This document shows, one piece after another, positions 1 to 64,000 of a stretch of 64,000 nucleotides of DNA; position 1 is the stretch's first letter, and each line of letters starts with the position of its first letter. The position numbers were made by a program, and so were the translations under genes. The notes beneath the pieces were generated by a model that was not told where the DNA came from, searched no databases, and worked only from the letters and a program-made list of their open reading frames with translations. The DNA is from a virus: UHGV virus genome UHGV-0038492; one strand, written 5' to 3'.

Positions 1-284
1 TGCGCGGTCAAGCGTTTATCGACGCTTTTAACGTTTTCGTTGCTGCTGCGATTAAACACAAGCGTAGCATCTTCTATTACCCGAATGTGAACTACCACCT
101 GGATTGGTTCCACGATTCTGCTGAACGTGAAACTTACGTGGTGTTTATCAACATGCTGGTACGTTTTGCTAACTCTCAAGATAAAGCAAACTTCGCACAG
201 CGTGACAACGTTAACCGTCTGCTGCAACGCGTAACTGACCCAGAACTGCAACAGCTGCTGGCGTACTGCTTCAACGCGGCTTAA
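1..284 (+). CDS. hypothetical protein, C-terminal part (gene begins upstream of window)
   Basis: Frame is open from the window edge to TAA at 282-284; terminator hairpin follows immediately. Confidence 0.5.
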   Translation, partial: RGQAFIDAFNVFVAAAIKHKRSIFYYPNVNYHLDWFHDSAERETYVVFINMLVRFANSQDKANFAQRDNVNRLLQRVTDPELQQLLAYCFNAA

Positions 285-291
285 TAAGCAT

Positions 292-331
292 TACCCTACT
301 CCTCTCGGGAGTAGGGTAGCTTTTATTTTTT
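292..331 (+). terminator. Rho-independent terminator between convergent genes
   Basis: Stem taccctactcc / ggagtagggta with loop tctcg, then gcttttatttttt. Confidence 0.75.
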
Positions 332-332
332 C

Positions 333-2113
333 TTAGTGAGTGGTTTTGATGTATTCAAACGGATCGGTAACGGTTTCTCCCTGACGACGTAAGAATGCTT
401 CTAACACAACGTTCTTATCCGGCAGTAAGAAGAAGTCCGTTGCGATTTCCATTGCATTAACACGCCCTGCGGTAAGGTTAATCCCTACACGACGACGTAC
501 TTCTTCAGGAACACCATGAATACTCAGCAACTCGATTAACGTTGTTTCACGAGACTGGTTCATCATGTTCGTTGCAGAAGGATACGCCTGGGTTAAGTCC
601 GCATCTGCGGTTTGCCCACGGAAAGCAGTGTAGAAATCATCAAACTCTTTAATGATTCCTCGCAGACCGTTTTCTGCGTTCATACACGCAGTTAACGTAA
701 CAATCCAACCGTCCGTACCGATAACTTCTTCATCGAAATCATTACGCATTGCACTACCTACACAACCGATAACCAATCCTTGTTCATAAAGGTAATAGGT
801 GTAAGCAATACAAATACGTTTTGGTAACGAAGGGAAGATATCGTACATCGAATAACCTGCCAGTACGGAAATTGCCGAAGACAAGTCGTTCGTCTTTTTA
901 TCCAACAACACAATCATCAGGTTATCGAAGATGTTATAAACGCAGTATTCGAGCGGGAACTCTTTCTGTGCTTTTAAGTGCCATTCCAGTTTCTCCTCGT
1001 AAGGCAACTCTGGCAAGTCTAACTTGTTTAAGCCCAGTTCGGTTTCCAGAATAGCGTTAAGTTTGTAAGAAGGACGTTGGCCTTCGTGAACACGCAGTGA
1101 ACGAAATAGACACATTGCATCCACACAGTAGAACGATGCGGTACAATAAAGTACGTGCCACTGTTGTGAAGGTGCTTTGGTCAGTGATTTCGATTCCGTT
1201 TTCTTCGATGCTTCGTCTTTCTTGAAGTAAACACGACGGTATTGTTTCGGTACATCAGGATGGCAAAAGACGTCTTCTGGTGGAATCCCTGCGGCTTCCA
1301 GTGCTTCTAACATGCGTGAAATATCGAACTCGTGGTTCCATGCAACTAATAAGTCAGGTAGACGAGGGTGAATCTCTTCAAACATGCGTTGAATACAGCA
1401 GCCAGAGTTTAAGCATTCGTAAACGAAGATTTTATATCCGTCGATAACGTCTTTGATTTCAGTCTTAGGATTGCCTTCTTTGTCTTTGCCACGAAAAGCA
1501 ATTTTAGAAAGTAACTCCTTCGCACGTTTAATTAGTCGCGCTTCGAAGTTCTCACGGCCACAACGCGCAACGTAGTCTTTCGTTGCGAAGAAATGAATTT
1601 CGTCATCCAAAACAAAACTCATAATCCAAGGGTCTCGAGATTTGTCTTCTTCTCGAGTTTCCACGTCGTATACACAAATACGGTTAGGTGAAACGGCGTT
1701 AGGCCATTTCTTTACATACCTTTCTTTAATCCAGCTGGTGATAGGTAAGTCAGCCCAGTATACGTACGGAGAGGTACAGACTTGGCGTAATGAACGTTTT
1801 TTGTCAGGAAATCTTGCCCCTAGACCCATCTGGATAGTTTGTGACATCATCACATCCGTGGTCATGTATTCCTGACACTTACTGCGTTCTTCGTATTCTT
1901 TCTTTTCTTGATGGTTACGGTGTTGTGGTAAAGTAATGTAGATAGGCCGTTTCAGATTTTCACGCATGACGATACGCGGGATGAATCTGCCATCTTTAGT
2001 ATGGACGACCTCCTTTATGAGCACGAAGTCGTTTTCTTTCTGCTGATCGGTTGCGTACGAAACAAATTTGCACTCTTTGGCAATAACGTCTTCCGGTGCG
2101 TAATAGTTATTCA
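333..2113 (-). CDS. family-B DNA polymerase-like protein with 3'-5' exonuclease domain (possible fragment of a split polymerase)
   Basis: Translation shows ExoI-like VYDVETRE, ExoII-like AWNHEFDISRML and ExoIII-like YCVDAMCL in order; weak motif-A-like YDIFPSLP; no motif B/C seen. Start set at MNNYYAPE (ATG 2111-2113) rather than track start 2249, which would overlap the divergent gene. Confidence 0.5.
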
Positions 2114-2185
2114 TGTTTTCACTCTCAAATCTAGCGGCTGCTATACTGATTTGTGGGTAATGTAATTTCTCAAAAGGAAACACAA

Positions 2186-3520
2186 ATGGGATACTGGCAA
2201 AATCACATTGCATCAGTTGCGGATGCAAAGGTTGTAGCCGCAGAATCAATTAAATTCCAAGATAAAAAGAAACTCGCAGAACTGGCAGACATTATTGCTA
2301 AATTTCGTGCAGCCGGAGACTTCAGTCCGGCCGGTTACGAGAGTTCTGGCGTTTCTGATTGGGTATTTAAAACCAACGGCATTAGCATTAACTTTAAGAA
2401 CGGTAGCGAACTCGGATTATTCGACGTTGCCTTCGCAGGTGTAGAACCGCCTAAACTGGACGCGAACAGTCCGGTCATTGCGTCAATGGCGCGTGCACTG
2501 TACGCAGGCAATAAAGACCTGGATATGTACAGTAAGTTTATTAAAGAAAACGAACTGAACAGCACCATTGACGATTCCAGTGCGAAAATCAGCGGTGATT
2601 TAAGCAAAGTCGCTTCCCCGCTCTATCTGACTCCGGTGTTGTTAGAGAAGCTGGAGCTGACCGATTTGGAGGTTGCTGCGGTAATCCTTCACGAAGTCGG
2701 GCACGTTTATTATTACTTCCGTACGCTGATGCGAACCGTGGTAACGGATTTACTGGCAGACGCTGCGGCTAACCGTATCATGGAAAGCGAAGACCCAGCT
2801 GTTCGTTTACGTGTGGTTAAAGACGTTGAACGAATGCTGAACACGAAAGTGAATCAGCCTGAGACCATCTGCACTGAGTACAAGAAAGAAAACGTCTACA
2901 TGCATCTGGTAACAGATTTGCTGTTAGACCGTCCGTTCATTACCGGTAGTCAAGGCTTTGCAAACCGTACCTGGGAACGTGCTGCTGACGACTTCGCTGC
3001 CCGTTTTGGTGCGGCCCCGTACTTAGCTTCTGCGCTGTACAAAATGGAAACCAGCCCGTTCTATCTACTGCGTAACTCGTCGTATATGAACATGGGCGTC
3101 CACCTGACGATTGAGTTGTTCCGTGTGACTGCGCTGATTGCTCAAGCCGCCATTCCGATTCTTCCGGTTATCTCTGTTACGTTCGGGATGATTCTGAACG
3201 ACCCAGATAACACCATCTACGATCCGCCGCAGGAACGTTTTGAAGCGATGCGTCGTACGCTGGTAGAAGAACTGAATACCATCAAAGACAAAAACACGAA
3301 AGCGGCTAACGAGCAACGTAAACGTATTCTGGATGGTATCGCGGTAATTGACCGAATTCTCCTTACGGTTAAAGACAAAGATAACCTGTATCAGTTTATC
3401 TGGAAGACGCTGACACCGAAAGGGCGTCGTGACCGTGCTGCGGTGGATTATCAGCGCGCTATCGGGAAGTATATGTCGAATGACCTCCGTATCGCATCTG
3501 CCATGTTTAACGTCGATTAA
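2186..3520 (+). CDS. putative zinc metallopeptidase, M48/M56-like
   Basis: HEVGH (HExxH) followed ~90 aa later by ERAADDFAA (ExxAD-type third ligand motif), then a hydrophobic segment; RBS aaggaaa before ATG 2186 (track start 2153 rejected). Confidence 0.5.
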   Translation: MGYWQNHIASVADAKVVAAESIKFQDKKKLAELADIIAKFRAAGDFSPAGYESSGVSDWVFKTNGISINFKNGSELGLFDVAFAGVEPPKLDANSPVIASMARALYAGNKDLDMYSKFIKENELNSTIDDSSAKISGDLSKVASPLYLTPVLLEKLELTDLEVAAVILHEVGHVYYYFRTLMRTVVTDLLADAAANRIMESEDPAVRLRVVKDVERMLNTKVNQPETICTEYKKENVYMHLVTDLLLDRPFITGSQGFANRTWERAADDFAARFGAAPYLASALYKMETSPFYLLRNSSYMNMGVHLTIELFRVTALIAQAAIPILPVISVTFGMILNDPDNTIYDPPQERFEAMRRTLVEELNTIKDKNTKAANEQRKRILDGIAVIDRILLTVKDKDNLYQFIWKTLTPKGRRDRAAVDYQRAIGKYMSNDLRIASAMFNVD

Positions 3521-3534
3521 GTAAAGGTAAAACC

Positions 3535-3978
3535 ATGACGCATAAAGTTTCTCTGAATTCGTTAGTTCTGGATTTTAAACGTGCTAACGAAGGTAAAGGT
3601 GTTCAGGCGCAGCGTGCCCTGACTGGCCTGGTTGCATTCTCGCTGGCGTATAATGCCGATATGCCAGACAACGGACCGTATGGTTCTAACGAAGTTTCAC
3701 AAATCAAACTTCGTCCACTGATGAAAAACGTGGTATCCGACGTTAACGAGCTTTACTGCGTTGACTTAGGCACTATTGAAGACCTGACCGTTGCGTTGTT
3801 CTGTAACCGTTACGACAGCGCCTGGGGTGGACGTCGTGCAATTGAAAACTTCTCCGTACGTGAGATTTTCAACGAAGCCTTAGGTGATGATGTTTGGAAC
3901 ACCGTCAACCTGTGGCTGGAACGTTTTGTCGACGCAGTGAAATTCTACATGGATGAAACGCGAGGCAAATTATCATGA
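3535..3978 (+). CDS. hypothetical protein (147 aa)
   Basis: ORF with RBS aaaggtaaaacc; stop overlaps next start (ATGA at 3975). Confidence 0.6.
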   Translation: MTHKVSLNSLVLDFKRANEGKGVQAQRALTGLVAFSLAYNADMPDNGPYGSNEVSQIKLRPLMKNVVSDVNELYCVDLGTIEDLTVALFCNRYDSAWGGRRAIENFSVREIFNEALGDDVWNTVNLWLERFVDAVKFYMDETRGKLS

Positions 3979-5648
3979 GCATGGAAATGACAGCAAACAT
4001 TGCACAACCGCAATGGAAACTCGACGAACTTCCAACCATTATCGAACAGCGAATGGAAGAACGTATCGATTCTGTCAGCCAGCTCAACCTCTACATGCAG
4101 CGTAACGAAGCCGATTTGATTTACGGTTCACGTATTATCGCGCAGATTGAAGCGATTCTTCGTGAAGTTCGTAAAGCGGGTCTAAATCGTGACGTTGCCG
4201 TAGCGACGGAATCTTTGCGTCCAGGTACCATTCCAAAAGCAGTGCAAAGCATCCTGACGTCGAATTACAGCCGTACCCATCAGAAAGAAACCGTCATCGC
4301 GTTAGAGTCTTACGCAAACTTCGGTAAGATCAGTCTTATCGTGATGGTAATGATGGGGATTATGAAAATCCTGAACTGGATTATCAGTAACGCTGTACCG
4401 TTTGCAGGGGCTGCTGACGTGGATGGGGACGAGTATCGTGACAAGCTCTTAGAGAAGATCGATGCGGTTCCTTTCTTTGAACGTCTGAAAATTACCGCGC
4501 TGAAAGAAGCGTATATGGACGCATCGAAGGGACTGAAAGACGGCGAACTGAATAACCTGGAATTGGCTATTCTGATGGCGGATGAAGTCCTGACGAACAT
4601 GAACGCGGAAGACCTGCTGAACAAGCTCAGTGCGGCACTGGGTCGTTCTCCGTTCGTAGGGATGTTTAAAGACTACACGAAACGCCGTCAGAACGAACAG
4701 CAGGTTATCCACGATATCCTCGATACGTTGCTGCGTACCAATATCGGTTGTGCAGTATTCAGTCAGCAGGTTTGTGACGAAGTGTACAAAGGTTTACCGG
4801 CGGACGTTCGTAAAGCAGGTGTCAACATTCCTAACGAAGCGTTCTACCGCCAGATGGGAAGAAACCTGGAGAACTTCTCCGCAGGGTTAAAACGTTTAGA
4901 ACAGTCGTTAAAAGACCTCAAGACCTATTACTTCTCGGGTGACCGTAGGCTGGGTACGGATCAAGAAAACCGTATTAGCGCAACGGGCATCGTTCAAGCA
5001 CTGGCGTTGCTTAACGGTGAAATTGAAATAGGGTTAACTGATTTTGCATCGTGCCGTGGCGCACCCTTACCGACGATAATGGTGAAATCCGATCGTGACT
5101 TAATCGGCTATTCATCTCGTGAGTTCGGTAATGGTTTCATTATCGCTTCTGCGGGCGTTAACTCGTATTTCGGTTCTGCGGCTAACATGGAAATTATGCG
5201 CCAGGAGCTGAGCTTTACCAGCGGTGATTCTCGTGAACTGTTAGCGTGTCTGATTACGTTAGCTCGTAGCGGTATTACCAAAGGGCCAGCCGATACGTCT
5301 CTTGACCGTTTCAAAGTGGTAGAGAAACAGATCGAGAAAGTGGTTAGCCAGTTGAAAGACATGTCTCGCCAATCTCGCTCTGGTATGAACAGCAAAGCTT
5401 GGCAGATGATGGAACAAGCGTTCCGTGACGAAGCACAACGTTCAGAACTGTACGAATTGGACATTGGTCGTGAACTGACGACGATGACCGTGATGGACCC
5501 AGACCGAAACGTGTGGGATTCTGTTGCGTTTACAACGGAACTGATTAAGTCCTGGACAACTGCCGCCGGTGCGCTGGCGACGATTCTGAAACGGGCTAAG
5601 AACAACCCGCTGGTAAAAGGTGGGAAGTTTAATAAACTCGTCGACTAA
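3975..5648 (+). CDS. hypothetical protein (557 aa) with one internal hydrophobic segment
   Basis: Long ORF translationally coupled to upstream gene; ends at bidirectional terminator. Confidence 0.65.
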   Translation: MSMEMTANIAQPQWKLDELPTIIEQRMEERIDSVSQLNLYMQRNEADLIYGSRIIAQIEAILREVRKAGLNRDVAVATESLRPGTIPKAVQSILTSNYSRTHQKETVIALESYANFGKISLIVMVMMGIMKILNWIISNAVPFAGAADVDGDEYRDKLLEKIDAVPFFERLKITALKEAYMDASKGLKDGELNNLELAILMADEVLTNMNAEDLLNKLSAALGRSPFVGMFKDYTKRRQNEQQVIHDILDTLLRTNIGCAVFSQQVCDEVYKGLPADVRKAGVNIPNEAFYRQMGRNLENFSAGLKRLEQSLKDLKTYYFSGDRRLGTDQENRISATGIVQALALLNGEIEIGLTDFASCRGAPLPTIMVKSDRDLIGYSSREFGNGFIIASAGVNSYFGSAANMEIMRQELSFTSGDSRELLACLITLARSGITKGPADTSLDRFKVVEKQIEKVVSQLKDMSRQSRSGMNSKAWQMMEQAFRDEAQRSELYELDIGRELTTMTVMDPDRNVWDSVAFTTELIKSWTTAAGALATILKRAKNNPLVKGGKFNKLVD

Positions 5649-5699
5649 AAAAGAAGTACCCTACTCCCGAAAAGGAGTAGGGTAGCTTTTTATTTTTTT
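5646..5699. terminator. bidirectional Rho-independent terminator
   Basis: Stem taccctactcc / ggagtagggta flanked by an A-run upstream and T-run downstream; lies between convergent genes ending 5648 (+) and 5698 (-). Confidence 0.8.
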
Positions 5700-8652
5700 A
5701 GTCTGCGGTGGTGTCGTGACGGTTGTAAACGATAACAACGTCGTCTTTCAGACCGATGTCACCACTGGCTTCAATATCCAGTTTCTTACCAATCGTTGCG
5801 CGTGCAGCTTCGGATACCACAGTAAACAGACGCATGTCTTTGTCTGGACCCATCGCATCCAACTCAACCCCGATGATCGACGTGTCAAGCGTTTCGCTGA
5901 GCTCATTACCAATCTCTGTTGCCGAGATAGTAAGATGTGAACCCAAGTAGTCGTTGATAACTTGAGACGTTTTCTTACGAATCTGCGTTAACAGATCGCT
6001 GTTGCTACGGTTAGCCGCTGTGAGGTAATAACGAACGGTAAACTGGTTTTCAGCCGGTTTCGGCGTCACCACCCCGTCTTCGGTACGTGCATCGATATAA
6101 CCCATCGTGGTGATAGGAACGAAATACCCTTCCGTACGCTCTAACAACATCGGTTTTAACGTCGGTAGAACCACGGTCACGTAGTTAACGATATTCTCAA
6201 TAACTGCGTTCAGATAGGATTTCGCAGACGCTGTGGTAGCGAATTTATAACGTGCGTCGAAGACCGCCATTTCACTACGGAACTTAATAGAACGAGATTT
6301 CGCAATCTTAGGATTACCGTACTCGTCTTTTACTAAGTCCCCTTCGTGGTGCAGGATAATCTGCTGGCCGGTTTCGTCAAGCTTAGGATCGCCTTTACGG
6401 TGTTCGTAAGTGATTTGTAGCGGTGGTGTACGGCCTGCGTCATACGTGTAAACCGGAACCCCATTCTCATCACGTTTCACCACGTCAATTTCCCACGTCG
6501 CTAACACGTCTTTGTCGTAATACTCGTAGTTGATGCTGTCAGTAACAGCACGCGCTTTACGCCAATAGTACGTCATCGCTTTACCCAGTTCGATTTTGAA
6601 TATCTCGTGGGTAATACCGATAGCGTCACGAGAAGGCGCTGTGATTAACGTATCCATCTCTACACGTTCGTAGTTCCCAGGGTAATAACCTGTGCAACCG
6701 TAGAACAGGTTAAAATCTGTCAGCAGTGGAACAGGTGTTTCCGTTGGGTTACTTCCGTTAATGCGGGTGTTGGTCAGTACCAGTTCGTCGTTACGGTCAA
6801 CGTCCAGGTTAGTTTCCAGCAAGAACTCCCAAACACGTTCACTGCCCTGCTTACCGACTAACGTACCGTTAATGTACGCCAAGGTGTTATCGGAATTACG
6901 AGGACGGAAAGACAGCTGTGCAAAGACTTGGTCATCAGTCAGTGCCTGGTAAGGTGCTTCTGACTTCGTAATCGTACGCAACACATAACCTGCTTCCGTT
7001 TTCTCGATAGTGTAGTCAGCAGTAACGACGCTGAGCTCCGTCGAGACGTTGGTCGCAATAAAGCGTTTGGAGTTTAATAGCGGTTTATCCAACTGGTAAA
7101 TACGCACGTCAATCGCTTTGTTGTTAATGTCAACAACGTAATGGAACGGTGTAAACAAATAACGGTTCGTGTTTGCTGCGTTAATCAAGTCTTCCTTACG
7201 CATGGTCTTCGCCAATACCGTCATCTCGGCATCTACAGTCAGACTGGTATCCGTAAAGCGATAGAGTGTGTCAGGAAGAATGGTCAGGCGATTACCGTTG
7301 ACTTTCACTGTCGGAAGATTAACCAGCTCGTTCCAGGAGAAATAGAACGGCGCAGTAATCGTACCAATCGGTGAGCTGACGTTAGCAATCGTCGATTCCA
7401 ACATCGGTGCTGTCATGAAGTACGTACGACTGGTCACATAGTCGTTAGGTTTAGACAGCGTAAGACCGTAATCGGAAACCGTAGCTTCAAGCTGCTTTTC
7501 CGTCACAGGTAATTTACGTGCACCCACAGCGTTATTAACAACGCGAGTACGTAAGTCACTGAACGAGAGCTGACTGCGACCACCCGACAGCATCTTCCCA
7601 GCTTTTGCTGCAAGCTGTTTAATAGAGAATGCTTTAATCGGGTTGATATAGTTCGCGTCATACTCTTCGTTTAAGTCACGTAGACTGAAGCTATACTCAT
7701 CAGACGGGTATGCAGAGATGTCTAACTCCAACGGCCCTAAGGTCGTATAGACGTCCATCCTGATAGTCCCACTGACGAGATTCTTCGCCATGTAAATAGA
7801 TGGAATCGTACAACGGATGTTGCCGTTACCCACCTGAATCAATGCTGTTGGCGTGTTCGGGTCGTAAACATCCCGACTGTGGGTGTGCTGTATCTCTACC
7901 CACTTGTTGCTGCCCGTTGCCTTCATCCAAACACGAACGTAGAAGAACTTGTTAGTGTAAGCACGGGTCATGACGAAAGTGTTGTTACCTTCGACAGTGT
8001 TACTTTCTTCTTTCACCGCATACTGCATAACCGGGATATGAATAGCCAGCAGCTGTGACGACGTTGTGTTAGTGGACGTTAGTTCCCATTCCAGGGCGTT
8101 CGTGGAAACTGGTGAAATCGGCGATTGTGTTTCAGTAATCCACAGTACCTGGAATGCCGGGTTCTCGTTCGTTCCGTATGGAAGTACACGGATTTCGATT
8201 GGGTACTGAATAGCAAACGTGTAACCAGAAACCGTAAAAACAGTGTCACGTGGGATAACGACTTTACGAACCCCCGCGATTTGCAACGGATACGCTTTCG
8301 AGATTAAGCTGTCAACGTCAATTAACAGTAACAGTTCTGTAGTAGCAGGCTGCGCAAAGACGTCAACGTAATCCACGTCTGACATGTGTCGGAACAGGTC
8401 ATCGTAGGTCTGTGCCATTGACGGGAACGTTTTAGGAATAGATTCCTGGAGCCCCATCAACGTCGCGTGTCCCATCATCGTTCCCATTTCTGCCAAATAA
8501 ACGACAGGGTCGGTAGGGTCACGGAGATAAATTTGACCATCGGCATCTTCAACATCTTGAAGCTGGTTTAGCAGCATTGTCTGCATCGCCGCAGGGTTGT
8601 GTGCGAACAGCAGAAGTTTCTTTGCCAAAGTATCGTAAGTTGTTGAACTCAT
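5698..8652 (-). CDS. hypothetical large protein (984 aa)
   Basis: Long ORF; start overlaps stop of upstream minus-strand gene at 8652 (coupled pair); no catalytic motif recognised. Confidence 0.65.
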   Translation of the reverse strand: MSSTTYDTLAKKLLLFAHNPAAMQTMLLNQLQDVEDADGQIYLRDPTDPVVYLAEMGTMMGHATLMGLQESIPKTFPSMAQTYDDLFRHMSDVDYVDVFAQPATTELLLLIDVDSLISKAYPLQIAGVRKVVIPRDTVFTVSGYTFAIQYPIEIRVLPYGTNENPAFQVLWITETQSPISPVSTNALEWELTSTNTTSSQLLAIHIPVMQYAVKEESNTVEGNNTFVMTRAYTNKFFYVRVWMKATGSNKWVEIQHTHSRDVYDPNTPTALIQVGNGNIRCTIPSIYMAKNLVSGTIRMDVYTTLGPLELDISAYPSDEYSFSLRDLNEEYDANYINPIKAFSIKQLAAKAGKMLSGGRSQLSFSDLRTRVVNNAVGARKLPVTEKQLEATVSDYGLTLSKPNDYVTSRTYFMTAPMLESTIANVSSPIGTITAPFYFSWNELVNLPTVKVNGNRLTILPDTLYRFTDTSLTVDAEMTVLAKTMRKEDLINAANTNRYLFTPFHYVVDINNKAIDVRIYQLDKPLLNSKRFIATNVSTELSVVTADYTIEKTEAGYVLRTITKSEAPYQALTDDQVFAQLSFRPRNSDNTLAYINGTLVGKQGSERVWEFLLETNLDVDRNDELVLTNTRINGSNPTETPVPLLTDFNLFYGCTGYYPGNYERVEMDTLITAPSRDAIGITHEIFKIELGKAMTYYWRKARAVTDSINYEYYDKDVLATWEIDVVKRDENGVPVYTYDAGRTPPLQITYEHRKGDPKLDETGQQIILHHEGDLVKDEYGNPKIAKSRSIKFRSEMAVFDARYKFATTASAKSYLNAVIENIVNYVTVVLPTLKPMLLERTEGYFVPITTMGYIDARTEDGVVTPKPAENQFTVRYYLTAANRSNSDLLTQIRKKTSQVINDYLGSHLTISATEIGNELSETLDTSIIGVELDAMGPDKDMRLFTVVSEAARATIGKKLDIEASGDIGLKDDVVIVYNRHDTTAD

Positions 8653-9956
8653 CAGTTAGTACCTGCCTCTGTAACAAGACCATTGACGCTGTCAAGTAAT
8701 CCTGCTTTCTTGAGAATATATTGATAGTCTGCTTGGTAGACATACCAGGTAAGCTTGCGCCGTACGGAATCGATATGTGGATAGCCGTAATAGTTAAATA
8801 AAGGCAATAACTGTGGCGCGATAGGAACAAGTTGGCTGCTGGCCATCGGGATAAAATTCCCCGAAGCGACTGAGCCGGGTTGTGGGAGCATATCTGGGTT
8901 AAACATCCCAACGGTTTTATTGAACATCTCCATGTAAAGCGGATCGTTAAACCGTGCCCCGATTGCTTGCCAGTTGATGTTAATCGTTACATCGTCATTT
9001 AACTGTGGTTTTGAGTTATCGACGTTCGCCATTTGACCCGCGTTATCGTTCATCGGCCAGGCTACACAGATTGTCCAGAAACGGGTGATGTTCCCTAACG
9101 CATCGTAACGTAGACCGTAGATACGTGACTGGTAATCAATGCGTCGTTGGATGGAGTTGCGCATCTTCGGACGGAACTTACCCATCTTAACGCCCGCCAT
9201 ATACTCCAACCACACGCCCATCATTCGCATTAATGGGTCACCGTAAGGGTTGTTTAAGGACATTGACACAGAGAACGCGTTGTTGATTTCGTGCGTAGAA
9301 TCAACCATACCCCATTGTTCGCGCATCAACCCTTCACTGGCCATCCAGTTGTCGACGGACTGATCGGGTGTTCCGCTTAAACTGATCAGCTGTGTACTGA
9401 GTATTGGTATGAACGCTTGTAGATTATCGAATCTTACCTGCGGCATAAACGGAGTACCTAAGCGGTTTCTTCGTATCCCCGTTTTGCTCTCAACAGGTGA
9501 GTCCGAAAACCCTAATTCGAAATCAGGGTCGAGAGCAGCAAGTATCGAATAATCTAAAGAGTCCTTCGGCTGCAATGCCATGTTTGACATTTTACGCGAC
9601 TTGGCAATGTTGTCGTAGCACAGGTTGAAATCGGGCCGGGTAATAAATGTTAGACCGCCGTATTCTCGGTTGATTGGCGTGGGGTTAGACGCCATCATAT
9701 GGTTGAACCCCATGTAGGGGTTGGTCAAACGCTGCGCAGCAAGACCCAAACCTACAGTAAGGCGGATACGATCGTTCCATGCCGTAAGTTCGGTGTTTGC
9801 ATCGTAAGGTGTTGCCGGATTGTTGTTGCTGAGTCGGTTATTAAAATACCCGGCAACAGAAGGCACCGCGTCCGCGTTATTCGGATTGTGGAGAGAATCG
9901 TCGTAATCAGTATTCGGGTCATACCCCGGATCGTTCTTATCTGTCTCGTCACTCAT
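8652..9956 (-). CDS. hypothetical protein (434 aa)
   Basis: ORF with RBS ggag 7 nt before ATG (minus strand); first gene of a two-gene minus-strand operon. Confidence 0.65.
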   Translation of the reverse strand: MSDETDKNDPGYDPNTDYDDSLHNPNNADAVPSVAGYFNNRLSNNNPATPYDANTELTAWNDRIRLTVGLGLAAQRLTNPYMGFNHMMASNPTPINREYGGLTFITRPDFNLCYDNIAKSRKMSNMALQPKDSLDYSILAALDPDFELGFSDSPVESKTGIRRNRLGTPFMPQVRFDNLQAFIPILSTQLISLSGTPDQSVDNWMASEGLMREQWGMVDSTHEINNAFSVSMSLNNPYGDPLMRMMGVWLEYMAGVKMGKFRPKMRNSIQRRIDYQSRIYGLRYDALGNITRFWTICVAWPMNDNAGQMANVDNSKPQLNDDVTININWQAIGARFNDPLYMEMFNKTVGMFNPDMLPQPGSVASGNFIPMASSQLVPIAPQLLPLFNYYGYPHIDSVRRKLTWYVYQADYQYILKKAGLLDSVNGLVTEAGTN

Positions 9957-9982
9957 CTTTAACTCCGGAGTTCATTAGGAAA

Positions 9983-11089
9983 ATGTTAGAAAAAACGTTT
10001 GAGACAAGCGTTGTCTCTTTCCTCTCCAGACTTCCCATGCTATTTCGTTCGCGTGCGGAGTCGACGGAGGAATTTAACTCCGTGCTCTATAATGAGCACA
10101 TTACCTTAGTCGAACAAAGCCTGCTGGGTTTAGATTACCTTCCGGGAATTCTGGAGAAAATCCAAGTTTTGCTGGCAGGAAACCAACTTACTGCAATCTC
10201 ACTGTTAACGGGTGTGCCTGACGTTGATATTATCGGTACACTGGATCAAGTAAGTACCCGTCGTAGCGCACTCGATAACGCAGTGCGTAGCGGCTCACGC
10301 TTAGCAGCACTGGCAGTCGGCGAATCTTCCCGCCTAGGATTACCATCATACGATAAAATCGGCATTGCTGTGGGTGAATGCGCCCGCCGTGTCGCACAGG
10401 AATCCAAAGGTTCCGTTACCGGTGGTAAAGCAGACCCGATTAAACAACTGTTCGATCAGGAAGGGCTGTCTAACGGGAAAATGTTCTCTGTAACGTTTGA
10501 ACGTGACGGTAATAAAGTCGAACTTCCAATGCGTTTACGTTTGGACGTTAAGTCTCTTCCGACTGAGCAGATTGAAACCCTGATTGCATTCAGCGACCAG
10601 ACGAAAACGTTCTGGGAACGTTGGCTGCGTGCGCGTGTAGGTGCACTGAGCTATGTTAAAGACATTGCGTTCTGTAACGACCTGGTAGAAGAATACCGTA
10701 AGAACCGTTATCGCGATAAGTCAGGTTACTATCGTAAGATGATGGAGAAGAAAAACGGCAACTGGCTGTCTGGCTTGCTGACGCTGGCACCGTCTATTAA
10801 TAACGCTTCTTCTGTCATGGTGGTTTCTCAAGACACTATCGACGGTCTGACTGCCCAGCTAGGCGGTGAGTTTGACGATTTCAATATTCGTCAGCGTGTC
10901 TTCAAAGACACCTTAACCGTCTATTACGTGGTAGTGGACACCGCGTGGAACCGCGTTACTATTTATACTCGTGGTCAGAACGGTTCTCAGGAACTTGATA
11001 AATCCGATTTCAGCAAAGCGAAGTCCGGTAGCGCTGATGTGAACAAAATCATTGAAGCGTATCGCTCTGGCGCACAGCCAGTTCTTTAA
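9983..11089 (+). CDS. hypothetical protein (368 aa)
   Basis: ORF diverging from the minus-strand gene only 26 nt away; start uncertain because SD spacing is short. Confidence 0.6.
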   Translation: MLEKTFETSVVSFLSRLPMLFRSRAESTEEFNSVLYNEHITLVEQSLLGLDYLPGILEKIQVLLAGNQLTAISLLTGVPDVDIIGTLDQVSTRRSALDNAVRSGSRLAALAVGESSRLGLPSYDKIGIAVGECARRVAQESKGSVTGGKADPIKQLFDQEGLSNGKMFSVTFERDGNKVELPMRLRLDVKSLPTEQIETLIAFSDQTKTFWERWLRARVGALSYVKDIAFCNDLVEEYRKNRYRDKSGYYRKMMEKKNGNWLSGLLTLAPSINNASSVMVVSQDTIDGLTAQLGGEFDDFNIRQRVFKDTLTVYYVVVDTAWNRVTIYTRGQNGSQELDKSDFSKAKSGSADVNKIIEAYRSGAQPVL

Positions 11090-11099
11090 GGGGTAAGGC

Positions 11100-12035
11100 A
11101 TGGCATTCCCGAATATGCTCGCTATGTTGTTGCCGAGCTTTGAAGCAACAAACTTGAAAAACCAGCTTTCGTCCAACTGCGATGCAATTGGCGAACAACT
11201 TTTACCACGTTTCCAGTCTTTACAAGAACTGGTAGCGTCGAAAGAAGGCAAACCGTTTAAATCGAAAACGGTACAAGAAATATCCGATGAAGTGGTTAAC
11301 TACCTGCGGACTTCCGGTCTGGAAGCCAAAGGTCTCCGCAATCCATCGATGTTAGAGTACATCGTTTCCTCGATGGAAAACGTGTTGCAGTTGCGTTCTT
11401 TCTTAGACCAATGTATTGCGCGTGACATTGGTAAATCGTTAGTCACGTCTTCAATGACGTTTAATAAATTAACGGTGCTCAGACTGCTTGACCTGATTGA
11501 TTTCTTCACAGGTTACAGTGCTACGTTACTTAACTACGTTACCGCAGAAGAGATTGCCGCTGTTGAAGGCTCGAATATTGAAGTGAAGGGCATCGGTCCG
11601 AATGACCTTCAATACCTCAATACTCGTTCGGTCTCTTACTGCATCGCCATCCGTGTTTTGGCAACGCCGGTAAATAAACTGAAAGCGGATTATGCCGAAA
11701 TCCCAGAAGCGATTTTCAACGACGAAACTTACGGTGAGTTGGTTCAGCAGTTCGGTTCGGGCTCGACTGACCCGCTGGGAATGAGCAGTGTACCGTTCCC
11801 GATCTCACTGATACTTCGCGTTCGTTTGAATATTGCTGAAAGGCAGATGGATAAATACGACGAGTGTGTAGAAGCAGCGAAAGCTGCGGAGTTGCGTATC
11901 CTGCTTTACAAAAAGCAAGTAGCGGAAGGTAAGGGAGATGCGCATATCGAAAAACTCATCGAGCTAAGTGAAAAGCATCTGTTGGAACTCAAGCATAAGC
12001 GTGAGCGTCTTGAGAAGAAATACGGTTTAGTGTAA
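11100..12035 (+). CDS. hypothetical protein (311 aa)
   Basis: ORF with RBS aaggggtaagg before ATG 11100. Confidence 0.6.
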   Translation: MAFPNMLAMLLPSFEATNLKNQLSSNCDAIGEQLLPRFQSLQELVASKEGKPFKSKTVQEISDEVVNYLRTSGLEAKGLRNPSMLEYIVSSMENVLQLRSFLDQCIARDIGKSLVTSSMTFNKLTVLRLLDLIDFFTGYSATLLNYVTAEEIAAVEGSNIEVKGIGPNDLQYLNTRSVSYCIAIRVLATPVNKLKADYAEIPEAIFNDETYGELVQQFGSGSTDPLGMSSVPFPISLILRVRLNIAERQMDKYDECVEAAKAAELRILLYKKQVAEGKGDAHIEKLIELSEKHLLELKHKRERLEKKYGLV

Positions 12036-12052
12036 ACCGTTAGGAGAGCCTC

Positions 12053-12613
12053 ATGTTTGAGCACGATAGTCCCGATTTTAATGTGGCCGTAGAGCGCATT
12101 AAAACCTATATGTCGATTTTATCAAAAAACCCAATCGACACACACGATGACGAGCTTATTCACAAAACGCTGGAAGCGTGTGCGGTTATATTGCCGTATT
12201 TTCGTCTGTTCGCTGCTGACTCTGTGCAGCAGGTATTATATGACGAATATCCGCAGGTCGGATTTACCTTTAATACGTTTTATAACGAAAGCGTAGCCTT
12301 CCTGCTTGATGGTAAACGACGCACCGTGACGTTAGGACAGTGGTCCGTATTGCTGTCGTCGTACATGAATGATGTTCGCAATACGAAGAACGTTGAACAG
12401 ACGGGCTCATTGGGTGCACGTCTTCTTGCTGCTGCGTTTGGTCGCCGGGGTACTGTACGTAATATGGGTTCCGCTCACCAGTCTGTTGAGTGTAGCAAAC
12501 GTCTTTTATCTTATGCAGACCATGAACTGCTGGCACGCTGGATGACACGCCCGAACGGGTTGTCCGACATGATCTCGTCGTTAGCAGTGTTTTTGAAAAT
12601 CGCACGTCCCTAA
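12053..12613 (+). CDS. hypothetical protein (186 aa)
   Basis: ORF with RBS aggagag before ATG 12053. Confidence 0.6.
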   Translation: MFEHDSPDFNVAVERIKTYMSILSKNPIDTHDDELIHKTLEACAVILPYFRLFAADSVQQVLYDEYPQVGFTFNTFYNESVAFLLDGKRRTVTLGQWSVLLSSYMNDVRNTKNVEQTGSLGARLLAAAFGRRGTVRNMGSAHQSVECSKRLLSYADHELLARWMTRPNGLSDMISSLAVFLKIARP

Positions 12614-12672
12614 GGGGGCCCCTCATTCTAGGGGCGTGTAATTGGGTTATATAACCAAAGGAAATAAACGAA

Positions 12673-13944
12673 ATGGCAAATTTCGCAAAAACTCGCGCCG
12701 CTCGTGAATCAATGGAAGCGGCCGATGAAGTAATCGACGGTATCAGCAACGTTGAACCGGCAGAAGAGAACCTGGACGTCCAGCTTGCAGAAGTAGCCTC
12801 TATGGATGGTGAACTGGATCAGCTGGAAACTGACGGTGAAACTTTGGCCGCCGATACTGAGCGTACTGAAGACGCTATCGATCAGGCGGAAGAAGCCGTT
12901 GCTAACGGTGAAGAAATGCCGGAAGAAGCGGTTGCCCTGCACGAAGTGGCCCAGGAATCCATCGCACGTCGTTGGTGCCTGGAACGTACCAAACTGGCTC
13001 GTGAATCCTATCGCCGTGGCCGTGGCATGACTGCTGCTGCGCAGGAAGGCTGGAAAGAAACCCTGAAAGATCTTTACGATCGTTTCATTCAGTTCTGTAA
13101 AGAAGTGATTGCGAAGATCAAAGACCTGAAACTGAAATATTTCAACGTCGGTAAGACCGCACAGAAACGTGCGAAGAAATATCAGGAAATGCTGCGTAAG
13201 CTGGGCAAACAGAAGAAAGATGAAATCTCTGGTGGCTTTATCACCAAGCTGTCGATCGAAGGTAAATTCGATGCTGCTGGCTCTATCGCTATTGCGAAAG
13301 AAGTTACCGCTGGCAAAGCTAAAGGTTCCATCAGTGTTCTGGAAAAACAAGCTGGTGAAGCTGTGACCGCTGTGAGCAAAGGTGACGACGACGCATTCAA
13401 AGCAATGCGTGGCGATCAGCCGGTAGAACTGTTTGGTAAAGCGGCTTCTAAACTGCACACTCTGCCGAACTTTGAAAAAGGTGATGCGTCCAAACTGCTG
13501 GCTCTGCCGGGCAACGCATACGTTCAGGCTGGTACTAAAGAACTGGCTGGCGGTCACAAGTTCACTGCAATTGCATTCATGAGCACCGGTGACGCGTCTG
13601 AAGATAAAGACGTGAAAACTCCGTCCGTTTCTGAAATGGCTGGCGCTGCTTCTGCTCTGGAAGCAATCGGTAAAGGCTTCGAAGCTGTACTGAAAGATTT
13701 CCGTGCTTATGACGCTGAAATCGTGAAGCTGCAACAGGCTGCTGAGAAAGCTGCTACCGCACTGAATACCGAAAAAGACCAGAGCAAGTGGGATGGCCTG
13801 CGTAATGCACGTCAAGCTGCTGATTGGTCTGTGAAGAACTACCAGACCCTGAACCGCGCCGTTAGCTATGTTGCTAACACCGTTATTAGCGGTCTGAACG
13901 GCTACCTGGGTGCTGGTATCGGTGCTTACGAAAAATCTAAATAA
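12673..13944 (+). CDS. abundant protein, paralog A of tandem pair (putative high-copy virion/head internal protein with acidic N-terminal region)
   Basis: Strong RBS aaggaaa; codon usage strongly biased (ctg, cgt, ggt, aaa, gaa); shares N-terminus MANF.K..ARESME, core RKLGKQKKDEISGGFI and C-terminus GLNGY..AGI.AYEK with the next gene. Confidence 0.55.
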   Translation: MANFAKTRAARESMEAADEVIDGISNVEPAEENLDVQLAEVASMDGELDQLETDGETLAADTERTEDAIDQAEEAVANGEEMPEEAVALHEVAQESIARRWCLERTKLARESYRRGRGMTAAAQEGWKETLKDLYDRFIQFCKEVIAKIKDLKLKYFNVGKTAQKRAKKYQEMLRKLGKQKKDEISGGFITKLSIEGKFDAAGSIAIAKEVTAGKAKGSISVLEKQAGEAVTAVSKGDDDAFKAMRGDQPVELFGKAASKLHTLPNFEKGDASKLLALPGNAYVQAGTKELAGGHKFTAIAFMSTGDASEDKDVKTPSVSEMAGAASALEAIGKGFEAVLKDFRAYDAEIVKLQQAAEKAATALNTEKDQSKWDGLRNARQAADWSVKNYQTLNRAVSYVANTVISGLNGYLGAGIGAYEKSK

Positions 13945-14026
13945 TCATTTAGATTCGTAGTTCCGTACAGTTCTTGAAATAAATCATCAGGGGAACAACG
14001 CGTTCCCCTTAGAGGAAAAGCTTAAA

Positions 14027-15292
14027 ATGGCGAATTTCTACAAAAACAAAATTGCTCGTGAGTCTATGGAGTCTACTTCTACTGTAGTTCCAGACGGCAT
14101 CGAACTGCCAGCAGAATCTGTAGAAGGTACTCTGGCCGATATCGAGCATGACACCAAACCGATCGAAGCAATGGACGCAGACGCAGAGCTGCTGGCCGAA
14201 GACGGCGACGAAACCGATGCTCAGCTGGAAGTCCTGGACGAAGCTCAGGCTGCTGCTGACGGTGAAGGCGCTGAAGACGGCGAAGAGCCGATGGACGCTG
14301 AAGAAGACATGCCGGACGACGCTGCTAAAGCGCTGGACGTTGCTCAGGAATCCATCCGTTCTCGCTGGAACTTCGAACACCGTTCTTCTGTTGCTCACGA
14401 ATCCTACGGTTCTCGTAACCGCCGTCAGGTTGCTCGTGAATCCCTGTGGGAAGACATTAAAGCCTTCATGAAACGTATCCTTGATTGGCTGAAAGAACAG
14501 GGTCGTAAGATCAAAGATCGTTGGCTGAAATTCCACAACCAGGGTAAATCTATCCAGGCGCGTGCGAAGAAAAACGACGCAATTATCCGTAAGCTGGGCA
14601 AACAGAAGAAAGATGAAATCTCTGGTGGTTTCATTAAATCTCTGTCCATCGACGGTAAGTTCGTTGGTGACGACTCCACGAAACTGAAAGGTATTCTGAC
14701 CCAGGTTTCCAGCTTCTATAGCTCTAAAATGCCTTCTATGGCTGCTAAAGCCTCTGCCATGGTTGAAGATGTTACTAAAGGTAACGGCGCTAAGATTGAA
14801 AACCTGAAAGCCGAGTTCGGTGAACTGGCTAAACAAGATAATCTTAAGAACTTCAAGCTCGGTAACATGGCTGTTAAGTCTGAGTACGATAACGAAGGCG
14901 GTTTCTCCACTACCTTCGTTGAGTCTGAAAACACCGTTGAAACCAGCGTGAAAACTCCGTCTGTTGGCGATCTGGCTAAACTCAATGCCTTCTTCAACGA
15001 AGTGGGTAAACAGATTGAGAAGAACGTTCAGGATTATCGTAAAGTTGAAAGCGCACGTAAGTCTTTCGAAGACAGCATCGATAAGCTGCTGAAAGAAATC
15101 GACAAAGTTAAGATCGATGAAAAACCGGAACTGACCGAAAACGTGCGTCGCGCTCGTCGTTACGTTACCAGTGTTAACCAGGCTCTGTCTCTGGGTGAGA
15201 AAGTTATTGCTTCTACTCAGAAACATCTGGCTAACGGTCTGAACGGTTATATCTCAGCAGGTATTGCCGCTTACGAAAAGACTAAAGCTTAA
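14027..15292 (+). CDS. abundant protein, paralog B of tandem pair
   Basis: Same features as paralog A; 41 nt identical to 13195-13235 at 14588-14628; acidic N-terminal region; terminator follows. Confidence 0.55.
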   Translation: MANFYKNKIARESMESTSTVVPDGIELPAESVEGTLADIEHDTKPIEAMDADAELLAEDGDETDAQLEVLDEAQAAADGEGAEDGEEPMDAEEDMPDDAAKALDVAQESIRSRWNFEHRSSVAHESYGSRNRRQVARESLWEDIKAFMKRILDWLKEQGRKIKDRWLKFHNQGKSIQARAKKNDAIIRKLGKQKKDEISGGFIKSLSIDGKFVGDDSTKLKGILTQVSSFYSSKMPSMAAKASAMVEDVTKGNGAKIENLKAEFGELAKQDNLKNFKLGNMAVKSEYDNEGGFSTTFVESENTVETSVKTPSVGDLAKLNAFFNEVGKQIEKNVQDYRKVESARKSFEDSIDKLLKEIDKVKIDEKPELTENVRRARRYVTSVNQALSLGEKVIASTQKHLANGLNGYISAGIAAYEKTKA

Positions 15293-15307
15293 CTGAACAG
15301 TTAGGCA

Positions 15308-15355
15308 AGAGAACCACCCTGTAATGGGGTGGTTCTCCCTTTTCTTTTTTTTTCG
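15308..15355 (+). terminator. Rho-independent terminator
   Basis: Stem agagaaccaccc / ggggtggttctc followed by ccttttcttttttttt. Confidence 0.8.
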
Positions 15356-15366
15356 ATTAAAAATAA

Positions 15367-15408
15367 TCTCAGATAGATATTACCTTAGTGAGATTACGCT
15401 GTAATCTT
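15367..15408 (+). promoter_or_regulatory. conserved promoter-like element copy 1 (AT-rich box TATATTAC-like + palindrome)
   Basis: tctcAGATAGATATTACCTTAGTGAGATTACgctGTAATCt; one of five related copies, each 20-40 nt upstream of an ATG with SD. Confidence 0.5.
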
Positions 15409-15443
15409 TTAACGACCTGTTTATTACGTTTAGGAGAATTATC

Positions 15444-15620
15444 ATGAACCGCTTCCAATCCAAGAAAGAATTCCAGACAACCGAAGACATGGTGGTCACT
15501 GTGGAAACACCAACCACTGATGTCGTTTGCTTAGTGACACCCATCATAGCGCACAAGAGAAAAGAAGTTTCTCAGTGCCCAGAGGTTCGGGCAGTAAAAC
15601 GTTTTATTAAAGCGCTATAA
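15444..15620 (+). CDS. small hypothetical protein (58 aa)
   Basis: RBS taggaga 7 nt before ATG; first ORF after promoter-like element; weak terminator follows. Confidence 0.4.
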   Translation: MNRFQSKKEFQTTEDMVVTVETPTTDVVCLVTPIIAHKRKEVSQCPEVRAVKRFIKAL

Positions 15621-15625
15621 TTGCT

Positions 15626-15654
15626 AAGCCCTTCGTAGAGGGCATTATTTTTTC
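15626..15654 (+). terminator. weak terminator-like hairpin + T-run
   Basis: Short stem gccct / agggc then attattttttc. Confidence 0.4.
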
Positions 15655-15673
15655 GACCTTTAGGAGAATAGAA

Positions 15674-16225
15674 ATGAACAAATTTAATATCTTAGACGCT
15701 AAAATCGTATCCGAGTCTTCTATTCAGCAAGAAATCTTTCGTGTTCAGTTCGGTGAGAAAGTTCTGAATATTCCGCGCCCAGTTATGATTGGCTTAGCGA
15801 TATTCGTTAACAACAGTCATTGCAACGGTTCGGCGTTGTCAGTTCTTGAGTACGGTAACTATCAGTTCTATATTCCAGAACACCTCGAGTATAACCGTTT
15901 TATTGAACTTAAACCGTTCTATAAGTTCATGCTTGATGCAGGGTATTCGATTCTAACCAAAACGTATATTCGTGACTACTCGAAGTTAGAATCTTTCTAT
16001 CGTGCCCGTGGTTTTCGTGTCCCACAACCGTTTGACGGATACCAGACACGTGTTGTGTTAACTGCACCGTTAACGAAAGAACTGGCTTCCTACAAACTGG
16101 ATATCGAGCAGAAACTGCTGCGTGACGACTTACTGAAAATCTATAACCAGTTGTCCGTGGTTCCTTCTTCAACTATCTCGAACATTGAACCAGAATACGG
16201 AATAAGACAATACATGGAAGGTTAA
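15674..16225 (+). CDS. hypothetical protein (183 aa)
   Basis: RBS taggagaa before ATG 15674. Confidence 0.6.
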   Translation: MNKFNILDAKIVSESSIQQEIFRVQFGEKVLNIPRPVMIGLAIFVNNSHCNGSALSVLEYGNYQFYIPEHLEYNRFIELKPFYKFMLDAGYSILTKTYIRDYSKLESFYRARGFRVPQPFDGYQTRVVLTAPLTKELASYKLDIEQKLLRDDLLKIYNQLSVVPSSTISNIEPEYGIRQYMEG

Positions 16226-16226
16226 G

Positions 16227-16532
16227 ATGAATCCGAGAGCCGACAGAATAGACGTGATACGTTTTGAAGAGTGTGAAACCGAGTACCAGGTTAAACGTAT
16301 CGAATTACGTTTAGTTATCCCTAAGCTAAACGAGCCTGAGTGGAACGGTGAGCTGATGGTACCGCTCGCCGAACCAATTAAAACGGGGGCAGGTGAGATT
16401 AATTATCTTCATTTAGAGGCGGCGGGTCGAAAAGTAACCGTTTGGCATCTTGCCGACGGTTACAAAACCAGTCAGCTTACACGTAAAGCTTTTATTCGGA
16501 AATTAAGAGAGTCGATGGGAGTTGTGAAATGA
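16227..16532 (+). CDS. hypothetical protein (101 aa)
   Basis: ORF starting 2 nt after previous stop; RBS ggaagg. Confidence 0.55.
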   Translation: MNPRADRIDVIRFEECETEYQVKRIELRLVIPKLNEPEWNGELMVPLAEPIKTGAGEINYLHLEAAGRKVTVWHLADGYKTSQLTRKAFIRKLRESMGVVK

Positions 16533-17065
16533 CAGTTACTGTATCTTTGATTGCAGCAGCGGGACTTAATAATGAAATAGGGAAAGACAATAAACTCCCT
16601 TGGCATATTCCCGATGACTTGAAGAACTTCAAAGCACTTACGTCAGGTAGGGTCATCGTGATGGGACGCAAGACGTGGGAATCGTTGGGGTATAAGCCCT
16701 TACCGAACCGACACCATGTTATCTTAACACGAAAACAAGGCGGTGTTCCTGATATCGACGGTGTGTTGAACCTTAAAGGTGATATGGGGTCGGTTATCGA
16801 GTTTCTCAAGAAAGAAGTTGTGGAGAAAGATTACCCGAAAGAAATCTTTATTATTGGCGGTGCAGAGATTTACCAACAAGCGATGCCTTATGCGGATAAG
16901 ATTTACTTGTCTCGTGTTGAGGTTAAGGTAGAGGGTGCGGATGCGTTCTTCCCTGAAATCGATCGCGATGAGTTTAAATTGACTTATAACTTAACACACT
17001 GCTCGAAACCAGAAAGTGGTATTCCGCGTTGGCATTATCAGATTTGGAAAAGAGATGGAAACTGA
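16529..17065 (+). CDS. frd: dihydrofolate reductase
   Basis: Translation SLIAAAGLNNEIGKDNKLPWHIPDDLKNFK...VIVMGRKTWESLG...IFIIGGAEIYQQAMP matches DHFR core motifs (compare E. coli FolA LIAALA..MPW..AD..WF, VIMGRHTWESIG, VIGGGRVYEQ). Confidence 0.93.
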   Translation: MTVTVSLIAAAGLNNEIGKDNKLPWHIPDDLKNFKALTSGRVIVMGRKTWESLGYKPLPNRHHVILTRKQGGVPDIDGVLNLKGDMGSVIEFLKKEVVEKDYPKEIFIIGGAEIYQQAMPYADKIYLSRVEVKVEGADAFFPEIDRDEFKLTYNLTHCSKPESGIPRWHYQIWKRDGN

Positions 17066-17351
17066 GTTTGTAACCTTAGAAAAACTCTTTTTAGGCAGCG
17101 TCGCGAAAAGGAAGATAGTCAGTTTCACTTGGAGCCGCACTCCCGTAAAATACGCGTTTCTACGTCGTTTACACTACGAGAAAAGCATCAAGCTGGTCTT
17201 GGTCGTGTTGTTCGAAAACAAACGCGGATTGTTGATTAATAATCATCGTTTTGCGGCGGAGATCTGGGCGACCACATCTGGCGGTGAGGAAGCGTCTGTT
17301 GGCTTTGCTAACGATAAGGTTATCTTTGAGGATATACCTTATCTGTTATAG
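17055..17351 (+). CDS. hypothetical protein (98 aa)
   Basis: ORF overlapping DHFR stop by 11 nt, start at METEFV; followed by a strong terminator; weak RBS. Confidence 0.35.
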   Translation: METEFVTLEKLFLGSVAKRKIVSFTWSRTPVKYAFLRRLHYEKSIKLVLVVLFENKRGLLINNHRFAAEIWATTSGGEEASVGFANDKVIFEDIPYLL

Positions 17352-17363
17352 CACAGATAAACA

Positions 17364-17400
17364 TAAAAGGGGACTTCGGTTCCCTTTTATTTTTTTTTTC
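17364..17400 (+). terminator. Rho-independent terminator
   Basis: aaaaggggacttcggttccctttt then a run of T. Confidence 0.75.
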
Positions 17401-17441
17401 ATTTCGCGCCTGTGATATGACTATAACGAAGGAACAAGCCA

Positions 17442-18950
17442 ATGCAACAGTATTTTGAAATTCCGTCGTTAGACGCGACCATTCGCAAACCAATAATCGA
17501 TGGCGTTATACAACGTGTACTTAATGAATCAGGTATTGATAAAGCAGCGGTTGTTTTCCTTGATGAATTCAATAGCGCGCATCAACCCGATTCCACGTTA
17601 GGCGACGGTACAGAAGTTGAGTACAGCTCGCCTGAAAAGGTGTATGTTGAAGTAGAAGAAGAACGCGATGAGTGGGCCAGAATCAATCGTCAGGTTGGTC
17701 AGCAAGCCGAACCGTACTTCTTTGAAAACTCCGTCGATCAGGTGCGTGCCTGGCCCGTTAGAACGATGTATAACGTAACGGTAACGTTACGACGTACCAG
17801 TGCTTCTCGTGATGAGTTATTGCGCTGGACAAACCGTTTGGACTCGTTAGTGGACATGGGTCGTTATTCGACAATGACCGAGTCAGAAGCGTTTTATTAT
17901 ATTCCGAAACCGGCACTGAAGTTATTGAATGCCTGTTATGTCGCCGCAGGGACTCGTGTACCGACGTTTGATGATTTTAAAGCCTATCTCAAAGCGTACT
18001 TTACACCCGACGTGTTCCGCGCTGCTAACGTTGCCGGTGGTCAGGAATCTATTGCGGTACGCTATGCACCTACTCGCTTAGAGACTGTATACGACGTTCA
18101 GACACCTGCCTGGGATAAAGACGAGAACCACTGGGAAGCCACATTCGTTGTGCGTTTCTCTTATCAACGTCCCGAAGAGATTGTGGTTTCGTATCCGTAT
18201 ATCATCAACCAGACACCGCTTCCTGATGAATACTGGCCAGAGATAGATCCACCGTGGGTGTCTAACGAAGAACTGGTGTATCGTCATCCGCAACAAAAGA
18301 ATCTCGATTCAACGTGGTGGATTAACGAAACCCGTCAGTATATTCGTTTACCGTATCTACTGTCGCCGACAGAACAGTTCCACCGTACACATTCCCCGTT
18401 AAAAGATAAACTCCTGCACGTCTTCGGTACAGACGTTGTATTCGATGAAGACAACATGAGTTCACCGAAAGTGTTATCTGTCGAGGATTTACCGTACGAG
18501 TGGAATCCAGATTTGTTGCCGTATATCGAACACTGTCGAGCAATAGACCCTACCGGGCAGACGGGTGTCTTCCGTGTAGAGCTGTTCGAAGAAGGACAAA
18601 TCATCGAACCCCGTTTCTATCATTGGGAAGACAATACCTTCTTTTTGAAAGGACGTGATTTAAAAGTTAACAAGAGTTACTACCTAACCGAATCGGTGAT
18701 GTTCGATTGGCGAGGGATGAACCTGTGGCCACTCCAGCTTTATCCTAAAGCCGCGAAAGTGTTGATAGAATGGTTGTTCCCGAAATGGGATGTACCGGAC
18801 TGGTGGTGGGATAAACCCGTATTACCGCCGAGTGTTATCGACGACATTAATAAACTGATTCCTAACGTAGAAGCCCGCGTCTTGCTGACGGTGCTGAACT
18901 CGACCGTGATTACCATGCGAGGGACAGAGAATGCTCAAAGCGAAGCGTGA
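17442..18950 (+). CDS. hypothetical protein (502 aa)
   Basis: Long ORF with RBS aaggaac before ATG 17442. Confidence 0.65.
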   Translation: MQQYFEIPSLDATIRKPIIDGVIQRVLNESGIDKAAVVFLDEFNSAHQPDSTLGDGTEVEYSSPEKVYVEVEEERDEWARINRQVGQQAEPYFFENSVDQVRAWPVRTMYNVTVTLRRTSASRDELLRWTNRLDSLVDMGRYSTMTESEAFYYIPKPALKLLNACYVAAGTRVPTFDDFKAYLKAYFTPDVFRAANVAGGQESIAVRYAPTRLETVYDVQTPAWDKDENHWEATFVVRFSYQRPEEIVVSYPYIINQTPLPDEYWPEIDPPWVSNEELVYRHPQQKNLDSTWWINETRQYIRLPYLLSPTEQFHRTHSPLKDKLLHVFGTDVVFDEDNMSSPKVLSVEDLPYEWNPDLLPYIEHCRAIDPTGQTGVFRVELFEEGQIIEPRFYHWEDNTFFLKGRDLKVNKSYYLTESVMFDWRGMNLWPLQLYPKAAKVLIEWLFPKWDVPDWWWDKPVLPPSVIDDINKLIPNVEARVLLTVLNSTVITMRGTENAQSEA

Positions 18951-20301
18951 TAAGCCGTCAACATTTGAACCTGTAGACCGGCCTATCCCCGAATTAAACA
19001 AACCCCAGGACGGTGTAAAAGAAACCACCAACATCGTTACGCAACCCACACGTACAACCGTTACTGATTTAGACCGTATTCCAAAGCAATACCTAATGAA
19101 GTATCTGGAAGGGTCAGCATGGACGGTGGACTTCTTTAACTTCCTGAAAGGAAGAAACGACGCCAAGAAGTTTTTCGATTCGAAAGTGCTTACACCTGAC
19201 CAACAGGTAGAGAAAATCATCGGGTTGGAACTGCGTGTAACGACACCACTCGACCGTAGCCAAGACACCACGAACAAAACGTTCAGCATGTCAGGCGCTG
19301 CAACAATCGCAAACTCGATTATCCCTAACGAGGGTTGCTTTTTCATCGCCCCTATCGGTGACGGTCGTTTTGCGTTGTTTAACGTTACCAACGTTGTGCG
19401 TATGTCGAATAACAAAGTCGCGACGTACAACATCGAATACACGTTACTTTTCGAAGTTGACCCAGAAACCGCAGAAACGATTCGTCGTTGTACCGTACGT
19501 GAATACTACTACGTTGCAGAGCGTGCCTGGACAGGCGGTGATACACTTCTCACACCGAAAGAGTACCGCGCGTTCCTGGAAGTCGTTGACGCGATTGAAG
19601 ACATTGAGCAGACGTATGTAAAACGTTTCTACGACGGTGAAACGGCCACATTGTTGTTCCCACACGATCGGCACAGTGACGGTTTGCGTAGCCGTGCTTA
19701 CTACGATGTGTTCTTAGCGCTGTTTGTGCGCGCGCTGGGATTACGTACCGTAGGTAAGGATATTCAGATTTATCCGCACCCACCGATGAACGTGGAAGAC
19801 ATTGAAACGGTGTGGACAGCGCTGCTGCAACAGTCGCCAACGTTCTTAGCAGATTACAAACGTGACAGTTCGGTGTGGCAAACGAAAACTTTCCGTACGA
19901 TGCAACATCGTAATTCAGTAACGTGGTCGTTGATTTCTGACACCCGATTCTTTACGGAAGAGTTAAAGCCCGGTTACGGGATGGCACAACGTTTCCCCGG
20001 TCAGTGGCCAGAATGGAAACCGTTTGAACCGGTTGAAGTTGAAAACTATCGTGGGAACGAAGGAGAGTCTATTCCGGCCTTCCTACCGCTGTCCTTTAAA
20101 CCGTATTTGCTGAGCGAGACGTTCTACGACGGTTCTTACAGTTCGTTGTTGGAATACGGCTTGTACTTGTACCTGCATAAACGTCCGCTACCGTCGGTAA
20201 TTGCGTTAAAATTGTTTGAGGAGGTTTATAAACTTCCGAAAGACGCACAGTTCTATTACATTCCGATGGTGTATCTGCTTTTAAGATATTCGAGGGATTA
20301 A
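18931..20301 (+). CDS. hypothetical protein (456 aa)
   Basis: Long ORF overlapping upstream gene by 20 nt. Confidence 0.65.
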   Translation: MLKAKRDKPSTFEPVDRPIPELNKPQDGVKETTNIVTQPTRTTVTDLDRIPKQYLMKYLEGSAWTVDFFNFLKGRNDAKKFFDSKVLTPDQQVEKIIGLELRVTTPLDRSQDTTNKTFSMSGAATIANSIIPNEGCFFIAPIGDGRFALFNVTNVVRMSNNKVATYNIEYTLLFEVDPETAETIRRCTVREYYYVAERAWTGGDTLLTPKEYRAFLEVVDAIEDIEQTYVKRFYDGETATLLFPHDRHSDGLRSRAYYDVFLALFVRALGLRTVGKDIQIYPHPPMNVEDIETVWTALLQQSPTFLADYKRDSSVWQTKTFRTMQHRNSVTWSLISDTRFFTEELKPGYGMAQRFPGQWPEWKPFEPVEVENYRGNEGESIPAFLPLSFKPYLLSETFYDGSYSSLLEYGLYLYLHKRPLPSVIALKLFEEVYKLPKDAQFYYIPMVYLLLRYSRD

Positions 20302-20302
20302 T

Positions 20303-20842
20303 GTGTCAGTGAAACGTAGTGCAGCATTTATGCTGTTCCATAAGTGGGTAGCGTGGCGTGTTCCTGAATGGACAACCATCACCCAGTATATGTCGCAAGA
20401 ACACGGATTGTTCTTGCCGGATGACGAAAAGAAAGCACGAGCGATTTTGTTGAACAAGAAAACGGTGTATATGCGGCCATTTGAAGTGGCGGTGTATGCT
20501 GAGACCGGTGCTGCGTTAGATGTTCACGATCCGAATGACGGTATTATCGTTTACGGGTATATCATGGAACACCTGGCAGATTGGTTACATTACATGCAAG
20601 AACCTCATCTGACGACGCGCAAAGTGCCGATAGAAGGACTCCGGCAGTTCAACGCCTTAGCGTGTAAACTCTTTCCCGTTGCTAACCGATACGGTTACTT
20701 TAAGAAGCCGGAAGTGACGATGGCGACGTCGGTACAAGCGTTATTTGGAGAGGTGCGTTTAGAAGCGCAGCAACACCGTTTTAACGATACGATAATGCGA
20801 CGTATAGAAACGATTTATCGTAAAAGGGGAGGTATACTGTAA
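20303..20842 (+). CDS. hypothetical protein (179 aa), GTG start
   Basis: GTG at 20303 with RBS gaggg 6 nt upstream; alternative ATG at 20330. Confidence 0.55.
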   Translation: MSVKRSAAFMLFHKWVAWRVPEWTTITQYMSQEHGLFLPDDEKKARAILLNKKTVYMRPFEVAVYAETGAALDVHDPNDGIIVYGYIMEHLADWLHYMQEPHLTTRKVPIEGLRQFNALACKLFPVANRYGYFKKPEVTMATSVQALFGEVRLEAQQHRFNDTIMRRIETIYRKRGGIL

Positions 20843-22161
20843 TGTCGTTTGGTCGGTTACAGAACATAGCAAACGTGCATATCGCACAAGCGGCGGGATT
20901 ACCGGCCATCGAATACGTACCTATCATTACGGTACGTGGCACAGTTATCAGCGTGTTTAAAACGTTGTCGATAATCCATGCCAGTAACTTCGCGCAGGAC
21001 TTAACGACCATCACCCATCTTACCGTGATGATACCGTTAAGCCAACAGCGTGTGTTAACGTCTTCCGCAGACGGGGATTTGTCCGTGAAAATTCTAATGC
21101 GGACAATGAACAAGAAAACCGTTGCGAAACTCGACTATCGGGGTATCGTCGTAAACAACCACGATCCCGACATGGAATCACCCACGATGTTCTTAGGTGA
21201 GTCTGACCAGAAAGCGTTAGCGGTCGTCACCCTGGAGCTGATGGACGAGTCAATGTGGTTCTTACGTTGCCGACAAGTCGGTGGGATTTATCACGAGACA
21301 GACGGTCTTAGTGTTGTTCGTGCACTGCTGTCAGATACGTTACCTACTGGTGATGCGCCAGAAGGTCAGTTGGTGGGCGTGGAATACGAGGAAGAGGAGC
21401 AACAACCGTATCGGGATATTTTGATTCCTGACTCGGAAAGTTTCTTGTCTGTGTTCGATTACCTTCAGAATCGTTACGGGGTTTATAGCCAAGGGCTGGG
21501 GGTGTTCCTTTACAAACACCGCTGGTATATTTTCCAACCTTGGGATTCTAAGAAGTTTTCATCAGCGAAGAATAAGCTGGTGATTATAAATCTACCGAAA
21601 GAGAAAGCAGCGTATCTGAATAAGACTTGCCACATTGACGGTGACGTGATTTACCTGATTTGTGGGGGTGATGTACACACCTTCGAAGATAAAGACTCCT
21701 TAGCACTAAACCAAGGTACCGGTTATCGTGTGGGGTCTATCCGTGCGTTGGATGGTCGTGCGTCCTCGTTCTCGTCAGGTGATGTTTCTGCTACAACGTC
21801 TGATTCGTTCGTGTCAGCGGCTGACCCGACGCAATATCCGGGTGGGGTAGTTAACGCACCAATTGACCCGAACCAACACTTCTCGGACACAGATAAACCG
21901 CAACGGTCTAAGTTAGCGGCGGCGAAAGGAACGCTAACCGCAACAACCTGGAACGCATCAACGTATGGCCTACTCCGTCCGGGGATGGCAGTAAAATACA
22001 TTTATGCGAATAACTATGGTGTATACACGCGTTACGGAACATTGGTTGCAGAAGTTTTCCAAGGTGCAATTGATGGCGGTTCAGCGGCTTCACCACGGTT
22101 TAATACCATTAGTCAGTTGACGTTGTGGCTGACTAATGAAAATTTTACATCCACAACGTAA
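20842..22161 (+). CDS. hypothetical protein (439 aa)
   Basis: ATG overlapping previous stop (TAATG); RBS aaaggggagg. Confidence 0.65.
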   Translation: MSFGRLQNIANVHIAQAAGLPAIEYVPIITVRGTVISVFKTLSIIHASNFAQDLTTITHLTVMIPLSQQRVLTSSADGDLSVKILMRTMNKKTVAKLDYRGIVVNNHDPDMESPTMFLGESDQKALAVVTLELMDESMWFLRCRQVGGIYHETDGLSVVRALLSDTLPTGDAPEGQLVGVEYEEEEQQPYRDILIPDSESFLSVFDYLQNRYGVYSQGLGVFLYKHRWYIFQPWDSKKFSSAKNKLVIINLPKEKAAYLNKTCHIDGDVIYLICGGDVHTFEDKDSLALNQGTGYRVGSIRALDGRASSFSSGDVSATTSDSFVSAADPTQYPGGVVNAPIDPNQHFSDTDKPQRSKLAAAKGTLTATTWNASTYGLLRPGMAVKYIYANNYGVYTRYGTLVAEVFQGAIDGGSAASPRFNTISQLTLWLTNENFTSTT

Positions 22162-22193
22162 GTTATGTCGACAGCAACCTAAAGGATTTGTTA

Positions 22194-22994
22194 ATGAGCA
22201 ATTTACTTACTTTCCGCATGTCTGGTCAAACGTTAATGCAGATTGACGAGTACGAAAAAGAACATTTCGCTAAACCGTCTAAACTGTTAGAACGTTGCTT
22301 AAAGGTTATTCCAGGCGGCGAGCATTGTCAGCTAGATTTCGTCATGGCGTCTTCTGCTGACAAAACGGTCTCTGTTATCTACACGGTTGACGGAGTACAG
22401 GGCCATCGCTTATTACCGATTGAAGAAAAAGGTTCTTTGGGTAATTTGTTGTTCTTGCACGCAATCACGACAGCGGTAGTGACGGGTGCACTGGAAGCAC
22501 AGTACGGTTTCGCGTATTGCTATTTCTACGCACAGAAGCTGGCGAATGCGGTAGTTCCAGGAGAGCCGGAAACGTATCCGAAGTATATCGAACGTTTGCT
22601 TCCGACACACTTTGCTGAGTCTGACGACTATGAGTTCAATGCTTTCCGTTTCACGATGATTGGCGAAGCGCGCGATCCTGAAAACACCATTGCGTTACGT
22701 GCCGTTGTTCGTTACGCGGTAATTTCGTCTGACAGCGGAATGGCAAGCAACTTCAACGAAGTGTTCCCGGTTATGCAACTCGGTCCGTATATCACGTTTA
22801 ACGCGTACGTACCGTTTACTTGTCAGTTAATCGGCCCGCAGGATAACGATTCTATCCTCCCGATTACTGAAGAGAAAGGTCTGCATATTCGTGACGCCGT
22901 AGAAGTCATCAACGATAAACGTTTTACGATCTCATCGAAAAGCGGCATTGCTGATGAAGAACTTGCGGTCGTGAACAAAATGCAAGTGATGTAA
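22194..22994 (+). CDS. hypothetical protein (266 aa)
   Basis: ATG 22194 with RBS aaagga 7 nt upstream (track start 22188 is TTG). Confidence 0.6.
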   Translation: MSNLLTFRMSGQTLMQIDEYEKEHFAKPSKLLERCLKVIPGGEHCQLDFVMASSADKTVSVIYTVDGVQGHRLLPIEEKGSLGNLLFLHAITTAVVTGALEAQYGFAYCYFYAQKLANAVVPGEPETYPKYIERLLPTHFAESDDYEFNAFRFTMIGEARDPENTIALRAVVRYAVISSDSGMASNFNEVFPVMQLGPYITFNAYVPFTCQLIGPQDNDSILPITEEKGLHIRDAVEVINDKRFTISSKSGIADEELAVVNKMQVM

Positions 22995-22998
22995 AATT

Positions 22999-23040
22999 AT
23001 CCCGTTACCTTTGTGGGTAACGGGATGTCCTTTTATTTAC
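22999..23040 (+). terminator. Rho-independent terminator
   Basis: Stem tcccgttacc / ggtaacggga then tgtccttttatttac. Confidence 0.7.
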
Positions 23041-23158
23041 TCGTAAATGCGTCTTAGACGCTGTTTTACACCTTAAGACGATTAATGGTGTTTAAAAAAT
23101 AAAAGGTCGTCAGAATGCGATACAGCGCGTTTTAGAGGGTGTTTTAATTAAAATATTT

Positions 23159-23199
23159 TCAGATATATATTACTTAGGTGAGAGAATTACGTAATACTC
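23159..23199 (+). promoter_or_regulatory. conserved promoter-like element copy 2
   Basis: tttcAGATATATATTACTTAGGTGAGAGAATTACGTAATACtc with palindromic AATTACGTAATA. Confidence 0.5.
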
Positions 23200-23230
23200 A
23201 TTTATCGAATACCTAATTAGGAGCTATATC

Positions 23231-23374
23231 ATGATTTCTGTAAAACACAAAAAAGCTATCTTCGCTGTTGTTATCGCTGTTGTTCTGGGTTGCCTGTACC
23301 TGGATATCGACAAAGGCTACGACACTTGCATCGACAACGGTAATTCCGTTGCACAGTGCACTGGTCGTGGTTAA
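23231..23374 (+). CDS. small putative lipoprotein (47 aa precursor)
   Basis: RBS aggag 8 nt before ATG; hydrophobic N-terminus ending in lipobox-like VLGC; mature part has 3 Cys; highly biased codons; flanked by promoter-like element and terminator. Confidence 0.5.
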   Translation: MISVKHKKAIFAVVIAVVLGCLYLDIDKGYDTCIDNGNSVAQCTGRG

Positions 23375-23380
23375 TGTATA

Positions 23381-23410
23381 AGGCACCTTCGGGTGCCCTT
23401 AATTTTTTAT
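23381..23410 (+). terminator. Rho-independent terminator
   Basis: aggcaccttcgggtgccctt then aatttttta. Confidence 0.75.
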
Positions 23411-23428
23411 CTATTGGAGTATTTTTAA

Positions 23429-24244
23429 ATGAAAACTATCAAAGACTATTTTCCGACTGGCATCAGTAGCGACCATTTCGTACCAGCGGATTCGATGGAA
23501 ATTATCAGCAAGTCCAGTAGCGGTGAGTTTGTTATTTACCTAACTAATGTAGGAGGTAGACCGAGTTTCATTCTCCTCGAGCCTAAAGAAATAAGTGTCT
23601 GTACGGTTGCTGTAAATGTTTCTTGCGGCCTTAGCTGGTTGAAGTCCAGGCTGTTACGCTTGCTCGTGGTTAATACTGACCCAGCAGTACGCTTAGAGCG
23701 ATTAAAAGCAATGAATGAAGTTATCCTGGGTTTTCTGCTACATCCTATTTACGGTAACCCTAAAGTCGCAGAAGCAATACAAAACGTACAGTTAGTAGAG
23801 TGGAGTGATATTAACTACGAGCGTGCCTCCGAATTTGTATTACAGGCAGACGACAACACCGGTGTGTTCTCACAAACGTTGGATAACGTAACGGTAACCG
23901 CGCGTGTGTTGTTTGGTTTACAACGCGTAGAGTTTGAATTGAAACACGTCTACGTGAGCAATGAGCCAGAGATGGTGGAAACGTTGATTCGTGCGTTCGC
24001 ATATCCGTTAGACGGTGAATGGGAACAGCAGATTAACGGAGCGTTGGAAGCCATGCATTTCCTGGCTCAAACGTTAAGGAAGGATGAGAAATTGAAAGGT
24101 CGTGTTTATCCAGAACACGATTTTGTTTGTGAAGAATGTGGGGCACAGTATCAAATCCGTGTTCCTTTAACCGGCCTAACATTCCCGCAAGCCAACGTGC
24201 AATGTAAGGAATGTGGCCATGTTCAATACGTAGCGATTAAATAA
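23429..24244 (+). CDS. hypothetical protein (271 aa) with C-terminal CxxC...CxxC zinc-ribbon-like motif
   Basis: ORF with RBS ggag; C-terminus CEECGAQYQ...CKECGHVQY. Confidence 0.6.
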   Translation: MKTIKDYFPTGISSDHFVPADSMEIISKSSSGEFVIYLTNVGGRPSFILLEPKEISVCTVAVNVSCGLSWLKSRLLRLLVVNTDPAVRLERLKAMNEVILGFLLHPIYGNPKVAEAIQNVQLVEWSDINYERASEFVLQADDNTGVFSQTLDNVTVTARVLFGLQRVEFELKHVYVSNEPEMVETLIRAFAYPLDGEWEQQINGALEAMHFLAQTLRKDEKLKGRVYPEHDFVCEECGAQYQIRVPLTGLTFPQANVQCKECGHVQYVAIK

Positions 24245-24248
24245 AAGC

Positions 24249-24296
24249 AACCCCTAATCCCGAAAAGGATTAGGGGTACACTTTATTTATTTTCGC
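24249..24296 (+). terminator. Rho-independent terminator
   Basis: Stem acccctaatcc / ggattaggggt with loop cgaaaa, then T-rich tract. Confidence 0.8.
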
Positions 24297-24320
24297 AATT
24301 TCAACATAGGAGAAAAGTTC

Positions 24321-24479
24321 ATGAAACATGAACAGTTGTTTCAAAGGTTAAACGAGTTGTCCGTAAAACAGCTCGAATTTCAACGAAGGGTTAGTGAAAT
24401 AGCGCAACCAACGTTAACTCAGCCCAAAGTTGCTTATCCAAGAAACACCCAGTTGATAGTTGAAAGGAGAAGTAACTGA
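24321..24479 (+). CDS. small hypothetical protein (52 aa)
   Basis: RBS aggagaaaag before ATG; own downstream terminator hairpin. Confidence 0.35.
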   Translation: MKHEQLFQRLNELSVKQLEFQRRVSEIAQPTLTQPKVAYPRNTQLIVERRSN

Positions 24480-24485
24480 TAAAAA

Positions 24486-24516
24486 CAAGGGGGTGCTGCC
24501 ACACCCCTTTTTTACG
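24486..24516 (+). terminator. Rho-independent terminator
   Basis: aagggggtgctgccacaccccttttttac. Confidence 0.65.
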
Positions 24517-24633
24517 CTTTAACTTTTCCAAAGAGAAGTTAAAGCAGTAGGGGATGACCGACATCCCCTACTGTACGGTGCCAACGCATAAAGACGTTGG
24601 CGTTTCTTACAACGTTACTAAAGGTAATGAAAA

Positions 24634-24804
24634 ATGAACGATTATCAATTACAGATGTTTAATGCGGCGATGCGTAACCGTGAAAAACAAATTCAGTTCA
24701 ACCAACGCATGGATGAATATGTTCGCCTCGGTCTTGTTGCGGCACCTAAAACATCTAATAACCAGAATATACAGCAACCCTATGTAAGGAGAACTGGCTA
24801 CTAA
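24634..24804 (+). CDS. small hypothetical protein (56 aa)
   Basis: RBS aaaggtaatg before ATG 24634; followed by GC hairpin 24816-24837. Confidence 0.35.
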   Translation: MNDYQLQMFNAAMRNREKQIQFNQRMDEYVRLGLVAAPKTSNNQNIQQPYVRRTGY

Positions 24805-24941
24805 TTAACTAATACAGGGGGTGCACTACCACCCCCTACTTGGTTCAGTAGTTGACTTTCGTTCATAATTATTAGATGTCTTGTTTTTTTTGCTTTTCAG
24901 GACGCATAAGGGGTCGTAGGGGGAGCCGAAGCTCCCCAGAC

Positions 24942-26504
24942 TCAAAAGAGTTCGTCACCCATACCGCCTGTAAAGACGTTAATCGACGATGCAGTCACTG
25001 TTTCTTCTTTATCGCAATCCCAAGGCAGAATGCCAACTTCACGGAAAGGTATTACTGTATAATGGTAAGCTTCTTTAGTATCGATAATTGTACGGTGTTT
25101 ACCACGTTGTACTTCTAAGTAACTATGTCCATTGACAACACGTTTGTTAAAATACATCTCACCGTCAGCTTCGTTATCCAAGCTGGAGCAGTTATCGTAA
25201 AGACCGCGACCTGGTAAGTTCTTACAGAAACTTGCTGGGTCTAACGCTTTTAATTTTTTGCCTTCTGGTGAGATTTGGTGTGGTGCTAACAAGAAACCAC
25301 GGTTACGTACTACCTGGATGTTTCGAGCGATACGATAAATTTCTTTAATGTCGCTACCGGCAATCCCGTTACCGTGACCTGCTTTACTGATAGTCCCGAA
25401 ATAGTCTCCGCGAATCCCAGCTACATGATAACCTCGACGCTTTAAGTCCAGTATTAAGTCGTTTAAGTAGTGTATTTTAAAATCTGAGTTTGTGTGTTTC
25501 TGAAAGATGTATTCCCAACCGTTAGCCCGCATTTTACTACAGAGGTAGTCCGACATTTTTGTGTTGTGTAAAGCTTTCTCTTCGTCGGTAGCGTTTTCAG
25601 AAGCAACCATAACCGGTGCTTCACCTTCAAAATGACCGTAGAGCGCTTGGTACGCATACGCCAAGTTAACGTCCAGTTCGTTCTCTAAACTTAAATCGAG
25701 AATAACCGGCTGCAAATCCCCTTTAACATTTTCCATTACTTTTTCGGGTGTATTGAATACCGGAATACTGATAGACAACAACAGACTAAAAAGTGATTTA
25801 CAGTTAAAAGGCAGTGCAGGCATTAACCAAAGCTCTTCGGTAATCCCTTTGTTACAACCCAGCATCTGGTTAATGGCTTTCCATCCGGTACGTAAACCGT
25901 TACCCGCTGCTTTCTTACTGATGGAGTCGAACACATGCACGAACGGTGCACGGTTATCCGTAATAAGCTCGCCTACGAGTGAGGGAATCTTATTATGAGA
26001 GCGTTCACTGAACGTAGAGAGACTATCTCTGAGGTCGTTGAGCGCCGTTTGTAAATCAACGCGCGTTTCGGTTCCGTTCAGTGCGCCTAACGTACGACCT
26101 AATTTTTGTTTCAGTTGTACGCCTTGAATAGCTTGACGTAATTGGAAGTAGTATTGTGCTACTTGACGGTTAAGATGCTCGATGCGTGCTTCTGGTTCTT
26201 CTGGAATATCATCTTCCAGGAATTTGGTAATCGTATCGTATAGAGGACGTATTTGCGTAGTGGCCAACTTCAAACGTTTCATGACGTTTGTGTGGTCGTA
26301 AGGCATACCGCCGTCTATGATGGATGTGATGATATCCTTGATTTCGACGAGGGCGGCACGTTCGTCACCTTCCTCTACGTAATCAGGAAGCTTAGCCTCT
26401 AACAGCACTTTTCTTATGACCTCATGATCCTTCTCAGGGTCGGTCAACAGACTTTCAGTGTATAGTGTGGCTAATGCGGTTATCAACATCATTTTGTTAT
26501 TCAT
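24942..26504 (-). CDS. hypothetical protein (520 aa)
   Basis: Long minus-strand ORF; hairpin ggggagc/gctcccc just downstream of its stop; hydrophobic N-terminus. Confidence 0.6.
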   Translation of the reverse strand: MNNKMMLITALATLYTESLLTDPEKDHEVIRKVLLEAKLPDYVEEGDERAALVEIKDIITSIIDGGMPYDHTNVMKRLKLATTQIRPLYDTITKFLEDDIPEEPEARIEHLNRQVAQYYFQLRQAIQGVQLKQKLGRTLGALNGTETRVDLQTALNDLRDSLSTFSERSHNKIPSLVGELITDNRAPFVHVFDSISKKAAGNGLRTGWKAINQMLGCNKGITEELWLMPALPFNCKSLFSLLLSISIPVFNTPEKVMENVKGDLQPVILDLSLENELDVNLAYAYQALYGHFEGEAPVMVASENATDEEKALHNTKMSDYLCSKMRANGWEYIFQKHTNSDFKIHYLNDLILDLKRRGYHVAGIRGDYFGTISKAGHGNGIAGSDIKEIYRIARNIQVVRNRGFLLAPHQISPEGKKLKALDPASFCKNLPGRGLYDNCSSLDNEADGEMYFNKRVVNGHSYLEVQRGKHRTIIDTKEAYHYTVIPFREVGILPWDCDKEETVTASSINVFTGGMGDELF

Positions 26505-26517
26505 GGAGCATCCTTAA

Positions 26518-27042
26518 ATGCAAATTCGTTTTAGTCCACCGTGGGAAGTTCAGCCTAACATAGATAAAGGCGCTGCCGTTAAAAGTGTAGAATTGCTCCA
26601 GGCAGGGTTCTTTAACTGGTTATATGACTGTCCGAATGGTTTCAGTTCTATCATTATACCTGAAGTAAGTCGTTCTGCTATTTATAAAGCGTTAATGGCT
26701 CCGCCTGTACTTCCAGGTAAATATTATGATCAGGTGTTACGTCTGGTCGAATCAGGCGAAAAGGTTTCCCTTGACGATTTATATGGGGAAACAATTCCTT
26801 GTCGCTTACGCTGGGTCTTTACCCAACGTGGTGATACGATTGTGGCGTCATTTGCAGAAGCGAAGTCCGGTTCGGGTTTTTCTTCGGGTGAAGACCACGC
26901 TGCGAAAAAGATGTTCTGCGCAGAACTTTTTAAATATATGCGTACCAAGACTCGCGTCGTGGATGACTGCTTCAGTACCTCAACGCAGTTTGCCGCTAAC
27001 GAAGTGCTGACGCAATTATACGCATGTCATTTATCTCATTAA
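26518..27042 (+). CDS. hypothetical protein (174 aa), immediately upstream of capsid gene
   Basis: ORF starting 14 nt from the divergent minus-strand gene; ends 12 nt before capsid gene start. Confidence 0.6.
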   Translation: MQIRFSPPWEVQPNIDKGAAVKSVELLQAGFFNWLYDCPNGFSSIIIPEVSRSAIYKALMAPPVLPGKYYDQVLRLVESGEKVSLDDLYGETIPCRLRWVFTQRGDTIVASFAEAKSGSGFSSGEDHAAKKMFCAELFKYMRTKTRVVDDCFSTSTQFAANEVLTQLYACHLSH

Positions 27043-27054
27043 GGTATTAAACAA

Positions 27055-29340
27055 ATGAAAGATACCCGAATCTCTAATTTAGAGAAACTCGTAGAAGCCG
27101 GTACTAGTCTGGCCCAAAACGTCATCGGCAACAACACCGCCAGCGAAATGTGGAATACGATTGTTGCAGGCGAGTCCGTACGCAGCAACGCAAAAGTGTT
27201 TGGCGTTCTGCGTGACGAAGCATCACAGCACTATGCCAACGCTTTTGGTGGCAAGAAAATGTCTCATGCTGCGACTGTCGCCTCCGCAATGATTCTGGGT
27301 GCAGCTAACCACGGTAAAGACCTGCAAGAACGTGTTGCCCAGGAATACGCTAAGCCGGAATTCCACACCAAGTATAACCTGGATATTGGTATCCCTGGTG
27401 CGCAAGGTGGTGACTGGGGTCGTGAGCGCATGGTTGTTGCTCAGGAATATTACAGCAACAAAGACTACGACAAAAACCTGGGCCTGACCTGGACCCTGAA
27501 CGTACGTGCTCTGGAAACTCAGTCCAAGTTTGCTGAAACGCTGTTCCCGACCATTACCGTTGACACCAACGATGTTGGTATTACCGTACGTACTAAAGTG
27601 ACTACCGTTTCTCGCGGTATCATGAACGCGCTGCTGAGCAAAGACGTGGTTGAAGACCATCGTCGTCCGCTGCACAACGCACTGACTGACCACACCGTTC
27701 TCCAGGACGAAGCGATCAACATCGTTCCTTACGTAATGGAAACCGGTGAAAACCAGGAATACTTCGTAAGCGAAGAACTGGTTCCGAACGAAAAAGTTCG
27801 CCTGGGTCGTGTACCTCCGTACCCGACTAACTACCTGAGCTTTGCAAACGACACGCTGAACCTGTTCCAGCTGTCTGCGCATCCGGGTATCGTTCAGGAA
27901 GGTTACGATGAAACTGATGAAATCGCACCGGGTTGTGCTCTGGGCAGCCTGCTGATTTCTGTACGTAAACCTGCCGAAGAAGCGAAAGCAGGTAAATTCA
28001 TCAAACTACACGTTCGTGACATGCAGTTCGCAACCTTCCAGCGTCCTGCTGAAGGTGACGGCCGTGAACTGGTTCTGCAATTCCGTCGTACCGCGTTCTC
28101 TCTGAATGCGAAAACCACTGACTGGAAAGGCGACGCTATTCCGGCTCTGCAAGCACTGGGTCAGAACTCCTACACCCTGCGCTACGTTATCACCATCACC
28201 ATGTCCCTGTTCACCAGCGGCCAGTTCGGTGGTAAAGTAGACATTTCCGGCCACAAACTGGAAATCGAAGGTCTGTACGATGCAACTGGTAACAAAGTTG
28301 ATACCAAGTCTGGTACCGGTAAAGTTATCCTGGACGGCCTGAAACTCGAACTGATGGGCTGGCGCTTCGATGGTACTCGTACCAACGAAAACCGTCGTAC
28401 CCAGGGTCTGCTGCTTGACCCAATTTGGGAACAGGAAAACTACAAACTGCAATACGGTTCTCCGATTCTGACCAAGTCTCCGGTTGGTGTTGAATACGAC
28501 GACACTGAACGTCTGGACGACCTGATCTCTGCGGTGAACATCCGTAACGAACAGCTGGCTATTACTCAGACGCTGTCTTACACTGAAGCAGTACGTAACG
28601 CAGCCGCTGCGATGATCACTCCGTGGGACAAACCGGCTATCCGTGGTCTGGGCCGTCACTGGGTTGCTCCGTGGTTCAAAGAGTCTGACTACAAAGTCGA
28701 TGAAGTTGTTCAGTCTCTGGATACCAAAGAAGCGCTGATCAACGCTCGTCAGGGTCTGTTGCAGCGTATCGGTAGCCAGGTAACTCAGGCTATCCAGGAT
28801 TCTCGTTTCATTCCTGCACTGCGCCTGCTGACCGCTGATCCGGACATTCTGCCGAAAGTTATCATCGCAACTGACGAACCGACTGCATCTATGCTGCTGC
28901 TGGTTCAGGGCGACCAACGTCTGCTGGGCGACCGTTATGAATACGAAGTCGTTACCACCAACGATGACCGCTGGCGTATCTACAACGCAGCTGACGATTC
29001 CTGGACTCGTCGTCTGCAATGGTTCCTGAAAGTTCCGACTGCGGACGATGGTTCCTACTGCGTACTGAACTGGGGTAACCACTTCTGGTCTCCGATCATG
29101 GTTACCAACATCAACATCCAGCGTAACGGTTCTACTTCTAAAGAACTGGCTGTACAGCCGCGTAACGCGCATATCTGCCACTGCCCGATCACTGGTCTGA
29201 TTTGGGTTAAAGGCATCACCAAACTGGTTGAAGAAAAACTGGCTTACAACGTTTCTGTAGAACAGAACGGCCAGAAACAAACCGACGGTGGTGTAGCAGG
29301 TAATGTTGCTGGCGACGGTAAAGACAAAGCTGGTAAATAA
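27055..29340 (+). CDS. major capsid protein (phiKZ-like jumbo phage type), putative
   Basis: 761 aa (~83 kDa) ORF with RBS aagg, the strongest codon bias in the window, strong terminator after it; size and composition fit my recollection of phiKZ/SPN3US-type capsid proteins; no search run. Confidence 0.6.
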   Translation: MKDTRISNLEKLVEAGTSLAQNVIGNNTASEMWNTIVAGESVRSNAKVFGVLRDEASQHYANAFGGKKMSHAATVASAMILGAANHGKDLQERVAQEYAKPEFHTKYNLDIGIPGAQGGDWGRERMVVAQEYYSNKDYDKNLGLTWTLNVRALETQSKFAETLFPTITVDTNDVGITVRTKVTTVSRGIMNALLSKDVVEDHRRPLHNALTDHTVLQDEAINIVPYVMETGENQEYFVSEELVPNEKVRLGRVPPYPTNYLSFANDTLNLFQLSAHPGIVQEGYDETDEIAPGCALGSLLISVRKPAEEAKAGKFIKLHVRDMQFATFQRPAEGDGRELVLQFRRTAFSLNAKTTDWKGDAIPALQALGQNSYTLRYVITITMSLFTSGQFGGKVDISGHKLEIEGLYDATGNKVDTKSGTGKVILDGLKLELMGWRFDGTRTNENRRTQGLLLDPIWEQENYKLQYGSPILTKSPVGVEYDDTERLDDLISAVNIRNEQLAITQTLSYTEAVRNAAAAMITPWDKPAIRGLGRHWVAPWFKESDYKVDEVVQSLDTKEALINARQGLLQRIGSQVTQAIQDSRFIPALRLLTADPDILPKVIIATDEPTASMLLLVQGDQRLLGDRYEYEVVTTNDDRWRIYNAADDSWTRRLQWFLKVPTADDGSYCVLNWGNHFWSPIMVTNINIQRNGSTSKELAVQPRNAHICHCPITGLIWVKGITKLVEEKLAYNVSVEQNGQKQTDGGVAGNVAGDGKDKAGK

Positions 29341-29352
29341 TACCGAATAAAA

Positions 29353-29393
29353 AGTGTCTAAGCCCTTCGGGGCTTAGACCTTTTATTTTTTTC
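29353..29393 (+). terminator. Rho-independent terminator
   Basis: Stem gtctaagccc / gggcttagac with loop ttcg, then cttttatttttttc. Confidence 0.8.
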
Positions 29394-29406
29394 TTTCTAT
29401 TATTTT

Positions 29407-29438
29407 TTGGATAGATATTATCAAAGGGAGACTGTCAG
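29407..29438 (+). promoter_or_regulatory. conserved promoter-like element copy 3 (divergent variant)
   Basis: ttggATAGATATTATCAAAGGGAGActgtcag; shares the AT-rich box and GAGA half-site but the palindrome is degenerate. Confidence 0.35.
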
Positions 29439-29457
29439 TTGGTTTAAAGGAGACTTT

Positions 29458-29508
29458 ATGGAAAAATTACAGTTAAAACTAAAGATATGTACCATTATTA
29501 AAACTTAA
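29458..29508 (+). CDS. possible leader micro-ORF (16 aa)
   Basis: ATG with strong SD aaaggaga 6 nt upstream; ends 12 nt before the 29521 gene, which itself lacks an SD. Confidence 0.25.
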   Translation: MEKLQLKLKICTIIKT

Positions 29509-29520
29509 TCTGGCCCCTAC

Positions 29521-30531
29521 ATGAACCGTCTTGATATTGATGTGGTGCCCAGTATTACTGACCGCTCGTTGTATCAAAAGTCAGGACTGCAAAAACTCAT
29601 CACTTTTGAGAATAATACTGGTGTGCCAATTTACGTCACTGAAACCAGTGGCGGTAGCTTTATTTTAACTCCGTCCAAAAGCCCGGCTGATGAGCATGGG
29701 GTTGTTGTTTATGTAACGTATCAATCGTTCGGAAATCTGGTTAACCTGAACGGGTTTGCAGAAGTCTTACCAGAAAAACAATTCACTAAATTCTGTGCAG
29801 ATTTAAAGGAGAAAGGAGAGGTCACACTCCGATACGTGGTTGACGATATCGGTGCTTTATTACGTGGGGACTTGGTTGTATTGAAGCAGCTAGGATTCGC
29901 ATTTTCAATCACACCAGTTCGATTAGAAAGTACGCCACCGAGCGTAAGACCAGGAGGCGAGAGAACTGAATTTACATTAGGTGTTATTGTTGTGCAGCGT
30001 TACGACGATCCCGAACTATATCGATGGATTAGATTCTACGGAACGCGCATGGAAGTACAACCGATTCTATCTCGATATTACGAACCGGGTGTGTACATGG
30101 TAATCGGAGGAGGAGACAAAGTAGAAGGGAGTAGGATGATTCACTTCGAGTTCGATGACTTACTGTCACCGTTCCGTGTTTTTAAAGATAAAGAAACAGC
30201 CACTGCGTTTCGATGGCAAGAAACGTTACCGGATATTCACGAGATAAAGGAAAAGCTGGAAAGTCAATACAGAGAAAAATTAGAAAGTTTGGATTCGGCA
30301 AAAGACAAACTGGAAATAGAACACAAAAAACAACTACAGAATTTGGCTTTGGAAAAGGAGCGTTTGACTCTAGCGTATAAACAACAAGAACTAGAAGCAA
30401 AGTCTCGGGCAGAGGCACGAAAAGAATTCTACGAGACTCGTTCTTACATTCGTAAAGATGGGTCAGACCTATTTAAATCAGTCCCTGCGTATCTGGCGGC
30501 GGGTGTCGCATTTATAGGGATGCTAAAGTAA
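29521..30531 (+). CDS. hypothetical protein (336 aa) with coiled-coil-like region and C-terminal hydrophobic segment
   Basis: ORF; heptad-like charged repeats (KEKLESQYREKLESLDSAKDKLE...) and C-terminal AYLAAGVAFIGML. Confidence 0.55.
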   Translation: MNRLDIDVVPSITDRSLYQKSGLQKLITFENNTGVPIYVTETSGGSFILTPSKSPADEHGVVVYVTYQSFGNLVNLNGFAEVLPEKQFTKFCADLKEKGEVTLRYVVDDIGALLRGDLVVLKQLGFAFSITPVRLESTPPSVRPGGERTEFTLGVIVVQRYDDPELYRWIRFYGTRMEVQPILSRYYEPGVYMVIGGGDKVEGSRMIHFEFDDLLSPFRVFKDKETATAFRWQETLPDIHEIKEKLESQYREKLESLDSAKDKLEIEHKKQLQNLALEKERLTLAYKQQELEAKSRAEARKEFYETRSYIRKDGSDLFKSVPAYLAAGVAFIGMLK

Positions 30532-30541
30532 GGAGCGTGGC

Positions 30542-32317
30542 GTGTTTAAAGATGCAATCAGAAAGCTTAAAGAGGATGGCAAAATAGTACCCTTTAACCG
30601 AGCGATTGCGGAAGGTGTCGGTTATACACAGGCCAAAGACGGTATACACGAGCGTGTTCAGATTATCTTGAAACGTGAGCTGGATTATCATCCTGTTGAT
30701 AATCCGCGTGTTCCTGAAGGGCTGGCTGTATTAGGCGTACGGTTAATGTCACCGTTTGAAACGTTCATCTATAAGCTGTCTCGTTCTGAGAGCAGCAGAA
30801 TGGATAGACGTCGTGGTGTGATGTCCATTGCGAATACTGATGCGTATATGGTCATGTCAACATTCCGTATTCCAGGAGATTCTCGACCGATCTCAAGACC
30901 GATTAACTTACCCTTTATCCGTCGTGGTGGTTTAATGAACTACTACGGTACGACGTATCACGTTGCACCGGTTATTCACCAGCCAGGTATCTGTCGCGAA
31001 CACGGTGGGGTATTTGTTAACTTTGACTTTAAACGTAAAGCCTCGTTGAAATTCTGTAAGCAACCTGTCCGTGTGTTAGTCAACGGCAAGAAAGAGGAGC
31101 TATTCTTACCAGGCACCAAAAACCTGTTCAAAGCGAAGAACGCAACACATCCTGATACTGACGAGAAACCGTTAATGTATTGGTTGTTCGGACGTTACGG
31201 ATTTAAAGAAGCGATTAAACGCTATACTGGTGTTGACGTAGAAATTTATCCGTCGTTTAAGATCCCAGAACTCGATCTCAACGAGAAAGTTGTAATCAGT
31301 TCCGGTGAATCGAAATATAACCGTTCGATAATGTACGCGGTTGTCGTGCCCGCGGAAGCATTGCCGAACGTGGATAAAGTCGGTTGGGATCAAAACGAGC
31401 ATTTGTTGCTGGCCGCAATTGCCGCGTTCTTCAAAGCCGCTCATTACTATTGCAGTAAACAATCCATTAAGAACGGTAACGTCACGCCGCTCCCGCCGCT
31501 GTTTACCGCAATTAACGAGTTAGCGATGGAAGACGATATTGCTAACCTGAACTCTGCTCCGATTTGGCGTGAGATTCTGGGAAGAAGTATCGTAGGACTA
31601 AAACCTTCCGATATTGAGTTAGCACACAGTATGGCGAAACACTATACTGAATGCGATCGCTATGTTAACTCAACGTTCCGTGCAGAACTGAAGATGACCG
31701 ATCCCGACATTCCAGACGACATGGATATGTTCGATTTCTTCTGGTATGCAACGAAGCTGATGGTACGTACCCGTTTAACCAAACAGGGTGACATTCCGTC
31801 AATGTACGGAAAACGTTTAACCGTAACTGACTACTTACTGTTAGGTGACCGTGGCTTTACACCAACGGTAGCGGCTATTCGTTTCCACCTGGGACAAACG
31901 GAGAATCGTTCGCCAGAATCCTGCGCGAATATGATTCGTAGCGCACTCAATAAAGAAATTGTCACGAGTCTGGTGTTGCGTAATATCACTGGTAACGGTG
32001 GTGTAAGTTATTTCAATGCATCAACAGAGTCCATGGTACTAGGAGTATCCACACACGCAATCAGTCAAACTGAAACGGAATCTAAACGTAACAGCAAAGG
32101 CGGTAAAACGGTTAACCTTAACGACCGTACGAAGCACGCTTCTGCATCGCACCTCGAATGCGGTAACGTTTATTACATTCCGAAGTCGTCCCCATTCAAA
32201 TGGGGTGTCCTTAACCCGTATATGAAAACTAACCGTCAATTAGTGATGGTTCGTAATCCAAAACTTGACGAGTTAATCCAAGCAACCGAAGAAGACATTG
32301 CGAAGATTGGCCGTTAA
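30542..32317 (+). CDS. hypothetical protein (591 aa), GTG start
   Basis: GTG 30542 with RBS aggag 7 nt upstream; long ORF. Confidence 0.6.
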   Translation: MFKDAIRKLKEDGKIVPFNRAIAEGVGYTQAKDGIHERVQIILKRELDYHPVDNPRVPEGLAVLGVRLMSPFETFIYKLSRSESSRMDRRRGVMSIANTDAYMVMSTFRIPGDSRPISRPINLPFIRRGGLMNYYGTTYHVAPVIHQPGICREHGGVFVNFDFKRKASLKFCKQPVRVLVNGKKEELFLPGTKNLFKAKNATHPDTDEKPLMYWLFGRYGFKEAIKRYTGVDVEIYPSFKIPELDLNEKVVISSGESKYNRSIMYAVVVPAEALPNVDKVGWDQNEHLLLAAIAAFFKAAHYYCSKQSIKNGNVTPLPPLFTAINELAMEDDIANLNSAPIWREILGRSIVGLKPSDIELAHSMAKHYTECDRYVNSTFRAELKMTDPDIPDDMDMFDFFWYATKLMVRTRLTKQGDIPSMYGKRLTVTDYLLLGDRGFTPTVAAIRFHLGQTENRSPESCANMIRSALNKEIVTSLVLRNITGNGGVSYFNASTESMVLGVSTHAISQTETESKRNSKGGKTVNLNDRTKHASASHLECGNVYYIPKSSPFKWGVLNPYMKTNRQLVMVRNPKLDELIQATEEDIAKIGR

Positions 32318-32356
32318 CCACGAAAGACGTATTAAGACCTATTAGGAGAATTAAGA

Positions 32357-33967
32357 ATGGCAAGCTACAGCGAAACTCGTGAATTTATCTTGAAAGTTTT
32401 TATGGCTAAACAGGATCAGCTGTTGAACTATCTCGTCGACGCGATGAATGCGAAAGGGATAAAAGAAGATCCGTTTGTTAATGCAGCGTGTATTGTGGGT
32501 AACTGGTATCTGCAAAACCGTCGTCCTAGCGACCAGACTAACGTTGCGGTTATCGAAACCTTTAAGGCAACGCTCTATAGCCGTCTGTTAGGTTTAGGTC
32601 TGACCCCGTTGCAGCCGGACATTCATAGCGCGTTAGAGAAAGCGTTTGTGCTGGCGAATCAGCTTGCAGAAGAAGCTCGTCGTGCCGGGCAGGGTGGCTT
32701 CGGTGTACGTACTGAACCGGTTAACTTCGGTATTCAGAATTCGCAAAATGCGCAACCAACTGCACCGATTCAGGGTTCTTCTGTACCAATGGCCAGCTAT
32801 ACTCCGGCCGGTGTAACAGTGCAACCTGTACAACCCGCTCCGGTATTCGGTGGTACTCAGCAACCTCAACCTCAACCGCAAACACAGCCTGCTATTATTC
32901 AGCCGACTGTTCCGCAGGAAGTGATGAACAAAAGCAAGCCTGTGGATATGAATAAGGAAACGATGGATGATATCATTCAACGTGCTAACCGTCCTCACCA
33001 TGACATTTTGCGGGTAGAAATTGTGGAAGACTATTTAGATCACGAGCTGAAAGAAAAGATTCAGCAAAACGTTGTTTCGCCGAAAGAAGCCAACACACGC
33101 GTCAAGAATTCTGTGTATGCAGAACATCGTGACTGGGGTGATAAGGTTAGTGAACTGGTTGAAGATAACGACAAACAATATTGCTCGTATGACGATGCGG
33201 GTATCATGGTGAAAGTCGAAAGCGAATATCGTCTGTATCCGATGGCACAGACTGAAACTTCTGCGGTGTATCTCCAGGAGTTTTATAGTTCGGTTCGCCA
33301 GATTATCGACGATCTCGATACCGTACGTGATATTGACGATATTGAAAAGCTGATGGAGCGTGTTTCTAATGACGTCTTCAGACTGCGTGATCTTGCACAA
33401 CGTTTGTTAATGTACTTCCTCACCAAATCTGATGAGAATGAAACGTATCGTAGCGAATGTTCAGCGTTTACTCGTCGTTTCATTGCAACATTAACTGTGC
33501 TGGTTCACAACGCCATCTCCGTGGCATCTGCTTATGGTAAAGACGTTCCGGGTACGAAATTCGTACAGTTGGAATGCTGCCTGGATGACATGACCTACTT
33601 TAAAGAGACGGTGTACGGTCGTACCATCGGTGAAAACGGCGTGAGCAAGTCTGCGGATTATTTCCGTGAAATGTTCCTGCTGATCGCGCGTTCTCTGCGT
33701 AAGCTGCACATTCGACTGACCTGCGATAATAAAGCCATTGAACTGTCTCAGGTAACGTACACGATTTCTCTGCAAGCAGATTATCAATCCGCTAACGATC
33801 GCCACATCGTGGAAATCTCATCATTTGGTAATAGCTTCGAACCGATTGTTTCAATCTACGAAGTCATTAACCAGAAAGCACCAGAAGCGTTCATTAAACT
33901 TAAGACCCCGTCTCACGTTTATTCGCTACTGAGCACAGGTGACGTTACTGCACCGGTTCGTTATTAA
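32357..33967 (+). CDS. hypothetical protein (536 aa) with internal P/Q-rich linker
   Basis: RBS aggagaa before ATG; low-complexity QPQPQPQTQP segment. Confidence 0.6.
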   Translation: MASYSETREFILKVFMAKQDQLLNYLVDAMNAKGIKEDPFVNAACIVGNWYLQNRRPSDQTNVAVIETFKATLYSRLLGLGLTPLQPDIHSALEKAFVLANQLAEEARRAGQGGFGVRTEPVNFGIQNSQNAQPTAPIQGSSVPMASYTPAGVTVQPVQPAPVFGGTQQPQPQPQTQPAIIQPTVPQEVMNKSKPVDMNKETMDDIIQRANRPHHDILRVEIVEDYLDHELKEKIQQNVVSPKEANTRVKNSVYAEHRDWGDKVSELVEDNDKQYCSYDDAGIMVKVESEYRLYPMAQTETSAVYLQEFYSSVRQIIDDLDTVRDIDDIEKLMERVSNDVFRLRDLAQRLLMYFLTKSDENETYRSECSAFTRRFIATLTVLVHNAISVASAYGKDVPGTKFVQLECCLDDMTYFKETVYGRTIGENGVSKSADYFREMFLLIARSLRKLHIRLTCDNKAIELSQVTYTISLQADYQSANDRHIVEISSFGNSFEPIVSIYEVINQKAPEAFIKLKTPSHVYSLLSTGDVTAPVRY

Positions 33968-34005
33968 GTTTGGATTGGGGGTGGAAACATCCCCATTTTT
34001 AAGGA

Positions 34006-34260
34006 GTGCGTATGGCCGCTTATGTTGATTACAGTAAAGCCAAGATAGAGCTAAACGTAATTGATACCGTAGAGCGTTTAAAGCAACAACTTTCTTTGGA
34101 GTTATATCAACTTCGCGTCCGTATTCACGAGCGTGAACAACTTATTGAGAAACGTCCATTATTTATCGACGAGAAGCAGGTAAAACTTATCACTGCGGAG
34201 TTAGAAGTTATGGCCGCAGAGAAACTGTTACTCGAAGAACGTATCGCTGCTATTGGTTAA
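34006..34260 (+). CDS. hypothetical protein (84 aa), coiled-coil-like
   Basis: RBS aaggag before ATG 34012-region start; terminator follows. Confidence 0.5.
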   Translation: MRMAAYVDYSKAKIELNVIDTVERLKQQLSLELYQLRVRIHEREQLIEKRPLFIDEKQVKLITAELEVMAAEKLLLEERIAAIG

Positions 34261-34269
34261 TCACCACAC

Positions 34270-34305
34270 AAGGAGAGCCTAGGCTCTCCTCCTTTCTTTT
34301 TTATT
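34270..34305 (+). terminator. Rho-independent terminator
   Basis: Palindrome aggagagcctaggctctcct then cctttcttttttatt. Confidence 0.7.
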
Positions 34306-34344
34306 CCCAAATTTATTATAGTACCCACTCATTAGGGAATTAAG

Positions 34345-34644
34345 ATGATTAAGTATATTGCAATCAATGTAAACTACGAACGTAACCCACGTTTTCGTTT
34401 TGAGTTACCTGAAACCAAAGCAACCATGGAGTTTAATCGTTACCTGTTAGAACATTCAAACACCAAAATCAATCACGGTAGATACTGGCTTATCTACTAT
34501 AATGCCCGTAATGAGTTACTGAAAGCCGTCAAGAAATCAGGTCAGTCAGAACTGTTAGCGAAACTGATGGCGTTTGATGGCGATCCTTTAGCAATAGGAA
34601 TTATGTTAGACCTTGCTATCAATAAAGACGAAATAGCATGGTGA
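34345..34644 (+). CDS. hypothetical protein (99 aa)
   Basis: RBS agggaattaag before ATG 34345. Confidence 0.5.
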   Translation: MIKYIAINVNYERNPRFRFELPETKATMEFNRYLLEHSNTKINHGRYWLIYYNARNELLKAVKKSGQSELLAKLMAFDGDPLAIGIMLDLAINKDEIAW

Positions 34645-34705
34645 AAAAAAGAAAGCTACTCCGACCCCAGAAGGGTCGGAGTAAGCTCGAATTATTTTTT
34701 TTTTG
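34644..34705. terminator. bidirectional Rho-independent terminator
   Basis: Stem tactccgaccc / gggtcggagta flanked by an A-run (upstream) and T-run (downstream); between convergent genes. Confidence 0.8.
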
Positions 34706-34709
34706 CTAT

Positions 34710-37379
34710 TTAGAGAGTTTCATCGGTGTTGTCGTCTGTACCGGTATCCGTCTCGTCCGTGCCCTCAGTTGAAACTTCTTCTTCCGTTGTCGTATCGGTT
34801 TCCGTCGTTTCATCATCGGTCATGTCCAAGTCTTCATCACCGCCCAGATCGTCGCCACCAAAGTCGTTGCCCCCGCCGAAGTTATTGGCGTCTTCAGGAT
34901 TCAAATCAGCCGCTTTTGCTATCGTCTGAACTTTACCGGTCGCACGTTTTGCTAACTGAATCAGCGTCTTCGATGCTGCTGCAATTTCATCAGAAATCAT
35001 CTTGACGTTTTCACCACGTTTATCTTCATCGTAGATCAAATCAAACAGATCGGTTTCGATGCCCTGATTACGTAGCCAGTTGCGCGCGTAGAAGGTCTTA
35101 ACCATCGTCTTGAGGTCATCAGGTGACATTTCAATACCTTCGTTCTGAAGCATATTAGCAATGTCGTCCGTGACCACCAGATCTGCAAGTTTCTCGATAA
35201 ATTCATAGCGTTTATCGAAGAGATCAGCTTGAGATGCTGTTGCAGAAGTATCAGGCGGCGGCAAGGTGACCTTCATACCGTTTATAAACTTCGCCATATA
35301 CTCTGACGTTTGTTTTGTCATCTCTTCGCTAGTTACATTCGGATTCTGCTCACGGATATACTCAACGATAATACGGATGAGTTCTGCTTGCAGTTTCGGT
35401 GAAGCTTGCAGACTGTTTGTAACGTAGCGCGTAAGCGGGGTTGAGAGGATTTCCTGTTTCTTCACAATCTGTTGAGTAACCAACAGCGATTTAGAATAAA
35501 TCTGAGAAGCAAACTCCAGGTTCTCCGGGGTAAGTACAAGGTCAGGATCAACACACGCGATGTGACATGTACGGCGTAACAGGTTCTCGTCAATTTGTTG
35601 ATCAGGAACTTTATACTCCGGCGTGGTATCAGACACAGATACTTTGTGGCTGGCGTAGTAATCGTTACCCGTTACGTTAAAGGCAATCCCCGCGTTAGCC
35701 CCCATTGACCAGGCGTCGTTGATATCACCCCACATCGGCAGGCGACGATTGTAGGAATTAAGGATATCTGATTTAACTTGGTCAACAGTTTTTTGACCGT
35801 TTGCATCATCTGGTGACAGCTCAATGTCGTACTGCATGTGACGTGCCGAGTTCAGTACAGATGAGTTCATCGTTGCGAACAGCAGCGCCATCCTGACAGT
35901 AGAGATAATAAAGGAGCGCTCAGTAATAGAAACCCCGATACCGTCTTCGTTAAAGTCCGTTGCAAAATAGCACAAGTTATTAACCGGAATGTAAACCACC
36001 TGAGTATGACGTTTTGCGAGATGCCGCGCTAACAGAATACGACCGAATGTTTCGGTAATATTCATGCTGATTTCTGCGCCACCTAGTGCCTGACTTAATG
36101 CGCGTGCAAATTCGTTTTCAGCGATTTCACCACAACGTGTACTTAAACGGTTGGCGATTTCCGGGGTAATACGAGAAGTGTTCCCTAAGCCCAGATTAGA
36201 ACGGTTAATGATGCTGTCCGTCATCCCGTCGTTATTCAGGTAGTTCATAAAGTTCGCATCGCCGTACAGCGAGGAGCGAGCATTGATGAAGTTACCCATG
36301 TCATCTACGATGGTCAGATAACCGATAGGGTTACGAACGTCATCGCCAATTACCAGTGGCAGCGTTGACTCTGCGGGCAGTAAACGTTCGATGTATTCGA
36401 TTTTGTTATTCTCATCCATTGAGATAATAGGAATATCACCGTACGTTTGTGTTTTCGGTGTTGACTTATACGCCTCGTTTAAATCACCCAAGTTAATGAA
36501 CCCTTTTTCAGCAGCGTCACGCTGACGGTCATCGAAAGATTGATTAGGGTCGAACGGACTGCCACCGTTTGGTGTAGACGGCTTTTCATATGCGGCTTGC
36601 TCTAATTGCCCGTACAATCCCGTACGTGCGTTCTCATGCGCAATACGACGATACAAATCCGGCAGCATGGTAATGCGCGGGTTATCGGTAATCGTGATTT
36701 CCATCTGGAATTTATCCGAGAACATCGAATCGTGCTTACCGAAATCGATTTTCAATGTTTGTGGACCAGTAACGGCTCCGCGTAAACGGTTGAGAATTGA
36801 TTCTACACCAACTCGCTGCCCTTCTTTCGGCGCATTAATAGGCCCGAGGATACCAAGCTGTTGTTCGAAGAACGCCGTTTGAGAACGACGAATAGATTCA
36901 GTAGCGACCTTTGTATTCAGACCGAATAATTGGTCGAAGCCGGTATCCGAGATTATCATCACTGGACTTGCGCCTTTGGTTTTTAACGCATCGTAAATCC
37001 ACTGATATAATTTCTTAGGTAGCTGACGAATGTTATCGTGATAATCACGGGTCGGTGTCAGTAGCGCGTTACGCAGATCAATGGGGATGTCCGCGAAGTT
37101 GTCGTAAATCAACGTCGTGTTGATTAAGTCTTTTGTTGATAGCAGGCTCGAAGTTGCAATAGTAACGATTGTTTCGAGTTCAGGTAACGCATCAAAGATA
37201 CGTTCCGCATTTTTGATAGTACGAATACGTGAACTCGCAATTGCCGTGAGTTCTTGACGTGTTGGCGTAGAACCACCCTCGCTACGCGTACCGCGTTGTT
37301 GCTGAGGTGCTGGGCCCGTAGTTTTACGAAGAATTGCAGCTACGGCGGGGTCGCCCGTTAATTTACTAATATCGTCCAT
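34710..37379 (-). CDS. large virion protein, candidate portal protein (889 aa) with acidic C-terminal tail
   Basis: Long minus-strand ORF ~100 kDa with D/E/T-rich C-terminus; lies six genes from the capsid gene, as I recall for phiKZ-like phages; functional call is inference only. Confidence 0.4.
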   Translation of the reverse strand: MDDISKLTGDPAVAAILRKTTGPAPQQQRGTRSEGGSTPTRQELTAIASSRIRTIKNAERIFDALPELETIVTIATSSLLSTKDLINTTLIYDNFADIPIDLRNALLTPTRDYHDNIRQLPKKLYQWIYDALKTKGASPVMIISDTGFDQLFGLNTKVATESIRRSQTAFFEQQLGILGPINAPKEGQRVGVESILNRLRGAVTGPQTLKIDFGKHDSMFSDKFQMEITITDNPRITMLPDLYRRIAHENARTGLYGQLEQAAYEKPSTPNGGSPFDPNQSFDDRQRDAAEKGFINLGDLNEAYKSTPKTQTYGDIPIISMDENNKIEYIERLLPAESTLPLVIGDDVRNPIGYLTIVDDMGNFINARSSLYGDANFMNYLNNDGMTDSIINRSNLGLGNTSRITPEIANRLSTRCGEIAENEFARALSQALGGAEISMNITETFGRILLARHLAKRHTQVVYIPVNNLCYFATDFNEDGIGVSITERSFIISTVRMALLFATMNSSVLNSARHMQYDIELSPDDANGQKTVDQVKSDILNSYNRRLPMWGDINDAWSMGANAGIAFNVTGNDYYASHKVSVSDTTPEYKVPDQQIDENLLRRTCHIACVDPDLVLTPENLEFASQIYSKSLLVTQQIVKKQEILSTPLTRYVTNSLQASPKLQAELIRIIVEYIREQNPNVTSEEMTKQTSEYMAKFINGMKVTLPPPDTSATASQADLFDKRYEFIEKLADLVVTDDIANMLQNEGIEMSPDDLKTMVKTFYARNWLRNQGIETDLFDLIYDEDKRGENVKMISDEIAAASKTLIQLAKRATGKVQTIAKAADLNPEDANNFGGGNDFGGDDLGGDEDLDMTDDETTETDTTTEEEVSTEGTDETDTGTDDNTDETL

Positions 37380-39574
37380 TGGGGTCTCCGATGCAGAGAT
37401 TTAACATATTTCGTGAACAGAACATCGCGTTGGCGAAATCACTGATTATTAAATCAGAATCAATCGCACAACAGATGAATCTGGCAATAACCGAGAACGG
37501 CGGTTTCGTTTCCGATAACCGAAGTACGTGGCGATACTACCTGCATTTAGCAGGACAACGTCACGAATGGGATAAGCCCATTTACATAACGTCGCTCGAC
37601 ACGCAAGAGCAGATAGAATTAACGACAGCCAACCTGTCCCGTCATAAAAAGACCTCAAACGTATTTCGTTCGAACGGCGAGTACATTGAGGAGCTGATCA
37701 GAACGTATCCTGACTACGCGATTTATATCCGGGGTGTGTTTAATCCGGTGGATATAAACTACGCCATCCGTGTGGCTGACTGCTCTATCCTCTATTACGA
37801 CAGTTCATTAGTGGAGTCGCAAGAGACGTCGCTGATGTCGAGATTGGAAGACAGAATAAGGGCAGCTCACGTTCGCTATATGTCAGAAGGGTGGAAAGTT
37901 CACAACGATGCGTTCGTGTTAGCATTCTACTGTATTCTGTATCCGCAGCTACCCGGCATTATCGGCTATATCCGTTCTTCTTTACAGCATACCACGGAAA
38001 CACATTCTTTTTACGTGACCGAGTTCTTAGCATCACACCAAGAACTTCACGAGTTTATGCCTTATCTGACCCAGAAACAGAAATTCATTCTGTATCGGAA
38101 TATTCGTTACTGGGAGCGTAATTCAGGGAAAGAGGAGATTTTCGACTGGCAGATTGATGCGCTACTGACAGGTTGGGGGATGCCTGCGGTCGGGTATAAT
38201 GTTGCGCAGCAGATACACGAACCGAAGGATGATGACGATTCCACGTTAACACCGTTACCGATTGGTTATCAGCAATCGCTTAACTATACGGAAAAGGATT
38301 CTGGTCGAGACCTTGACATTGTAACGACGACGGACATTATCCAGAAGGAAGTCGCGTTAGCGTACAATAACCCGGCGTACGAACCGGAGTATCAAGAAGA
38401 CTTAGATACCCGTTTAAGTTTAACGCAATACCCTAACCTAAAAACCAAACTCATTGAAGTTACAGCAGTCGATCCAGAAGCGATTGAGCGCTTCGAGTAT
38501 CTGCATAACCTCTTTAACGAATGGGTACATCTCGTCGCGAAAGGGAAATACAACATTTACCACGAGATTCTTAACCCAACAAACGGGGATACCTTAAAGC
38601 TTAGCTCAAAAGAGTTATTGGCGCTGTTCTTGTACGCGGCGTATAAAGGGTATTCTGACGTTGCGTTAGAAGAGATTCCTGTGTTCAACGTATTCGGGGT
38701 GTTAATCAAACGCTGGGTTCCATTCGATGAAATGGAACAACATTTAATCCCGAGCTGGGAAAACCGTTTCGATGCGTTGATTAACTATTATACCGATACG
38801 CACACAGAAGTCGTCGGAACGATTCTTAGTGCTGATGAACTTTACGACACGGTTAATGAAATCATTACCCAGAAACGCCGTCGTTGGCGTTATAGCCAAA
38901 ACCGTCGGAAGATTCCTGACCGCGCTGCGGGCTTGATGCTGTTTAACTACCATTATCGTGATTATCGTTGCGATTTAAAACTGAACTACCGTAACTACGA
39001 TGAGTTCTTTAAAACGTTTGGGTTAGACTATACGTTGGTTTCGGCGGAGACGTGGCAAGACATTGCTATTGATGCGTTTAACACCGCAACTAACCTGGAA
39101 ACCCGCGCAACGATTTCACAGTCTGAGATTCAGCGTGCGATGGTACGACTGATGACGAAGCTGTCATCCTACACCGTACATTTTGCTGCACGAATGGGGT
39201 CAGATTCTTACGACGTTATGGACCCGCTCTGTCCTATCTTAGGGGATATCCCTATGAGTGGGGAGGGGACAATTACAATTATTGAACCCCTCTTAGGCGT
39301 ACAGCAAGTTACGCGTCACCAGTATATGTCCACCGACACTGTGTTACCGGCAGCGCCTGTTATTAAAGAACTGTCGATGCCACAGCACATCAAACTCAGG
39401 ATGAACATTTACATGGGTATCCGAGTGAAAGTAACACAGCAGGTTGTGGTGGATATTAACGAGCCGACTACCGGGGTTGTTAAAGTGAAATCTTCGCTTG
39501 ACGATTGGACGTTAAACGAACAGGTGAAAATTAACGATCTGGACGGCTTCACGCTTGACCAGCTACCTAAGTGA
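37379..39574 (+). CDS. hypothetical protein (731 aa)
   Basis: Long ORF diverging from the portal-candidate gene; start codons of the two genes abut. Confidence 0.65.
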   Translation: MGSPMQRFNIFREQNIALAKSLIIKSESIAQQMNLAITENGGFVSDNRSTWRYYLHLAGQRHEWDKPIYITSLDTQEQIELTTANLSRHKKTSNVFRSNGEYIEELIRTYPDYAIYIRGVFNPVDINYAIRVADCSILYYDSSLVESQETSLMSRLEDRIRAAHVRYMSEGWKVHNDAFVLAFYCILYPQLPGIIGYIRSSLQHTTETHSFYVTEFLASHQELHEFMPYLTQKQKFILYRNIRYWERNSGKEEIFDWQIDALLTGWGMPAVGYNVAQQIHEPKDDDDSTLTPLPIGYQQSLNYTEKDSGRDLDIVTTTDIIQKEVALAYNNPAYEPEYQEDLDTRLSLTQYPNLKTKLIEVTAVDPEAIERFEYLHNLFNEWVHLVAKGKYNIYHEILNPTNGDTLKLSSKELLALFLYAAYKGYSDVALEEIPVFNVFGVLIKRWVPFDEMEQHLIPSWENRFDALINYYTDTHTEVVGTILSADELYDTVNEIITQKRRRWRYSQNRRKIPDRAAGLMLFNYHYRDYRCDLKLNYRNYDEFFKTFGLDYTLVSAETWQDIAIDAFNTATNLETRATISQSEIQRAMVRLMTKLSSYTVHFAARMGSDSYDVMDPLCPILGDIPMSGEGTITIIEPLLGVQQVTRHQYMSTDTVLPAAPVIKELSMPQHIKLRMNIYMGIRVKVTQQVVVDINEPTTGVVKVKSSLDDWTLNEQVKINDLDGFTLDQLPK

Positions 39575-39581
39575 GAAAACC

Positions 39582-40109
39582 ATGGCATATCGCGTCGACT
39601 TAACGAAAACTCCGAAACAAATTCTGGTAGATCGTATTAACTACGTTTTCGGGGTATCCTATACCACTGATAACATCGATTTTAACGATAAAGGTGTGCA
39701 ACCACTGACGAAAGACGAAGCCCGTCGTTACGGACTGGAATCGAAAGTGGCCGCTGACTTTAAAAACGGTGTTACAGGGAACCAGGAATTCATCTTAACC
39801 CGTGTTGACCTGGCAACGTTCTTAGCTGACGAACCGGTTACGGTACCGAAAGGCGAAGTAACCAGCAGCCAAGAACTGGCAGACTATATCGTTGCCCAGA
39901 CCGGTATTGATTTGACCCAAGACGACATTATGATCGAGCCTATCAGTGAGGAACTCGATTCTTATGATGTTCGCTTAGTCCCGAATCACTTATCTTTTAA
40001 AGGAACGATTCCGGTCGTATTTACTGACCCCACACCACGCACGTTGGCGTCTCTCGTGACGAAACTTGCGCTGGACGGGTTCCGCCCTGGAGAATTAATC
40101 AATGTCTAA
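39582..40109 (+). CDS. hypothetical protein (175 aa)
   Basis: ATG 39582 after stop of upstream gene (track start 39555 is TTG and overlaps). Confidence 0.55.
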   Translation: MAYRVDLTKTPKQILVDRINYVFGVSYTTDNIDFNDKGVQPLTKDEARRYGLESKVAADFKNGVTGNQEFILTRVDLATFLADEPVTVPKGEVTSSQELADYIVAQTGIDLTQDDIMIEPISEELDSYDVRLVPNHLSFKGTIPVVFTDPTPRTLASLVTKLALDGFRPGELINV

Positions 40110-40989
40110 TGTCAAAGTTTACGACGGTAAACTCTCGACGGTAACACTTAATGCGATGCGTCTGGCTACCGCATTAATTACCGGTGCCGATGTGCAATAC
40201 CCACAGAAGTCCACACTGAATGAGTTTTATAAACTCATGCAAACCCCAGTGCCGGACGGTAAAGCACGTCCCCATTTGCAGTACATGGCGATTGGTAACC
40301 GTGGCCATATGGTCGACACATCAGACGTTGTTGCTGATGTTGTTCCTGTAGCTAAAGAACCTATCGCGTCCGGGATGTTTTCACGCGTTCCGTTTGTCCT
40401 GCGTACTAAAGACAACGATTTGTCTGATGAACAGCGTAAGAACTACGCTTTCCGTACTCTGGAAACCATCAACAAACGTGAGTATTGGGCGTACTACTTA
40501 AAACGCATTGACATGCGTGCAGTAAAAACTACCGACTACGACATTAAGCGTGAGAACGGTGTTGAAACTGTAGAAGACTTTGTCTATACGGATACTGAAC
40601 TGAACCCGGTACCGAAAGTGTTGCCGGACTACGATTACGATGATGACGGTACCGTTGCAATTCCTGACGGCCGTTATGTGGAATCAGGTGCAGACCTGGT
40701 TATTCCGTGGACGGACTTTGACGTTCAGGAGTACATGAACGTGACCAGCATTATGCGCGGTAGCCCTCGTAGTTCGATTATCTCTGAACTGGCACTGTGC
40801 TCTGGCTTAGACCAGGTAACGTCCGGTGACTCTGCTACAGGTTCGAAGTTCAGCTACACTGAAGCTATCGGTGTACAAGCCCTGTATTACATTTCGATGT
40901 TTACTAACCTGGCGCAGACGAACGATAAACTGTCACTGACAATCCGTATCGGTCAACCTGCACCGTTCTTCTTAGGGACAGCGAATTAA
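40102..40989 (+). CDS. hypothetical protein (295 aa)
   Basis: ORF overlapping the upstream gene by 8 nt. Confidence 0.6.
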   Translation: MSNVKVYDGKLSTVTLNAMRLATALITGADVQYPQKSTLNEFYKLMQTPVPDGKARPHLQYMAIGNRGHMVDTSDVVADVVPVAKEPIASGMFSRVPFVLRTKDNDLSDEQRKNYAFRTLETINKREYWAYYLKRIDMRAVKTTDYDIKRENGVETVEDFVYTDTELNPVPKVLPDYDYDDDGTVAIPDGRYVESGADLVIPWTDFDVQEYMNVTSIMRGSPRSSIISELALCSGLDQVTSGDSATGSKFSYTEAIGVQALYYISMFTNLAQTNDKLSLTIRIGQPAPFFLGTAN

Positions 40990-41633
40990 TGTTGATTCCT
41001 GAGCCGAGACTTCCCGATAAAATGGTCAGGATCGCGGCGATAGACCCCGGTACGAGCCATCTCGGGATGGCGGTGCTGGATTGGGAATATGGCAGCGACC
41101 AAGCCGAAGTGGTGTGGGCTGATACCATGCACGTATTAGACCCAACACATCCAAGTGCGTTTGCAGAGTGTGTCGGTAAACGCGACGATCGCTTAGTAAA
41201 ACTCGAAGCGTGCTACCGTGAGTTTCTTCGGATTGCGCGTCCGACGTTTGTTGCAACAGAAACGCCGTTTATGCGGCGGGCAAAACTCTCCGCGTATGAG
41301 TCTGGTGTAGAGTTACAGCTGATGTTAAGACGGGCGTTATGGGACGTGTTTCCAGAGAAAGTGTTACACGGGTTCAATCCGATTATTGTAAAATCATTCG
41401 TCGGTGTGGAAGCGAAAGGAACGGACAAAACAGATATGTTTCGTGCCGTAACGAAGTTGTATCGCGACCACGCGTTGTTTGACATTACAACGTTGGATGA
41501 GCACAGTATCGATGCCGTGGCGGTGGGGAATATCTTTGTCAGGGTAAACCTGTTAAACTTGAATAGTCTCCTACCGCCAAAACAAAAGTCTGCTAAGACA
41601 GCAAAACGGCGGAGAAGACGTCGGAGGAAATAG
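40989..41633 (+). CDS. RuvC-like Holliday junction resolvase with poly-Arg C-terminal tail
   Basis: IAAIDPGTSHLGMAVLD (first catalytic Asp), VATETPF (Glu), HSIDAVAVGN (Asp cluster) in RuvC order; C-terminus KRRRRRRRK; start may instead be ATG 41022. Confidence 0.65.
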   Translation: MLIPEPRLPDKMVRIAAIDPGTSHLGMAVLDWEYGSDQAEVVWADTMHVLDPTHPSAFAECVGKRDDRLVKLEACYREFLRIARPTFVATETPFMRRAKLSAYESGVELQLMLRRALWDVFPEKVLHGFNPIIVKSFVGVEAKGTDKTDMFRAVTKLYRDHALFDITTLDEHSIDAVAVGNIFVRVNLLNLNSLLPPKQKSAKTAKRRRRRRRK

Positions 41634-41635
41634 CG

Positions 41636-42214
41636 ATGTCGCAACCAACACAAGACGTGTCAGCCGCAATTCTTGACATTCTTATCCAAGCAGGGAACAG
41701 AAAGTTAAGTAAAGAGCAGTCCGAAGAACTGTCTAAGATTCTCAAAGACAACTTCGGTGATGATGTCTCTGTAGACGTAACGCGGTCGGGTACAAAGATT
41801 CTGTCGGAGCTACGCCCAACGCTTCTTGAGAACATTGGAAAGATGGCGGAAAACTTTCAGCAGCAAGCCACAAATGCTGTAGAGAGTTTAGGTGACGAAG
41901 TAAGCAAAGAAACGATGTTGACACTGTGGCCGAAACTTGCCGGTGCACAGAAGTTCATTATTGTTCTGCTTGCACTCGCCACTGTGGTCGTGACAGGCTT
42001 CTTAGCGTACGACACGCATCAGAACTATCCAACAGACAGTATGGAAGTGTTGTTTGTATCCTTACTTCCGCTGTTCGGACTGGTAGTATTTGCAACGTGG
42101 CCGATTAAAACGTTGGCTTACAAGTCGTTGGAGATTGCTACCAAAGTTGTCGAGAAGAAACTTGAGAAATCAGGTCAGGTCGTCGCGAAGACGGAAACAA
42201 AGACAACGAAATAA
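41636..42214 (+). CDS. membrane protein (192 aa), two predicted transmembrane helices
   Basis: RBS ggagg; hydrophobic segments FIIVLLALATVVVTGFLAY and VLFVSLLPLFGLVVFATW. Confidence 0.55.
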   Translation: MSQPTQDVSAAILDILIQAGNRKLSKEQSEELSKILKDNFGDDVSVDVTRSGTKILSELRPTLLENIGKMAENFQQQATNAVESLGDEVSKETMLTLWPKLAGAQKFIIVLLALATVVVTGFLAYDTHQNYPTDSMEVLFVSLLPLFGLVVFATWPIKTLAYKSLEIATKVVEKKLEKSGQVVAKTETKTTK

Positions 42215-42216
42215 AA

Positions 42217-42258
42217 CCAACCTCTACCTTCGGGTAGAGGTTTTCTTCTTTTTATTTT
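42217..42258 (+). terminator. Rho-independent terminator
   Basis: Stem cctctacc / ggtagagg with loop ttcg, then ttttcttctttttatttt. Confidence 0.8.
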
Positions 42259-42302
42259 ACAATTTTTGATCATACTGTGAGACTTGAACAAGGAGACTTA
42301 TC

Positions 42303-42956
42303 ATGGAACCACTACGTTTAATGACCAGAACGCTACTGATTCCTATCTGGGAATTGAAGCTTGCCCCATTGTCTGCCTCTAATGGGGAGGTCATTGATTT
42401 TATTAAAGACGAAGAATTTGTGTTGACGGCTTTCCAGGAGACGCTGCATCGTTATTATAATGCAGTGCCTTTATCTGGCGGATTAGATTGCCCTGGTGTA
42501 GAAGGGAGTACGTCTGCGTTAATCGCAGAGTATTTAGAACAGAAAGGAATCGGGGTTGGGAAAGGCCGGGTTTATGTGGACGCCGATAAACTGAGGAGTT
42601 ACCAGATTGAGCTGACGTTTCAGATAAGAAAATTACTTACCCGCTACGGTCTTTTCTCGATTAACTGTAAGGTTGATGACGTACGGATGTTAGACCACGG
42701 TTTTACCACTGTCCTCAAAACCTGTCGCGGTAAAAGATTCGTACAGTTTGCGTGGTGGGTACCAGTATTGCGTGGTGAGAGAAAAACGGTGGAGGGGTTG
42801 TACGGCTGGGCGCTATGGAGCGAAGTTCCAGTAAATAAACTCGATGCAGTTATTCCAAAGCACCGAAACGTTCCGCTTAGCAGTTTATTTACTTCCGGCG
42901 AGAACACTACGTGGGCTGAATTCGTTAATAACGTTATGTCAATTGGGGAACAATAA
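42303..42956 (+). CDS. hypothetical protein (217 aa)
   Basis: RBS aaggagac before ATG 42303. Confidence 0.6.
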   Translation: MEPLRLMTRTLLIPIWELKLAPLSASNGEVIDFIKDEEFVLTAFQETLHRYYNAVPLSGGLDCPGVEGSTSALIAEYLEQKGIGVGKGRVYVDADKLRSYQIELTFQIRKLLTRYGLFSINCKVDDVRMLDHGFTTVLKTCRGKRFVQFAWWVPVLRGERKTVEGLYGWALWSEVPVNKLDAVIPKHRNVPLSSLFTSGENTTWAEFVNNVMSIGEQ

Positions 42957-43432
42957 TGCAGCAATTAGATATTACCGAAGACAAAATCTCCGCTAAATTT
43001 CCACAATTACGTGAATACATCAAAGACTTAAATTCGATACGCGAAACACCGGTCCGCATTACCTTAGCGGTAGAAGATGACATTACACACGGTATTGCGA
43101 TTTGGGAACCGGGCAATCTTATCTATTTGGTGGTGGCGGAAGGTTCTCGACGTTTCGGTGTGGGTTCGTTCTTATTGCAGTACGTTCAGTTGAATTCCGA
43201 TCGTCAAATGGTGACGTGTCGTGTCCACCCTTCGAACATTGACGGCCTGTGTTTCTTTTCGAAAAAAGGCTACCAGATTGACCGTTGGTATATCGCCAGC
43301 GACTCTCGTCGGTATTTTCGTATGACGAACGGTAACGTTGTTTCGTCATACGCCCCGCCGGAAGAAGGATATTTGGTGGATTTTATCGAAAACACGCCCA
43401 TCTTTCTCTCTGTTGCGGATAAAATTTATTAA
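42956..43432 (+). CDS. GNAT-family N-acetyltransferase (158 aa)
   Basis: Acetyl-CoA-binding-like motif VVAEGSRRFGVGSFLLQYV, then a GNAT-like C-terminal region; coupled start (TAATG). Confidence 0.6.
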   Translation: MQQLDITEDKISAKFPQLREYIKDLNSIRETPVRITLAVEDDITHGIAIWEPGNLIYLVVAEGSRRFGVGSFLLQYVQLNSDRQMVTCRVHPSNIDGLCFFSKKGYQIDRWYIASDSRRYFRMTNGNVVSSYAPPEEGYLVDFIENTPIFLSVADKIY

Positions 43433-43448
43433 CCGTTGAGAGTCTAAA

Positions 43449-43925
43449 ATGATACGTGTCGAATATGAGACGCGGTGCTTAGAAGACAATCGAGCAAAAG
43501 CATTACGTTGTGTTGAAATCGTCCCCGAGCACGAACTGGATATCCAAGCTGGTAAGGTTCGGGGCGTTCCGGTTAAGATCGTACAACATAGCCATTGTTC
43601 GCAATATAAAGAGAAAGCTGTCCCAGTAGTACGTTCCAGTAAACGAGAAGACTTTTCAGAACTCCGTAAGTGTTTTCAACGACACTACCGTCGGAGTAAA
43701 TGGAAAGTGTTGGTATTAATGTTAGTCGACGATTTCATTAAAGACCTGGTTTGGGAAGAAGTGCTTAAAGAGCGTGGTTTTCAACCCAAACCGTTCTCGT
43801 ATCACTGGGAACGTTTCAAAAAGAAATACCACGAGTCATTGCGTTGGTCTCCGAACACCCGGAATATGATGCCACGTTTGGAATCAATGCCTTGGCTTCG
43901 TGTTTATCTCGATGAGGTAAACTGA
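43449..43925 (+). CDS. hypothetical protein (158 aa), basic
   Basis: RBS gagag before ATG; stop overlaps next start. Confidence 0.55.
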   Translation: MIRVEYETRCLEDNRAKALRCVEIVPEHELDIQAGKVRGVPVKIVQHSHCSQYKEKAVPVVRSSKREDFSELRKCFQRHYRRSKWKVLVLMLVDDFIKDLVWEEVLKERGFQPKPFSYHWERFKKKYHESLRWSPNTRNMMPRLESMPWLRVYLDEVN

Positions 43926-44314
43926 TGAAACGTTTTATTACTCCATTTCTAATGTTACTTTCGTTTTCTGTATTAGCTGATTTTAAACCTTACGATATCA
44001 GTCGTTACGAACCCGCTGTCCCTGGCGATAAACCGGTTGTGTTTAAAGCAGACGACCAACCCGTCACTGCGGTTCAAAACGATGAGTTTGCAGTGGTGAA
44101 TTACGGCAAAACGGACTTATGTCCTGCGGGTGGATTTTATCTGGTGAACATCAAACGTCGGACTTACCAGTTTGTTGATCCGGGTAGCTGCTCTGCAATG
44201 GTTAAGGTGACGTTAGAAACCGTACCTTACACGAATAAAAACATTAATATACAACGTTTAACCTTTTATGCGGGTGATGAAATCACAGCACGTTATCCGT
44301 TATACGGGTATTAG
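43925..44314 (+). CDS. secreted or periplasmic protein with N-terminal signal peptide (129 aa)
   Basis: N-terminus MKRFITPFLMLLSFSVLADF resembles a Sec signal peptide; RBS gaggtaa. Confidence 0.55.
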   Translation: MKRFITPFLMLLSFSVLADFKPYDISRYEPAVPGDKPVVFKADDQPVTAVQNDEFAVVNYGKTDLCPAGGFYLVNIKRRTYQFVDPGSCSAMVKVTLETVPYTNKNINIQRLTFYAGDEITARYPLYGY

Positions 44315-44337
44315 TGATTAGCCCCCACGGAGTTCGT

Positions 44338-44976
44338 ATGTCTTTTGTAATTGATTTCGACGTTGGCCACAGACAGAACTTACTTAATCTCGTTAGTTAT
44401 TGTAACAGTGACAGTGTACGGAAAAAGCTTTCGGCTGAAAAGGTAGACGTTACGCTCGTCGGTGCCCCAACACCGGAAGGACGCTATAAGGTAAAGTTAA
44501 CGAACCGTAACGACATAAACGATGCGGTACTGATTACCTACACAAAGCTTCAACTGAACGACTTCCTTGAGATTCCTGCCAAGTATCTGGATTGGTTTGA
44601 TTTCGAAAACGGTCAACCTAAGAACTACGATACGTGGGCAGCTTCCGCTAAAGTCGCTGTAGAGAAAATGTGCCAAGACCGAGGTATGGTGATATCTCGC
44701 GCTTGGGACACCGGTTCACAGTGTCACATTGAGTTTGACGAGTCTATCGAACGGTATGTGGTTGTCTACGAGTGCGACTCTTTTATTTATAGTGCGAGAA
44801 ACCGATTCATCTTACCTCTACACTTAGGGCAGGTGATCAACGACACGACATTAGACGGTCTTGATTACAATAACGAACTGAACAAGAAACCATTGGCGGA
44901 TTTGGACGGTGAGTTAGAAGTGTGGATGGGTCAGGCGTTGGTTGAGACAGTCGTCTTAAGCGGCCTGGAAGTATAA
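44338..44976 (+). CDS. hypothetical protein (212 aa)
   Basis: ATG 44338 with RBS ggag 6 nt upstream (track start 44314 is GTG). Confidence 0.55.
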   Translation: MSFVIDFDVGHRQNLLNLVSYCNSDSVRKKLSAEKVDVTLVGAPTPEGRYKVKLTNRNDINDAVLITYTKLQLNDFLEIPAKYLDWFDFENGQPKNYDTWAASAKVAVEKMCQDRGMVISRAWDTGSQCHIEFDESIERYVVVYECDSFIYSARNRFILPLHLGQVINDTTLDGLDYNNELNKKPLADLDGELEVWMGQALVETVVLSGLEV

Positions 44977-44985
44977 TAGTAACGG

Positions 44986-45030
44986 CGGGTAGAGAGAGCT
45001 TTCGGGCTCTCTCTACTTTTCTTTTTTTTC
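44986..45030 (+). terminator. Rho-independent terminator
   Basis: Stem gtagagagagc / gctctctctac with loop tttcg, then ttttcttttttttc. Confidence 0.8.
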
Positions 45031-45059
45031 CATTATCGACGGTCTTTATGGAGGTGACC

Positions 45060-45614
45060 ATGAAAGACTATAGAATTGCAATCATCGGGTCTCGAGAAAC
45101 ACCGGAAGACGTTATGCAGGAAATGTTAGACACGTTACGGGAAGGGTTTCGAATCTTACGAAAGAAAGGCTACACGATTACCACCCGTTCTGGCGGGTGT
45201 TATAAAGGCCCAGACCAGCTTCAGTTTATGATAGCACGTACCGAGGACGTTAAGAGCGTTTGTTATCTGCCGGATGAAAAGAAAATGTGGTTAGGGAAAA
45301 TACACCCTAAGGTAGAGTTTCGTTATATCCCACAAGACGTTCAGTACCGAGCGATAGTTGCTTCACTTCACCCAAATCCAGATAAGCTCTCACCGATTGC
45401 CTGGGCGCTACACGGCCGTAATCTGAATATCATCGCAGGTGACTGCTTAGACGAACCGGTAGACGCAGTCTATTACTTTAGCGACCACGACAAACACGGA
45501 AACGCAAAAGGTGGTACTGCGATGGGTGTAAAATACGCGAAGTCAATCGACGTTCCTTGTTACTACCATACCGTCGATCGGGATAAGTGGTTGGAAAGTC
45601 TTCGTTTATTATGA
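45060..45614 (+). CDS. SLOG/DprA-like Rossmann-fold protein, putative (184 aa)
   Basis: N-terminal strand motif RIAIIGSRE and C-terminal glycine motif KGGTAMGV resemble the SMF/DprA-LOG superfamily pattern; RBS ggagg 5 nt before ATG 45060. Confidence 0.35.
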   Translation: MKDYRIAIIGSRETPEDVMQEMLDTLREGFRILRKKGYTITTRSGGCYKGPDQLQFMIARTEDVKSVCYLPDEKKMWLGKIHPKVEFRYIPQDVQYRAIVASLHPNPDKLSPIAWALHGRNLNIIAGDCLDEPVDAVYYFSDHDKHGNAKGGTAMGVKYAKSIDVPCYYHTVDRDKWLESLRLL

Positions 45615-45737
45615 ACTTGACTTTAACCGCGTAGTTGAGTTCAGCGATTCACCGTGCGATGGGAACAGAAGTTACTGTGTATCCGTTAGCAGGGTGAACT
45701 GGGTAAAAGTAAGATCAAAGCAAACGAGTAAATTATC

Positions 45738-46871
45738 ATGTCAACGTTAGATAGCGACTTAGAAGTGCTTTGTGACGATTACGACCGACTCGTAGCGTTA
45801 GAATCCATTGGAGTAAAAGACAATTATCCGGCTATCGTTGCTATCCGTAAACGTTGGCTTTTGGATGATGTGGTTGTTGCGTCAGAGTCTGCGGCCATGA
45901 TGCACCGTGCACAGTTTTTGTCAGACACGGAACCTGATAAAGGGATAGGCAAAGCGGCGGCACGACTCACCGGACGTGCGGTTCGTGGCGTAAGTCGGGT
46001 AGCAGGACGTGCTGCCAGTGCAGGTGCAAAAGCATCGGCGAACTTCGCAGGTAAACATTCCAAACAACTTGCTTTACGTTTTGTGGATTTTGCTGAGGCT
46101 GCGGGTAAAGAAGTCATTAAGGAATTAAAAGAAGCGACGTCTAAAGCGACGACCTTAGAGCGCAAACTGCAAAAGTTAAATGCACGTCTAAATTTAATCG
46201 GTGACAAAGACACCTTAAAACCGGTTGACTGCGACACGGGAAGCTGGACGACCAAAGTTTGTTTAGAAGACAAACCTAACGTAAAAGCGTGTATTGAGTT
46301 CAGTAAGAACCTGAACGCAATGGATGCGATGGTCAACGAGTATACCGTTAAAACGCGCACCATTATCGGTAAGAGCAAGAAAGTTACTGAGAGTGGCTTG
46401 GAGAAAGTAGGTCGCTCAACGAACTGGGCGATTAAACGTAGTGCAGGGCTGTTCGGTATTATCGATCCGTTTAAAACGGTGAAAGCGTATCCGTGGCCAG
46501 GTAACGTGGTGGTCGTTGAACACGACAACGGTAAGATTGAGTGGGCGATTGCCCGTGATGGTGATTTTGGCCACTCAATCAAATCTCTGAACTTACACGA
46601 AATCGGTTCGGCTCTCGAAGCCGTTGAAAAAATTATCCGAGCTTTACGTCAGCGTGGTACGAAGCGACGTAGCGTTGGTTATACCGGTATTTACGATGAA
46701 GTTCAGCGAATGAAAAAAGAGCTGAAGTCGTTAGACGGTCGTGAGTTACGCGATGCTACCGTTCGGTATAAGAACGCACTGCGTTTAGAAGATGCGTTTA
46801 CTACCTCGTTAGTGCGTGTTGCGGAAGGCTTACTGGAATGGTGCAGGTTGTCGCTGATTGAGGTTAAATAA
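45738..46871 (+). CDS. hypothetical protein (377 aa)
   Basis: Long ORF; Ala/Arg-rich low-complexity stretch near residue 80. Confidence 0.6.
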   Translation: MSTLDSDLEVLCDDYDRLVALESIGVKDNYPAIVAIRKRWLLDDVVVASESAAMMHRAQFLSDTEPDKGIGKAAARLTGRAVRGVSRVAGRAASAGAKASANFAGKHSKQLALRFVDFAEAAGKEVIKELKEATSKATTLERKLQKLNARLNLIGDKDTLKPVDCDTGSWTTKVCLEDKPNVKACIEFSKNLNAMDAMVNEYTVKTRTIIGKSKKVTESGLEKVGRSTNWAIKRSAGLFGIIDPFKTVKAYPWPGNVVVVEHDNGKIEWAIARDGDFGHSIKSLNLHEIGSALEAVEKIIRALRQRGTKRRSVGYTGIYDEVQRMKKELKSLDGRELRDATVRYKNALRLEDAFTTSLVRVAEGLLEWCRLSLIEVK

Positions 46872-47338
46872 TGCGTATTACTATTATTCTCAAACCCGAC
46901 AGTAAATACGGAAAGTTATACGGCGACCAGGTACTCAAACTGCACAACATGTTGTTCGCAGAAGAGAAAGTGCGTATTAGTCAGTTAACTGGACGTGACA
47001 CGTTCAACCCCATCGAACGTTTAGAAGAGATTTGGCCTCAAGACTATCTCTGTGCGTGTGCGGTGGGTGACAACGAACAGCTTCTGGGATTTATGACGTT
47101 CTCATTGGGTTCTTGCTCAAAAGACACGTTTGTTTACATCGGGAATTACTATGTGATTCCTGAAGCACGTTCTCAAGGGGTAGGGCGTGCGCTTATGGAC
47201 AAAGTCCGTGAATACGGAAAGTCCAAAGGTTGTGGTTGGATGAGTCTGGATGTGTTAGACAACAACGTTAAAGCTATCTCCTTGTATGAGAAAATGGGAT
47301 TCCGTACCGAATGCAGGGAAATGATAAAGGAAATCTAA
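46871..47338 (+). CDS. GNAT-family N-acetyltransferase (155 aa)
   Basis: Classic motif A IPEARSQGVGRALMDKV and C-terminal LYEKMGF; coupled start (TAATG). Confidence 0.75.
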   Translation: MRITIILKPDSKYGKLYGDQVLKLHNMLFAEEKVRISQLTGRDTFNPIERLEEIWPQDYLCACAVGDNEQLLGFMTFSLGSCSKDTFVYIGNYYVIPEARSQGVGRALMDKVREYGKSKGCGWMSLDVLDNNVKAISLYEKMGFRTECREMIKEI

Positions 47339-47339
47339 A

Positions 47340-47972
47340 ATGGCTGCAAGATTCGTACCGTTTCATGACGGGTCTAGATATACTTTTGGTGTAGAGCGTT
47401 ACGCTGTGGGTTTTCGTCCTGGTTGGAGAGTGGTACGAATCGATAAAGCGTGTTGGTGTTTACCGACCGGCATTTTTGATTACTTTACGCCTGAAGCTTT
47501 AACGCGGTTTGTTTCTCTGGGTTCTCCCACGCAACGTGCTGCGTGGGAAAAGAATATTCGTTGCCGTTATTTGGGTAAAACACGAAACGCGACGGTACGT
47601 GGTGTTTATCACGTAGGGAGTCGTTGGTTACACGTTGAGCCAACACATCCCCGTTGTGCCGTCACACCCTTTAACGGTGAATATCGCGGTCAGGTGTACA
47701 CGGGGTTACATTTTGCGTTCCCGGATAACCCTGACCTTAATTATTTTCTGGCTACCCCGAAAGACGTTACATTAGCCACGTTCTATAAATACCTTTTGTT
47801 CTATCCTGCCTACGTCGTTGCAGAATACGAACACAAAGCATTTCCTCTGCCTTACGGTAGAGACAGGAGATTAGCAGGATGTTCTATCGAGAACTTCAGC
47901 AATACACCGACGCTCTCCGAAAAGCGACCATTGATGCTCACAACAACCTCAGAGATGTCGTTAGCGTTATAG
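47340..47972 (+). CDS. hypothetical protein (210 aa)
   Basis: ORF starting 2 nt after previous stop; 3' end overlaps the next ORF by 94 nt. Confidence 0.5.
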   Translation: MAARFVPFHDGSRYTFGVERYAVGFRPGWRVVRIDKACWCLPTGIFDYFTPEALTRFVSLGSPTQRAAWEKNIRCRYLGKTRNATVRGVYHVGSRWLHVEPTHPRCAVTPFNGEYRGQVYTGLHFAFPDNPDLNYFLATPKDVTLATFYKYLLFYPAYVVAEYEHKAFPLPYGRDRRLAGCSIENFSNTPTLSEKRPLMLTTTSEMSLAL

Positions 47973-48250
47973 AACAGTGTTCGGATGTATTGTATGCGGA
48001 AACGATTGAAACGCCAACCCACGACGGTGTGAAATCGCTCCAGCTACACGTTTGTAGTAAACACGGCAGTCTGTCGTTAAACTTCCGTGTAGGTTTAGAT
48101 TATTACATGGTTCGTAAGAGCTATTTAAGTTGTGACGGTGACCTTTATCCGGTTGTCTGGAACAACGATTATTCTAAGTTTGTTTATCCACTTGAAGAAC
48201 ACCGACGCACGGTTTATGAATTTGTGAAAGCTGTTCTCGAGGGGTTCTAA
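47879..48250 (+). CDS. hypothetical protein (123 aa)
   Basis: ATG with RBS aggag ~10 nt upstream; unusual 94 nt overlap with upstream ORF. Confidence 0.4.
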   Translation: MFYRELQQYTDALRKATIDAHNNLRDVVSVIEQCSDVLYAETIETPTHDGVKSLQLHVCSKHGSLSLNFRVGLDYYMVRKSYLSCDGDLYPVVWNNDYSKFVYPLEEHRRTVYEFVKAVLEGF

Positions 48251-48263
48251 AGAGGGTATTGTG

Positions 48264-48869
48264 ATGTCAGAGATGATTCTCGACTCATTACTGCTGATTA
48301 CGGTGGCGTATATCAACAAAACCGGTAAGCTACCAAAGCGTGGGGTGACGATTGAACGGGAGGGGTTTAAGCACCGCTACCCGTTAACGAAAGTTCTCGA
48401 TTTGGCAGCGCGGTTAGCGAAGATGCGTAGACCGACGTCAGACGCAGCACCGAAGTACGTCTTAGTGGTACTCCAACGTGCGATTTCTGAAGTCCGTCGT
48501 GCGCGTCGTCGTGCCTCGTTTCGCTTTTATCCAAACTCTACGCAGCAGGTTGTGGGGGTCTATAACGAAATGGTTGTTGATTTACGTACCGAACACTGTA
48601 ACGTTACAGGACTTGCGTATAACCGCCTCAAACGCATTCTGGACGACTCAGACGCGTTTACCACACCGCAAGAAGGTCAAGCGGCTTTAGCGCTTCTACG
48701 AGGCGCTGAGCTCGTTATTGTGGACACCGCAGTACAGGCCGCAAGAATGCAGCACTATCTTGCTAAGCAAGGATTAGTTTTACTGTGTGTTCCGTCTGCA
48801 CAGGCTGCTAATCTTACCGCACCGGAAACGTCAGAAGTGTGGAGTGGTCCGATTGTTGACCATCAATAA
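48264..48869 (+). CDS. hypothetical protein (201 aa)
   Basis: ATG 48264 with RBS agaggg 7 nt upstream; terminator follows. Confidence 0.55.
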   Translation: MSEMILDSLLLITVAYINKTGKLPKRGVTIEREGFKHRYPLTKVLDLAARLAKMRRPTSDAAPKYVLVVLQRAISEVRRARRRASFRFYPNSTQQVVGVYNEMVVDLRTEHCNVTGLAYNRLKRILDDSDAFTTPQEGQAALALLRGAELVIVDTAVQAARMQHYLAKQGLVLLCVPSAQAANLTAPETSEVWSGPIVDHQ

Positions 48870-48872
48870 AAC

Positions 48873-48912
48873 CTTACCCCTACCTATCGGTAGGGGCGGG
48901 TTTCTTTTTTTA
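48873..48912 (+). terminator. Rho-independent terminator
   Basis: Stem cccctacc / ggtagggg with loop tatc, then cgggtttcttttttt. Confidence 0.8.
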
Positions 48913-49008
48913 TCCTAAAATTTATTACAACCAATAGCTATTATGTGAACGCCGGTATGGAATAAAGAAGTATCGGTTTAAATTTTTGTGCGTAAAGGTA
49001 AAACGATA

Positions 49009-49632
49009 ATGCTTAAGACAGTGTCTATTGATGGCCCTGACTTTTCTGGGAAATCGACGTTGTGCAAAATAGTAAAAGGTATGCTGGAATCTGCGGGGTT
49101 AAAGGTCTGCATCCGTAATCACCCTACGACGGAGACCGAAGCGGGTATCCGCGCACGCAGTTTAGTCGTTCAGTCCGCAGCAAAAGCAAAAATTGCCGAA
49201 GCGATGTGCGACGATTTCCTTCACACGTTAGACCATGTTGTTGACGATTACGATGTTGTTATTTTCGACAGGTTCTGTCCCTCTACAATCGTTTACCAGG
49301 GTGTCGACGGTAAAGACGAAGTTTTCCGACGTAAGCTAACGCGTCATTTCCACGCACCAGATTTGTACGTTTGGACGGACGTGGATTACGACGGCGCAGT
49401 AGCACGCTTTAAGAAACGGGTAGAAGAACAAGGTAAGAATTGGGACGACGAGGTTCTTACCGTTAAGTATTTAAAAGACAACCAAAGTTGGGAAGCGTTA
49501 CGTGACCACTACCGCTTTGCCCACCACATCCTCACTGAAGGCGGTTGTCTGCACCATTTATTACCCGTGAAGCAAGACGACGATTACCGTTTGAAAGCGG
49601 CTGAAATCGTTGCTTGTATTTTAGAGAATTAA
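49009..49632 (+). CDS. tmk: thymidylate kinase-like nucleoside monophosphate kinase
   Basis: P-loop IDGPDFSGKST and DR...YQG motif (VIFDRFCPSTIVYQG) in Tmk order; start set at ATG 49009 with RBS aaagg. Confidence 0.75.
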   Translation: MLKTVSIDGPDFSGKSTLCKIVKGMLESAGLKVCIRNHPTTETEAGIRARSLVVQSAAKAKIAEAMCDDFLHTLDHVVDDYDVVIFDRFCPSTIVYQGVDGKDEVFRRKLTRHFHAPDLYVWTDVDYDGAVARFKKRVEEQGKNWDDEVLTVKYLKDNQSWEALRDHYRFAHHILTEGGCLHHLLPVKQDDDYRLKAAEIVACILEN

Positions 49633-49637
49633 TCACA

Positions 49638-49676
49638 TACCCCTACCTTCGGGTAGGGGATTATTTAATTTTTTCT
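49638..49676 (+). terminator. Rho-independent terminator
   Basis: Stem acccctacc / ggtagggg with loop ttcg, then attatttaatttttt. Confidence 0.8.
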
Positions 49677-49717
49677 CAGATATATATTACCTTAGTGAGA
49701 TTACACAGTAATCTCTT
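49677..49717 (+). promoter_or_regulatory. conserved promoter-like element copy 4
   Basis: tcAGATATATATTACCTTAGTGAGATTACacaGTAATCTC with perfect 8 bp inverted repeat GAGATTAC/GTAATCTC. Confidence 0.5.
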
Positions 49718-49750
49718 TACGACTTGTTCTACAGATTAGGATTAAATATC

Positions 49751-50110
49751 ATGGCTTACAATCACAACTCTATTGTTTTAGCAAAACGTAAATTCGGTCT
49801 TCATCTTTCTTACGTGATTCGTCATTTGACAGCGAAAGACATTACACAGCGTGAACTTGCCCAGCTTGCGAAAGTTTCACAGCCGGTTATTTCATCTATT
49901 AAGAACGATCATAGCGAACGCCTGAGTCTACCAATAATGATGAAGGTTGCTGATGCAATTCGTCTGAAATATCAGATTACGTTTAATTCTGTTAAAGGGC
50001 GTTGCTCAGTAACGGTTCACGTAGAGTCTGCGTTGGACTACGTTGCAAATACGTCCCTTAAACGTACAGCGAAAAATATTCGTTTTGTTACTAACAGCGC
50101 AACACACTAA
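49751..50110 (+). CDS. XRE-family helix-turn-helix DNA-binding protein, putative regulator (119 aa)
   Basis: HTH-like segment ITQRELAQLAKVSQPVISSIKN; RBS agga before ATG 49751; directly downstream of promoter-like element copy 4. Confidence 0.55.
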   Translation: MAYNHNSIVLAKRKFGLHLSYVIRHLTAKDITQRELAQLAKVSQPVISSIKNDHSERLSLPIMMKVADAIRLKYQITFNSVKGRCSVTVHVESALDYVANTSLKRTAKNIRFVTNSATH

Positions 50111-50131
50111 TCAACCTAAAGGAGTATTATC

Positions 50132-50815
50132 ATGGCACCGAAAACTAAGAAAACTGAAGTTAAAGAAACTGTAGAAAAGCCGACTGATACTAAGGAAGCG
50201 GAAGTTAAGCAGACTGGGCCTAGCAAGAAGCTTGCGCTTATGCCACCCACCACAGAAATACACGGGGATAAAATCTTAAGTTACACTCCGCGCGCGAGTT
50301 TAACGATGGATATTTACCATTACCCGGTATTCGACCTGTACACGCTTGTCTGTCGACTCGACGATGAGATACTGGCAGTCGTTCCAGGTATCCACAAAGA
50401 AAAACTGCTTACGGGTTCAGTCATTAGCGAGATTTTCCTGCGCTTGATGTTTAAATCAGACGATAAGATGATCAGCCAGATTGCTAGTAAATTGACTGAC
50501 TTCTTTGTTGAGGCTTCAACGTGGTTAGGCTTTCACCCAACGGCTTATTTCATTTTCGACACCAAAATGTTGTATGCTGAAATGGGCGATAGCGTTAAGT
50601 ATCCTATCTTGCTTAATGAAGAAGTCGTTCCGTTTTCCCTTACCAGTCCTAACAAACATCTTCGCTTTCATCCTGCGTTAGAAAACCTGATTGAATACAA
50701 TCGGTTGGAAAAATATTACGCTTATCATCGCATGTTCTTTGAACTTCTGCGTGATAAATTAAGAGGCAAAGTTCCAGATTCTAGTGCAGCATTCACTAGT
50801 TCTAAGCTTTGGTAG
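50132..50815 (+). CDS. hypothetical protein (227 aa) with Lys/Thr/Glu-rich N-terminus
   Basis: RBS aaaggag before ATG; terminator follows. Confidence 0.6.
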   Translation: MAPKTKKTEVKETVEKPTDTKEAEVKQTGPSKKLALMPPTTEIHGDKILSYTPRASLTMDIYHYPVFDLYTLVCRLDDEILAVVPGIHKEKLLTGSVISEIFLRLMFKSDDKMISQIASKLTDFFVEASTWLGFHPTAYFIFDTKMLYAEMGDSVKYPILLNEEVVPFSLTSPNKHLRFHPALENLIEYNRLEKYYAYHRMFFELLRDKLRGKVPDSSAAFTSSKLW

Positions 50816-50825
50816 TTTGTAACAA

Positions 50826-50857
50826 ACAGGGAGCTTCGGCTCCCTTTTTCTTTTTAC
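50826..50857 (+). terminator. Rho-independent terminator
   Basis: Stem agggagc / gctccct with loop ttcg, then ttttctttttt. Confidence 0.75.
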
Positions 50858-50901
50858 AACTTTTTCTTTTGTTGTGAGGAAAGCCGATAAGGAGTATTAA
50901 A

Positions 50902-51888
50902 ATGGTATATCGTAAAACGATAGAAAGAACCTCTTCTGATTTAACCGTAGGACGCTTAACCCGTAGAGATATTCGCAATCCTCAGCTTCAGGCATGTTTA
51001 ACGGGGCCTAACGGTGCGGTGATTCGAGAAGCACTGTGTAATACCGAGCTGAATACGTTCTCTTTACAAAAAGGAAAAACAATCCAAGGGTTTATCATCA
51101 CAAAACACATTTACGGCGACCCAACGTTACACTGCTTGTATATGCACGAAATTGTACCTGGGTGTTTGAACAAACTGAGCCTTCTATTGGTACTTGACTA
51201 TACGGGTTTTACGTACCTTAACCGAATTGCCAGAGGTGTGGAAGAAATCGCCGAGCTTAACGATTTAGGGTTTAGACATACCCACACAGCATATCGTTTA
51301 GGTACACGTAAGTTACTGGATGTCACTTTACCGACGAACGTGAAGAACGTCTCCGACGACTTCTATAAAGACTTAACCGGAGCACAACGTGAACAGCTTA
51401 TGATGTTGCTTGGCACTAGCGTCGTTGAAAACATCAATGCTGACCCTGTAACGCGTTCTCGACAAATAATGCCACAAGTTGAAACATTGGTGGAATTAGT
51501 GCGGCACGTCAATCACTACACTTACGTTTGGATGGACGGTAATGACGTTGTGGGTGTGGTGCAAGTTAAATCACGCAATCTTAGCGAGTGCGAACTAAAA
51601 GCCATTGCGGTAAGTGAAACACACCGGGGCCGTGGGATTGGGCGTGCGTTGTTGTACCGTGCTTTACAGATTGCATCGACAACAGCGGCACCATTAGAAA
51701 TAGGGTGTTACAATAACAACCCAGCATTTAGACACCTGGCCGTAGATTTGTTTAAATTCCGTCCCTACGAGTACGAATTTGTTTTAGTGCGCGACGACGA
51801 TGTCGTCAGTTGGGAGCGTCGGAAAAACCGCGTCGAGTTAGTGTTAGGCGACGAAATGTCATCGTTACAAGGCGGAATTAATGCATAA
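50902..51888 (+). CDS. GNAT-domain protein (328 aa; acetyltransferase fold in C-terminal half)
   Basis: RBS aaggag before ATG; C-terminal half carries VGVVQV...IAVSETHRGRGIGRALLYRA motif; N-terminal half unassigned. Confidence 0.55.
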   Translation: MVYRKTIERTSSDLTVGRLTRRDIRNPQLQACLTGPNGAVIREALCNTELNTFSLQKGKTIQGFIITKHIYGDPTLHCLYMHEIVPGCLNKLSLLLVLDYTGFTYLNRIARGVEEIAELNDLGFRHTHTAYRLGTRKLLDVTLPTNVKNVSDDFYKDLTGAQREQLMMLLGTSVVENINADPVTRSRQIMPQVETLVELVRHVNHYTYVWMDGNDVVGVVQVKSRNLSECELKAIAVSETHRGRGIGRALLYRALQIASTTAAPLEIGCYNNNPAFRHLAVDLFKFRPYEYEFVLVRDDDVVSWERRKNRVELVLGDEMSSLQGGINA

Positions 51889-52696
51889 ACCAATTATAAA
51901 GTGGATGGGTGGCAAATCGCGGATTATCGACACCTTACTACAAGTCTTACCTGAACGTACCACTTTCGTTGAACCGTTTGTTGGCGCAGGGTCAGTGTTT
52001 TTGAACACACGTTATAAACGTTACATTCTTGCTGACTCTAACCCTGACTTAATCCAGTTGCTGAATGTAGCGAAAGACCAACCTGAAGAACTTATCTTGA
52101 AGTCGAAACCGCTATTCGAAGACGGTAACGATTGTATTAAGTATATGGAGAGACGAGAACTGTTTAATCGCGAAACGGATATGGCTCCGTTAGACCGGGC
52201 AGCAATGTTTCTGTACTTAATGCGTCACGGTTTTAACGGGATGTGTCGTTACAACGGCAGCGGGGGTTTTAACGTTCCGTTTGGTCGCTATCCTAACGGT
52301 GTGTATTACCCGTTAGAAGAGATTCGTGGTTGGGCTAAACGTTGTCAAGAACCGGAATACTTAGAAATTGTTTGTGAAGATTTCCGAACAGTTTTAGAGC
52401 GTACGCCGGAAGACAGTGTGATTTACGCAGACCCACCGTATATACCGCTCTCAGAGACCGCTAAACACGCGCAATACCATCGGAAGGAGTTTTCCCAGGC
52501 CGACCATCGGGAACTCGCCAGAGCGCTGTTTAAGCAGGTTGAGAAGGGGAATAGCGTTGTGTTGTCCAATGCGGATACGTTACTAACGCGTGAGATTTAT
52601 TACGGGTTCGAATGGCGTTCTGTGGAAGTTGGCCGATACATGGGTGCGTCAGGTGCTGCTCGTAAAACGGTAACGGAATTGTTAGGAGTGCTCTAA
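51881..52696 (+). CDS. dam: DNA adenine methyltransferase (Dam-like, N6-adenine)
   Basis: WMGGKSR, VEPFVGAGSVFLNT, YILADSNPDLI and catalytic DPPY motifs in Dam order; closely parallels E. coli Dam. Confidence 0.93.
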   Translation: MHKPIIKWMGGKSRIIDTLLQVLPERTTFVEPFVGAGSVFLNTRYKRYILADSNPDLIQLLNVAKDQPEELILKSKPLFEDGNDCIKYMERRELFNRETDMAPLDRAAMFLYLMRHGFNGMCRYNGSGGFNVPFGRYPNGVYYPLEEIRGWAKRCQEPEYLEIVCEDFRTVLERTPEDSVIYADPPYIPLSETAKHAQYHRKEFSQADHRELARALFKQVEKGNSVVLSNADTLLTREIYYGFEWRSVEVGRYMGASGAARKTVTELLGVL

Positions 52697-53469
52697 TGCG
52701 TATAGTGGATATCCACGATTATCGTAATGACCATTTAGCGATTGGTGTAGAAGGTAAGATGGTTTCGTTAACCCGTGTACGCAAAGGGTTAATGGAAAAG
52801 GAGATCATTCGGGAGTCCGAAGACCCTACCTTTATCATCCTTTCGAACACTAATCAGTTACAGGGCATCTTTTCAGGGCGTGCTGACGGTAAGATTTTCT
52901 ATATGTCCGCAATCGTTGTGTTTGCGAAGAAGAACATCAACTTTGCCCAACTCAAACGTTTGTTAAACGTGAAGATGTTTGATGTCACCTACCCTGCTAA
53001 TGACCTAAAACGTCGTGATCAGTTAATGGCGTTTTTGGGTATGCAGCCAACGTCAATCGATTATGACCTTACGATTACTGAAAAGCCGGAAGTACGTACT
53101 GACTTACCTGACGTGGTCGACGTTGAATCCCTAACGTTAGAAGAGACGTTTACGATTCCTAAGGTTGTTAATGTCAACCTGGACACGCACTGTTTAGGGT
53201 TGTTAGCCGTAGGTGCAGCAGAAGGGTTGTGTTGTCGTAAAGACGGTAAGGTTGAAGGAATCTTAGTCTATTCGAAAATCAACGAAAAGACGTTTGCCAC
53301 CGAAGGCTTTTTCTATAACGACTGTACTTACGGAAACGCACTACTAACCACGTATTTCCGTATTGCTTATCTGAAAGGCGCAACTGTACGCCTCACGTTT
53401 CCATACACAGCTCCACCGTCTATGGGTGGAGTTGAGGTAGAACCATTAACCGGCCACTTTATCTTTTAA
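52696..53469 (+). CDS. hypothetical protein (257 aa)
   Basis: Coupled start (TAATG) directly after dam. Confidence 0.6.
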   Translation: MRIVDIHDYRNDHLAIGVEGKMVSLTRVRKGLMEKEIIRESEDPTFIILSNTNQLQGIFSGRADGKIFYMSAIVVFAKKNINFAQLKRLLNVKMFDVTYPANDLKRRDQLMAFLGMQPTSIDYDLTITEKPEVRTDLPDVVDVESLTLEETFTIPKVVNVNLDTHCLGLLAVGAAEGLCCRKDGKVEGILVYSKINEKTFATEGFFYNDCTYGNALLTTYFRIAYLKGATVRLTFPYTAPPSMGGVEVEPLTGHFIF

Positions 53470-53478
53470 GGATGATGA

Positions 53479-53706
53479 ATGGAAATCAAACGTATTGTAA
53501 CCAAAAACAAACAGATTGTTTACGTCGCAGGTGATAACGAATTCTCGGCGGTAATCAACAGCGAAAATGTGCTCGTTATCGGTTATCCGGGTAAAGTTAT
53601 TACGCGCAGTCACCAACGTGTGATTGACAAACTTATCGCAAAAGCGAAAGCGCGTGACGGTGTTGGTTCAGTACAAACCCACACGGGGTTAACGCTGGCC
53701 CTCTAG
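53479..53706 (+). CDS. hypothetical protein (75 aa)
   Basis: RBS aaggatg before ATG 53479. Confidence 0.5.
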   Translation: MEIKRIVTKNKQIVYVAGDNEFSAVINSENVLVIGYPGKVITRSHQRVIDKLIAKAKARDGVGSVQTHTGLTLAL

Positions 53707-53745
53707 TCAGCAGGTAATATGACCTCTTAACTGGAGACTTTAATA

Positions 53746-54252
53746 ATGAGTGAGACTCTGGATTTTAATCAGCTCGAACAACACGATTTCGACCTCGGTG
53801 TTCGTGATATCGATGCTGATCATGAAACACGTTGTAAAGAGCTGTTTAACCGTTACGGTCAGCTCATCACCGGTGCCTCTGATGACACCGAATTCAGTTT
53901 AGATGAGTTTGAAAAAGTTCTGTCGTGTTTTATCACTGACTGTCTGGCGAAGAAAGCGTTGCTGGTCGAACTGAACTTAGACTCCGTCGAACCTACTGAT
54001 GCCCATGCGGTGTTGAAAGAATCCATTATCCCAACTGATGAGATTATGGACACTGTCGCAGGTATTCGCGGTACGTTTGAAACTGCCGTAGAAGAATACA
54101 CGGAACAGCTTCGTGAATCAGGACTGACGTTGTGTGCGCCAGCAGGTGAGCCTTTACCGTCCGACGAAGAAACTGAAGAAGCGCGTAGTCGCTTAGCGCG
54201 TTATGTTATTACGTCTATCTTGGTAGATGATCGCGAAGAGAATCTGCTATAA
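53746..54252 (+). CDS. highly acidic hypothetical protein (168 aa)
   Basis: RBS tggagac; composition rich in Asp/Glu (net charge roughly -20 by eye); terminator follows. Confidence 0.6.
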   Translation: MSETLDFNQLEQHDFDLGVRDIDADHETRCKELFNRYGQLITGASDDTEFSLDEFEKVLSCFITDCLAKKALLVELNLDSVEPTDAHAVLKESIIPTDEIMDTVAGIRGTFETAVEEYTEQLRESGLTLCAPAGEPLPSDEETEEARSRLARYVITSILVDDREENLL

Positions 54253-54254
54253 GC

Positions 54255-54295
54255 TGCCCCTCTCTCCGTTTGGAGAGAGGGTGTATTTATTTTTA
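54255..54295 (+). terminator. Rho-independent terminator
   Basis: Stem cccctctctcc / ggagagaggg with loop gttt, then gtatttattttt. Confidence 0.8.
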
Positions 54296-54350
54296 CGCGT
54301 ATAGCCGTAGTTATGCACAAGTAAACAAAATTAATTGAGGAAACAATCTG

Positions 54351-54668
54351 ATGTGGTTAAGTGCTATTCACCGTGATTTGCCAAAACGTGAAGTGTCGTT
54401 TACTGTTGAGGACGCACCGATTGAGGTAGGCGTCGCGAAATTCGAAAGAATCGAAGAAGGGCAGTTTGTTGTAATGGATGACAACGACAACGAATTTATG
54501 TTGTTCCATCCGGAAGTTGACACGTCTGAAATTTGTGACGGTGTTCTTTTGTTGTCTTGGCAAAACCCTGAAACCAAAGAATGGATGTGGTGTGTTGCTA
54601 AACCGACAAATGAAGCCGAAACTGCATACGTGTTTGGGGAAATTTATGTCGAGCCAGAACCGCACTAA
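54351..54668 (+). CDS. hypothetical protein (105 aa)
   Basis: RBS gaggaaa before ATG 54351. Confidence 0.55.
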   Translation: MWLSAIHRDLPKREVSFTVEDAPIEVGVAKFERIEEGQFVVMDDNDNEFMLFHPEVDTSEICDGVLLLSWQNPETKEWMWCVAKPTNEAETAYVFGEIYVEPEPH

Positions 54669-54957
54669 TACTGATGAGTCCAATATACAGCGCTTGCAAC
54701 GGGCACTAACTGCGCCTCTAGGCGGCGAGATTCACGATCGTTGGGTAATTGCGAGGGTGGTAGAGATTGATTATTCTCAGGGACAGTTAATGTTAAATAA
54801 CTGCTCGACGAACGTGCCTTTCACGTTACCGCGCGATATATTCCGTCTTACGCCCAACGTTGATGAAATACTGACAATTGACAGGAAACTTCTATCGATA
54901 GAACTTCAGCATTTCCCCCTGCCTGGTAAGTCGGTTAACATTGCTTTGTCCAGTTAA
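54655..54957 (+). CDS. hypothetical protein (100 aa)
   Basis: ATG 54655 with RBS gggga 5 nt upstream, overlapping upstream gene by 14 nt (track start 54478 rejected). Confidence 0.45.
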   Translation, partial: QNRTNTDESNIQRLQRALTAPLGGEIHDRWVIARVVEIDYSQGQLMLNNCSTNVPFTLPRDIFRLTPNVDEILTIDRKLLSIELQHFPLPGKSVNIALSS

Positions 54958-54970
54958 CGGTCTAAAAAAT

Positions 54971-55004
54971 TTAAGATATATTTCATCTATGTGAGAATTC
55001 TCAC
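54971..55004 (+). promoter_or_regulatory. conserved promoter-like element copy 5 (variant)
   Basis: ttaAGATATATTTCATCTATGTGAGAATTCTCAC with perfect palindrome GTGAGAATTCTCAC. Confidence 0.4.
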
Positions 55005-55027
55005 TTAACTAAATGGAGTAATCTAAA

Positions 55028-55297
55028 ATGGCTAAGATTTACATTGTTGAAAAACGTTCAGGTAATGTTATTTCTTATCACGAAGAAGGTAAACCTGAAA
55101 AAGTTAAAACACTCAAGCTTGAAGGTTTTGATGTGAAAAGCCTGCGTAAAGGCGTGAAGATTACTTTCAAAGGTTTGATTCGTGCAGGTAACTTACACAT
55201 CATCAAAACAGATGGAACGATGGTTGCGTTAGCACCGGCTACCGCTGCGAAAACGACAGCCGGTCGTGGTTGCTACGGCAGCAGTCGTAAGTTTTAA
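55028..55297 (+). CDS. hypothetical small basic protein (89 aa)
   Basis: RBS tggag before ATG; between promoter-like element and terminator. Confidence 0.55.
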   Translation: MAKIYIVEKRSGNVISYHEEGKPEKVKTLKLEGFDVKSLRKGVKITFKGLIRAGNLHIIKTDGTMVALAPATAAKTTAGRGCYGSSRKF

Positions 55298-55301
55298 GCA
55301 G

Positions 55302-55342
55302 TGCCCCTCTCTCCGCTAGGAGAGAGGGTACTTTTATTTTTC
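55302..55342 (+). terminator. Rho-independent terminator (near-duplicate of 54255-54295)
   Basis: Stem cccctctctcc / ggagagaggg with loop gcta, then tacttttattttt. Confidence 0.8.
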
Positions 55343-55355
55343 TTCGAGGTGTGTG

Positions 55356-55844
55356 ATGACAACGGTATTAGTAACAAAGGATTACATTTTAGCCGATCGG
55401 TTGGTTGATTACGGCGGTACAGTTAAAGAGCTTCCTAAATTACACAAATACAAAAACAAATTCGTTGTTTACACTGGGGAACGTGTATTGGACTCTGATC
55501 TCTGGAAAACGATGATAATGTCCGCAGCAGAAAAATATTTAATTGAAGAAAAGCGAACTAAGGTTGAAGGGATATTTAAAGATCTTATCGAAAAAGAACG
55601 ACTTTTCGATCAGGTTATTATTTTTACAGCTAAGGAAACGTTTTGGCTAGGGTTGGTAGCAGATAAATTTGAAGCCCACACATTGAATAAAAACACGGTT
55701 TGGACAACGGGTTCAGGTCAAGGTTTTGCTCGAGCAGCATGGGCATCAGGCATAGCCGAAAAGAATATCGTCCCCTTAGTAGGTTCGATCGATACAGCGA
55801 CATCACAGTCTTACGACTTGTTTTACAGGAAGCATTTACGATGA
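55356..55844 (+). CDS. hypothetical protein (162 aa)
   Basis: ATG 55356 with RBS gaggt 5 nt upstream. Confidence 0.55.
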   Translation: MTTVLVTKDYILADRLVDYGGTVKELPKLHKYKNKFVVYTGERVLDSDLWKTMIMSAAEKYLIEEKRTKVEGIFKDLIEKERLFDQVIIFTAKETFWLGLVADKFEAHTLNKNTVWTTGSGQGFARAAWASGIAEKNIVPLVGSIDTATSQSYDLFYRKHLR

Positions 55845-56362
55845 AAATAAATGCGGTTTTAATTGGCGAAGAAATATTCGTGAATACAAAAACACAATAC
55901 TTGTGCTACGAAGGCATTACTGTAATAGATGACTATTACGGTAAGTACGGTTGGTGGATTCCGTCACCTAACTCTTTGCGATTAGAAGAAGCAATAACTG
56001 CCGAAGAAAACAAACTGGATGATGAATGGACTTATATCAGCTCCGTAATTGACGTTAGCGGACGAATTAAAGACGTCTTCTGGGCTAAAGGTATAGGGTG
56101 GCGTGTTACGCTACATCAAGCCACACCGGTAAGATTGTTGTACGACCACACTGACACTTCGGAGTTAGCGTTTACCATTGAGACGCTCTCAGTGCGTAAA
56201 GATTTAGATAACGTAGGTAAAGGGAAGTGGTCGATTGAACGTATAGAGGAAATTCTCAGTCACTTTAAAGCCAACAACCAATTTAAACGTTGGTGTACGC
56301 TACCTGAGTTAGTAGAAGAGTTGAAAAAGCGGGATTGCAAGCCGCTACCTTTTAATCCGTAA
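55841..56362 (+). CDS. hypothetical protein (173 aa)
   Basis: ATGA start/stop overlap with upstream gene (track start 55700 rejected as too overlapping). Confidence 0.5.
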   Translation: MKINAVLIGEEIFVNTKTQYLCYEGITVIDDYYGKYGWWIPSPNSLRLEEAITAEENKLDDEWTYISSVIDVSGRIKDVFWAKGIGWRVTLHQATPVRLLYDHTDTSELAFTIETLSVRKDLDNVGKGKWSIERIEEILSHFKANNQFKRWCTLPELVEELKKRDCKPLPFNP

Positions 56363-56406
56363 CTTTTTACGAATGCAGCTATTTTAATGATTAGGAGAAT
56401 ATAGAG

Positions 56407-56802
56407 ATGACAGCAATACTAGGTGTAATGGCAAGAAAAGCCGACATCATTGAAACGTTTATTGAGCAATACAACAACTCGCCGTATACGCGTTTTAGAT
56501 TACATAAACCGAAGAATAGTACAGAATGGGTTCGCTGGTTCAGGATTTGGGATAAAACAATAAGTAAAATTGATCCGTTATTTAGAATAACGGTTGAACC
56601 TGCTTATTGGATTGTAATGGAAATTTCGCTATTACGTATTATCGAAAAACGTCCGATTGACACTATGACGATGTTTGGGAAAGATACGTATAAAATGTTG
56701 ACCAATGGTTTTGTGGGTAATGGGGAACACACGTTGTATCAGGCGATGCTGGAAATGTGTTTGTTCGATTTAGTTACTTACGAATTGGGGATTTCAAAAT
56801 GA
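56407..56802 (+). CDS. hypothetical protein (131 aa)
   Basis: RBS aggagaatatagag before ATG 56407. Confidence 0.55.
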   Translation: MTAILGVMARKADIIETFIEQYNNSPYTRFRLHKPKNSTEWVRWFRIWDKTISKIDPLFRITVEPAYWIVMEISLLRIIEKRPIDTMTMFGKDTYKMLTNGFVGNGEHTLYQAMLEMCLFDLVTYELGISK

Positions 56803-57263
56803 ATTGCTTCGAATCTAAAGAAATTGTTGAGTTGTTTAAGCAACGTGAGAAAACAACATTCCGTGACCTGTACGATTCCGATTACCGTCCTCTGTTTGCG
56901 GTATTGTTGAAACTGGATAAAGAACCCGAAATCGCACTAGCAGAAGTTCAGCATCATCACATCAGTTTCGTGTTAACTGAAAACAAGGAACGTTGGGTAG
57001 ATGACATACTGGGTCGTATTGCGCTTTTGGAAACGCCGCATCGCTGGGAAGTGGTTATTCAGAAATCGTTGTTCCCGCGTGAAGACATTTTCAACAATTA
57101 TCGTCCGAAACAGTATTACAACCACGACGGGTCACCAAAACGTGCTTTTCTGGCACCCCAGCATTTCGTAACCTACGTAACGTTGCGTTACAAAGACACC
57201 GTGGTACCGTTTGACACCTACCTGGAAATGCGTGAGATAATTTTAGGGAAGAATCCAACATGA
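56799..57263 (+). CDS. hypothetical protein (154 aa)
   Basis: ATGA overlap with upstream gene; start at MNCFES. Confidence 0.5.
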   Translation: MNCFESKEIVELFKQREKTTFRDLYDSDYRPLFAVLLKLDKEPEIALAEVQHHHISFVLTENKERWVDDILGRIALLETPHRWEVVIQKSLFPREDIFNNYRPKQYYNHDGSPKRAFLAPQHFVTYVTLRYKDTVVPFDTYLEMREIILGKNPT

Positions 57264-57742
57264 TTCAATTTTCTGTTGACGCAGAAAGACTGGCGTCGTT
57301 TAAAGAACGTGCTCAGTCTGCAACTAAAAACGGCTATATCGAGAAAGGTGTTCGTGATACCTGTAAACTAATTAACGACCATCCGCACCTGGCGACAATG
57401 TGGAGCTGTGAAGGTCACGGTATGTATTCTAAGTCACCTGGAAATCTGCATATCGTTTTTGCAACAGACGCTATTGGAAGTCAGATTCCAATGCAGGTTA
57501 TGTCCGAACTTGCAAAATCGGATTTACCTAATTTTTGGAATCTTAGTTTGTGTCGTCTTTATATACCAGATTCATACACGGATTTGGTATATCTTGAACC
57601 TGACTATGGGCTAAACACCGACGACACGTCTTACTGGGCTTGGAAAATCGGATACATGTGCTTGATTAATCGGCCAGCATTAATTGAGACACGTCAAGCT
57701 CTTTACAAAGCATTTCACACAGTATTAGTTGAGAATAAATAA
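57260..57742 (+). CDS. hypothetical protein (160 aa)
   Basis: ATGA overlap with upstream gene. Confidence 0.55.
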   Translation: MIQFSVDAERLASFKERAQSATKNGYIEKGVRDTCKLINDHPHLATMWSCEGHGMYSKSPGNLHIVFATDAIGSQIPMQVMSELAKSDLPNFWNLSLCRLYIPDSYTDLVYLEPDYGLNTDDTSYWAWKIGYMCLINRPALIETRQALYKAFHTVLVENK

Positions 57743-58434
57743 TGGCTACCAAACAAAAGAAACCTCGTAACAAAAAGTATAACCCGAAAGCGGCTGCTAA
57801 CCGTACTGCGCACACCATTGCTGAAAATGCGCTAAACCGTATTACTTTCGTCGGTAGCTCTATTCGTCCTATTGGTCCGTACGCAGGCCGTGGTTTCCAG
57901 TTCACAACGTCACCGCGTATGCGCATGGCAGCGACTGATATGTTAATCGGTGGTTTGTTTGACGAACCACGTAACTGGAAACTCTGGGTTGCGCATCTGT
58001 ACGAAACGGATAATGGTGTACAAGCAGAAACCGTCGTGGCAACGCTTGACGACTACACGTTAAGTGACTTCTGTCAACACGGCGACAAAATCATCAAGTC
58101 GTTACGTGAGACAGAAGAAAACTACTTCGGTTACGCTTTCGTTGCTGCACCTAACGAACGCTATGATTTCGACCAGGGAGAAGAACGCTTACTGGAAAAC
58201 TTCATGCATTCTGGACTGTTAGACAAATCCTTACACTTACCTGAAGAAGAACTGATGGTTTCGCGTAAGGATATGGTAACGTTGCTGTTAGCCGACCGTG
58301 GTCGTTTTGATATCACCGAGCCACATGTACGTAAGGTACAGAAACTCGTGGATAAGGTAGACGAAACTGACCTGGACACTAATGAAGTCGCAACGCGTAT
58401 TCAAAGTGTAGTAAACCAGATTGAGGATTACTAA
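57742..58434 (+). CDS. hypothetical protein (230 aa) with basic N-terminus
   Basis: TAATG overlap with upstream gene; N-terminal KQKKPRNKKYNPK. Confidence 0.6.
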   Translation: MATKQKKPRNKKYNPKAAANRTAHTIAENALNRITFVGSSIRPIGPYAGRGFQFTTSPRMRMAATDMLIGGLFDEPRNWKLWVAHLYETDNGVQAETVVATLDDYTLSDFCQHGDKIIKSLRETEENYFGYAFVAAPNERYDFDQGEERLLENFMHSGLLDKSLHLPEEELMVSRKDMVTLLLADRGRFDITEPHVRKVQKLVDKVDETDLDTNEVATRIQSVVNQIEDY

Positions 58435-58436
58435 AC

Positions 58437-58967
58437 GTGATAGCACGACTTGTGGGTTGGTTTAAGCAACGTCGTGCAAAGGCGGTCGAATGGCCGCCTA
58501 TTACGCATGACGAGAAAGTGGCTCTTTTTTTGGGGTATAACAAAGACTTGGGGAGATTAGGCGAGTTAATGCACTTAACGGAACGCCAGGTTTTTGCTAA
58601 GATTTCGAGCAGCGAGTTGCGTAAAGAAGTAATTCCCCACCTATCCTTTTTAGGGCAGGTTTATGCAAAGACGACAGAGGAATTTTTATCAACCCAAGGT
58701 AGCGAACGGCCACATATTCGGTTTTCCGTCGTAGGTGAACCTGATACGGTAGGTGAAATCGATTTTAAGATGCTGTATCGCAGAATAAAAGATGATGGGT
58801 TTATACATGTTAAACGATTATCAGAAACTTCTGTGGTGATTTATCATCGCACTGATCAGGATTTGTTAGGGTGTGTTATAAAGCTATCAAATTTACATAG
58901 TTTTTACGTTGATTTACTTACGGACTTTTATCCAGAACCTTGGTGCTTTATAGATGAAAATAAATGA
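58437..58967 (+). CDS. hypothetical protein (176 aa), GTG start
   Basis: GTG 58437 with RBS gagga 9 nt upstream. Confidence 0.5.
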   Translation: MIARLVGWFKQRRAKAVEWPPITHDEKVALFLGYNKDLGRLGELMHLTERQVFAKISSSELRKEVIPHLSFLGQVYAKTTEEFLSTQGSERPHIRFSVVGEPDTVGEIDFKMLYRRIKDDGFIHVKRLSETSVVIYHRTDQDLLGCVIKLSNLHSFYVDLLTDFYPEPWCFIDENK

Positions 58968-59166
58968 CGGATATATCATTTCAGCAATCGTTTCAACTGC
59001 GTTGATTGTAGCGATGTTGATGTTCTACGTTAAGACGTCTGACGAATCACGTAGAGACTCCCTTTATCGTGAATGTATGTCAGGCACTACTGTAGATAGC
59101 CCACGTTACGCTGAATTAGTAATGGCGTGTACGGAATACGCTAATCGAATGGGAGGAGGGAAATGA
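58954..59166 (+). CDS. small membrane/secreted protein (70 aa)
   Basis: N-terminal hydrophobic segment IISAIVSTALIVAMLMFYV, then LYRECM...ACTEY; sequence-related to the next ORF. Confidence 0.45.
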   Translation: MKINDGYIISAIVSTALIVAMLMFYVKTSDESRRDSLYRECMSGTTVDSPRYAELVMACTEYANRMGGGK

Positions 59167-59360
59167 AAATTTGGTTGCCGATTGTAGTTTTTATCGTTAT
59201 TGCAGGGGCTTTAGCGAATGCCGAGTACGACTCTCGTACTTTAGAAACGAAACGTGAATTGTACCAGGACTGTATAAAGGATTATACACCGGGCACAGAA
59301 CTTCATGCGCAAGCTGTAAAAAGCTGTGCGCTGATGGCTGAATCGCAGACTCGTTCCTAA
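59163..59360 (+). CDS. small secreted protein with signal peptide (65 aa)
   Basis: Strong RBS ggaggagg; N-terminus MKIWLPIVVFIVIAGALANA (AxA cleavage-like), then LYQDCI...SCALM; related to previous ORF. Confidence 0.5.
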   Translation: MKIWLPIVVFIVIAGALANAEYDSRTLETKRELYQDCIKDYTPGTELHAQAVKSCALMAESQTRS

Positions 59361-59734
59361 TGCGTATCTGGACGCTACAACTCGCTAAGTGGCGGTTAGC
59401 TAAGCAGAAAGGATTTCACGCAGTGGATATCACTGTGAAGTCAGGGCGGAAGGAACTCGCCCCCGACTGGGATTTCCTAATGGCGTATAAAAACTCTGCC
59501 CAAGACGCCGCCGCTGAGCGTGAATACACGATAAAGTATTTGTACAAGCTCGAACGACTGTTAGATGCCGATGCCGAAACGTTGGTCTCGTTGCTTAGAC
59601 ACGAAGATTTGGTTTTGATGTGTTATTGTCCCGCAGGTAAGTTTTGTCATCGTCACCTACTGGCGAGCAAACTTCAAGAAGTAGGAATGATGTTCGGTAT
59701 CGATGTTGAGTTGTGTGGCGAATTAACCGAATGA
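59360..59734 (+). CDS. DUF488-like protein (124 aa), putative
   Basis: C-terminal LVLMCYCPAGKFCHRHLLA resembles the Cys-x-Cys...CHR signature I associate with DUF488; coupled TAATG start. Confidence 0.45.
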   Translation: MRIWTLQLAKWRLAKQKGFHAVDITVKSGRKELAPDWDFLMAYKNSAQDAAAEREYTIKYLYKLERLLDADAETLVSLLRHEDLVLMCYCPAGKFCHRHLLASKLQEVGMMFGIDVELCGELTE

Positions 59735-59796
59735 AAAACTTTATCAAAACCTTCCGAAAATCACCAATCGTTCTTGATTTTTAAGTACAGAATAGT

Positions 59797-59842
59797 CTCC
59801 TACCGCCCGATTCTATGGGCGGTAGGTGTTTTATTTTTTTTT
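59797..59842 (+). terminator. Rho-independent terminator
   Basis: Stem cctaccgccc / gggcggtagg with loop gattctat, then tgttttattttttttt. Confidence 0.8.
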
Positions 59843-59859
59843 CGATCTTGGAGGGTTAA

Positions 59860-60423
59860 GTGGCCACATCTTACGTACCTGATTTGAGTCTGACCTCAGC
59901 AGAGCTAGTGGTCGCTTTAATCAATCATGATAACGGGTTACAGCTTACACTAAACGAAATCCGTATTAGCGGAACTGTAACAAACCCATCCCCAACAACT
60001 TCGCGACGTAACACTATCACCGAAATCAGTAAAATCAGAAAACCAGATGGTGCGTCTGTTGTGGTTTACTACGACAGACTTGACGCCGATGAGGTATTAA
60101 CGTCCGAACCTATTTTGATTTCGTTAGACGGTACCGAAGCGAACATTCGTGATGTGCTTAGTGTTGTAAATGAATACTGCGGTACGAATTTACAACCTGA
60201 GGACTTACGTGCCTCAGATATTACTTCAGGTAATGATCCTATTGCTATTAACGTTGCTGACGATTCTCCTGCCTGGATGAATGCGTTTATGGTGACGTTG
60301 TTTGATAAAACCGAACGTGCGTTAGCGAACGAAGAAGATGAAATCTTCTGCATCGGTGACGATAGCGTTCTTACATTCGAGGTTACAGATGGCGACAGCA
60401 CTGAAGAAGACGAGACTCCATGA
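59860..60423 (+). CDS. hypothetical protein (187 aa), acidic C-terminus
   Basis: RBS ggaggg before ATG 59860. Confidence 0.55.
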   Translation: MATSYVPDLSLTSAELVVALINHDNGLQLTLNEIRISGTVTNPSPTTSRRNTITEISKIRKPDGASVVVYYDRLDADEVLTSEPILISLDGTEANIRDVLSVVNEYCGTNLQPEDLRASDITSGNDPIAINVADDSPAWMNAFMVTLFDKTERALANEEDEIFCIGDDSVLTFEVTDGDSTEEDETP

Positions 60424-60850
60424 GCTCGAAAGCTACGCAGGCACACCCCAAGGCGGGGTACTGCTGTATAGCAAAGACAATAAAGAATATAAAATTGATG
60501 TTGATAAGTTAGCCCCGGTTGCGACAGTCACCACGGTTAACGGTTCGAATAATGCCGCCACGTTGGATTTCAATACCAGCACTGACATTATTCTGGTGTT
60601 AAACGATCCTAACACTACAGTGACGTTCGCAGCCCTTACCAACGTTGCAGAAAATACCCGTTTCGAAGTAATGCTAACGATTAAGCAAGGAACAGGGGCG
60701 AATAAAGTAACCTGGCCTGAAAACGTTAAATGGCCTCACGGTGCACAACCGGTTTTATCCTACGCGGCAAATGCGGAAGACACTCTGTCGCTTTATACCC
60801 TTGATGGGGGTGCCACCTGGAAAGGTTCTCTTCTTGCAGCGGGTTACTAA
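60389..60850 (+). CDS. hypothetical protein (153 aa)
   Basis: ATG 60389 with RBS gagg 6 nt upstream (track start 60338 rejected); stop abuts next start. Confidence 0.5.
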   Translation: MATALKKTRLHELESYAGTPQGGVLLYSKDNKEYKIDVDKLAPVATVTTVNGSNNAATLDFNTSTDIILVLNDPNTTVTFAALTNVAENTRFEVMLTIKQGTGANKVTWPENVKWPHGAQPVLSYAANAEDTLSLYTLDGGATWKGSLLAAGY

Positions 60851-63800
60851 ATGAGAAAACATTTTCAGCGTCACGCGATTAGCTACGCGTTATCGTTAGC
60901 TTACGGACACCAATCCTTCGTTACCCGGAATACGGGAACGACTCACGACGCGCACAACGAACACTATATTCAAAACGAAGAAGGTGTTCTGTCGAATAAC
61001 CGTCATTTCATTGCTGACACTATGGCGGAATACCAACCGAACGGGGATGCGACGACCGAGGGTCAGTCGTTACACGTTATTGGTTACTGCCACATGTATA
61101 TCGCGACGAAAGACGAAAGATGGTTAGATGCGGCGAAACGTGCCTGGGATGCGTACAACACGTACTTCTACGTCGGACAACCTATTCCGACCACACCCCA
61201 GCGTCGTATTTGTAACTGGTTGGTAAACGGGAAAGAACCGGTATTAGCACATTATCCAATACATCCTACAGAACCTACCCAAGGTGGGTATAAAAGCGTT
61301 CCTGTAAGGTTTACAAACGGACAGTGTAAAATACCGCATGGTGCACCGTTCTGGGGAGAGTATTTGGATACCTTTACGTTTGCGCATCGTGGTCACCCTG
61401 CCTGGGAAGCCATTAACGCAGACGTACAGATTATCAAGGAAGACAAAGAAGGGTCAATTAATTGGGAAGATGTTTTAACTCACGTTATTACCAATCCTGA
61501 TAAACCCTACGAGGCCAAAGCGTGGGTTGATTGGCCTACGTTATTAAACAACGCTACAGGGTACACCCCGCTTTGGGGTGGGAGCGCAACAAAAGCCCCT
61601 AAACACGACGTTGACTGGATAATTGCCTGGACAGGTAACAAAATCCAGGACAGTGAGATTATTGAAACAGGATTAGCAGATGCTGATAAAGGTACCGTAC
61701 AGTTAAAAGACACGCAGTTAAACGGTGTCTATTTGATTAACTACGCGGTAAAACTGCCTGTCGAACACGGTGGTTACGAGTTTAAACGTAACGAACCGTG
61801 GCACAACCGTCCAGTTCACACGCCGTTCTTAGGATCGAAAAACCAATACGGTAACGCCGCTGATGCTGAACTGTGGTTTATTGACGCCTGTTATTTGCTG
61901 TGGCGAATCACGGGTGAAGAGAAATACAAACAAGCATTAGACTGTACTTTCTACACAGCACACGAGTACACGTATATTGATGCGGTAGATAAATTCTTCC
62001 GTCGTTCTACCGCTGCGGAAACACCGTTTACGGACGGCATTTCGTACGACTTCAATTACCCGGACACCGTAAGTGCTACATACGGCCGTGATGAGAATGG
62101 GGATATTACCATCCATGTGCCTGAAGCGGCACAACACTTTATGGAGCAGAAAGCGGTTCGATTCAGGATTAACAAAGACTCCAAACTACGTGTCACGTAC
62201 GGCGGGGTTTGTAAGAACGGCGATCCTGTCTACTGTAAAGCAATGGTAAACATTAACCCTGTGAAAGCTGATACCGAGGAAGTAAACTGGTACGGTTTAA
62301 CTTTACCTCGGTCTACGGTAAATACCGTTAAGCAGTACGATGTTGACTTAGGCCAACTTGCCCGTATTAGCACCCCAGAAGGGGAAGATTACCTGATAGC
62401 TGATGACCGTGCGTGTTCGGACTATGGTGGTTGTACGTGGGAAGAACGTTTTGAGGACAGCATTTACGACGGTCGCGCGGGTACCGTTATAGAAGCTGAA
62501 TTTCCTGATGACGGTGCCGGGTTTATTATCGGGTTCTGGTTAACCGCTGAAGAGAAGGTAAAACCGGTTTCTATTGTCTACCGTGCGGACGCAGATTTTA
62601 ACCTGCGTTTAGCTGACAGCGATAAGTGGCGTTGGTGGTGGATGTTACCCAACACAAACAACGAATGGCGTCAGGTAACGTTAAATCCGGATGATGCCAC
62701 ACTTTCCAGTTATCAGCCGGACCACACAGACGACGACCCTAAACCGGCAGCGCCGAATTTCGATAAGGTGGATCAGGTCACGATTCTCCCTGACTCTACG
62801 GTTGACCATGCGCACTTTGCTTACTATTGTGTTAACGATGTTCCACCGCTCTTTAATAAAGACGACGGTTATATTCTCACCTTCCGTATTGGGTTACGCG
62901 GCGGTGGAGAGTTTGATGCGAAGGTCGGCGACTGTACGATCAAAGATTACCGTTTGGATTCGTTAGCGTATTGTCCGGGTACGATACCGTTCTCGAACAA
63001 CTATTCAGAAGGTTCAGAACAGTTAGGTGCTTGGCACGGGATGCCTTATCCGGGTTATCAGTATCCGTTTATGTACACTATCCACAAAGACGACCGGTAT
63101 AAGCTGTGGTTAGATAACCAGATTCAATTCATGTACGATTCGCAGTTGGCTTACCAACGGCAGCTCGGTGAATTAGGGCCTGGTTGTGCAGCTTATATTT
63201 GGAACCGTTGGGACAACTACACCTACGGAGAAGCGGATACCTGGACAACGTTCCATTGGAGCGACGACCATCCGTGGCCAGGGTATCAACCTCGTGCGTT
63301 TCATGCTGCGTGTCGTTGCTGGTACGAACTGAAACTAAGAGGTAAAGAGGTTCCTGAAGCGTTAACAAGCTATATTGAAAACTGGGTGAATTGGCTAGGT
63401 GGGTTTGTGGATCGGTTTAACGGACACACCCCTAACGAGTTTCCTACAGCACCGAATAAACCCGTTTGGGTGGAAGATGACTTCAACGCACATATGTGTG
63501 CGTTGTGGTTAGCAGGCTGTTGTTGGGCATTACTCGCTGGTGCAACGAATCCGAACTACGATAAGGTAGTTAATGCGGCAATTAAGGAGTTAGGTGAAGG
63601 GTTTACGATTACCTCAATTCCGAATAAGCCGATTAACGGGGCGTGGTCTCCAGCCGCTCGAGAGTCTTCCGATAACGGTATGGCTTTTGGGTTCTACAGT
63701 GGGGAAGCGTTCCGTGCGTTAGGTCTCTACGTTACTTACAAAACTTACGGAGCCAACGCTAATATTTATCGTGACTTAGCGATTACTGACCACAGTCAAG

Positions 63801-63856
63801 CGGTTTTAGACGTTACGTTAACGATAGAAGACGATGCATTAAAACCAGAGCAATAA
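60851..63856 (+). CDS. large hypothetical protein (1001 aa), Trp/Tyr-rich, possibly a carbohydrate-active or receptor-binding virion protein
   Basis: Very long ORF directly after the two small genes; aromatic-rich segments (GYCHMYIATKDERWLDAAKRAWDAY) suggest an alpha-helical-toroid sugar-binding fold; weak inference. Confidence 0.6.
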   Translation: MRKHFQRHAISYALSLAYGHQSFVTRNTGTTHDAHNEHYIQNEEGVLSNNRHFIADTMAEYQPNGDATTEGQSLHVIGYCHMYIATKDERWLDAAKRAWDAYNTYFYVGQPIPTTPQRRICNWLVNGKEPVLAHYPIHPTEPTQGGYKSVPVRFTNGQCKIPHGAPFWGEYLDTFTFAHRGHPAWEAINADVQIIKEDKEGSINWEDVLTHVITNPDKPYEAKAWVDWPTLLNNATGYTPLWGGSATKAPKHDVDWIIAWTGNKIQDSEIIETGLADADKGTVQLKDTQLNGVYLINYAVKLPVEHGGYEFKRNEPWHNRPVHTPFLGSKNQYGNAADAELWFIDACYLLWRITGEEKYKQALDCTFYTAHEYTYIDAVDKFFRRSTAAETPFTDGISYDFNYPDTVSATYGRDENGDITIHVPEAAQHFMEQKAVRFRINKDSKLRVTYGGVCKNGDPVYCKAMVNINPVKADTEEVNWYGLTLPRSTVNTVKQYDVDLGQLARISTPEGEDYLIADDRACSDYGGCTWEERFEDSIYDGRAGTVIEAEFPDDGAGFIIGFWLTAEEKVKPVSIVYRADADFNLRLADSDKWRWWWMLPNTNNEWRQVTLNPDDATLSSYQPDHTDDDPKPAAPNFDKVDQVTILPDSTVDHAHFAYYCVNDVPPLFNKDDGYILTFRIGLRGGGEFDAKVGDCTIKDYRLDSLAYCPGTIPFSNNYSEGSEQLGAWHGMPYPGYQYPFMYTIHKDDRYKLWLDNQIQFMYDSQLAYQRQLGELGPGCAAYIWNRWDNYTYGEADTWTTFHWSDDHPWPGYQPRAFHAACRCWYELKLRGKEVPEALTSYIENWVNWLGGFVDRFNGHTPNEFPTAPNKPVWVEDDFNAHMCALWLAGCCWALLAGATNPNYDKVVNAAIKELGEGFTITSIPNKPINGAWSPAARESSDNGMAFGFYSGEAFRALGLYVTYKTYGANANIYRDLAITDHSQAVLDVTLTIEDDALKPEQ

Positions 63857-63936
63857 TAACCCGCTTATAAAAAAAATATTGGGGGGGGGGTAAGCTACTC
63901 CCCCCGATCTTTAGCTCCCGATAGAGAACTTAATAT

Positions 63937-64000
63937 CATGGCAAAAGCGGTAAAGAAAATACGATTACATAATCTTAGACCATATACCGGTGATATCGGT
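63937..64000 (+). CDS. hypothetical protein, N-terminal fragment (runs off window)
   Basis: ATG 63937 opens a frame to the window end (MAKAVKKIRLHNLRPYTGDIG); weak RBS. Confidence 0.3.

Follow-up and report, generated by a model that had tools for sequence, protein, structure and literature searches.

The window analysed here, a stretch of 64,000 nucleotides of viral DNA (UHGV-0038492), raises the question of whether two large genes at 27055-37379, on opposite strands, are the capsid and portal genes of a jumbo phage related to phiKZ. The initial annotation proposed this identity from the gene order of phiKZ/SPN3US-type phages, and it predicted that the genome would encode split multisubunit RNA polymerases and a nucleus-like compartment and would have no conventional single-chain DNA polymerase. 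The homology, fold, synteny, cleavage-motif conservation and codon bias described below leave us highly confident that the region comes from the genome of a phiKZ-like (Chimalliviridae-type) jumbo phage and that it contains the capsid and portal genes. The arrangement of these two genes is ordinary for the phiKZ/SPN3US phage group.

The first gene (27055-29340, plus strand, ATG start) encodes the precursor of a phiKZ-type major capsid protein (MCP). Its product has 761 residues and 84.6 kDa, and the capsid-like size first claimed for it is matched by a full-length hit to the Pfam family PF25620 PhiKZ_MCP, which covers profile positions 2-634 of 635 and thus the whole family model (E 1.4e-207; 691.2 bits, with the curated cut-off at 27). 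The protein also matches the major head protein family phrog_3231 (E 1.2e-278) and the jumbo-phage capsid chains 11bt, 36za, 8y6v and 8bfl in the PDB (E 1e-49 to 2e-32), where the best matches are 11bt (E 1.2e-49), 36za_A0 (1365 chains; E 3.3e-49) and 8y6v, which is phiKZ gp120 (E 3.2e-33). It is 78% identical to its SPN3US counterpart and is the ortholog of SPN3US gp75 and phiKZ gp120. The codon bias of this gene had been called extreme, which is fair in relative terms: its effective number of codons (ENC) is 33.2, where the window median is 49.9, and only one of the 58 ORFs has a lower value. A comparable ENC was found only in two paralogous phiKZ-type internal head (ejection) proteins (31.9 and 33.6). 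These are encoded at 12673-15292 (plus strand; 423 and 421 aa), in the positions of SPN3US gp53 and gp54, match PF12699 phiKZ_IP (E 1.7e-72 and 6.7e-58), and are 69% and 61% identical to the SPN3US proteins. Codon bias in the window follows expected virion abundance. Directly 3' of the capsid gene is a strong, bidirectional terminator-like hairpin (29356-29379) with a 10-pair stem, 6 GC pairs, and T runs on either strand.

The capsid protein is probably made with a propeptide. SPN3US gp75 is the MCP of that phage and its cleavage has been mapped after E130 (PMC5694885). The motif AQE131|YY aligns with this site, and residues 1-131 (27055-27447, plus strand) form the predicted N-terminal propeptide, which is 47% identical to that of SPN3US, whereas the mature part is 82% identical. 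By analogy, we infer that the prohead protease removes the propeptide after AQE131, leaving a mature protein with a predicted mass of 70.5 kDa. If particles are produced as in SPN3US, about 1,560 copies of this ~70 kDa product would form a T=27 shell, by analogy with gp75.

The second gene (34710-37379, minus strand, ATG start) encodes a protein of 889 residues, 98.8 kDa and pI 4.63, in agreement with the ~100 kDa product on the opposite strand that had been noted as a portal candidate. It is 72% identical to SPN3US gp81, matches phrog_3004 (E 0), and is the ortholog of SPN3US gp81 and phiKZ gp129. The former has been experimentally assigned as the portal, with its cleavages mapped (PMC5694885), and the latter is a dodecameric portal (PMC13250141). 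With tblastn, portal homologs were found in 256 phage records; the 40 matches listed all come from genomes of 211-307 kb. Still, databases label this protein family merely ‘virion structural protein’, a Pfam search of the protein found no family, a portal domain included, and several further large virion proteins are encoded in the window. One could thus argue that the 889 aa product is some other large structural protein of the virion, for example an acidic-tailed ejection or inner-body protein, and that the true portal lies elsewhere. We consider this extremely improbable. Direct homology links the protein to the chain that was built as the dodecameric portal in the cryo-EM structure of phiKZ (9xpe_M PHIKZ129, 12 chains; phmmer E 1.3e-40) and to 11ed_J ‘Portal Protein gp36’ (phmmer E 1.2e-27); for gp129 itself, that structure already refutes such a reading. 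In SPN3US, the abundance of the orthologous protein is that of a portal, and its predicted fold is portal-like (PMC5694885). In addition, a Foldseek search with an AlphaFold (AF2) model of the protein ranked the phiKZ portal first (E 3.5e-20, probability 1.0), and ranks 2-50 were all portal or portal-vertex entries, the matches other than phiKZ being individually weak (E > 0.01). The model itself is of moderate confidence only (pLDDT 60.6, pTM 0.51). The homology to the solved gp129 structure and the fold search support the conclusion that the 889 aa protein is the portal, with a canonical portal fold, and the candidacy proposed in the initial annotation is borne out.

Like the capsid protein, the portal appears to be a precursor. 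Two A-x-E motifs, ATE161 and AHE249, align with E161 and AQE254 of SPN3US, which are mapped cleavage sites (PMC5694885); masses calculated from the SPN3US positions agree with those published for its mature proteins. Residues A247 and E249 are invariant across 35 homologs. We propose that the predicted N-terminal propeptide (residues 1-249; 36633-37379, minus strand) is probably cut at both motifs, giving a subunit of ~71 kDa (predicted mature mass 71.1 kDa). Twelve such subunits would form the ring of the unique vertex, serving as the passage for DNA during packaging and release. At the other end of the protein, the acidic tail that had been claimed is present: the last 70 residues (34710-34922 with the stop codon, minus strand) contain 26 D/E against 1 K/R, together with 14 T and 9 G, and this G/T-rich tail is predicted to be disordered (pLDDT < 30 in the AF2 model). 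The protein is 24 aa shorter than in SPN3US, mainly in the acidic tail, and an alignment shows the tail to be 16 aa shorter than in 98%-identical relatives, a difference seen in both plasmid-labelled records discussed below. Just downstream of the gene is a terminator-like hairpin (34656-34684, minus strand) with a 13-pair stem, 7 GC pairs, and a following T run.

Exactly five plus-strand ORFs separate the capsid and portal genes, as had been claimed, and NCBI PGAP calls the same five genes in the 98%-identical records. The first (29521-30531; 336 aa) is a conserved protein in the position of SPN3US gp76, to which it is 52% identical (phrog_7286, E 3.6e-120); a PDB sequence search gave chance-level matches only. 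[quoted passage not shown] It matches phiKZ gp123 (phmmer E 2.8e-22; PDB 7ogp_E PHIKZ123, E 1.9e-17) and is 71% identical to SPN3US gp77. These are known respectively as the nvRNAP β-like subunit in structure 7OGP (PMC8287921) and the nvRNAP β N-fragment (PMC5105663). The third (32357-33967; 536 aa) is a fast-evolving homolog of SPN3US gp78, with an identity of just 31% (phrog_8185, E 9e-108) and only chance-level matches in a PDB sequence search. In SPN3US, gp78 is essential, is not part of the virion, and is suspected of acting as a regulator (PMC5105663). The fourth (34006-34260; 84 aa) is a small ORF with no family match found, although PGAP calls an equivalent CDS in the relatives, and it is followed by a terminator-like hairpin (34271-34290). 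The fifth (34345-34644; 99 aa), also small and conserved, lies in the position of SPN3US gp80, is 52% identical to its counterpart there, and has an ENC of 37.9. For the four genes other than this last one, a Pfam search found no family.

The intervening genes thus do not all belong to the head, one encoding an nvRNAP β-like subunit and another a counterpart of the essential non-virion gp78. Upstream, the region is flanked by a gene for a divergent DnaB-like replicative helicase (24942-26504, minus strand; PF20307 divDNAB, E 4.9e-126), which is 84% identical to that of SPN3US. On the other side, the portal gene stands head-to-head with a homolog of phiKZ gp128 (37391-39574, plus strand), the two start codons being 11 nt apart (37377-37393). 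The latter ORF matches phiKZ gp128 (phmmer E 2.6e-85; PDB 9xqs_C PHIKZ128, E 2.9e-81), which is a baseplate wedge protein (PMC13250141). The ‘head module’ of the initial annotation holds as far as the capsid and portal genes are concerned, but the term is overstated: two or more of the five genes between them are transcription-related rather than virion genes, and the flanking genes encode a helicase and a baseplate wedge protein.

The closest characterised relatives are Salmonella phage SPN3US and Erwinia phage vB_EamM_Asesino (Erskinevirus). SPN3US (Seoulvirus) has the same series of a minus-strand helicase, a small ORF, the MCP, five genes, a minus-strand portal and a wedge gene 11 nt away. 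Order, strands and spacing from gp75 to gp81 are identical, with the nvRNAP β fragment and gp78 inside, and the protease motifs are at equivalent positions. Over the whole window, 55 of the 63 ORFs match SPN3US in strict collinearity (SPN3US 41,236-109,834), with protein identities of 24-84%, and the other eight have no counterpart there. The identity is 72% for the portal, 78% for the MCP and 31% for the gp78-like protein. Asesino has the same overall layout and gives the best nucleotide match for the MCP gene (83.1%) and, among those listed, the best tblastn match for the portal (75.2%); it differs in its host, Erwinia, and in an additional gene of 269 aa right after the MCP, which makes six intervening genes. 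In Pseudomonas phage phiKZ the homologous MCP (gp120), nvRNAP subunit (gp123), wedge (gp128) and portal (gp129) lie in one neighbourhood, and the head-to-head portal/gp128 pair is conserved. However, identities to phiKZ are only 21-29%, eight genes separate the MCP from the portal there, and both of these lie on the same strand, since the portal/gp128 block has opposite orientations in the two lineages. The gene order named in the initial annotation is therefore that of SPN3US and not that of phiKZ. The check named in the initial annotation, similarity to the phiKZ-like capsid and portal families, gave matches to both pairs of proteins, phiKZ gp120/gp129 and SPN3US gp75/gp81.

By convention, members of an ICTV genus share ~70% or more nucleotide identity over the genome. 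We rejected membership of the genus Seoulvirus because megablast against SPN3US aligns just the MCP gene, or 18% of the 10.3 kb query, at ~83% identity. Many ORFs over the 64 kb are below 60% identity to SPN3US at the protein level. By this approximate test, the window would belong to a related but separate lineage.

The genome-level predictions can be followed in the window and in a full record that is 97% identical to it. One half of a split family-B DNA polymerase, the ortholog of SPN3US gp44, is encoded at 333-2249 (minus strand; phrog_3011 DNA polymerase, E 3.3e-252). It is 76% identical to SPN3US ACQ60_gp222, in an alignment that begins at query residue 46, and the PGAP CDS in a relative has 593 aa; the true start is probably near 2114, the mechanical ORF being over-extended. 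A PDB sequence search with this half gave chance-level matches only. In the full record, the other half is encoded 27 kb from it, and its SPN3US version matches PF20286 divDNApol. SPN3US is described as having a ‘split subunit DNA polymerase’ (PMC5105663), and the predicted lack of a conventional single-chain enzyme agrees with these two halves. Split multisubunit RNA polymerases, also predicted, are found as well: the full record has homologs of seven SPN3US genes annotated as RNA polymerase β/β', one of them the nvRNAP β fragment in the window. A scan of the window for sigma-70 promoters found 18 sites against 24.2 in shuffles, i.e. fewer, and is uninformative because such phages use their own RNA polymerases. 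Scans of the 64 kb for tRNAs, Rfam families and tandem repeats found none. The full record also contains a protease, a terminase, a sheath protein, and a chimallin candidate that lies outside the window, a homolog of SPN3US ACQ60_gp244 (617 aa) at 54% identity. From its size and locus tag, we infer that ACQ60_gp244 is the chimallin ‘gp244’ of Laughlin et al. (PMC9365700). The chimallin assignment in the SPN3US clade rests on an identity of 10% claimed in the literature, which was not reproduced here by sequence search, and by sequence the SPN3US candidate matched no PDB or Pfam entry, so that these searches gave the predicted nucleus no independent confirmation.

With regard to genome size, for which the jumbo phage criterion is more than 200 kb, the 97-98%-identical records have 221,873 and 222,441 bp and the contigs of the cluster 222-230 kb. 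Both records were deposited as circular ‘plasmids’. The first, p98232-contig_4 of E. coli 98232 (NZ_CP173450.1, 221,873 bp), shares 97.2% identity with the window over 63.3 kb and has the same genes. The second, ‘plasmid unnamed1’ of Enterobacter ludwigii 51A:C (NZ_CP134650.1, 222,441 bp), belongs to the same phage lineage. They differ from the window in the 16 additional residues of the portal tail. The segment at 54.7-56.8 kb of the window is divergent or absent in the 97%-identical full record. In both depositions all genes of the region are annotated ‘hypothetical protein’ except the helicase. As members of the cluster also come from hundreds of bacterial isolate assemblies, the window might be read as part of a genuine large plasmid, or of a phage-plasmid, that merely carries phage-derived structural genes. 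We rejected this identity as very unlikely because among the annotated genes of the complete record none is a plasmid replication initiator, partition, relaxase or integrase gene and PLSDB types it as non-mobilizable, whereas its gene order follows that of a virulent jumbo phage and it has a full set of virion, packaging, RNA polymerase and replication genes. A circular assembly would be expected for a terminally redundant phage genome. A prophage was also rejected, because the records are separate circular replicons without an integrase.

A phage genome in these isolates is in line with a 2025 preprint, which explains contigs of this kind by persistent infection with non-temperate phages (bioRxiv 10.1101/2024.12.31.630880). 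So far, the lineage has been met only among sequenced isolates of Salmonella, E. coli and Enterobacter, as contigs or ‘plasmids’ of ~222 kb. We tentatively suggest, as a possibility that we hold to be rather doubtful at present, that a never-isolated lineage of nucleus-forming jumbo phages persists for many generations in dividing Salmonella, E. coli, Shigella and Enterobacter as an extrachromosomal element of ~222 kb. It is pure speculation that lineage-specific genes and fast-evolving regulators of the window, such as the gp78-like protein and the variable block at 54.7-57.3 kb, might contribute to such persistence.

In sum, the value of these findings lies mainly in annotation. The names of SPN3US genes can be transferred to most of the window (55 of 63 ORFs), and public records that label such DNA a plasmid full of hypothetical proteins can be corrected. 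The idea of persistence was already put forward in the preprint and is not established by our analysis. If true, it would mean a lifestyle that is neither lytic nor lysogenic for a Chimalliviridae-type phage. As the lineage is abundant in enteric surveillance genomes and absent from phage collections, it is a candidate model for persistent infection by virulent jumbo phages.

The 761 aa product of the ORF at 27055-29340 (+) is a phiKZ-type major capsid protein (MCP). It matched PF25620 (PhiKZ_MCP) over the whole model in Pfam (E = 1.4e-207), PHROG 3231 (major head protein) in PHROGs and solved capsid chains among PDB sequences, including phiKZ gp120 (8y6v) and the chain present in 1365 copies in 36za. 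It is 78% identical to gp75, the MCP encoded at 70105-72405 in the Salmonella jumbo phage SPN3US, which loses 130 residues (PMC5694885). Residue 130 of gp75 is the glutamate in ATE|YY; without residues 1-130 the calculated mass agrees with the published 70.4 kDa. The window protein carries AQE131|YY at the aligned position, giving a predicted mature mass of 70.5 kDa; identity to SPN3US is 47% in the predicted propeptide compared with 82% in the mature part. The extreme codon bias reported in the initial annotation is real: the window median for the effective number of codons is 49.9, but this ORF has 33.2, and only one of the 58 ORFs scores lower. Only two phiKZ_IP internal-head-protein paralogs (12673-15292) have comparable values, and these correspond by position to SPN3US gp53 and gp54, two of the most abundant proteins in the virion of that phage (PMC5694885). 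Thus, codon bias tracks expected expression level.

The ORF at 34710-37379 (-) encodes the portal. Its 889 aa product (98.8 kDa, pI 4.63) has 26 D/E and a single K/R in its last 70 residues, in agreement with the roughly 100 kDa, acidic-tailed candidate first described. A Pfam search assigned it no family and PHROGs labelled it only 'virion structural protein', but phmmer against PDB sequences matched it to PHIKZ129 (9xpe, 12 chains, E = 1.3e-40), a 'Portal Protein gp36' chain (E = 1.2e-27) and a 12-copy chain in 36za (E = 2e-23). The 2026 phiKZ structural atlas identifies gp129 as the dodecameric portal (PMC13250141). A structure predicted from a 35-sequence homolog alignment (42-99% identity to the window protein) had a mean pLDDT of 60.6, a pTM of 0.51 and a disordered C-terminal tail. 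In Foldseek searches of the PDB, its top match was the phiKZ portal (E = 3.5e-20, probability 1.0), and the remaining 49 listed matches, each individually weak, were all portal or portal-vertex entries, including T4 gp20, HK97, G20c, crAss001, N4, SU10 and HFTV1. The protein is 72% identical to SPN3US gp81, a portal that is cleaved at residue 161 or beyond and probably after AQE-254 (PMC5694885). Both ATE161 and AHE249 are kept in the window protein, A247 and E249 are invariant in 35 of 35 homologs, and the mature subunit is predicted to be 71.1 kDa. By tblastn, the family was found in 256 phage records; all 40 of the records listed have genomes of 211-307 kb. The G/D/E/T-rich acidic tail (34710-34922, -) has a deletion of 16 residues when set against relatives that are 98% identical (889 versus 905 aa), and nowhere is the protein less conserved: identity to SPN3US is 44% here, compared with 73% for the core. 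This suggests that the tail is a length-variable, disordered segment.

Five plus-strand ORFs (336, 591, 536, 84 and 99 aa) separate the two genes, as had been claimed, and in two public records of 98% identity the NCBI annotation pipeline (PGAP) calls the same five. The 591 aa product is homologous to phiKZ gp123 (7OGP chain E, E = 1.9e-17; phmmer, 2.8e-22), a β-like subunit of the phiKZ non-virion RNA polymerase (PMC8287921). The adjoining 536 aa gene (32357-33967, +) corresponds to SPN3US gp78, which is essential, non-virion and suspected to be regulatory. Its product had no match in Pfam or the PDB and is only 31% identical to SPN3US, whereas its neighbours are about 70% identical; the gene is markedly fast-evolving. 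Family and database searches assigned no function to the 336, 84 and 99 aa genes.

The gene order given in the initial annotation is that of SPN3US, in which the capsid-to-portal arrangement is exactly that of the window, and not that of phiKZ. In the Erwinia phage Asesino, one additional gene follows the MCP. In phiKZ, gp120 (MCP) is followed by gp121-125 (+), gp126-128 (-) and gp129 (portal, +), so that eight genes intervene and the portal is co-oriented with the MCP. As both phiKZ and the window retain a divergent portal/gp128 pair, the difference is an inversion of that block, and inversions are frequent among phiKZ-related phages (PMC5105663). The window gene head-to-head with the portal gene is the gp128 homolog (E = 2.6e-85; PDB 9xqs), a baseplate wedge protein in phiKZ (PMC13250141). 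As in SPN3US, the start codons of the portal (-) and wedge (+) genes are 11 nt apart (37377-37393), so each promoter must lie within the other's coding sequence. The mechanically called wedge start, TTG 37379, is probably incorrect, and ATG 37391 agrees with the starts in the relatives.

The term 'head module' applies only loosely. The capsid and portal genes are present, but genes for replication, transcription and the tail surround them, with a divergent DnaB-like helicase gene upstream of the capsid gene, and in a 97%-identical full-length record the distance to the protease and terminase genes is at least about 70 kb. Strong terminator-like hairpins follow both the capsid and the portal genes. 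Elsewhere, a 434 aa protein (8652-9956, -) matches PF23971, 'Putative phage tail tube protein' (E = 9e-175). Its gene adjoins head or ejection-protein genes, and for the SPN3US counterpart the annotation says no more than virion structural protein; the name of the family may mislead here.

Collinearity extends well beyond this region: 55 of the 63 window ORFs tested match SPN3US in strict order (SPN3US 41,236-109,834) at 24-84% identity. Together with PF25620, PHIKZ129 homology and the Foldseek result, this supports the phiKZ-like identity of capsid and portal, whose ORFs are exactly as initially described. The ORFs at 23429-24244 (+, 271 aa, weak C-terminal zinc-ribbon signal) and 50132-50815 (+, 227 aa, no match in Pfam or PHROGs) have no SPN3US counterpart. 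A variable block covers 54670-57263 and 58437-58967; within it, an E. coli record of 97% identity lacks 54670-54952 and 56400-56795, and identity falls to 90.8% across 54953-56399. Five ORFs in the block lack an SPN3US counterpart and any informative family match beyond one weak HslV-like PHROG match, and are likely accessory genes.

The genome had been predicted to lack a conventional single-chain DNA polymerase and to encode split multisubunit RNA polymerases, and both points are supported. The ORF at 333-2249 is orthologous to one of the SPN3US genes annotated 'DNA polymerase' (phrog_3011, E = 3.3e-252); the other SPN3US polymerase gene (759 aa) is Pfam divDNApol, and phiKZ has a 'split subunit DNA polymerase' (PMC5105663). 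We assembled the full E. coli record NZ_CP173450.1, to which the window aligns at 50,690-114,098 on the reverse strand (97.2% identity over 63,321 bases). This relative has both polymerase halves, 27 kb apart, homologs of seven SPN3US RNA polymerase-annotated genes, and a prohead protease (S80 family by PGAP), terminase and sheath. At 28603-30724, outside the window, it also encodes a tRNA-Ile along with two radical SAM proteins from neighbouring genes.

The relative also encodes a 54%-identical homolog of SPN3US ACQ60_gp244 (617 aa), which, by size and locus tag, is probably the diverged chimallin (nuclear-shell protein) 'gp244' of Laughlin et al. (PMC9365700). Sequence searches did not recover its chimallin relationship, so the nucleus prediction rests on the literature. 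A preprint on persistent phages (bioRxiv 10.1101/2024.12.31.630880) instead gives YP_009153538 as the chimallin of SPN3US. RefSeq lists under that accession a virion protein of 240 aa, the original gp244, which was assigned as the C-terminal piece of virion RNA polymerase β' (PMC5105663), whereas the 'gp244' of Laughlin et al. fits locus tag ACQ60_gp244 (YP_009153316). The preprint's assignment looks like a numbering mix-up. The SPN3US loci of the two proteins are L005:25024-25746 and L006:7269-9122 (outside the window), and the relative has homologs of both YP_009153538 (87%) and YP_009153316 (54%).

Among isolated phages in the collection, the nearest match in the MCP gene is about 83% identical. 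The exact proteins fall in 90% clusters of 181-561 members, and those with a source name come almost entirely from isolate assemblies, numbering in the hundreds, of Salmonella, E. coli, Shigella and Enterobacter, on 222-230 kb contigs. DNA that is 97-98% identical has been deposited as circular 'plasmids' within the complete genomes of E. coli 98232 (urine, Egypt; NZ_CP173450.1, 221,873 bp) and Enterobacter ludwigii 51A:C (gull cloaca, France). The complete NZ_CP173450.1 record has no annotated integrase, partition (Par), plasmid replication (Rep) or relaxase gene. Such cases have already been described: the 2025 preprint (bioRxiv 10.1101/2024.12.31.630880) counts 299 'Seoul-like' jumbo phages, of which 84% come from bacterial assemblies, mostly Salmonella, and interprets them as non-temperate phages in persistent infection.

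In sum, the original observation is confirmed and its interpretation supported, with two corrections: the head module is not pure, and the gene order is specific to SPN3US and not to phiKZ. Neither the capsid and portal proteins nor their arrangement is new, but the genome itself is; it belongs to an unisolated relative which, judged by nucleotide similarity, appears related to Seoulvirus but outside that genus. The main value of the finding is in annotation transfer and in the correction of the 'plasmid' records.

Follow-up and report, generated by a model that had tools for sequence, protein, structure and literature searches.

A RuvC-like resolvase with a conserved polybasic tail and its membrane-protein neighbour in a jumbo phage related to SPN3US

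Background

In E. coli RuvC, the aromatic residue three positions past the catalytic Glu is the wedge that contacts the junction. Among phage enzymes, T4 endonuclease VII (gp49) and T7 endonuclease I clear replicated, recombined concatemers of branches, either ahead of packaging or in the course of it. The protein considered here, ORF A, resembles the RuvC proteins of E. coli, T. thermophilus and D. radiodurans (PDB 1hjr, 4ep4/6s16 and 7w8d) in its fold, in having the catalytic set D/E/H/D with an aromatic residue past the Glu, and in a last helix that bears two of the catalytic residues. ORF A differs from bacterial RuvC, with which it has about 20% identity, by insertions near residues 48-62 and by a C-terminal extension of 26 residues with a charge of +12; D. 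radiodurans RuvC has also been reported to carry a longer, disordered C-terminal tail (PMC9228767). Most jumbo phages encode RuvC-like resolvases without RuvB as partner (Iyer et al. 2021, PMC7824862).

For phiKZ-like phages, a lysis cassette composed of i-spanin, o-spanin, the class III holin gp142, the regulator gp143 and the endolysin gp144 has been experimentally shown (PMC12894885). In these phages, it is this spanin/holin/endolysin cassette that follows the RuvC-like gene, and not ORF B, the membrane-protein gene found next to ORF A. Here, we describe this locus in a 64,000-nucleotide stretch (the window) of the UHGV virus genome UHGV-0038492. No paper on phiKZ gp140, on SPN3US gp85 or gp86, or on a basic tail of phage RuvC-like enzymes was found in the literature.

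Results

The locus comprises the following features.

40102..40989, + strand: upstream gene, encoding a virion structural protein (DUF7208; homologue of SPN3US gp84 and phiKZ gp139), assigned with Pfam and PHROG
40989..41633, + strand: ORF A, RuvC-family structure-specific endonuclease (putative Holliday junction resolvase) of 214 aa, assigned with PHROG 159, RuvC matches and AF2/Foldseek
41636..42214, + strand: ORF B, inner-membrane protein of 192 aa, assigned with PHROG 8722, hydropathy and charge
42219..42252, unstranded: intrinsic-terminator-like hairpin (10-bp stem, 4-nt loop; 42219-42242) with a T-rich run, scored on both strands

The preliminary description had reported a resolvase gene co-located with a gene for a two-helix membrane protein that ends at a terminator, and this arrangement was borne out: both reading frames are present, their pairing is conserved and translationally coupled, and the hairpin with its T-rich run lies 3' of the ORF B stop codon (42212-42214), where it closes an operon that starts at 37379. 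ORF A is part of a tightly packed, translationally coupled string with virion-protein genes, and the portal gene is transcribed divergently. The TAA of the upstream gene and the ATG of ORF A share one base. The upstream gene matches Pfam DUF7208 with an E value of 1e-100, as well as PHROG 3315, and its SPN3US homologue, gp84, is found in virions. A DUF7208 virion gene also lies directly 5' of the RuvC-like gene in PhiPA3, 201phi2-1, PA1C, Noxifer, Phabio and metagenome contigs, while EL has an extra gene, gp107, between the two. The virion proteome of SPN3US includes gp82-84, with gp85 (the ORF A homologue) and gp86 (the ORF B homologue) missing; packaging of the resolvase or of ORF B in the virion was therefore rejected for SPN3US.

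The assignment of ORF A as a RuvC-like resolvase, already proposed from the sequence, is backed by family, profile and structural evidence. PHROG 159 (RuvC-like Holliday junction resolvase) matches ORF A with an E value of 9.1e-39 and 134 bits, residues 1-210 corresponding to profile positions 76-287. T. thermophilus RuvC was matched directly by phmmer (E value 0.004) and by profile (E value 1.4e-4), and D. radiodurans RuvC aligns with residues 14-182. The AF2 model of ORF A (pLDDT 88.4, pTM 0.85), searched with Foldseek, indicates an RNase H-like alpha/beta fold of RuvC topology: the best 12 matches in the PDB were bacterial RuvC only, with E values of 4e-10 to 3e-8 and TM-scores, normalized to target length, of 0.72-0.80. 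The best matches in BFVD were phage resolvases. Searches of Pfam with ORF A gave no usable match and none to PF02075, although one homologue, P0055, has a precomputed PF02075 match, and the score against the NCBIfam RuvC equivalog NF000711 was 15.7 bits, against a cutoff of 163. As ORF A falls far below the curated RuvC thresholds, it represents a divergent phage branch rather than an equivalog of cellular RuvC.

The four RuvC catalytic positions (Asp, Glu, Asp/His and Asp) are filled in ORF A by D19, E91, H172 and D175, which lie in three motifs.

41043..41045, + strand: codon of D19, the first catalytic carboxylate (IDPG motif); invariant, aligned with the Asp of the RuvC IDPG motif in 6s16 and 7w8d
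41259..41270, + strand: codons of E91-T-P-F94 (ETPF), the catalytic Glu and the aromatic residue three positions on, aligned with "EEQF" of T. thermophilus RuvC
41496..41513, + strand: codons of D170-E-H172-S-I-D175 (DEHSID), the catalytic His and Asp in the last helix, aligned with "nnHaaDA" of D. radiodurans RuvC

The preliminary description had called the catalytic motifs clear, and alignment confirmed IDPG, ETPF and DEHSID; in the profile alignment, the catalytic residues of ORF A fall on the RuvC positions. Residues D19, E91, T92, P93, F94, D170, E171, H172 and D175 are invariant among 38 homologues, F94 being the counterpart of the Phe in the T. thermophilus "EEQF", and most of the 148 cluster representatives have the DEHxxD motif. 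Compared with a 98%-identical relative, seven of the eight nucleotide differences in ORF A are synonymous, a sign of purifying selection.

The ORF A family was found in 220 phage records, from phages of Erwinia, Salmonella, Pseudomonas, Vibrio, Serratia, Klebsiella and Ralstonia. The orthologues include SPN3US gp85 and Asesino gp101 (78-82% identity) as well as phiKZ gp140, which corresponds to PhiPA3 gp159, 201phi2-1 gp225 and EL gp108, all placed 3' of the DUF7208/gp139 virion gene, and hhalign related the SPN3US-like to the phiKZ-like RuvC proteins with a probability of 99.8%. Several GenBank records label the SPN3US- and phiKZ-type orthologues RuvC-like. ORF A is an ordinary, near-universal gene of the phiKZ/SPN3US-like (chimalliviral) jumbo phages.

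Members of the family differ at the C-terminus. The SPN3US-like proteins continue into a polybasic tail, with the ORF B gene following, whereas the phiKZ-like and EL proteins stop 10-15 residues past the catalytic helix.

41553..41630, + strand: C-terminal extension of ORF A, residues 189-214 (LNLNSLLPPKQKSAKTAKRRRRRRRK), consisting of an LLNLNSLLPP motif and a disordered polybasic tail; net charge +12
41604..41630, + strand: K-R7-K run (K206, R207-R213 and K214) at the end of ORF A (...KTAKRRRRRRRK), read from the sequence

The extension begins straight after the helix that bears H172 and D175. The tail had been described as octa-arginine; in fact, seven arginines stand within nine basic residues. 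Across the real genes of the window, about 70 in number with 19.6 k residues, no other run of at least six Lys or Arg residues occurs. In all 50 full-length homologues, whose identity goes down to about 40%, 8-12 of the final 15 residues are Lys or Arg, and this conservation shows that the run is not due to chance. Across homologues the composition of the tail is kept while its sequence is not, and the hydrophobic LLNLNSLLPP motif ahead of it is conserved. The AF2 model has a pLDDT of about 55 at residues 201-214; this low value and the kept composition form the pattern that would be expected of a functional disordered region.

Among the 148 cluster representatives (50% identity), the last 20 residues were strongly basic (at least 9 Lys or Arg) in 13, intermediate (6-8) in 5 and carried no such tail in 130; the 18 with a strongly or intermediately basic end are mostly among the closest relatives of ORF A. 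A basic tail is absent from the phiKZ-like, EL and FBKp24 homologues, which indicates that the core activity does not need it. The tail had been singled out as unusual, a view that stands with respect to the phiKZ-like homologues but not within the SPN3US/Asesino-like branch, where it is conserved throughout, and also in sister lineages. The extension is a lineage-specific add-on; given its charge and the kinds of proteins that carry such a tail, it would most likely bind DNA non-specifically.

A second such tail was found in the complete 222-kb genome of the 98%-identical relative, where 2 of 243 proteins have a polybasic tail: the RuvC-like protein and an SF2 DNA helicase. The DNA polymerase, RNase H and the other ORFs of this genome lack one. 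The helicase tail is kept in Asesino, Caitlin, Derbicus and SaP7 and missing in PhiPA3, the same clade pattern as that of the resolvase tail. That the only other tail sits on a DNA helicase strengthens a role in non-specific nucleic-acid binding. A general localization signal, which had also been considered from the sequence, is disfavoured by the restriction of the tail to two proteins and by reports that import into the phage nucleus occurs without terminal signals (PMC13282480).

ORF B had been described as a two-helix membrane protein, and hydropathy does show two hydrophobic helices.

41951..42010, + strand: transmembrane helix 1 of ORF B, approximately residues 106-125; maximum of 2.57 in a Kyte-Doolittle 19-residue window
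42041..42103, + strand: transmembrane helix 2 of ORF B, approximately residues 136-156; Kyte-Doolittle maximum of 2.15

The loop between the helices is acidic and comprises approximately 10 residues with a charge of -2, and the C-terminal 34 residues have a net charge of +4. ORF B is accordingly a predicted two-helix hairpin with both termini inside, whose N-domain, cytoplasmic and helical, comprises about 100 aa and whose C-terminal segment is basic. It matches PHROG 8722 (function not assigned) with an E value of 1.5e-73. Pfam gave no usable match for ORF B, and an NCBIfam match to YfbV/DUF412, weak and confined to the membrane-helix region, was treated as compositional and rejected. ORF B was found in 64 phage records, only in the SPN3US-like clade, and directly 3' of the RuvC-like gene in every record inspected; more distant tail-bearing homologues of ORF A have a different downstream neighbour. 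Nothing supports a joint action of ORF A and ORF B, and their co-location most likely reflects operon organization, not a joint mechanism.

Discussion

Taken together, we read ORF A, with a probability of roughly 0.6, as a RuvC-family nuclease of junctions or branches that carries a DNA-binding arm, and ORF B as a separate product co-translated with it. The ORF A dimer would act on replicated, recombined phage DNA, as T4 endonuclease VII and T7 endonuclease I do, and may cut Holliday junctions as well as other branches, which would ready the concatemer for packaging; this proposal draws on the family, the gene context and the analogy with T4 and T7. The link to packaging would follow from the last two of these only; the T4 and T7 enzymes, whose job ORF A is expected to share and which are likewise encoded among structural or packaging genes, have folds unrelated to that of ORF A. 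The extension, predicted to be disordered and with a charge of +12, would most likely serve as a non-specific electrostatic DNA-binding arm that raises the affinity for DNA and aids junction finding in an enzyme working without RuvAB. ORF B would be made alongside as a membrane product in its own right.

The gene itself is nothing new, since RuvB-less RuvC-like resolvases have already been described as near-universal in jumbo phages and close homologues are annotated. The small novelty is the pattern of the polybasic tail, which is clade-wide, is kept in composition, occurs on two DNA enzymes in 222 kb and is missing in both of the phiKZ-like counterparts. If the tail just adds affinity for DNA, it is a neat but ordinary instance of a nuclease with a disordered basic arm.

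With regard to ORF B, a different reading takes it to be the holin, or a holin-like lysis-timing protein, of this clade and the counterpart of phiKZ gp142, in which case the pairing with the RuvC-like gene would be a relic of an order in which a lysis cassette followed RuvC. In phiKZ-like phages, the lysis cassette does lie directly 3' of the RuvC-like gene, with gp142 two genes on in the Pseudomonas phages. Both gp142 and ORF B are small membrane proteins encoded just 3' of a RuvC-like gene, each having a large N-domain, helical and cytoplasmic, of 75-100 residues, followed by membrane helices and a basic C-terminus; gp142, however, has one membrane helix, compared to two clear ones in ORF B, and a holin-type membrane helix with a basic cytoplasmic C-terminus is a trait not specific to holins. 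Comparisons with hhalign gave P values of 0.011 for ORF B and gp142, 0.0039 for a Vibrio-phage positional analogue and gp142 and 0.012 for this analogue and ORF B, all collinear, versus 0.1-0.9 for controls; these values, obtained with shallow alignments (the first database search with ORF B gave more than 120 near-identical copies and that with the Vibrio-phage analogue 5 proteins only), are weak and would fail correction for multiple tests. The likeness of ORF B to gp142 is only suggestive.

The surroundings of ORF B also speak against a holin. No spanin, regulator or endolysin gene adjoins it, as its neighbours are unassigned or encode acetyltransferases; a candidate endolysin, a 220-aa protein encoded at 44314-44976, was rejected when Pfam and NCBIfam gave no match, and ORF C, considered as a lysis regulator like phiKZ gp143, was rejected in the absence of profile similarity (P 0.3). 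In the 98%-identical genome, the gene of a GH108 lysozyme lies about 36 kb from ORF B. That of an SLT transglycosylase, which has a membrane helix at its N-terminus, is found at a distance of about 145 kb, and next to it is the gene of a two-helix protein of 159 aa, a stronger candidate for the holin than ORF B. The single-sequence AlphaFold model of ORF B (pLDDT 54, pTM 0.29) is unusable. We therefore consider it doubtful that ORF B is the holin of this clade; a part in lysis timing like that of gp142 is possible, although the signs of it are faint.

For the tail, the alternative to DNA binding is that it is, possibly together with LLNLNSLLPP, a docking or targeting signal, used either to take the enzyme into the phage nucleus or keep it there, or to bring the resolvase and the SF2 helicase to a shared partner or location, such as a pair for branch migration plus resolution or the packaging vertex. 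The tail resembles a classical basic localization signal, a conserved hydrophobic motif precedes it, and its two bearers are both DNA enzymes whose tails vary together between the SPN3US-like clade and PhiPA3; a tail shared by two enzymes fits docking or targeting equally well. This co-variation is, however, known from two clades only, and the tail is missing from further proteins that would be expected in the nucleus, among them DNA polymerase and RNase H. Moreover, import into the phage nucleus is reported to use surface patches instead of terminal signals (2026 review, PMC13282480), and DNA binding is the simpler explanation of basic tails on DNA enzymes, making a docking or targeting signal unlikely. 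Very unlikely, in our view, is its more elaborate form, in which the hydrophobic motif and the poly-Arg/Lys tail constitute a transferable module shared by exactly two DNA enzymes of the SPN3US/Asesino-like phages, the resolvase and the gp075-type SF2 helicase, and either recruit them together as a phage-built pair for branch migration and resolution, in substitution for RuvAB-RuvC, or dock them at the nuclear shell or packaging site. If true, this would be the first linear signal for sorting or assembly to be known from a phage nucleus system, and a tail that drives co-recruitment or localization would bear on the order of DNA processing and on protein sorting in nucleus-forming phages. The amber-mutant genetic system of SPN3US and the localization work in Asesino make the question of the tail directly testable.

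It also appears quite unlikely that ORF A is a nuclease of RuvC fold that serves another purpose, for example degradation of host DNA or processing of RNA or R-loops, for which the tail would provide general nucleic-acid affinity. The sequence is very divergent from that of cellular RuvC, RuvC folds are widely reused (IscB/IsrB and terminase nuclease domains were weak Foldseek matches to the ORF A model) and the homologue in Serratia phage Kodama is annotated as "ribonuclease". On the other hand, true dimeric RuvC resolvases far outrank the other structural matches, the family keeps an invariant aromatic residue past the catalytic Glu, as is typical of RuvC enzymes that resolve junctions, and the gene is surrounded by virion-protein genes. 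These observations favour the reading of ORF A as a junction or branch nuclease.

Finally, the end of ORF A overlaps with the ribosome-binding site of ORF B.

41623..41627, + strand: GGAGG Shine-Dalgarno sequence of ORF B, within the last Arg codons of ORF A and 8 nt 5' of the ORF B ATG, read from the sequence

The 14-nt junction, CGGAGGAAATAGCG-ATG, is kept at the nucleotide level, being identical in Asesino and SPN3US and near-identical in Kwan, and six of the seven arginines of the K-R7-K run are encoded by CGG, AGA or AGG, rare codons that account for about 17% of the Arg codons in the genes of this phage. It is nevertheless very unlikely that the tail composition is largely a by-product of nucleotide selection for a purine-rich Shine-Dalgarno stretch in coupled ORF B translation, since the basic region spans at least 20 residues, far longer than any ribosome-binding site requires, the helicase bears the same type of tail in another context, and the tail is present both in L018, where the start of the following gene is 168 nt further on, and in L019, where the neighbour encodes another protein, a soluble one, and the Shine-Dalgarno sequence comes 3' of the stop codon; this explanation was rejected on the basis of these two homologues, and it can account for no more than the final two or three codons.

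A RuvC-like gene in a virion-protein operon

The RuvC-like gene (ORF A) and the downstream membrane-protein gene (ORF B) lie in an operon (37379-42214) that also contains three virion-protein genes, with the following features:

34710-37379, minus strand: portal gene, homologue of SPN3US gp81, divergent from the operon
40989-41633, plus strand: ORF A, 214 aa; its ATG shares one base with the TAA stop of the preceding gene
41636-42214, plus strand: ORF B, 192 aa; starts two bases past the ORF A stop
42219-42242: hairpin with a 10-bp stem, followed by a T-rich run, 3' of ORF B

The gene order is the same as in Asesino gp98-104 and SPN3US gp82-88, and the DNA identity of the region to Erwinia phage Asesino is about 74%; both phages are nucleus-forming jumbo phages (PMC11724907). 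Mass spectrometry of SPN3US virions detected gp82, gp83 and gp84 and did not find gp85 and gp86, the homologues of ORF A and ORF B, respectively. We infer that ORF A may be linked to packaging. Downstream, head-protein genes are interleaved with genes at 42956-43432, 46871-47338, 45048-45614 and 48988-49632, which encode two GNAT acetyltransferases, a DprA-like recombination mediator and a thymidylate kinase. Elsewhere in the window, two overlapping small genes (58954-59166 and 59163-59360) code for products of 70 and 65 aa, both made up of a single hydrophobic helix at the N-terminus and a short soluble part containing Cys; a search for a family match to these products found none.

ORF A as a divergent RuvC-family nuclease

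ORF A matched PHROG 159, "RuvC-like Holliday junction resolvase" (E 9e-39), and reached Thermus thermophilus RuvC already in a single-sequence search (E 0.004). A profile built from 38 homologues matched the same protein with E 1.4e-4 and aligned Deinococcus radiodurans RuvC with ORF A residues 14-182. Invariant positions among the homologues include D19 (IDPG), E91 and F94 (ETPF) and D170-E-H172-x-x-D175, which align in RuvC with the catalytic Asp, with the Glu and the aromatic residue after it, and with the His/Asp pair. The preliminary description had proposed a RuvC-like resolvase and had named beforehand, as the check that could refute it, the alignment of these residues with the RuvC active site; they align, and the assignment therefore stands. 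The AlphaFold model is confident (pLDDT 88.4, pTM 0.85) and its best twelve PDB matches were all bacterial RuvC (E 4e-10 to 3e-8), followed at lower rank by lactococcal phage RuvC, poxvirus resolvase and chloroplast MOC1; among predicted viral structures, phage resolvases were the top matches. The RuvC reading is well supported. ORF A is nevertheless very distant from the cellular enzymes: a Pfam search yielded zero matches, and the NCBIfam RuvC score was 15.7 bits against a cutoff of 163. It is classed here as a divergent phage RuvC-like enzyme and not an equivalog of cellular RuvC. Seven of the eight nucleotide differences between ORF A and its counterpart in a 98%-identical relative are synonymous.

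Homologues were found by tblastn in 220 phage records, including SPN3US-like phages, PhiPA3 gp159 (phiKZ gp140), 201phi2-1 gp225, EL gp108 and RSL2, and several records already carry the annotation RuvC-like or Holliday junction resolvase. Aligned with each other, the SPN3US-like and phiKZ-like sets gave a probability of 99.8%, and querying 1.84 billion cluster representatives with the ORF A core (residues 1-188) returned 588 matches at E <= 0.001. Most jumbo phages have been reported to carry RuvC-like resolvases without RuvB (Iyer et al. 2021, PMC7824862), and ORF A is the expected orthologue of this known, widespread jumbo-phage resolvase. The same comparative study states that RuvC was displaced by RusA in phiKZ-like phages (PMC7824862); in contrast, the homologues of phiKZ gp140 clearly belong to the RuvC-like proteins and contain DEHxxD, as in the following two loci:

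L003 (PhiPA3 locus) 2992-3555: gp159, RuvC-like, DEHxxD present
L004 (201phi2-1 locus) 2998-3561: gp225, RuvC-like, DEHxxD present

A conserved polybasic tail

ORF A ends in ...KTAKRRRRRRRK, that is K206, R207-R213 and K214, nine consecutive basic residues of which seven are arginine; the tail had been printed correctly in the preliminary description, but its label "octa-arginine" counts one arginine too many. It was also called unusual, which holds insofar as it is the only run of at least six consecutive K/R among the real window genes (about 70 genes, 19.6 k residues), but not within its branch, where it is conserved. Every full-length homologue of the first search (50 sequences, down to about 40% identity) carries 8-12 K/R within its last 15 residues, after a hydrophobic motif that is itself conserved (LLNLNSLLPP or a variant); the tail keeps its composition while the exact sequence varies. 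Among 148 cluster representatives at 50% identity, classified by K/R in the last 20 residues, 13 have a strongly basic tail (at least 9) and five an intermediate one (6-8), mostly the closest relatives, and the remaining 130 end 10-25 residues past DEHxxD. A Vibrio phage homologue with 35% identity carries a lysine-rich form, and the tail was absent from the homologues of PhiPA3, 201phi2-1, PA1C, Noxifer, Phabio, EL and FBKp24. The tail is conserved across one phage branch. Its pLDDT is about 55, and the extension (residues 189-214) has a net charge of +12, compared to -4 for the core (residues 1-188).

The last ORF A codons, CGG AGG AAA TAG, contain the ribosome-binding site of ORF B, GGAGG, 8 nt ahead of the ORF B start, and every base of the ORF A/ORF B junction is kept in Asesino and SPN3US. 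Of the seven tail arginines, six use CGG, AGA or AGG, codons that together account for only about 17% of Arg codons across the genes of this phage. These observations would fit a tail shaped mainly by the downstream ribosome-binding site, an explanation that three metagenome contigs with tail-bearing homologues argue against: the next gene begins 168 nt downstream in L018, L019 has its Shine-Dalgarno sequence past the stop codon and a soluble protein of 78 aa as neighbour, and L017 has a soluble neighbour of the same kind. As the tail persists in these contexts, the nucleotide constraint accounts for no more than the last two or three codons. The poly-Arg run (41604-41638 region) consists of three CGG, two AGA, one AGG and one CGT, the last of which accounts for 62% of Arg codons across the phage's genes.

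In a complete circular 221,873-bp record of a 98%-identical phage (243 ORFs, 68,780 residues), only two ORFs contain a polybasic tract, the RuvC-like protein and a 569-aa SF2 DNA helicase (PHROG 16, E 3e-51; C-terminus RKGFKGIPRRRKRRR):

L021 (piece of the related genome) 19843-21552, minus strand: SF2 DNA helicase gene, about 5.8 kb past the window's left end

The helicase is the homologue of phiKZ gp075/PhiPA3 gp068, and its gene adjoins that of an RNA polymerase beta subunit. Its tail is kept in Asesino gp53, Caitlin gp46, Derbicus gp38 and SaP7 and is lacking in PhiPA3 gp068. The two tails are present or absent together, an intriguing correspondence seen across two clades only. Both tail-bearing proteins act on DNA, which favours a DNA-binding role, and the simplest reading of the ORF A tail is an electrostatic DNA-binding arm. 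A general import signal for the phage nucleus is argued against by the lack of a tail in DNA polymerase, RNase H and the rest of the 243 ORFs, and by a 2026 review according to which terminal signals are not used for phage-nucleus import (PMC13282480).

ORF B and likely lysis genes

ORF B is a conserved membrane protein, translationally coupled to ORF A. Two strongly hydrophobic segments of 20 residues each (about 106-125 and 136-156) are separated by a short acidic loop, the N-terminal 100 or so residues are net negative and the C-terminal segment is basic, which fits a putative N-in/C-in membrane hairpin. Apart from the arginine count, the preliminary description was confirmed as an observation, including the two-helix membrane protein and a terminator-like hairpin after it. 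ORF B matched PHROG 8722, a family without assigned function, and 64 records by sequence, all from the SPN3US-like clade; it lies directly 3' of the RuvC-like gene in every inspected record. A two-helix protein of the same build follows the RuvC-like gene in L018, a more distant tail-bearing lineage, and such a protein is missing at this place in two further tail-bearing lineages. The AlphaFold model of ORF B was too poor for use.

The lysis cassette lies 3' of the RuvC-like gene in phiKZ-like phages, whereas ORF B occupies that place in the SPN3US-like clade. The phiKZ cassette has been experimentally defined as i-spanin gp141, o-spanin gp141.1, holin gp142, regulator gp143 and endolysin gp144 (PMC12894885). 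Like ORF B, gp142 has a large cytoplasmic N-domain before its membrane segment, and weak, collinear profile-profile similarities, better than controls but suggestive only, were obtained between these two families and a Vibrio-phage analogue family:

Profile-profile comparisons of the ORF B, gp142 and Vibrio-phage analogue families
ORF B family vs gp142 family: P 0.011
Vibrio-phage analogue family vs gp142 family: P 0.0039
Vibrio-phage analogue family vs ORF B family: P 0.012
Controls: P 0.1-0.9

However, a holin-like function of ORF B is unlikely; no endolysin or spanin was found near it, and the complete related genome encodes elsewhere a GH108 lysozyme and an SLT transglycosylase with an N-terminal membrane helix, the latter beside a two-helix 159-aa protein. 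Likely lysis genes of this phage lie outside the window, at these sites of the related genome:

L023 15948-16427 and 16997-17710: lysis candidates
L020 35123-35713 and 33248-33727: lysis candidates

One candidate is the SLT transglycosylase, whose adjoining protein has both membrane helices at its N-terminus; the others are the GH108 lysozyme and a 159-aa protein with a lipoprotein-like signal (…LASC).

Homologues of the phiKZ-type i-spanin and holin are labelled virion structural proteins in 201phi2-1, PhiPA3, PA1C and Phabio, a label that in 201phi2-1 rests on mass spectrometry; their phiKZ counterparts are demonstrated lysis proteins (PMC12894885). One such gene is:

L004 3574-4032: 201phi2-1 gp226, labelled "virion structural protein"

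Related genomes in bacterial assemblies

Among deposited phages, no close match to the window's phage was found, the best being Asesino (74% nucleotide identity). At 98% identity, however, the phage recurs in two bacterial "plasmid" records: one, complete and circular with 221,873 bp, belongs to an Escherichia coli isolate from human urine, and the other, of 222,441 bp, to a gull-derived Enterobacter ludwigii; the related-genome records used were NZ_CP173450.1 (pieces L016 and L020-L024) and NZ_CP134650.1. For ORF B alone, more than 100 near-identical variants occur on contigs of 220-250 kb that carry the labels Salmonella (many serovars), E. coli, Shigella and Enterobacter. That a chimallivirus-type jumbo phage accompanies hundreds of isolate assemblies points to a carrier state or plasmid-like lifestyle, or else to recurrent contamination.

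Follow-up and report, generated by a model that had tools for sequence, protein, structure and literature searches.

Three genes within 9 kb of a 64,000-nt stretch of the virus genome UHGV-0038492 (the window) have been proposed to encode GNAT acetyltransferases that are not close paralogs and that modify different targets as parts of a phage accessory block. This original prediction raises the question of whether the three proteins are indeed GNATs, whether they belong to a single system, and what they might acetylate. All three ORFs are found on the + strand where predicted, encoding proteins of 158, 155, and 328 aa (GNAT1, GNAT2, and GNAT3, respectively), each with one R-x-x-G-x-G motif A: RRFGVG at residue 65, RSQGVG at residue 100, and RGRGIG at residue 242. 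Taken alone, this motif was rejected as evidence of GNAT membership for lack of specificity. Across the 75 called genes of the window, the pattern [RQ]xxGx[GA] is found 15 times, spread over 11 genes, compared to 13.2 +/- 3.8 times in shuffled proteins, a chance-level frequency, so the GNAT assignment rests on profile, solved-structure, and fold evidence. GNAT Pfam models are matched by exactly 3 of the 66 scanned genes of the window. Specifically, GNAT2 and GNAT3 pass the gathering score of PF00583, and GNAT1 is backed by phrog_7861 and by PDB entry 7dqg. An all-against-all BLASTP comparison of the three proteins gives nothing better than E = 0.25, which bears out the original statement that they are not close paralogs and shows that they are not near-identical recent duplicates. 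All three are members of the GNAT superfamily that diverged anciently from each other.

The window is a piece of a Seoul-like (SPN3US-related) phiKZ-type jumbo phage. In a megablast search of deposited phages, the 12-kb region yielded no match apart from one of 66 bp, and relatives were therefore sought at the protein level. The GNAT-bearing region proved collinear, gene for gene, with gp83 to gp109 of Salmonella phage SPN3US, and this collinearity extends to its Erwinia-phage relatives Asesino, phiEaH2, Caitlin, and Huxley, with the three genes, their order, and their neighbors all alike. GNAT1, GNAT2, and GNAT3 are orthologs of gp88 (SPN3US_0088; 59% identity), gp95 (SPN3US_0095; 47%), and gp104 (SPN3US_0104; 29%), and orthologs are present in 62, about 53, and 48 related phage records, respectively. 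In both SPN3US and the window, GNAT1 comes right after gp87, GNAT2 shares an overlap with the gene for internal head protein gp94, and GNAT3 precedes the Dam gene gp105; the lineage of the window differs from SPN3US in lacking gp93, gp99, gp102, and gp107. With virion, head, and nucleotide-metabolism genes interspersed in this conserved region, the term “accessory block” is wrong. The three GNAT genes are conserved, previously annotated genes of SPN3US-like giant phages, and the annotation of gp88, gp95, and gp104 as acetyltransferases was already known, dating from 2011. The main texts of the SPN3US papers of 2016, 2017, and 2020 do not mention these gene products, and the Goslar virion paper and the Ralstonia jumbo-phage paper contain nothing bearing on these GNATs.

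Each GNAT gene lies in its own terminator-bounded transcription unit. On the + strand, intrinsic terminator hairpins are found upstream of the unit with GNAT1 and its gp87-like neighbor (42219..42242) and at its end (44987..45018), at the end of the unit that includes GNAT2 and an internal head protein gene (48877..48896), and on both sides of the unit that comprises GNAT3, Dam, and orf52696 (50828..50845 and 54258..54281). Sigma-70 promoters are not enriched (20 found versus 20.2 expected), which is unsurprising because the phage carries its own RNA polymerases. A TTTTACAA motif located upstream of both the GNAT1 unit and the GNAT3 unit was discarded, since its frequency does not exceed that expected by chance.

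Because the architectures, transcription units, and virion status of the three proteins all differ, the proposal of different targets appears plausible, and the best reading of the sequences is that these are separate enzymes and not one system. Nothing points, however, to defense-signaling nucleotides, which had been listed among the possible targets. A counter-defense block directed against such nucleotides, against antibiotics such as aminoglycosides, or against the translation apparatus would fit the fast divergence of GNAT3 and its neighbors, as in an arms race, and the sub-threshold similarity of GNAT2 to the AAC(6'), AAC(3), and streptothricin acetyltransferases. Nevertheless, it is very unlikely: the region is collinear with the core of the clade, the three genes are in separate transcription units, none of their products can be linked to nucleotide signals, and every resistance-enzyme model scores far under its cut-off (the best NCBIfam resistance models are AAC(6') group E, with 40 bits versus 140, and STAT, with 38 bits versus 420). 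The PDB sequence matches of the three proteins include no chain of the toxin GNATs TacT, AtaT, or KacT. A small upstream antitoxin gene is also absent: GNAT1 is preceded by a gene for a 217-aa protein, GNAT2 by one for an internal head protein, and GNAT3 by one for a 227-aa protein.

GNAT1 (42956..43432, + strand) is a minimal, single-domain GNAT with motif A at residues 65 to 70. Its score against Pfam PF13508 is 20 bits, under the cut-off of 27. It matches the phrog_7861 “acetyltransferase” family at 2.4e-69 and the “putative acetyltransferase” of PDB entry 7dqg at 5e-61. The latter sequence is that of SPN3US gp88, so that a solved structure exists for a GNAT1 ortholog; no paper describing it was found. 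Apart from 7dqg, the GNAT1 family profile retrieves only GNAT chains from the PDB (3ld2 at 6.3e-5), the family aligns with the GNAT2 family across motif A with an hhalign probability of 93.5%, and precomputed PF13508/PF00583 matches are present in GNAT1 orthologs. Taken together, this evidence places GNAT1 in the GNAT superfamily. Its start codon overlaps the stop codon of a 217-aa ORF (42303..42956, + strand), which has 24% identity to SPN3US gp87 and matches phrog_8034 and has no match in Pfam or PDB searches. The usual GNAT tyrosine, present in GNAT2, is replaced by Phe in GNAT1. In the favored reading, this small protein would be a GNAT of the cytoplasm, devoid of the usual catalytic tyrosine and paired with a fast-evolving gp87-like partner. 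Its weak affinities lean towards protein N-acetyltransferases.

GNAT2 (46871..47338, + strand), the ortholog of SPN3US gp95 and phiEaH2 YP_007237670, is an SSAT-like small-molecule GNAT by its sequence affinities. It matches PF00583 at an E value of 8.8e-19 (68.3 bits versus a cut-off of 20.7), with motif A at residues 100 to 105 and Tyr139 within an A-x-x-L-Y-E-K-x-G-F segment. This tyrosine is invariant among the orthologs, and 46 positions are invariant over seven of them. The best solved relatives of GNAT2 acetylate polyamines, thialysine, streptothricin, or aminoglycosides. The best-scoring characterized one is the human SSAT2/thialysine N-acetyltransferase (2bei; E value of 1.4e-11), which shares with GNAT2 a VLD-x-N...Y...G segment spanning motifs A and B; nourseothricin acetyltransferase follows at 5.8e-10. 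The alignments with SSAT2 and other small-molecule amine GNATs are limited to the C-terminal 70 to 90 residues, and GNAT2 stays under the cut-offs of all curated families; the score with the NCBIfam SpmdActasePaiA model is 25.4 bits versus a cut-off of 250.

A polyamine test of GNAT2 orthologs has already been published, with a mixed outcome of two positives and one negative (PMC9992855). In Escherichia coli lacking speG, N-acetylspermidine was made by phiEaH2 YP_007237670 and Caitlin YP_009292176, whereas SPN3US gp95 yielded none in the same assay (PMC9992855). Both active spermidine N-acetyltransferases (Li et al. 2023) are positional orthologs of GNAT2 and equal to it in length, with identities of 49% (phiEaH2) and 44.5% (Caitlin). 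The genus-level closest assayed relative is the inactive gp95, with its 47% identity. Asp130 (VLDNN) is common to GNAT2 of the window and the two active orthologs; the inactive SPN3US protein has Gly in this position.

In SPN3US, gp95 was detected reproducibly as a component of the head, with an intact N terminus (PMC10052503, Tables S2 and S6), and is represented by 39, 38, and 46 spectral matches in virions and by 29, 29, and 39 in tailless heads (PMC10052503). The original prediction overlooked this capsid location of a GNAT2 ortholog. Within the GNAT2 family, the capsid location is known for SPN3US only. The start of GNAT2 overlaps the stop of a 377-aa ORF (45738..46871, + strand) that is 59% identical to gp94, a classified SPN3US head protein (PMC10052503), and meets the PF12699 model of phiKZ internal head proteins (31.2 bits versus a cut-off of 27). 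Further downstream, a 123-aa ORF (47879..48250, + strand) has 44% identity to gp97, which is also classed as Head (PMC10052503, Tables S2 and S6). In phiKZ, members of the PF12699 family are injected together with the DNA (bioRxiv 10.1101/2024.03.24.586471), and in Pseudomonas aeruginosa, intracellular polyamine accumulation inhibits phage replication (bioRxiv 10.1101/2022.04.01.486733). Li et al. 2023 proposed early expression of these enzymes and made no mention of the presence of the SPN3US ortholog in virions.

By analogy with these orthologs, GNAT2 is probably a polyamine acetyltransferase delivered by the capsid. It would use acetyl-CoA to acetylate polycationic amines, spermidine being the likeliest substrate, and might be produced alongside the upstream internal head protein, packaged in the capsid, and brought into the host along with the DNA. 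As a result of such delivery, free host polyamine could drop from the first moments of infection, ahead of any phage gene expression. The complete scenario, in which GNAT2 is loaded via the translationally coupled head protein, co-injected, and neutralizes spermidine or putrescine before phage expression, thereby blunting polyamine-dependent host responses or nuclease fidelity, or else tunes the polyamine charge inside the capsid, is put forward tentatively.

Alternatively, GNAT2 might be a protein acetyltransferase that acts on capsid or ejection proteins, or on host proteins upon entry, with spermidine acetylation by its Erwinia-phage orthologs being a side activity. The negative result with gp95 and the presence of this protein among roughly 50 head proteins are consistent with this possibility, as are predictions that name host RNA polymerase or ribosomal proteins as targets of jumbo-phage GNATs (PMC7824862). 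The cited model for such GNATs is Rac of LUZ19/phiKMV, which acetylates the alpha subunit of host RNA polymerase. Like the proteins of the window, it is a GNAT encoded by a phage, in its case one that serves host takeover; the rationale is weaker here because phiKZ-type phages come with RNA polymerases of their own. The best NCBIfam match of GNAT2 is also to a protein acetyltransferase, RimI, which modifies the alanine of ribosomal protein S18 (TIGR01575; 6.6e-13), but its 49 bits are far under the family cut-off of 86.4, as are the 26.8 bits of GNAT3 and 16.1 bits of GNAT1. Given that GNAT2 finds its best solved relatives among the small-molecule amine acetyltransferases and that two of the three assayed orthologs acetylated spermidine in vivo, the protein-acetyltransferase alternative seems doubtful, albeit a serious one.

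GNAT3 (50902..51888, + strand) contains two GNAT domains in one chain, an architecture also seen in MshD. The N-terminal GNAT-like domain (about residues 14 to 133) lacks motif A; the C-terminal domain (about residues 189 to 296) contains RGRGIG at positions 242 to 247. Its membership in the superfamily is supported by both the GNAT fold and an above-cut-off match of residues 198 to 279 to PF00583 (1.2e-11). The degenerate N-terminal domain probably binds the substrate, and the C-terminal domain would be catalytic. Sequence identity to the tandem GNATs MshD (1ozp), MAB_4324 (7q3a), and VipF (6wqb) is only 9 to 13%, and the score against the MshD equivalog TIGR03448 is 22.4 bits versus a cut-off of 163.1, so that GNAT3 is similar to MshD in architecture but does not belong to its family. 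A word-indexed protein search returned only four close relatives; an exhaustive HMMER search, which was required to recover the family, revealed about eight representatives at the 50% identity level, with lengths of about 315 to 335 aa throughout. The fast divergence of GNAT3 suggests a host-facing target.

The last 8 nt of GNAT3 overlap the start of a gene for a Dam-type N6-adenine DNA methyltransferase (51881..52696, + strand; PF02086 at 1.3e-57; 68% identity to gp105), whose stop in turn overlaps the start of orf52696 (52696..53469, + strand). The product of the latter, a 257-aa degenerate tandem GNAT-fold protein of the gp106/gp107 family, lacks motif A; this fourth GNAT-fold gene just past Dam was not noticed in the original prediction. 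GNAT3, which would be a non-virion protein, is likely co-transcribed with Dam and this degenerate paralog. Such start-to-stop coupling, together with the GNAT3-Dam adjacency kept in Seoulvirus and Machinavirus and the presence of Mom-family GNATs in some jumbo phages (PMC7824862), could indicate a DNA-modification module that places an acyl group on adenine beside N6-methylation, like Mom of phage Mu. This is highly improbable, as Erskineviruses have lost GNAT3 yet retain the Dam and gp106/107 genes, the structural neighbors of GNAT3 are small-molecule and protein acetyltransferases, and hhalign probabilities of the GNAT3 and orf52696 families against Mu Mom are 0.5% and 0.1%, respectively, a weak test with a single Mom sequence.

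In GNAT3, the position of the usual tyrosine is occupied by Leu. Owing to the replacements of the tyrosine, GNAT1 or GNAT3 could be slow or non-catalytic, and at least one of the three proteins, most likely one of these two, might serve as an acetyl-CoA-binding or scaffold protein, like PanZ. However, many active GNATs lack this tyrosine, and motif A is kept in all of the GNAT1 and GNAT3 orthologs; a non-catalytic role is accordingly judged unlikely. The overall picture, with three anciently diverged, separate GNATs in their own transcription units, GNAT2 as a capsid-delivered amine acetyltransferase, and GNAT1 and GNAT3 as proposed above, is favored with moderate confidence.

The finding of three GNATs as such adds little, given one deposited crystal structure, one assayed ortholog family, and an existing review of GNAT multiplicity in jumbo phages. 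Of potential importance is a link that is absent from both source papers, on spermidine acetylation (PMC9992855) and on head location (PMC10052503), namely that a spermidine-acetylating enzyme family is also a capsid component. The lineage is common in isolate assemblies of clinical E. coli, Salmonella, and Shigella, and its host-modifying enzymes therefore act in real isolates. Should GNAT2 indeed be ejected, the phage would be delivering a preformed metabolic effector, which would be relevant to polyamines as a phage-host battleground and to the survival of nucleus-forming phages during the first minutes of infection.

The three open reading frames proposed to encode GNAT acetyltransferases are all found on the + strand with exactly the predicted coordinates, namely GNAT1 (42956-43432, 158 aa), GNAT2 (46871-47338, 155 aa), and GNAT3 (50902-51888, 328 aa). 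Each contains a single R-x-x-G-x-G motif (RRFGVG at residue 65, RSQGVG at residue 100, and RGRGIG at residue 242, respectively). The original prediction relied on this acetyl-CoA-binding motif A (R/Q-x-x-G-x-G/A), which in itself is no evidence of a GNAT: the window has 15 occurrences, spread over 11 of its 75 called genes, versus 13.2 +/- 3.8 in shuffled proteins. The assignment of all three is borne out by Pfam, PHROG, PDB, and family profile searches. GNAT2 and residues 198 to 279 of GNAT3 match Pfam family PF00583 above the threshold (E = 8.8e-19 and 1.2e-11, respectively). GNAT1 falls below it in Pfam (20 bits versus a threshold of 27) and matches phrog_7861 "acetyltransferase" at 2.4e-69 and PDB entry 7dqg at 5e-61; besides 7dqg, GNAT structures are the sole PDB matches of its family profile. 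An hhalign comparison of the GNAT1 and GNAT2 families gives 93.5% probability in an alignment that spans motif A, and an alignment of the same type between the GNAT2 family and the C-terminal domain of GNAT3 gives 89%. A scan of 66 window genes against GNAT models gives matches for exactly 3. As anticipated, the three are not close paralogs: in all-against-all BLASTP searches, the best alignment between any two is no better than E = 0.25, so they are not recent duplicates.

Pfam searches of the window detect the phiKZ major capsid protein, three phiKZ internal head proteins, a tail tube protein, and a divergent DnaB-like ATPase; the window belongs to a phiKZ-type jumbo phage. No nucleotide-level relatives were found among deposited phages. 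Protein comparisons show collinearity with Salmonella phage SPN3US (Seoulvirus) and with four Erwinia phages, two of the genus Erskinevirus (Asesino and phiEaH2) and two of Machinavirus (Caitlin and Huxley). Gene-by-gene BLASTP maps positions 39555-54252 in order to SPN3US gp83-gp109, with identities of 24% to 84%. GNAT1, GNAT2, and GNAT3 are orthologs of gp88 (59% identity), gp95 (47%), and gp104 (29%), all three of which are already listed as "acetyltransferase" in the original SPN3US record. This stretch intermixes virion proteins with a DprA-like protein, thymidylate kinase, an HTH protein, and Dam. Because of this collinearity and mixture of virion, metabolic, and other genes, the region represents the conserved backbone of the clade. 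The original prediction is right as to three real GNAT genes that are not recent duplicates but not as to an accessory block. Related phage records with GNAT1 number 62, versus about 53 with GNAT2 and 48 with GNAT3; Asesino and phiEaH2 retain Dam and lack GNAT3.

Strong hairpin-plus-T-run terminators at 42219, 44987, 48877, 49640, 50828, and 54258 place each of the three GNAT genes in its own transcription unit. The intergenic terminators (one set at 42219-42242, 48877-48896, and 49640-49659, the other at 44987-45018, 54258-54281, and 55305-55328) form two sequence families, each recurring almost verbatim. The stems are CCCCTACC...GGTAGGGG or CTCTACC...GGTAGAG in one family and CCCTCTCTCC...GGAGAGAGGG in the other, and the loops are mostly of four bases, often TTCG. 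A 402-bp segment of ordinary composition (55298-55699), 3' of a strong terminator, contains no called gene of at least 50 aa.

GNAT1 belongs to a tightly conserved family in which 46 positions are the same in all 14 sequences, including a C-terminal YFRMTN...PIFLS extension and an invariant Phe-Phe that replaces the motif B tyrosine. Its SPN3US ortholog, gp88, is identical in 160 of 160 residues to PDB entry 7dqg, for which a literature search found no descriptive paper; gp88 was not detected in SPN3US virion and head preparations (PMC10052503). The weak affinities of GNAT1 are to YjaB, RimI, Ard1/Naa-type protein acetyltransferases, and PaiA, and it might, as a low-confidence guess, be a protein N-acetyltransferase. 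At its start, the GNAT1 gene overlaps the stop of a rapidly diverging gp87-like ORF (42303-42956; 24% identity to SPN3US gp87). In the same transcription unit, the gp90-like ORF (43925-44314, 129 aa) has a signal peptide-like start, MKRFITPFLMLLSFSVLA, which suggests that its product is exported.

The solved structures nearest to GNAT2 are enzymes acting on polycationic small molecules, among them SSAT2/thialysine acetyltransferase (1.4e-11), nourseothricin acetyltransferase, AAC(3)-I, AAC(6')-Iy, and the Dpa polyamine acetyltransferase. None of the curated NCBIfam cutoffs is reached. Li et al. (2023) expressed three orthologs of this group in Escherichia coli BL21 lacking speG: phiEaH2 YP_007237670 and Caitlin YP_009292176 made N-acetylspermidine, and SPN3US YP_009153389 did not (PMC9992855). 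All three are positional orthologs of GNAT2, each encoded directly 3' of an internal head protein gene. In the ortholog alignment, GNAT2 (Asp130, positions 47258-47260), both active enzymes, Asesino, and Huxley have VLDNN, and both Seoulvirus proteins (SPN3US and pEa_SNUABM_29) have VLGNN; Asp also occupies this position in SSAT2 and BH1408. The association of Asp or Gly at position 130 with spermidine activity is a correlation only.

The start of GNAT2 and the stop codon of the preceding gene, which encodes a PF12699 internal head protein (45738-46871), overlap. SPN3US gp95 (17.6 kDa) was classed as a head protein by Scheuch et al. (2023); its spectral matches numbered 39/38/46 for wild-type virions and 29/29/39 for tailless heads (normalized head-to-virion ratio, 1.1), its N terminus is intact, and the prohead protease does not cleave it. 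Head proteins also include gp94 and gp97 (PMC10052503, Tables S2, S3, and S6). No function is given there for gp95, and "acetyl" is absent from the main text; in the context of spermidine acetyltransferases, Li et al. make no mention of virions (PMC9992855). In phiKZ, PF12699 inner-body proteins enter with the injected genome (bioRxiv 10.1101/2024.03.24.586471), and in Pseudomonas aeruginosa, intracellular polyamine accumulation inhibits phage replication (bioRxiv 10.1101/2022.04.01.486733). Taken together, the structural relatives, ortholog activity, gp95 head status, phiKZ injection, and polyamine effect suggest that GNAT2 probably acts as a polyamine acetyltransferase that, in the window phage, would be packaged into the capsid and ejected from it. 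The internal head protein itself retains two sites, A-L-E (ending at residue 22) and A-S-E (at residue 50), that correspond to the candidate prohead protease sites proposed for SPN3US gp94 (ALE-22 and ARE-51); its weak BLASTP match to SPN3US gp104 (E = 6.7e-4, 113 aa) is probably spurious.

GNAT3 represents a small family (some eight representatives at 50% identity, each about 315 to 335 aa long); its SPN3US ortholog, gp104, was classed as nonvirion (PMC10052503). A confident AlphaFold2 model (12-sequence alignment; pLDDT 83.5, pTM 0.77) predicts two beta-alpha units of the GNAT type. GNAT3 overlaps the start of Dam (51881-52696) by 8 nt, and the Dam stop overlaps the start of orf52696 (52696-53469). 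GNAT3 and orf52696 share 29% and 24% identity with their SPN3US counterparts versus 68% for the intervening Dam, and this much faster divergence hints at a host-facing role. Mom-like DNA modification by either protein finds no support in profile comparison with Mu Mom. The orf52696 product (gp106/gp107 family) has no Pfam match; predictions make it a tandem GNAT-fold protein that lacks the acetyl-CoA motif and is remotely paralogous to GNAT3. Genes of its family occur as two tandem copies in SPN3US, Asesino, phiEaH2, and Huxley and as one in the window. Variant sequences per 90%-identity cluster number 562 for GNAT3 and 406 for orf52696 versus 112 for GNAT1 and 174 for GNAT2. Together with the gp87-like ORF, GNAT3 and orf52696 are far more diverged from SPN3US than the neighboring gp84-like (84%), gp85-like (82%), and Dam genes.

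The window phage has been deposited, at 97-98% identity, as a circular "plasmid" of roughly 222 kb (NZ_CP173450.1; NZ_CP134650.1) of an E. coli isolate from human urine and of a gull isolate of Enterobacter ludwigii. In isolate assemblies of E. coli, Salmonella, and Shigella, up to 848 contigs of about 225 kb carry its exact proteins. These records match the "Seoul-like persistent jumbo phages" (bioRxiv 10.1101/2024.12.31.630880). In NCBI, the exact proteins from such assemblies are mostly named "GNAT family N-acetyltransferase"; on a 97.7%-identical E. coli "plasmid," PGAP gives this name to GNAT2 and GNAT3 and calls GNAT1 "hypothetical." Multiple GNATs of jumbo phages have been catalogued as well, and host RNA polymerase or ribosomal proteins have been predicted as the targets that they modify, by analogy with Rac from phiKMV-like phages (PMC7824862, PMC13282480). 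The presence of three GNATs is therefore real but already known. What is added is modest: the head protein status of the GNAT2 family is linked to its spermidine acetyltransferase activity, and a predicted degenerate GNAT-fold paralog is recognized beside Dam.
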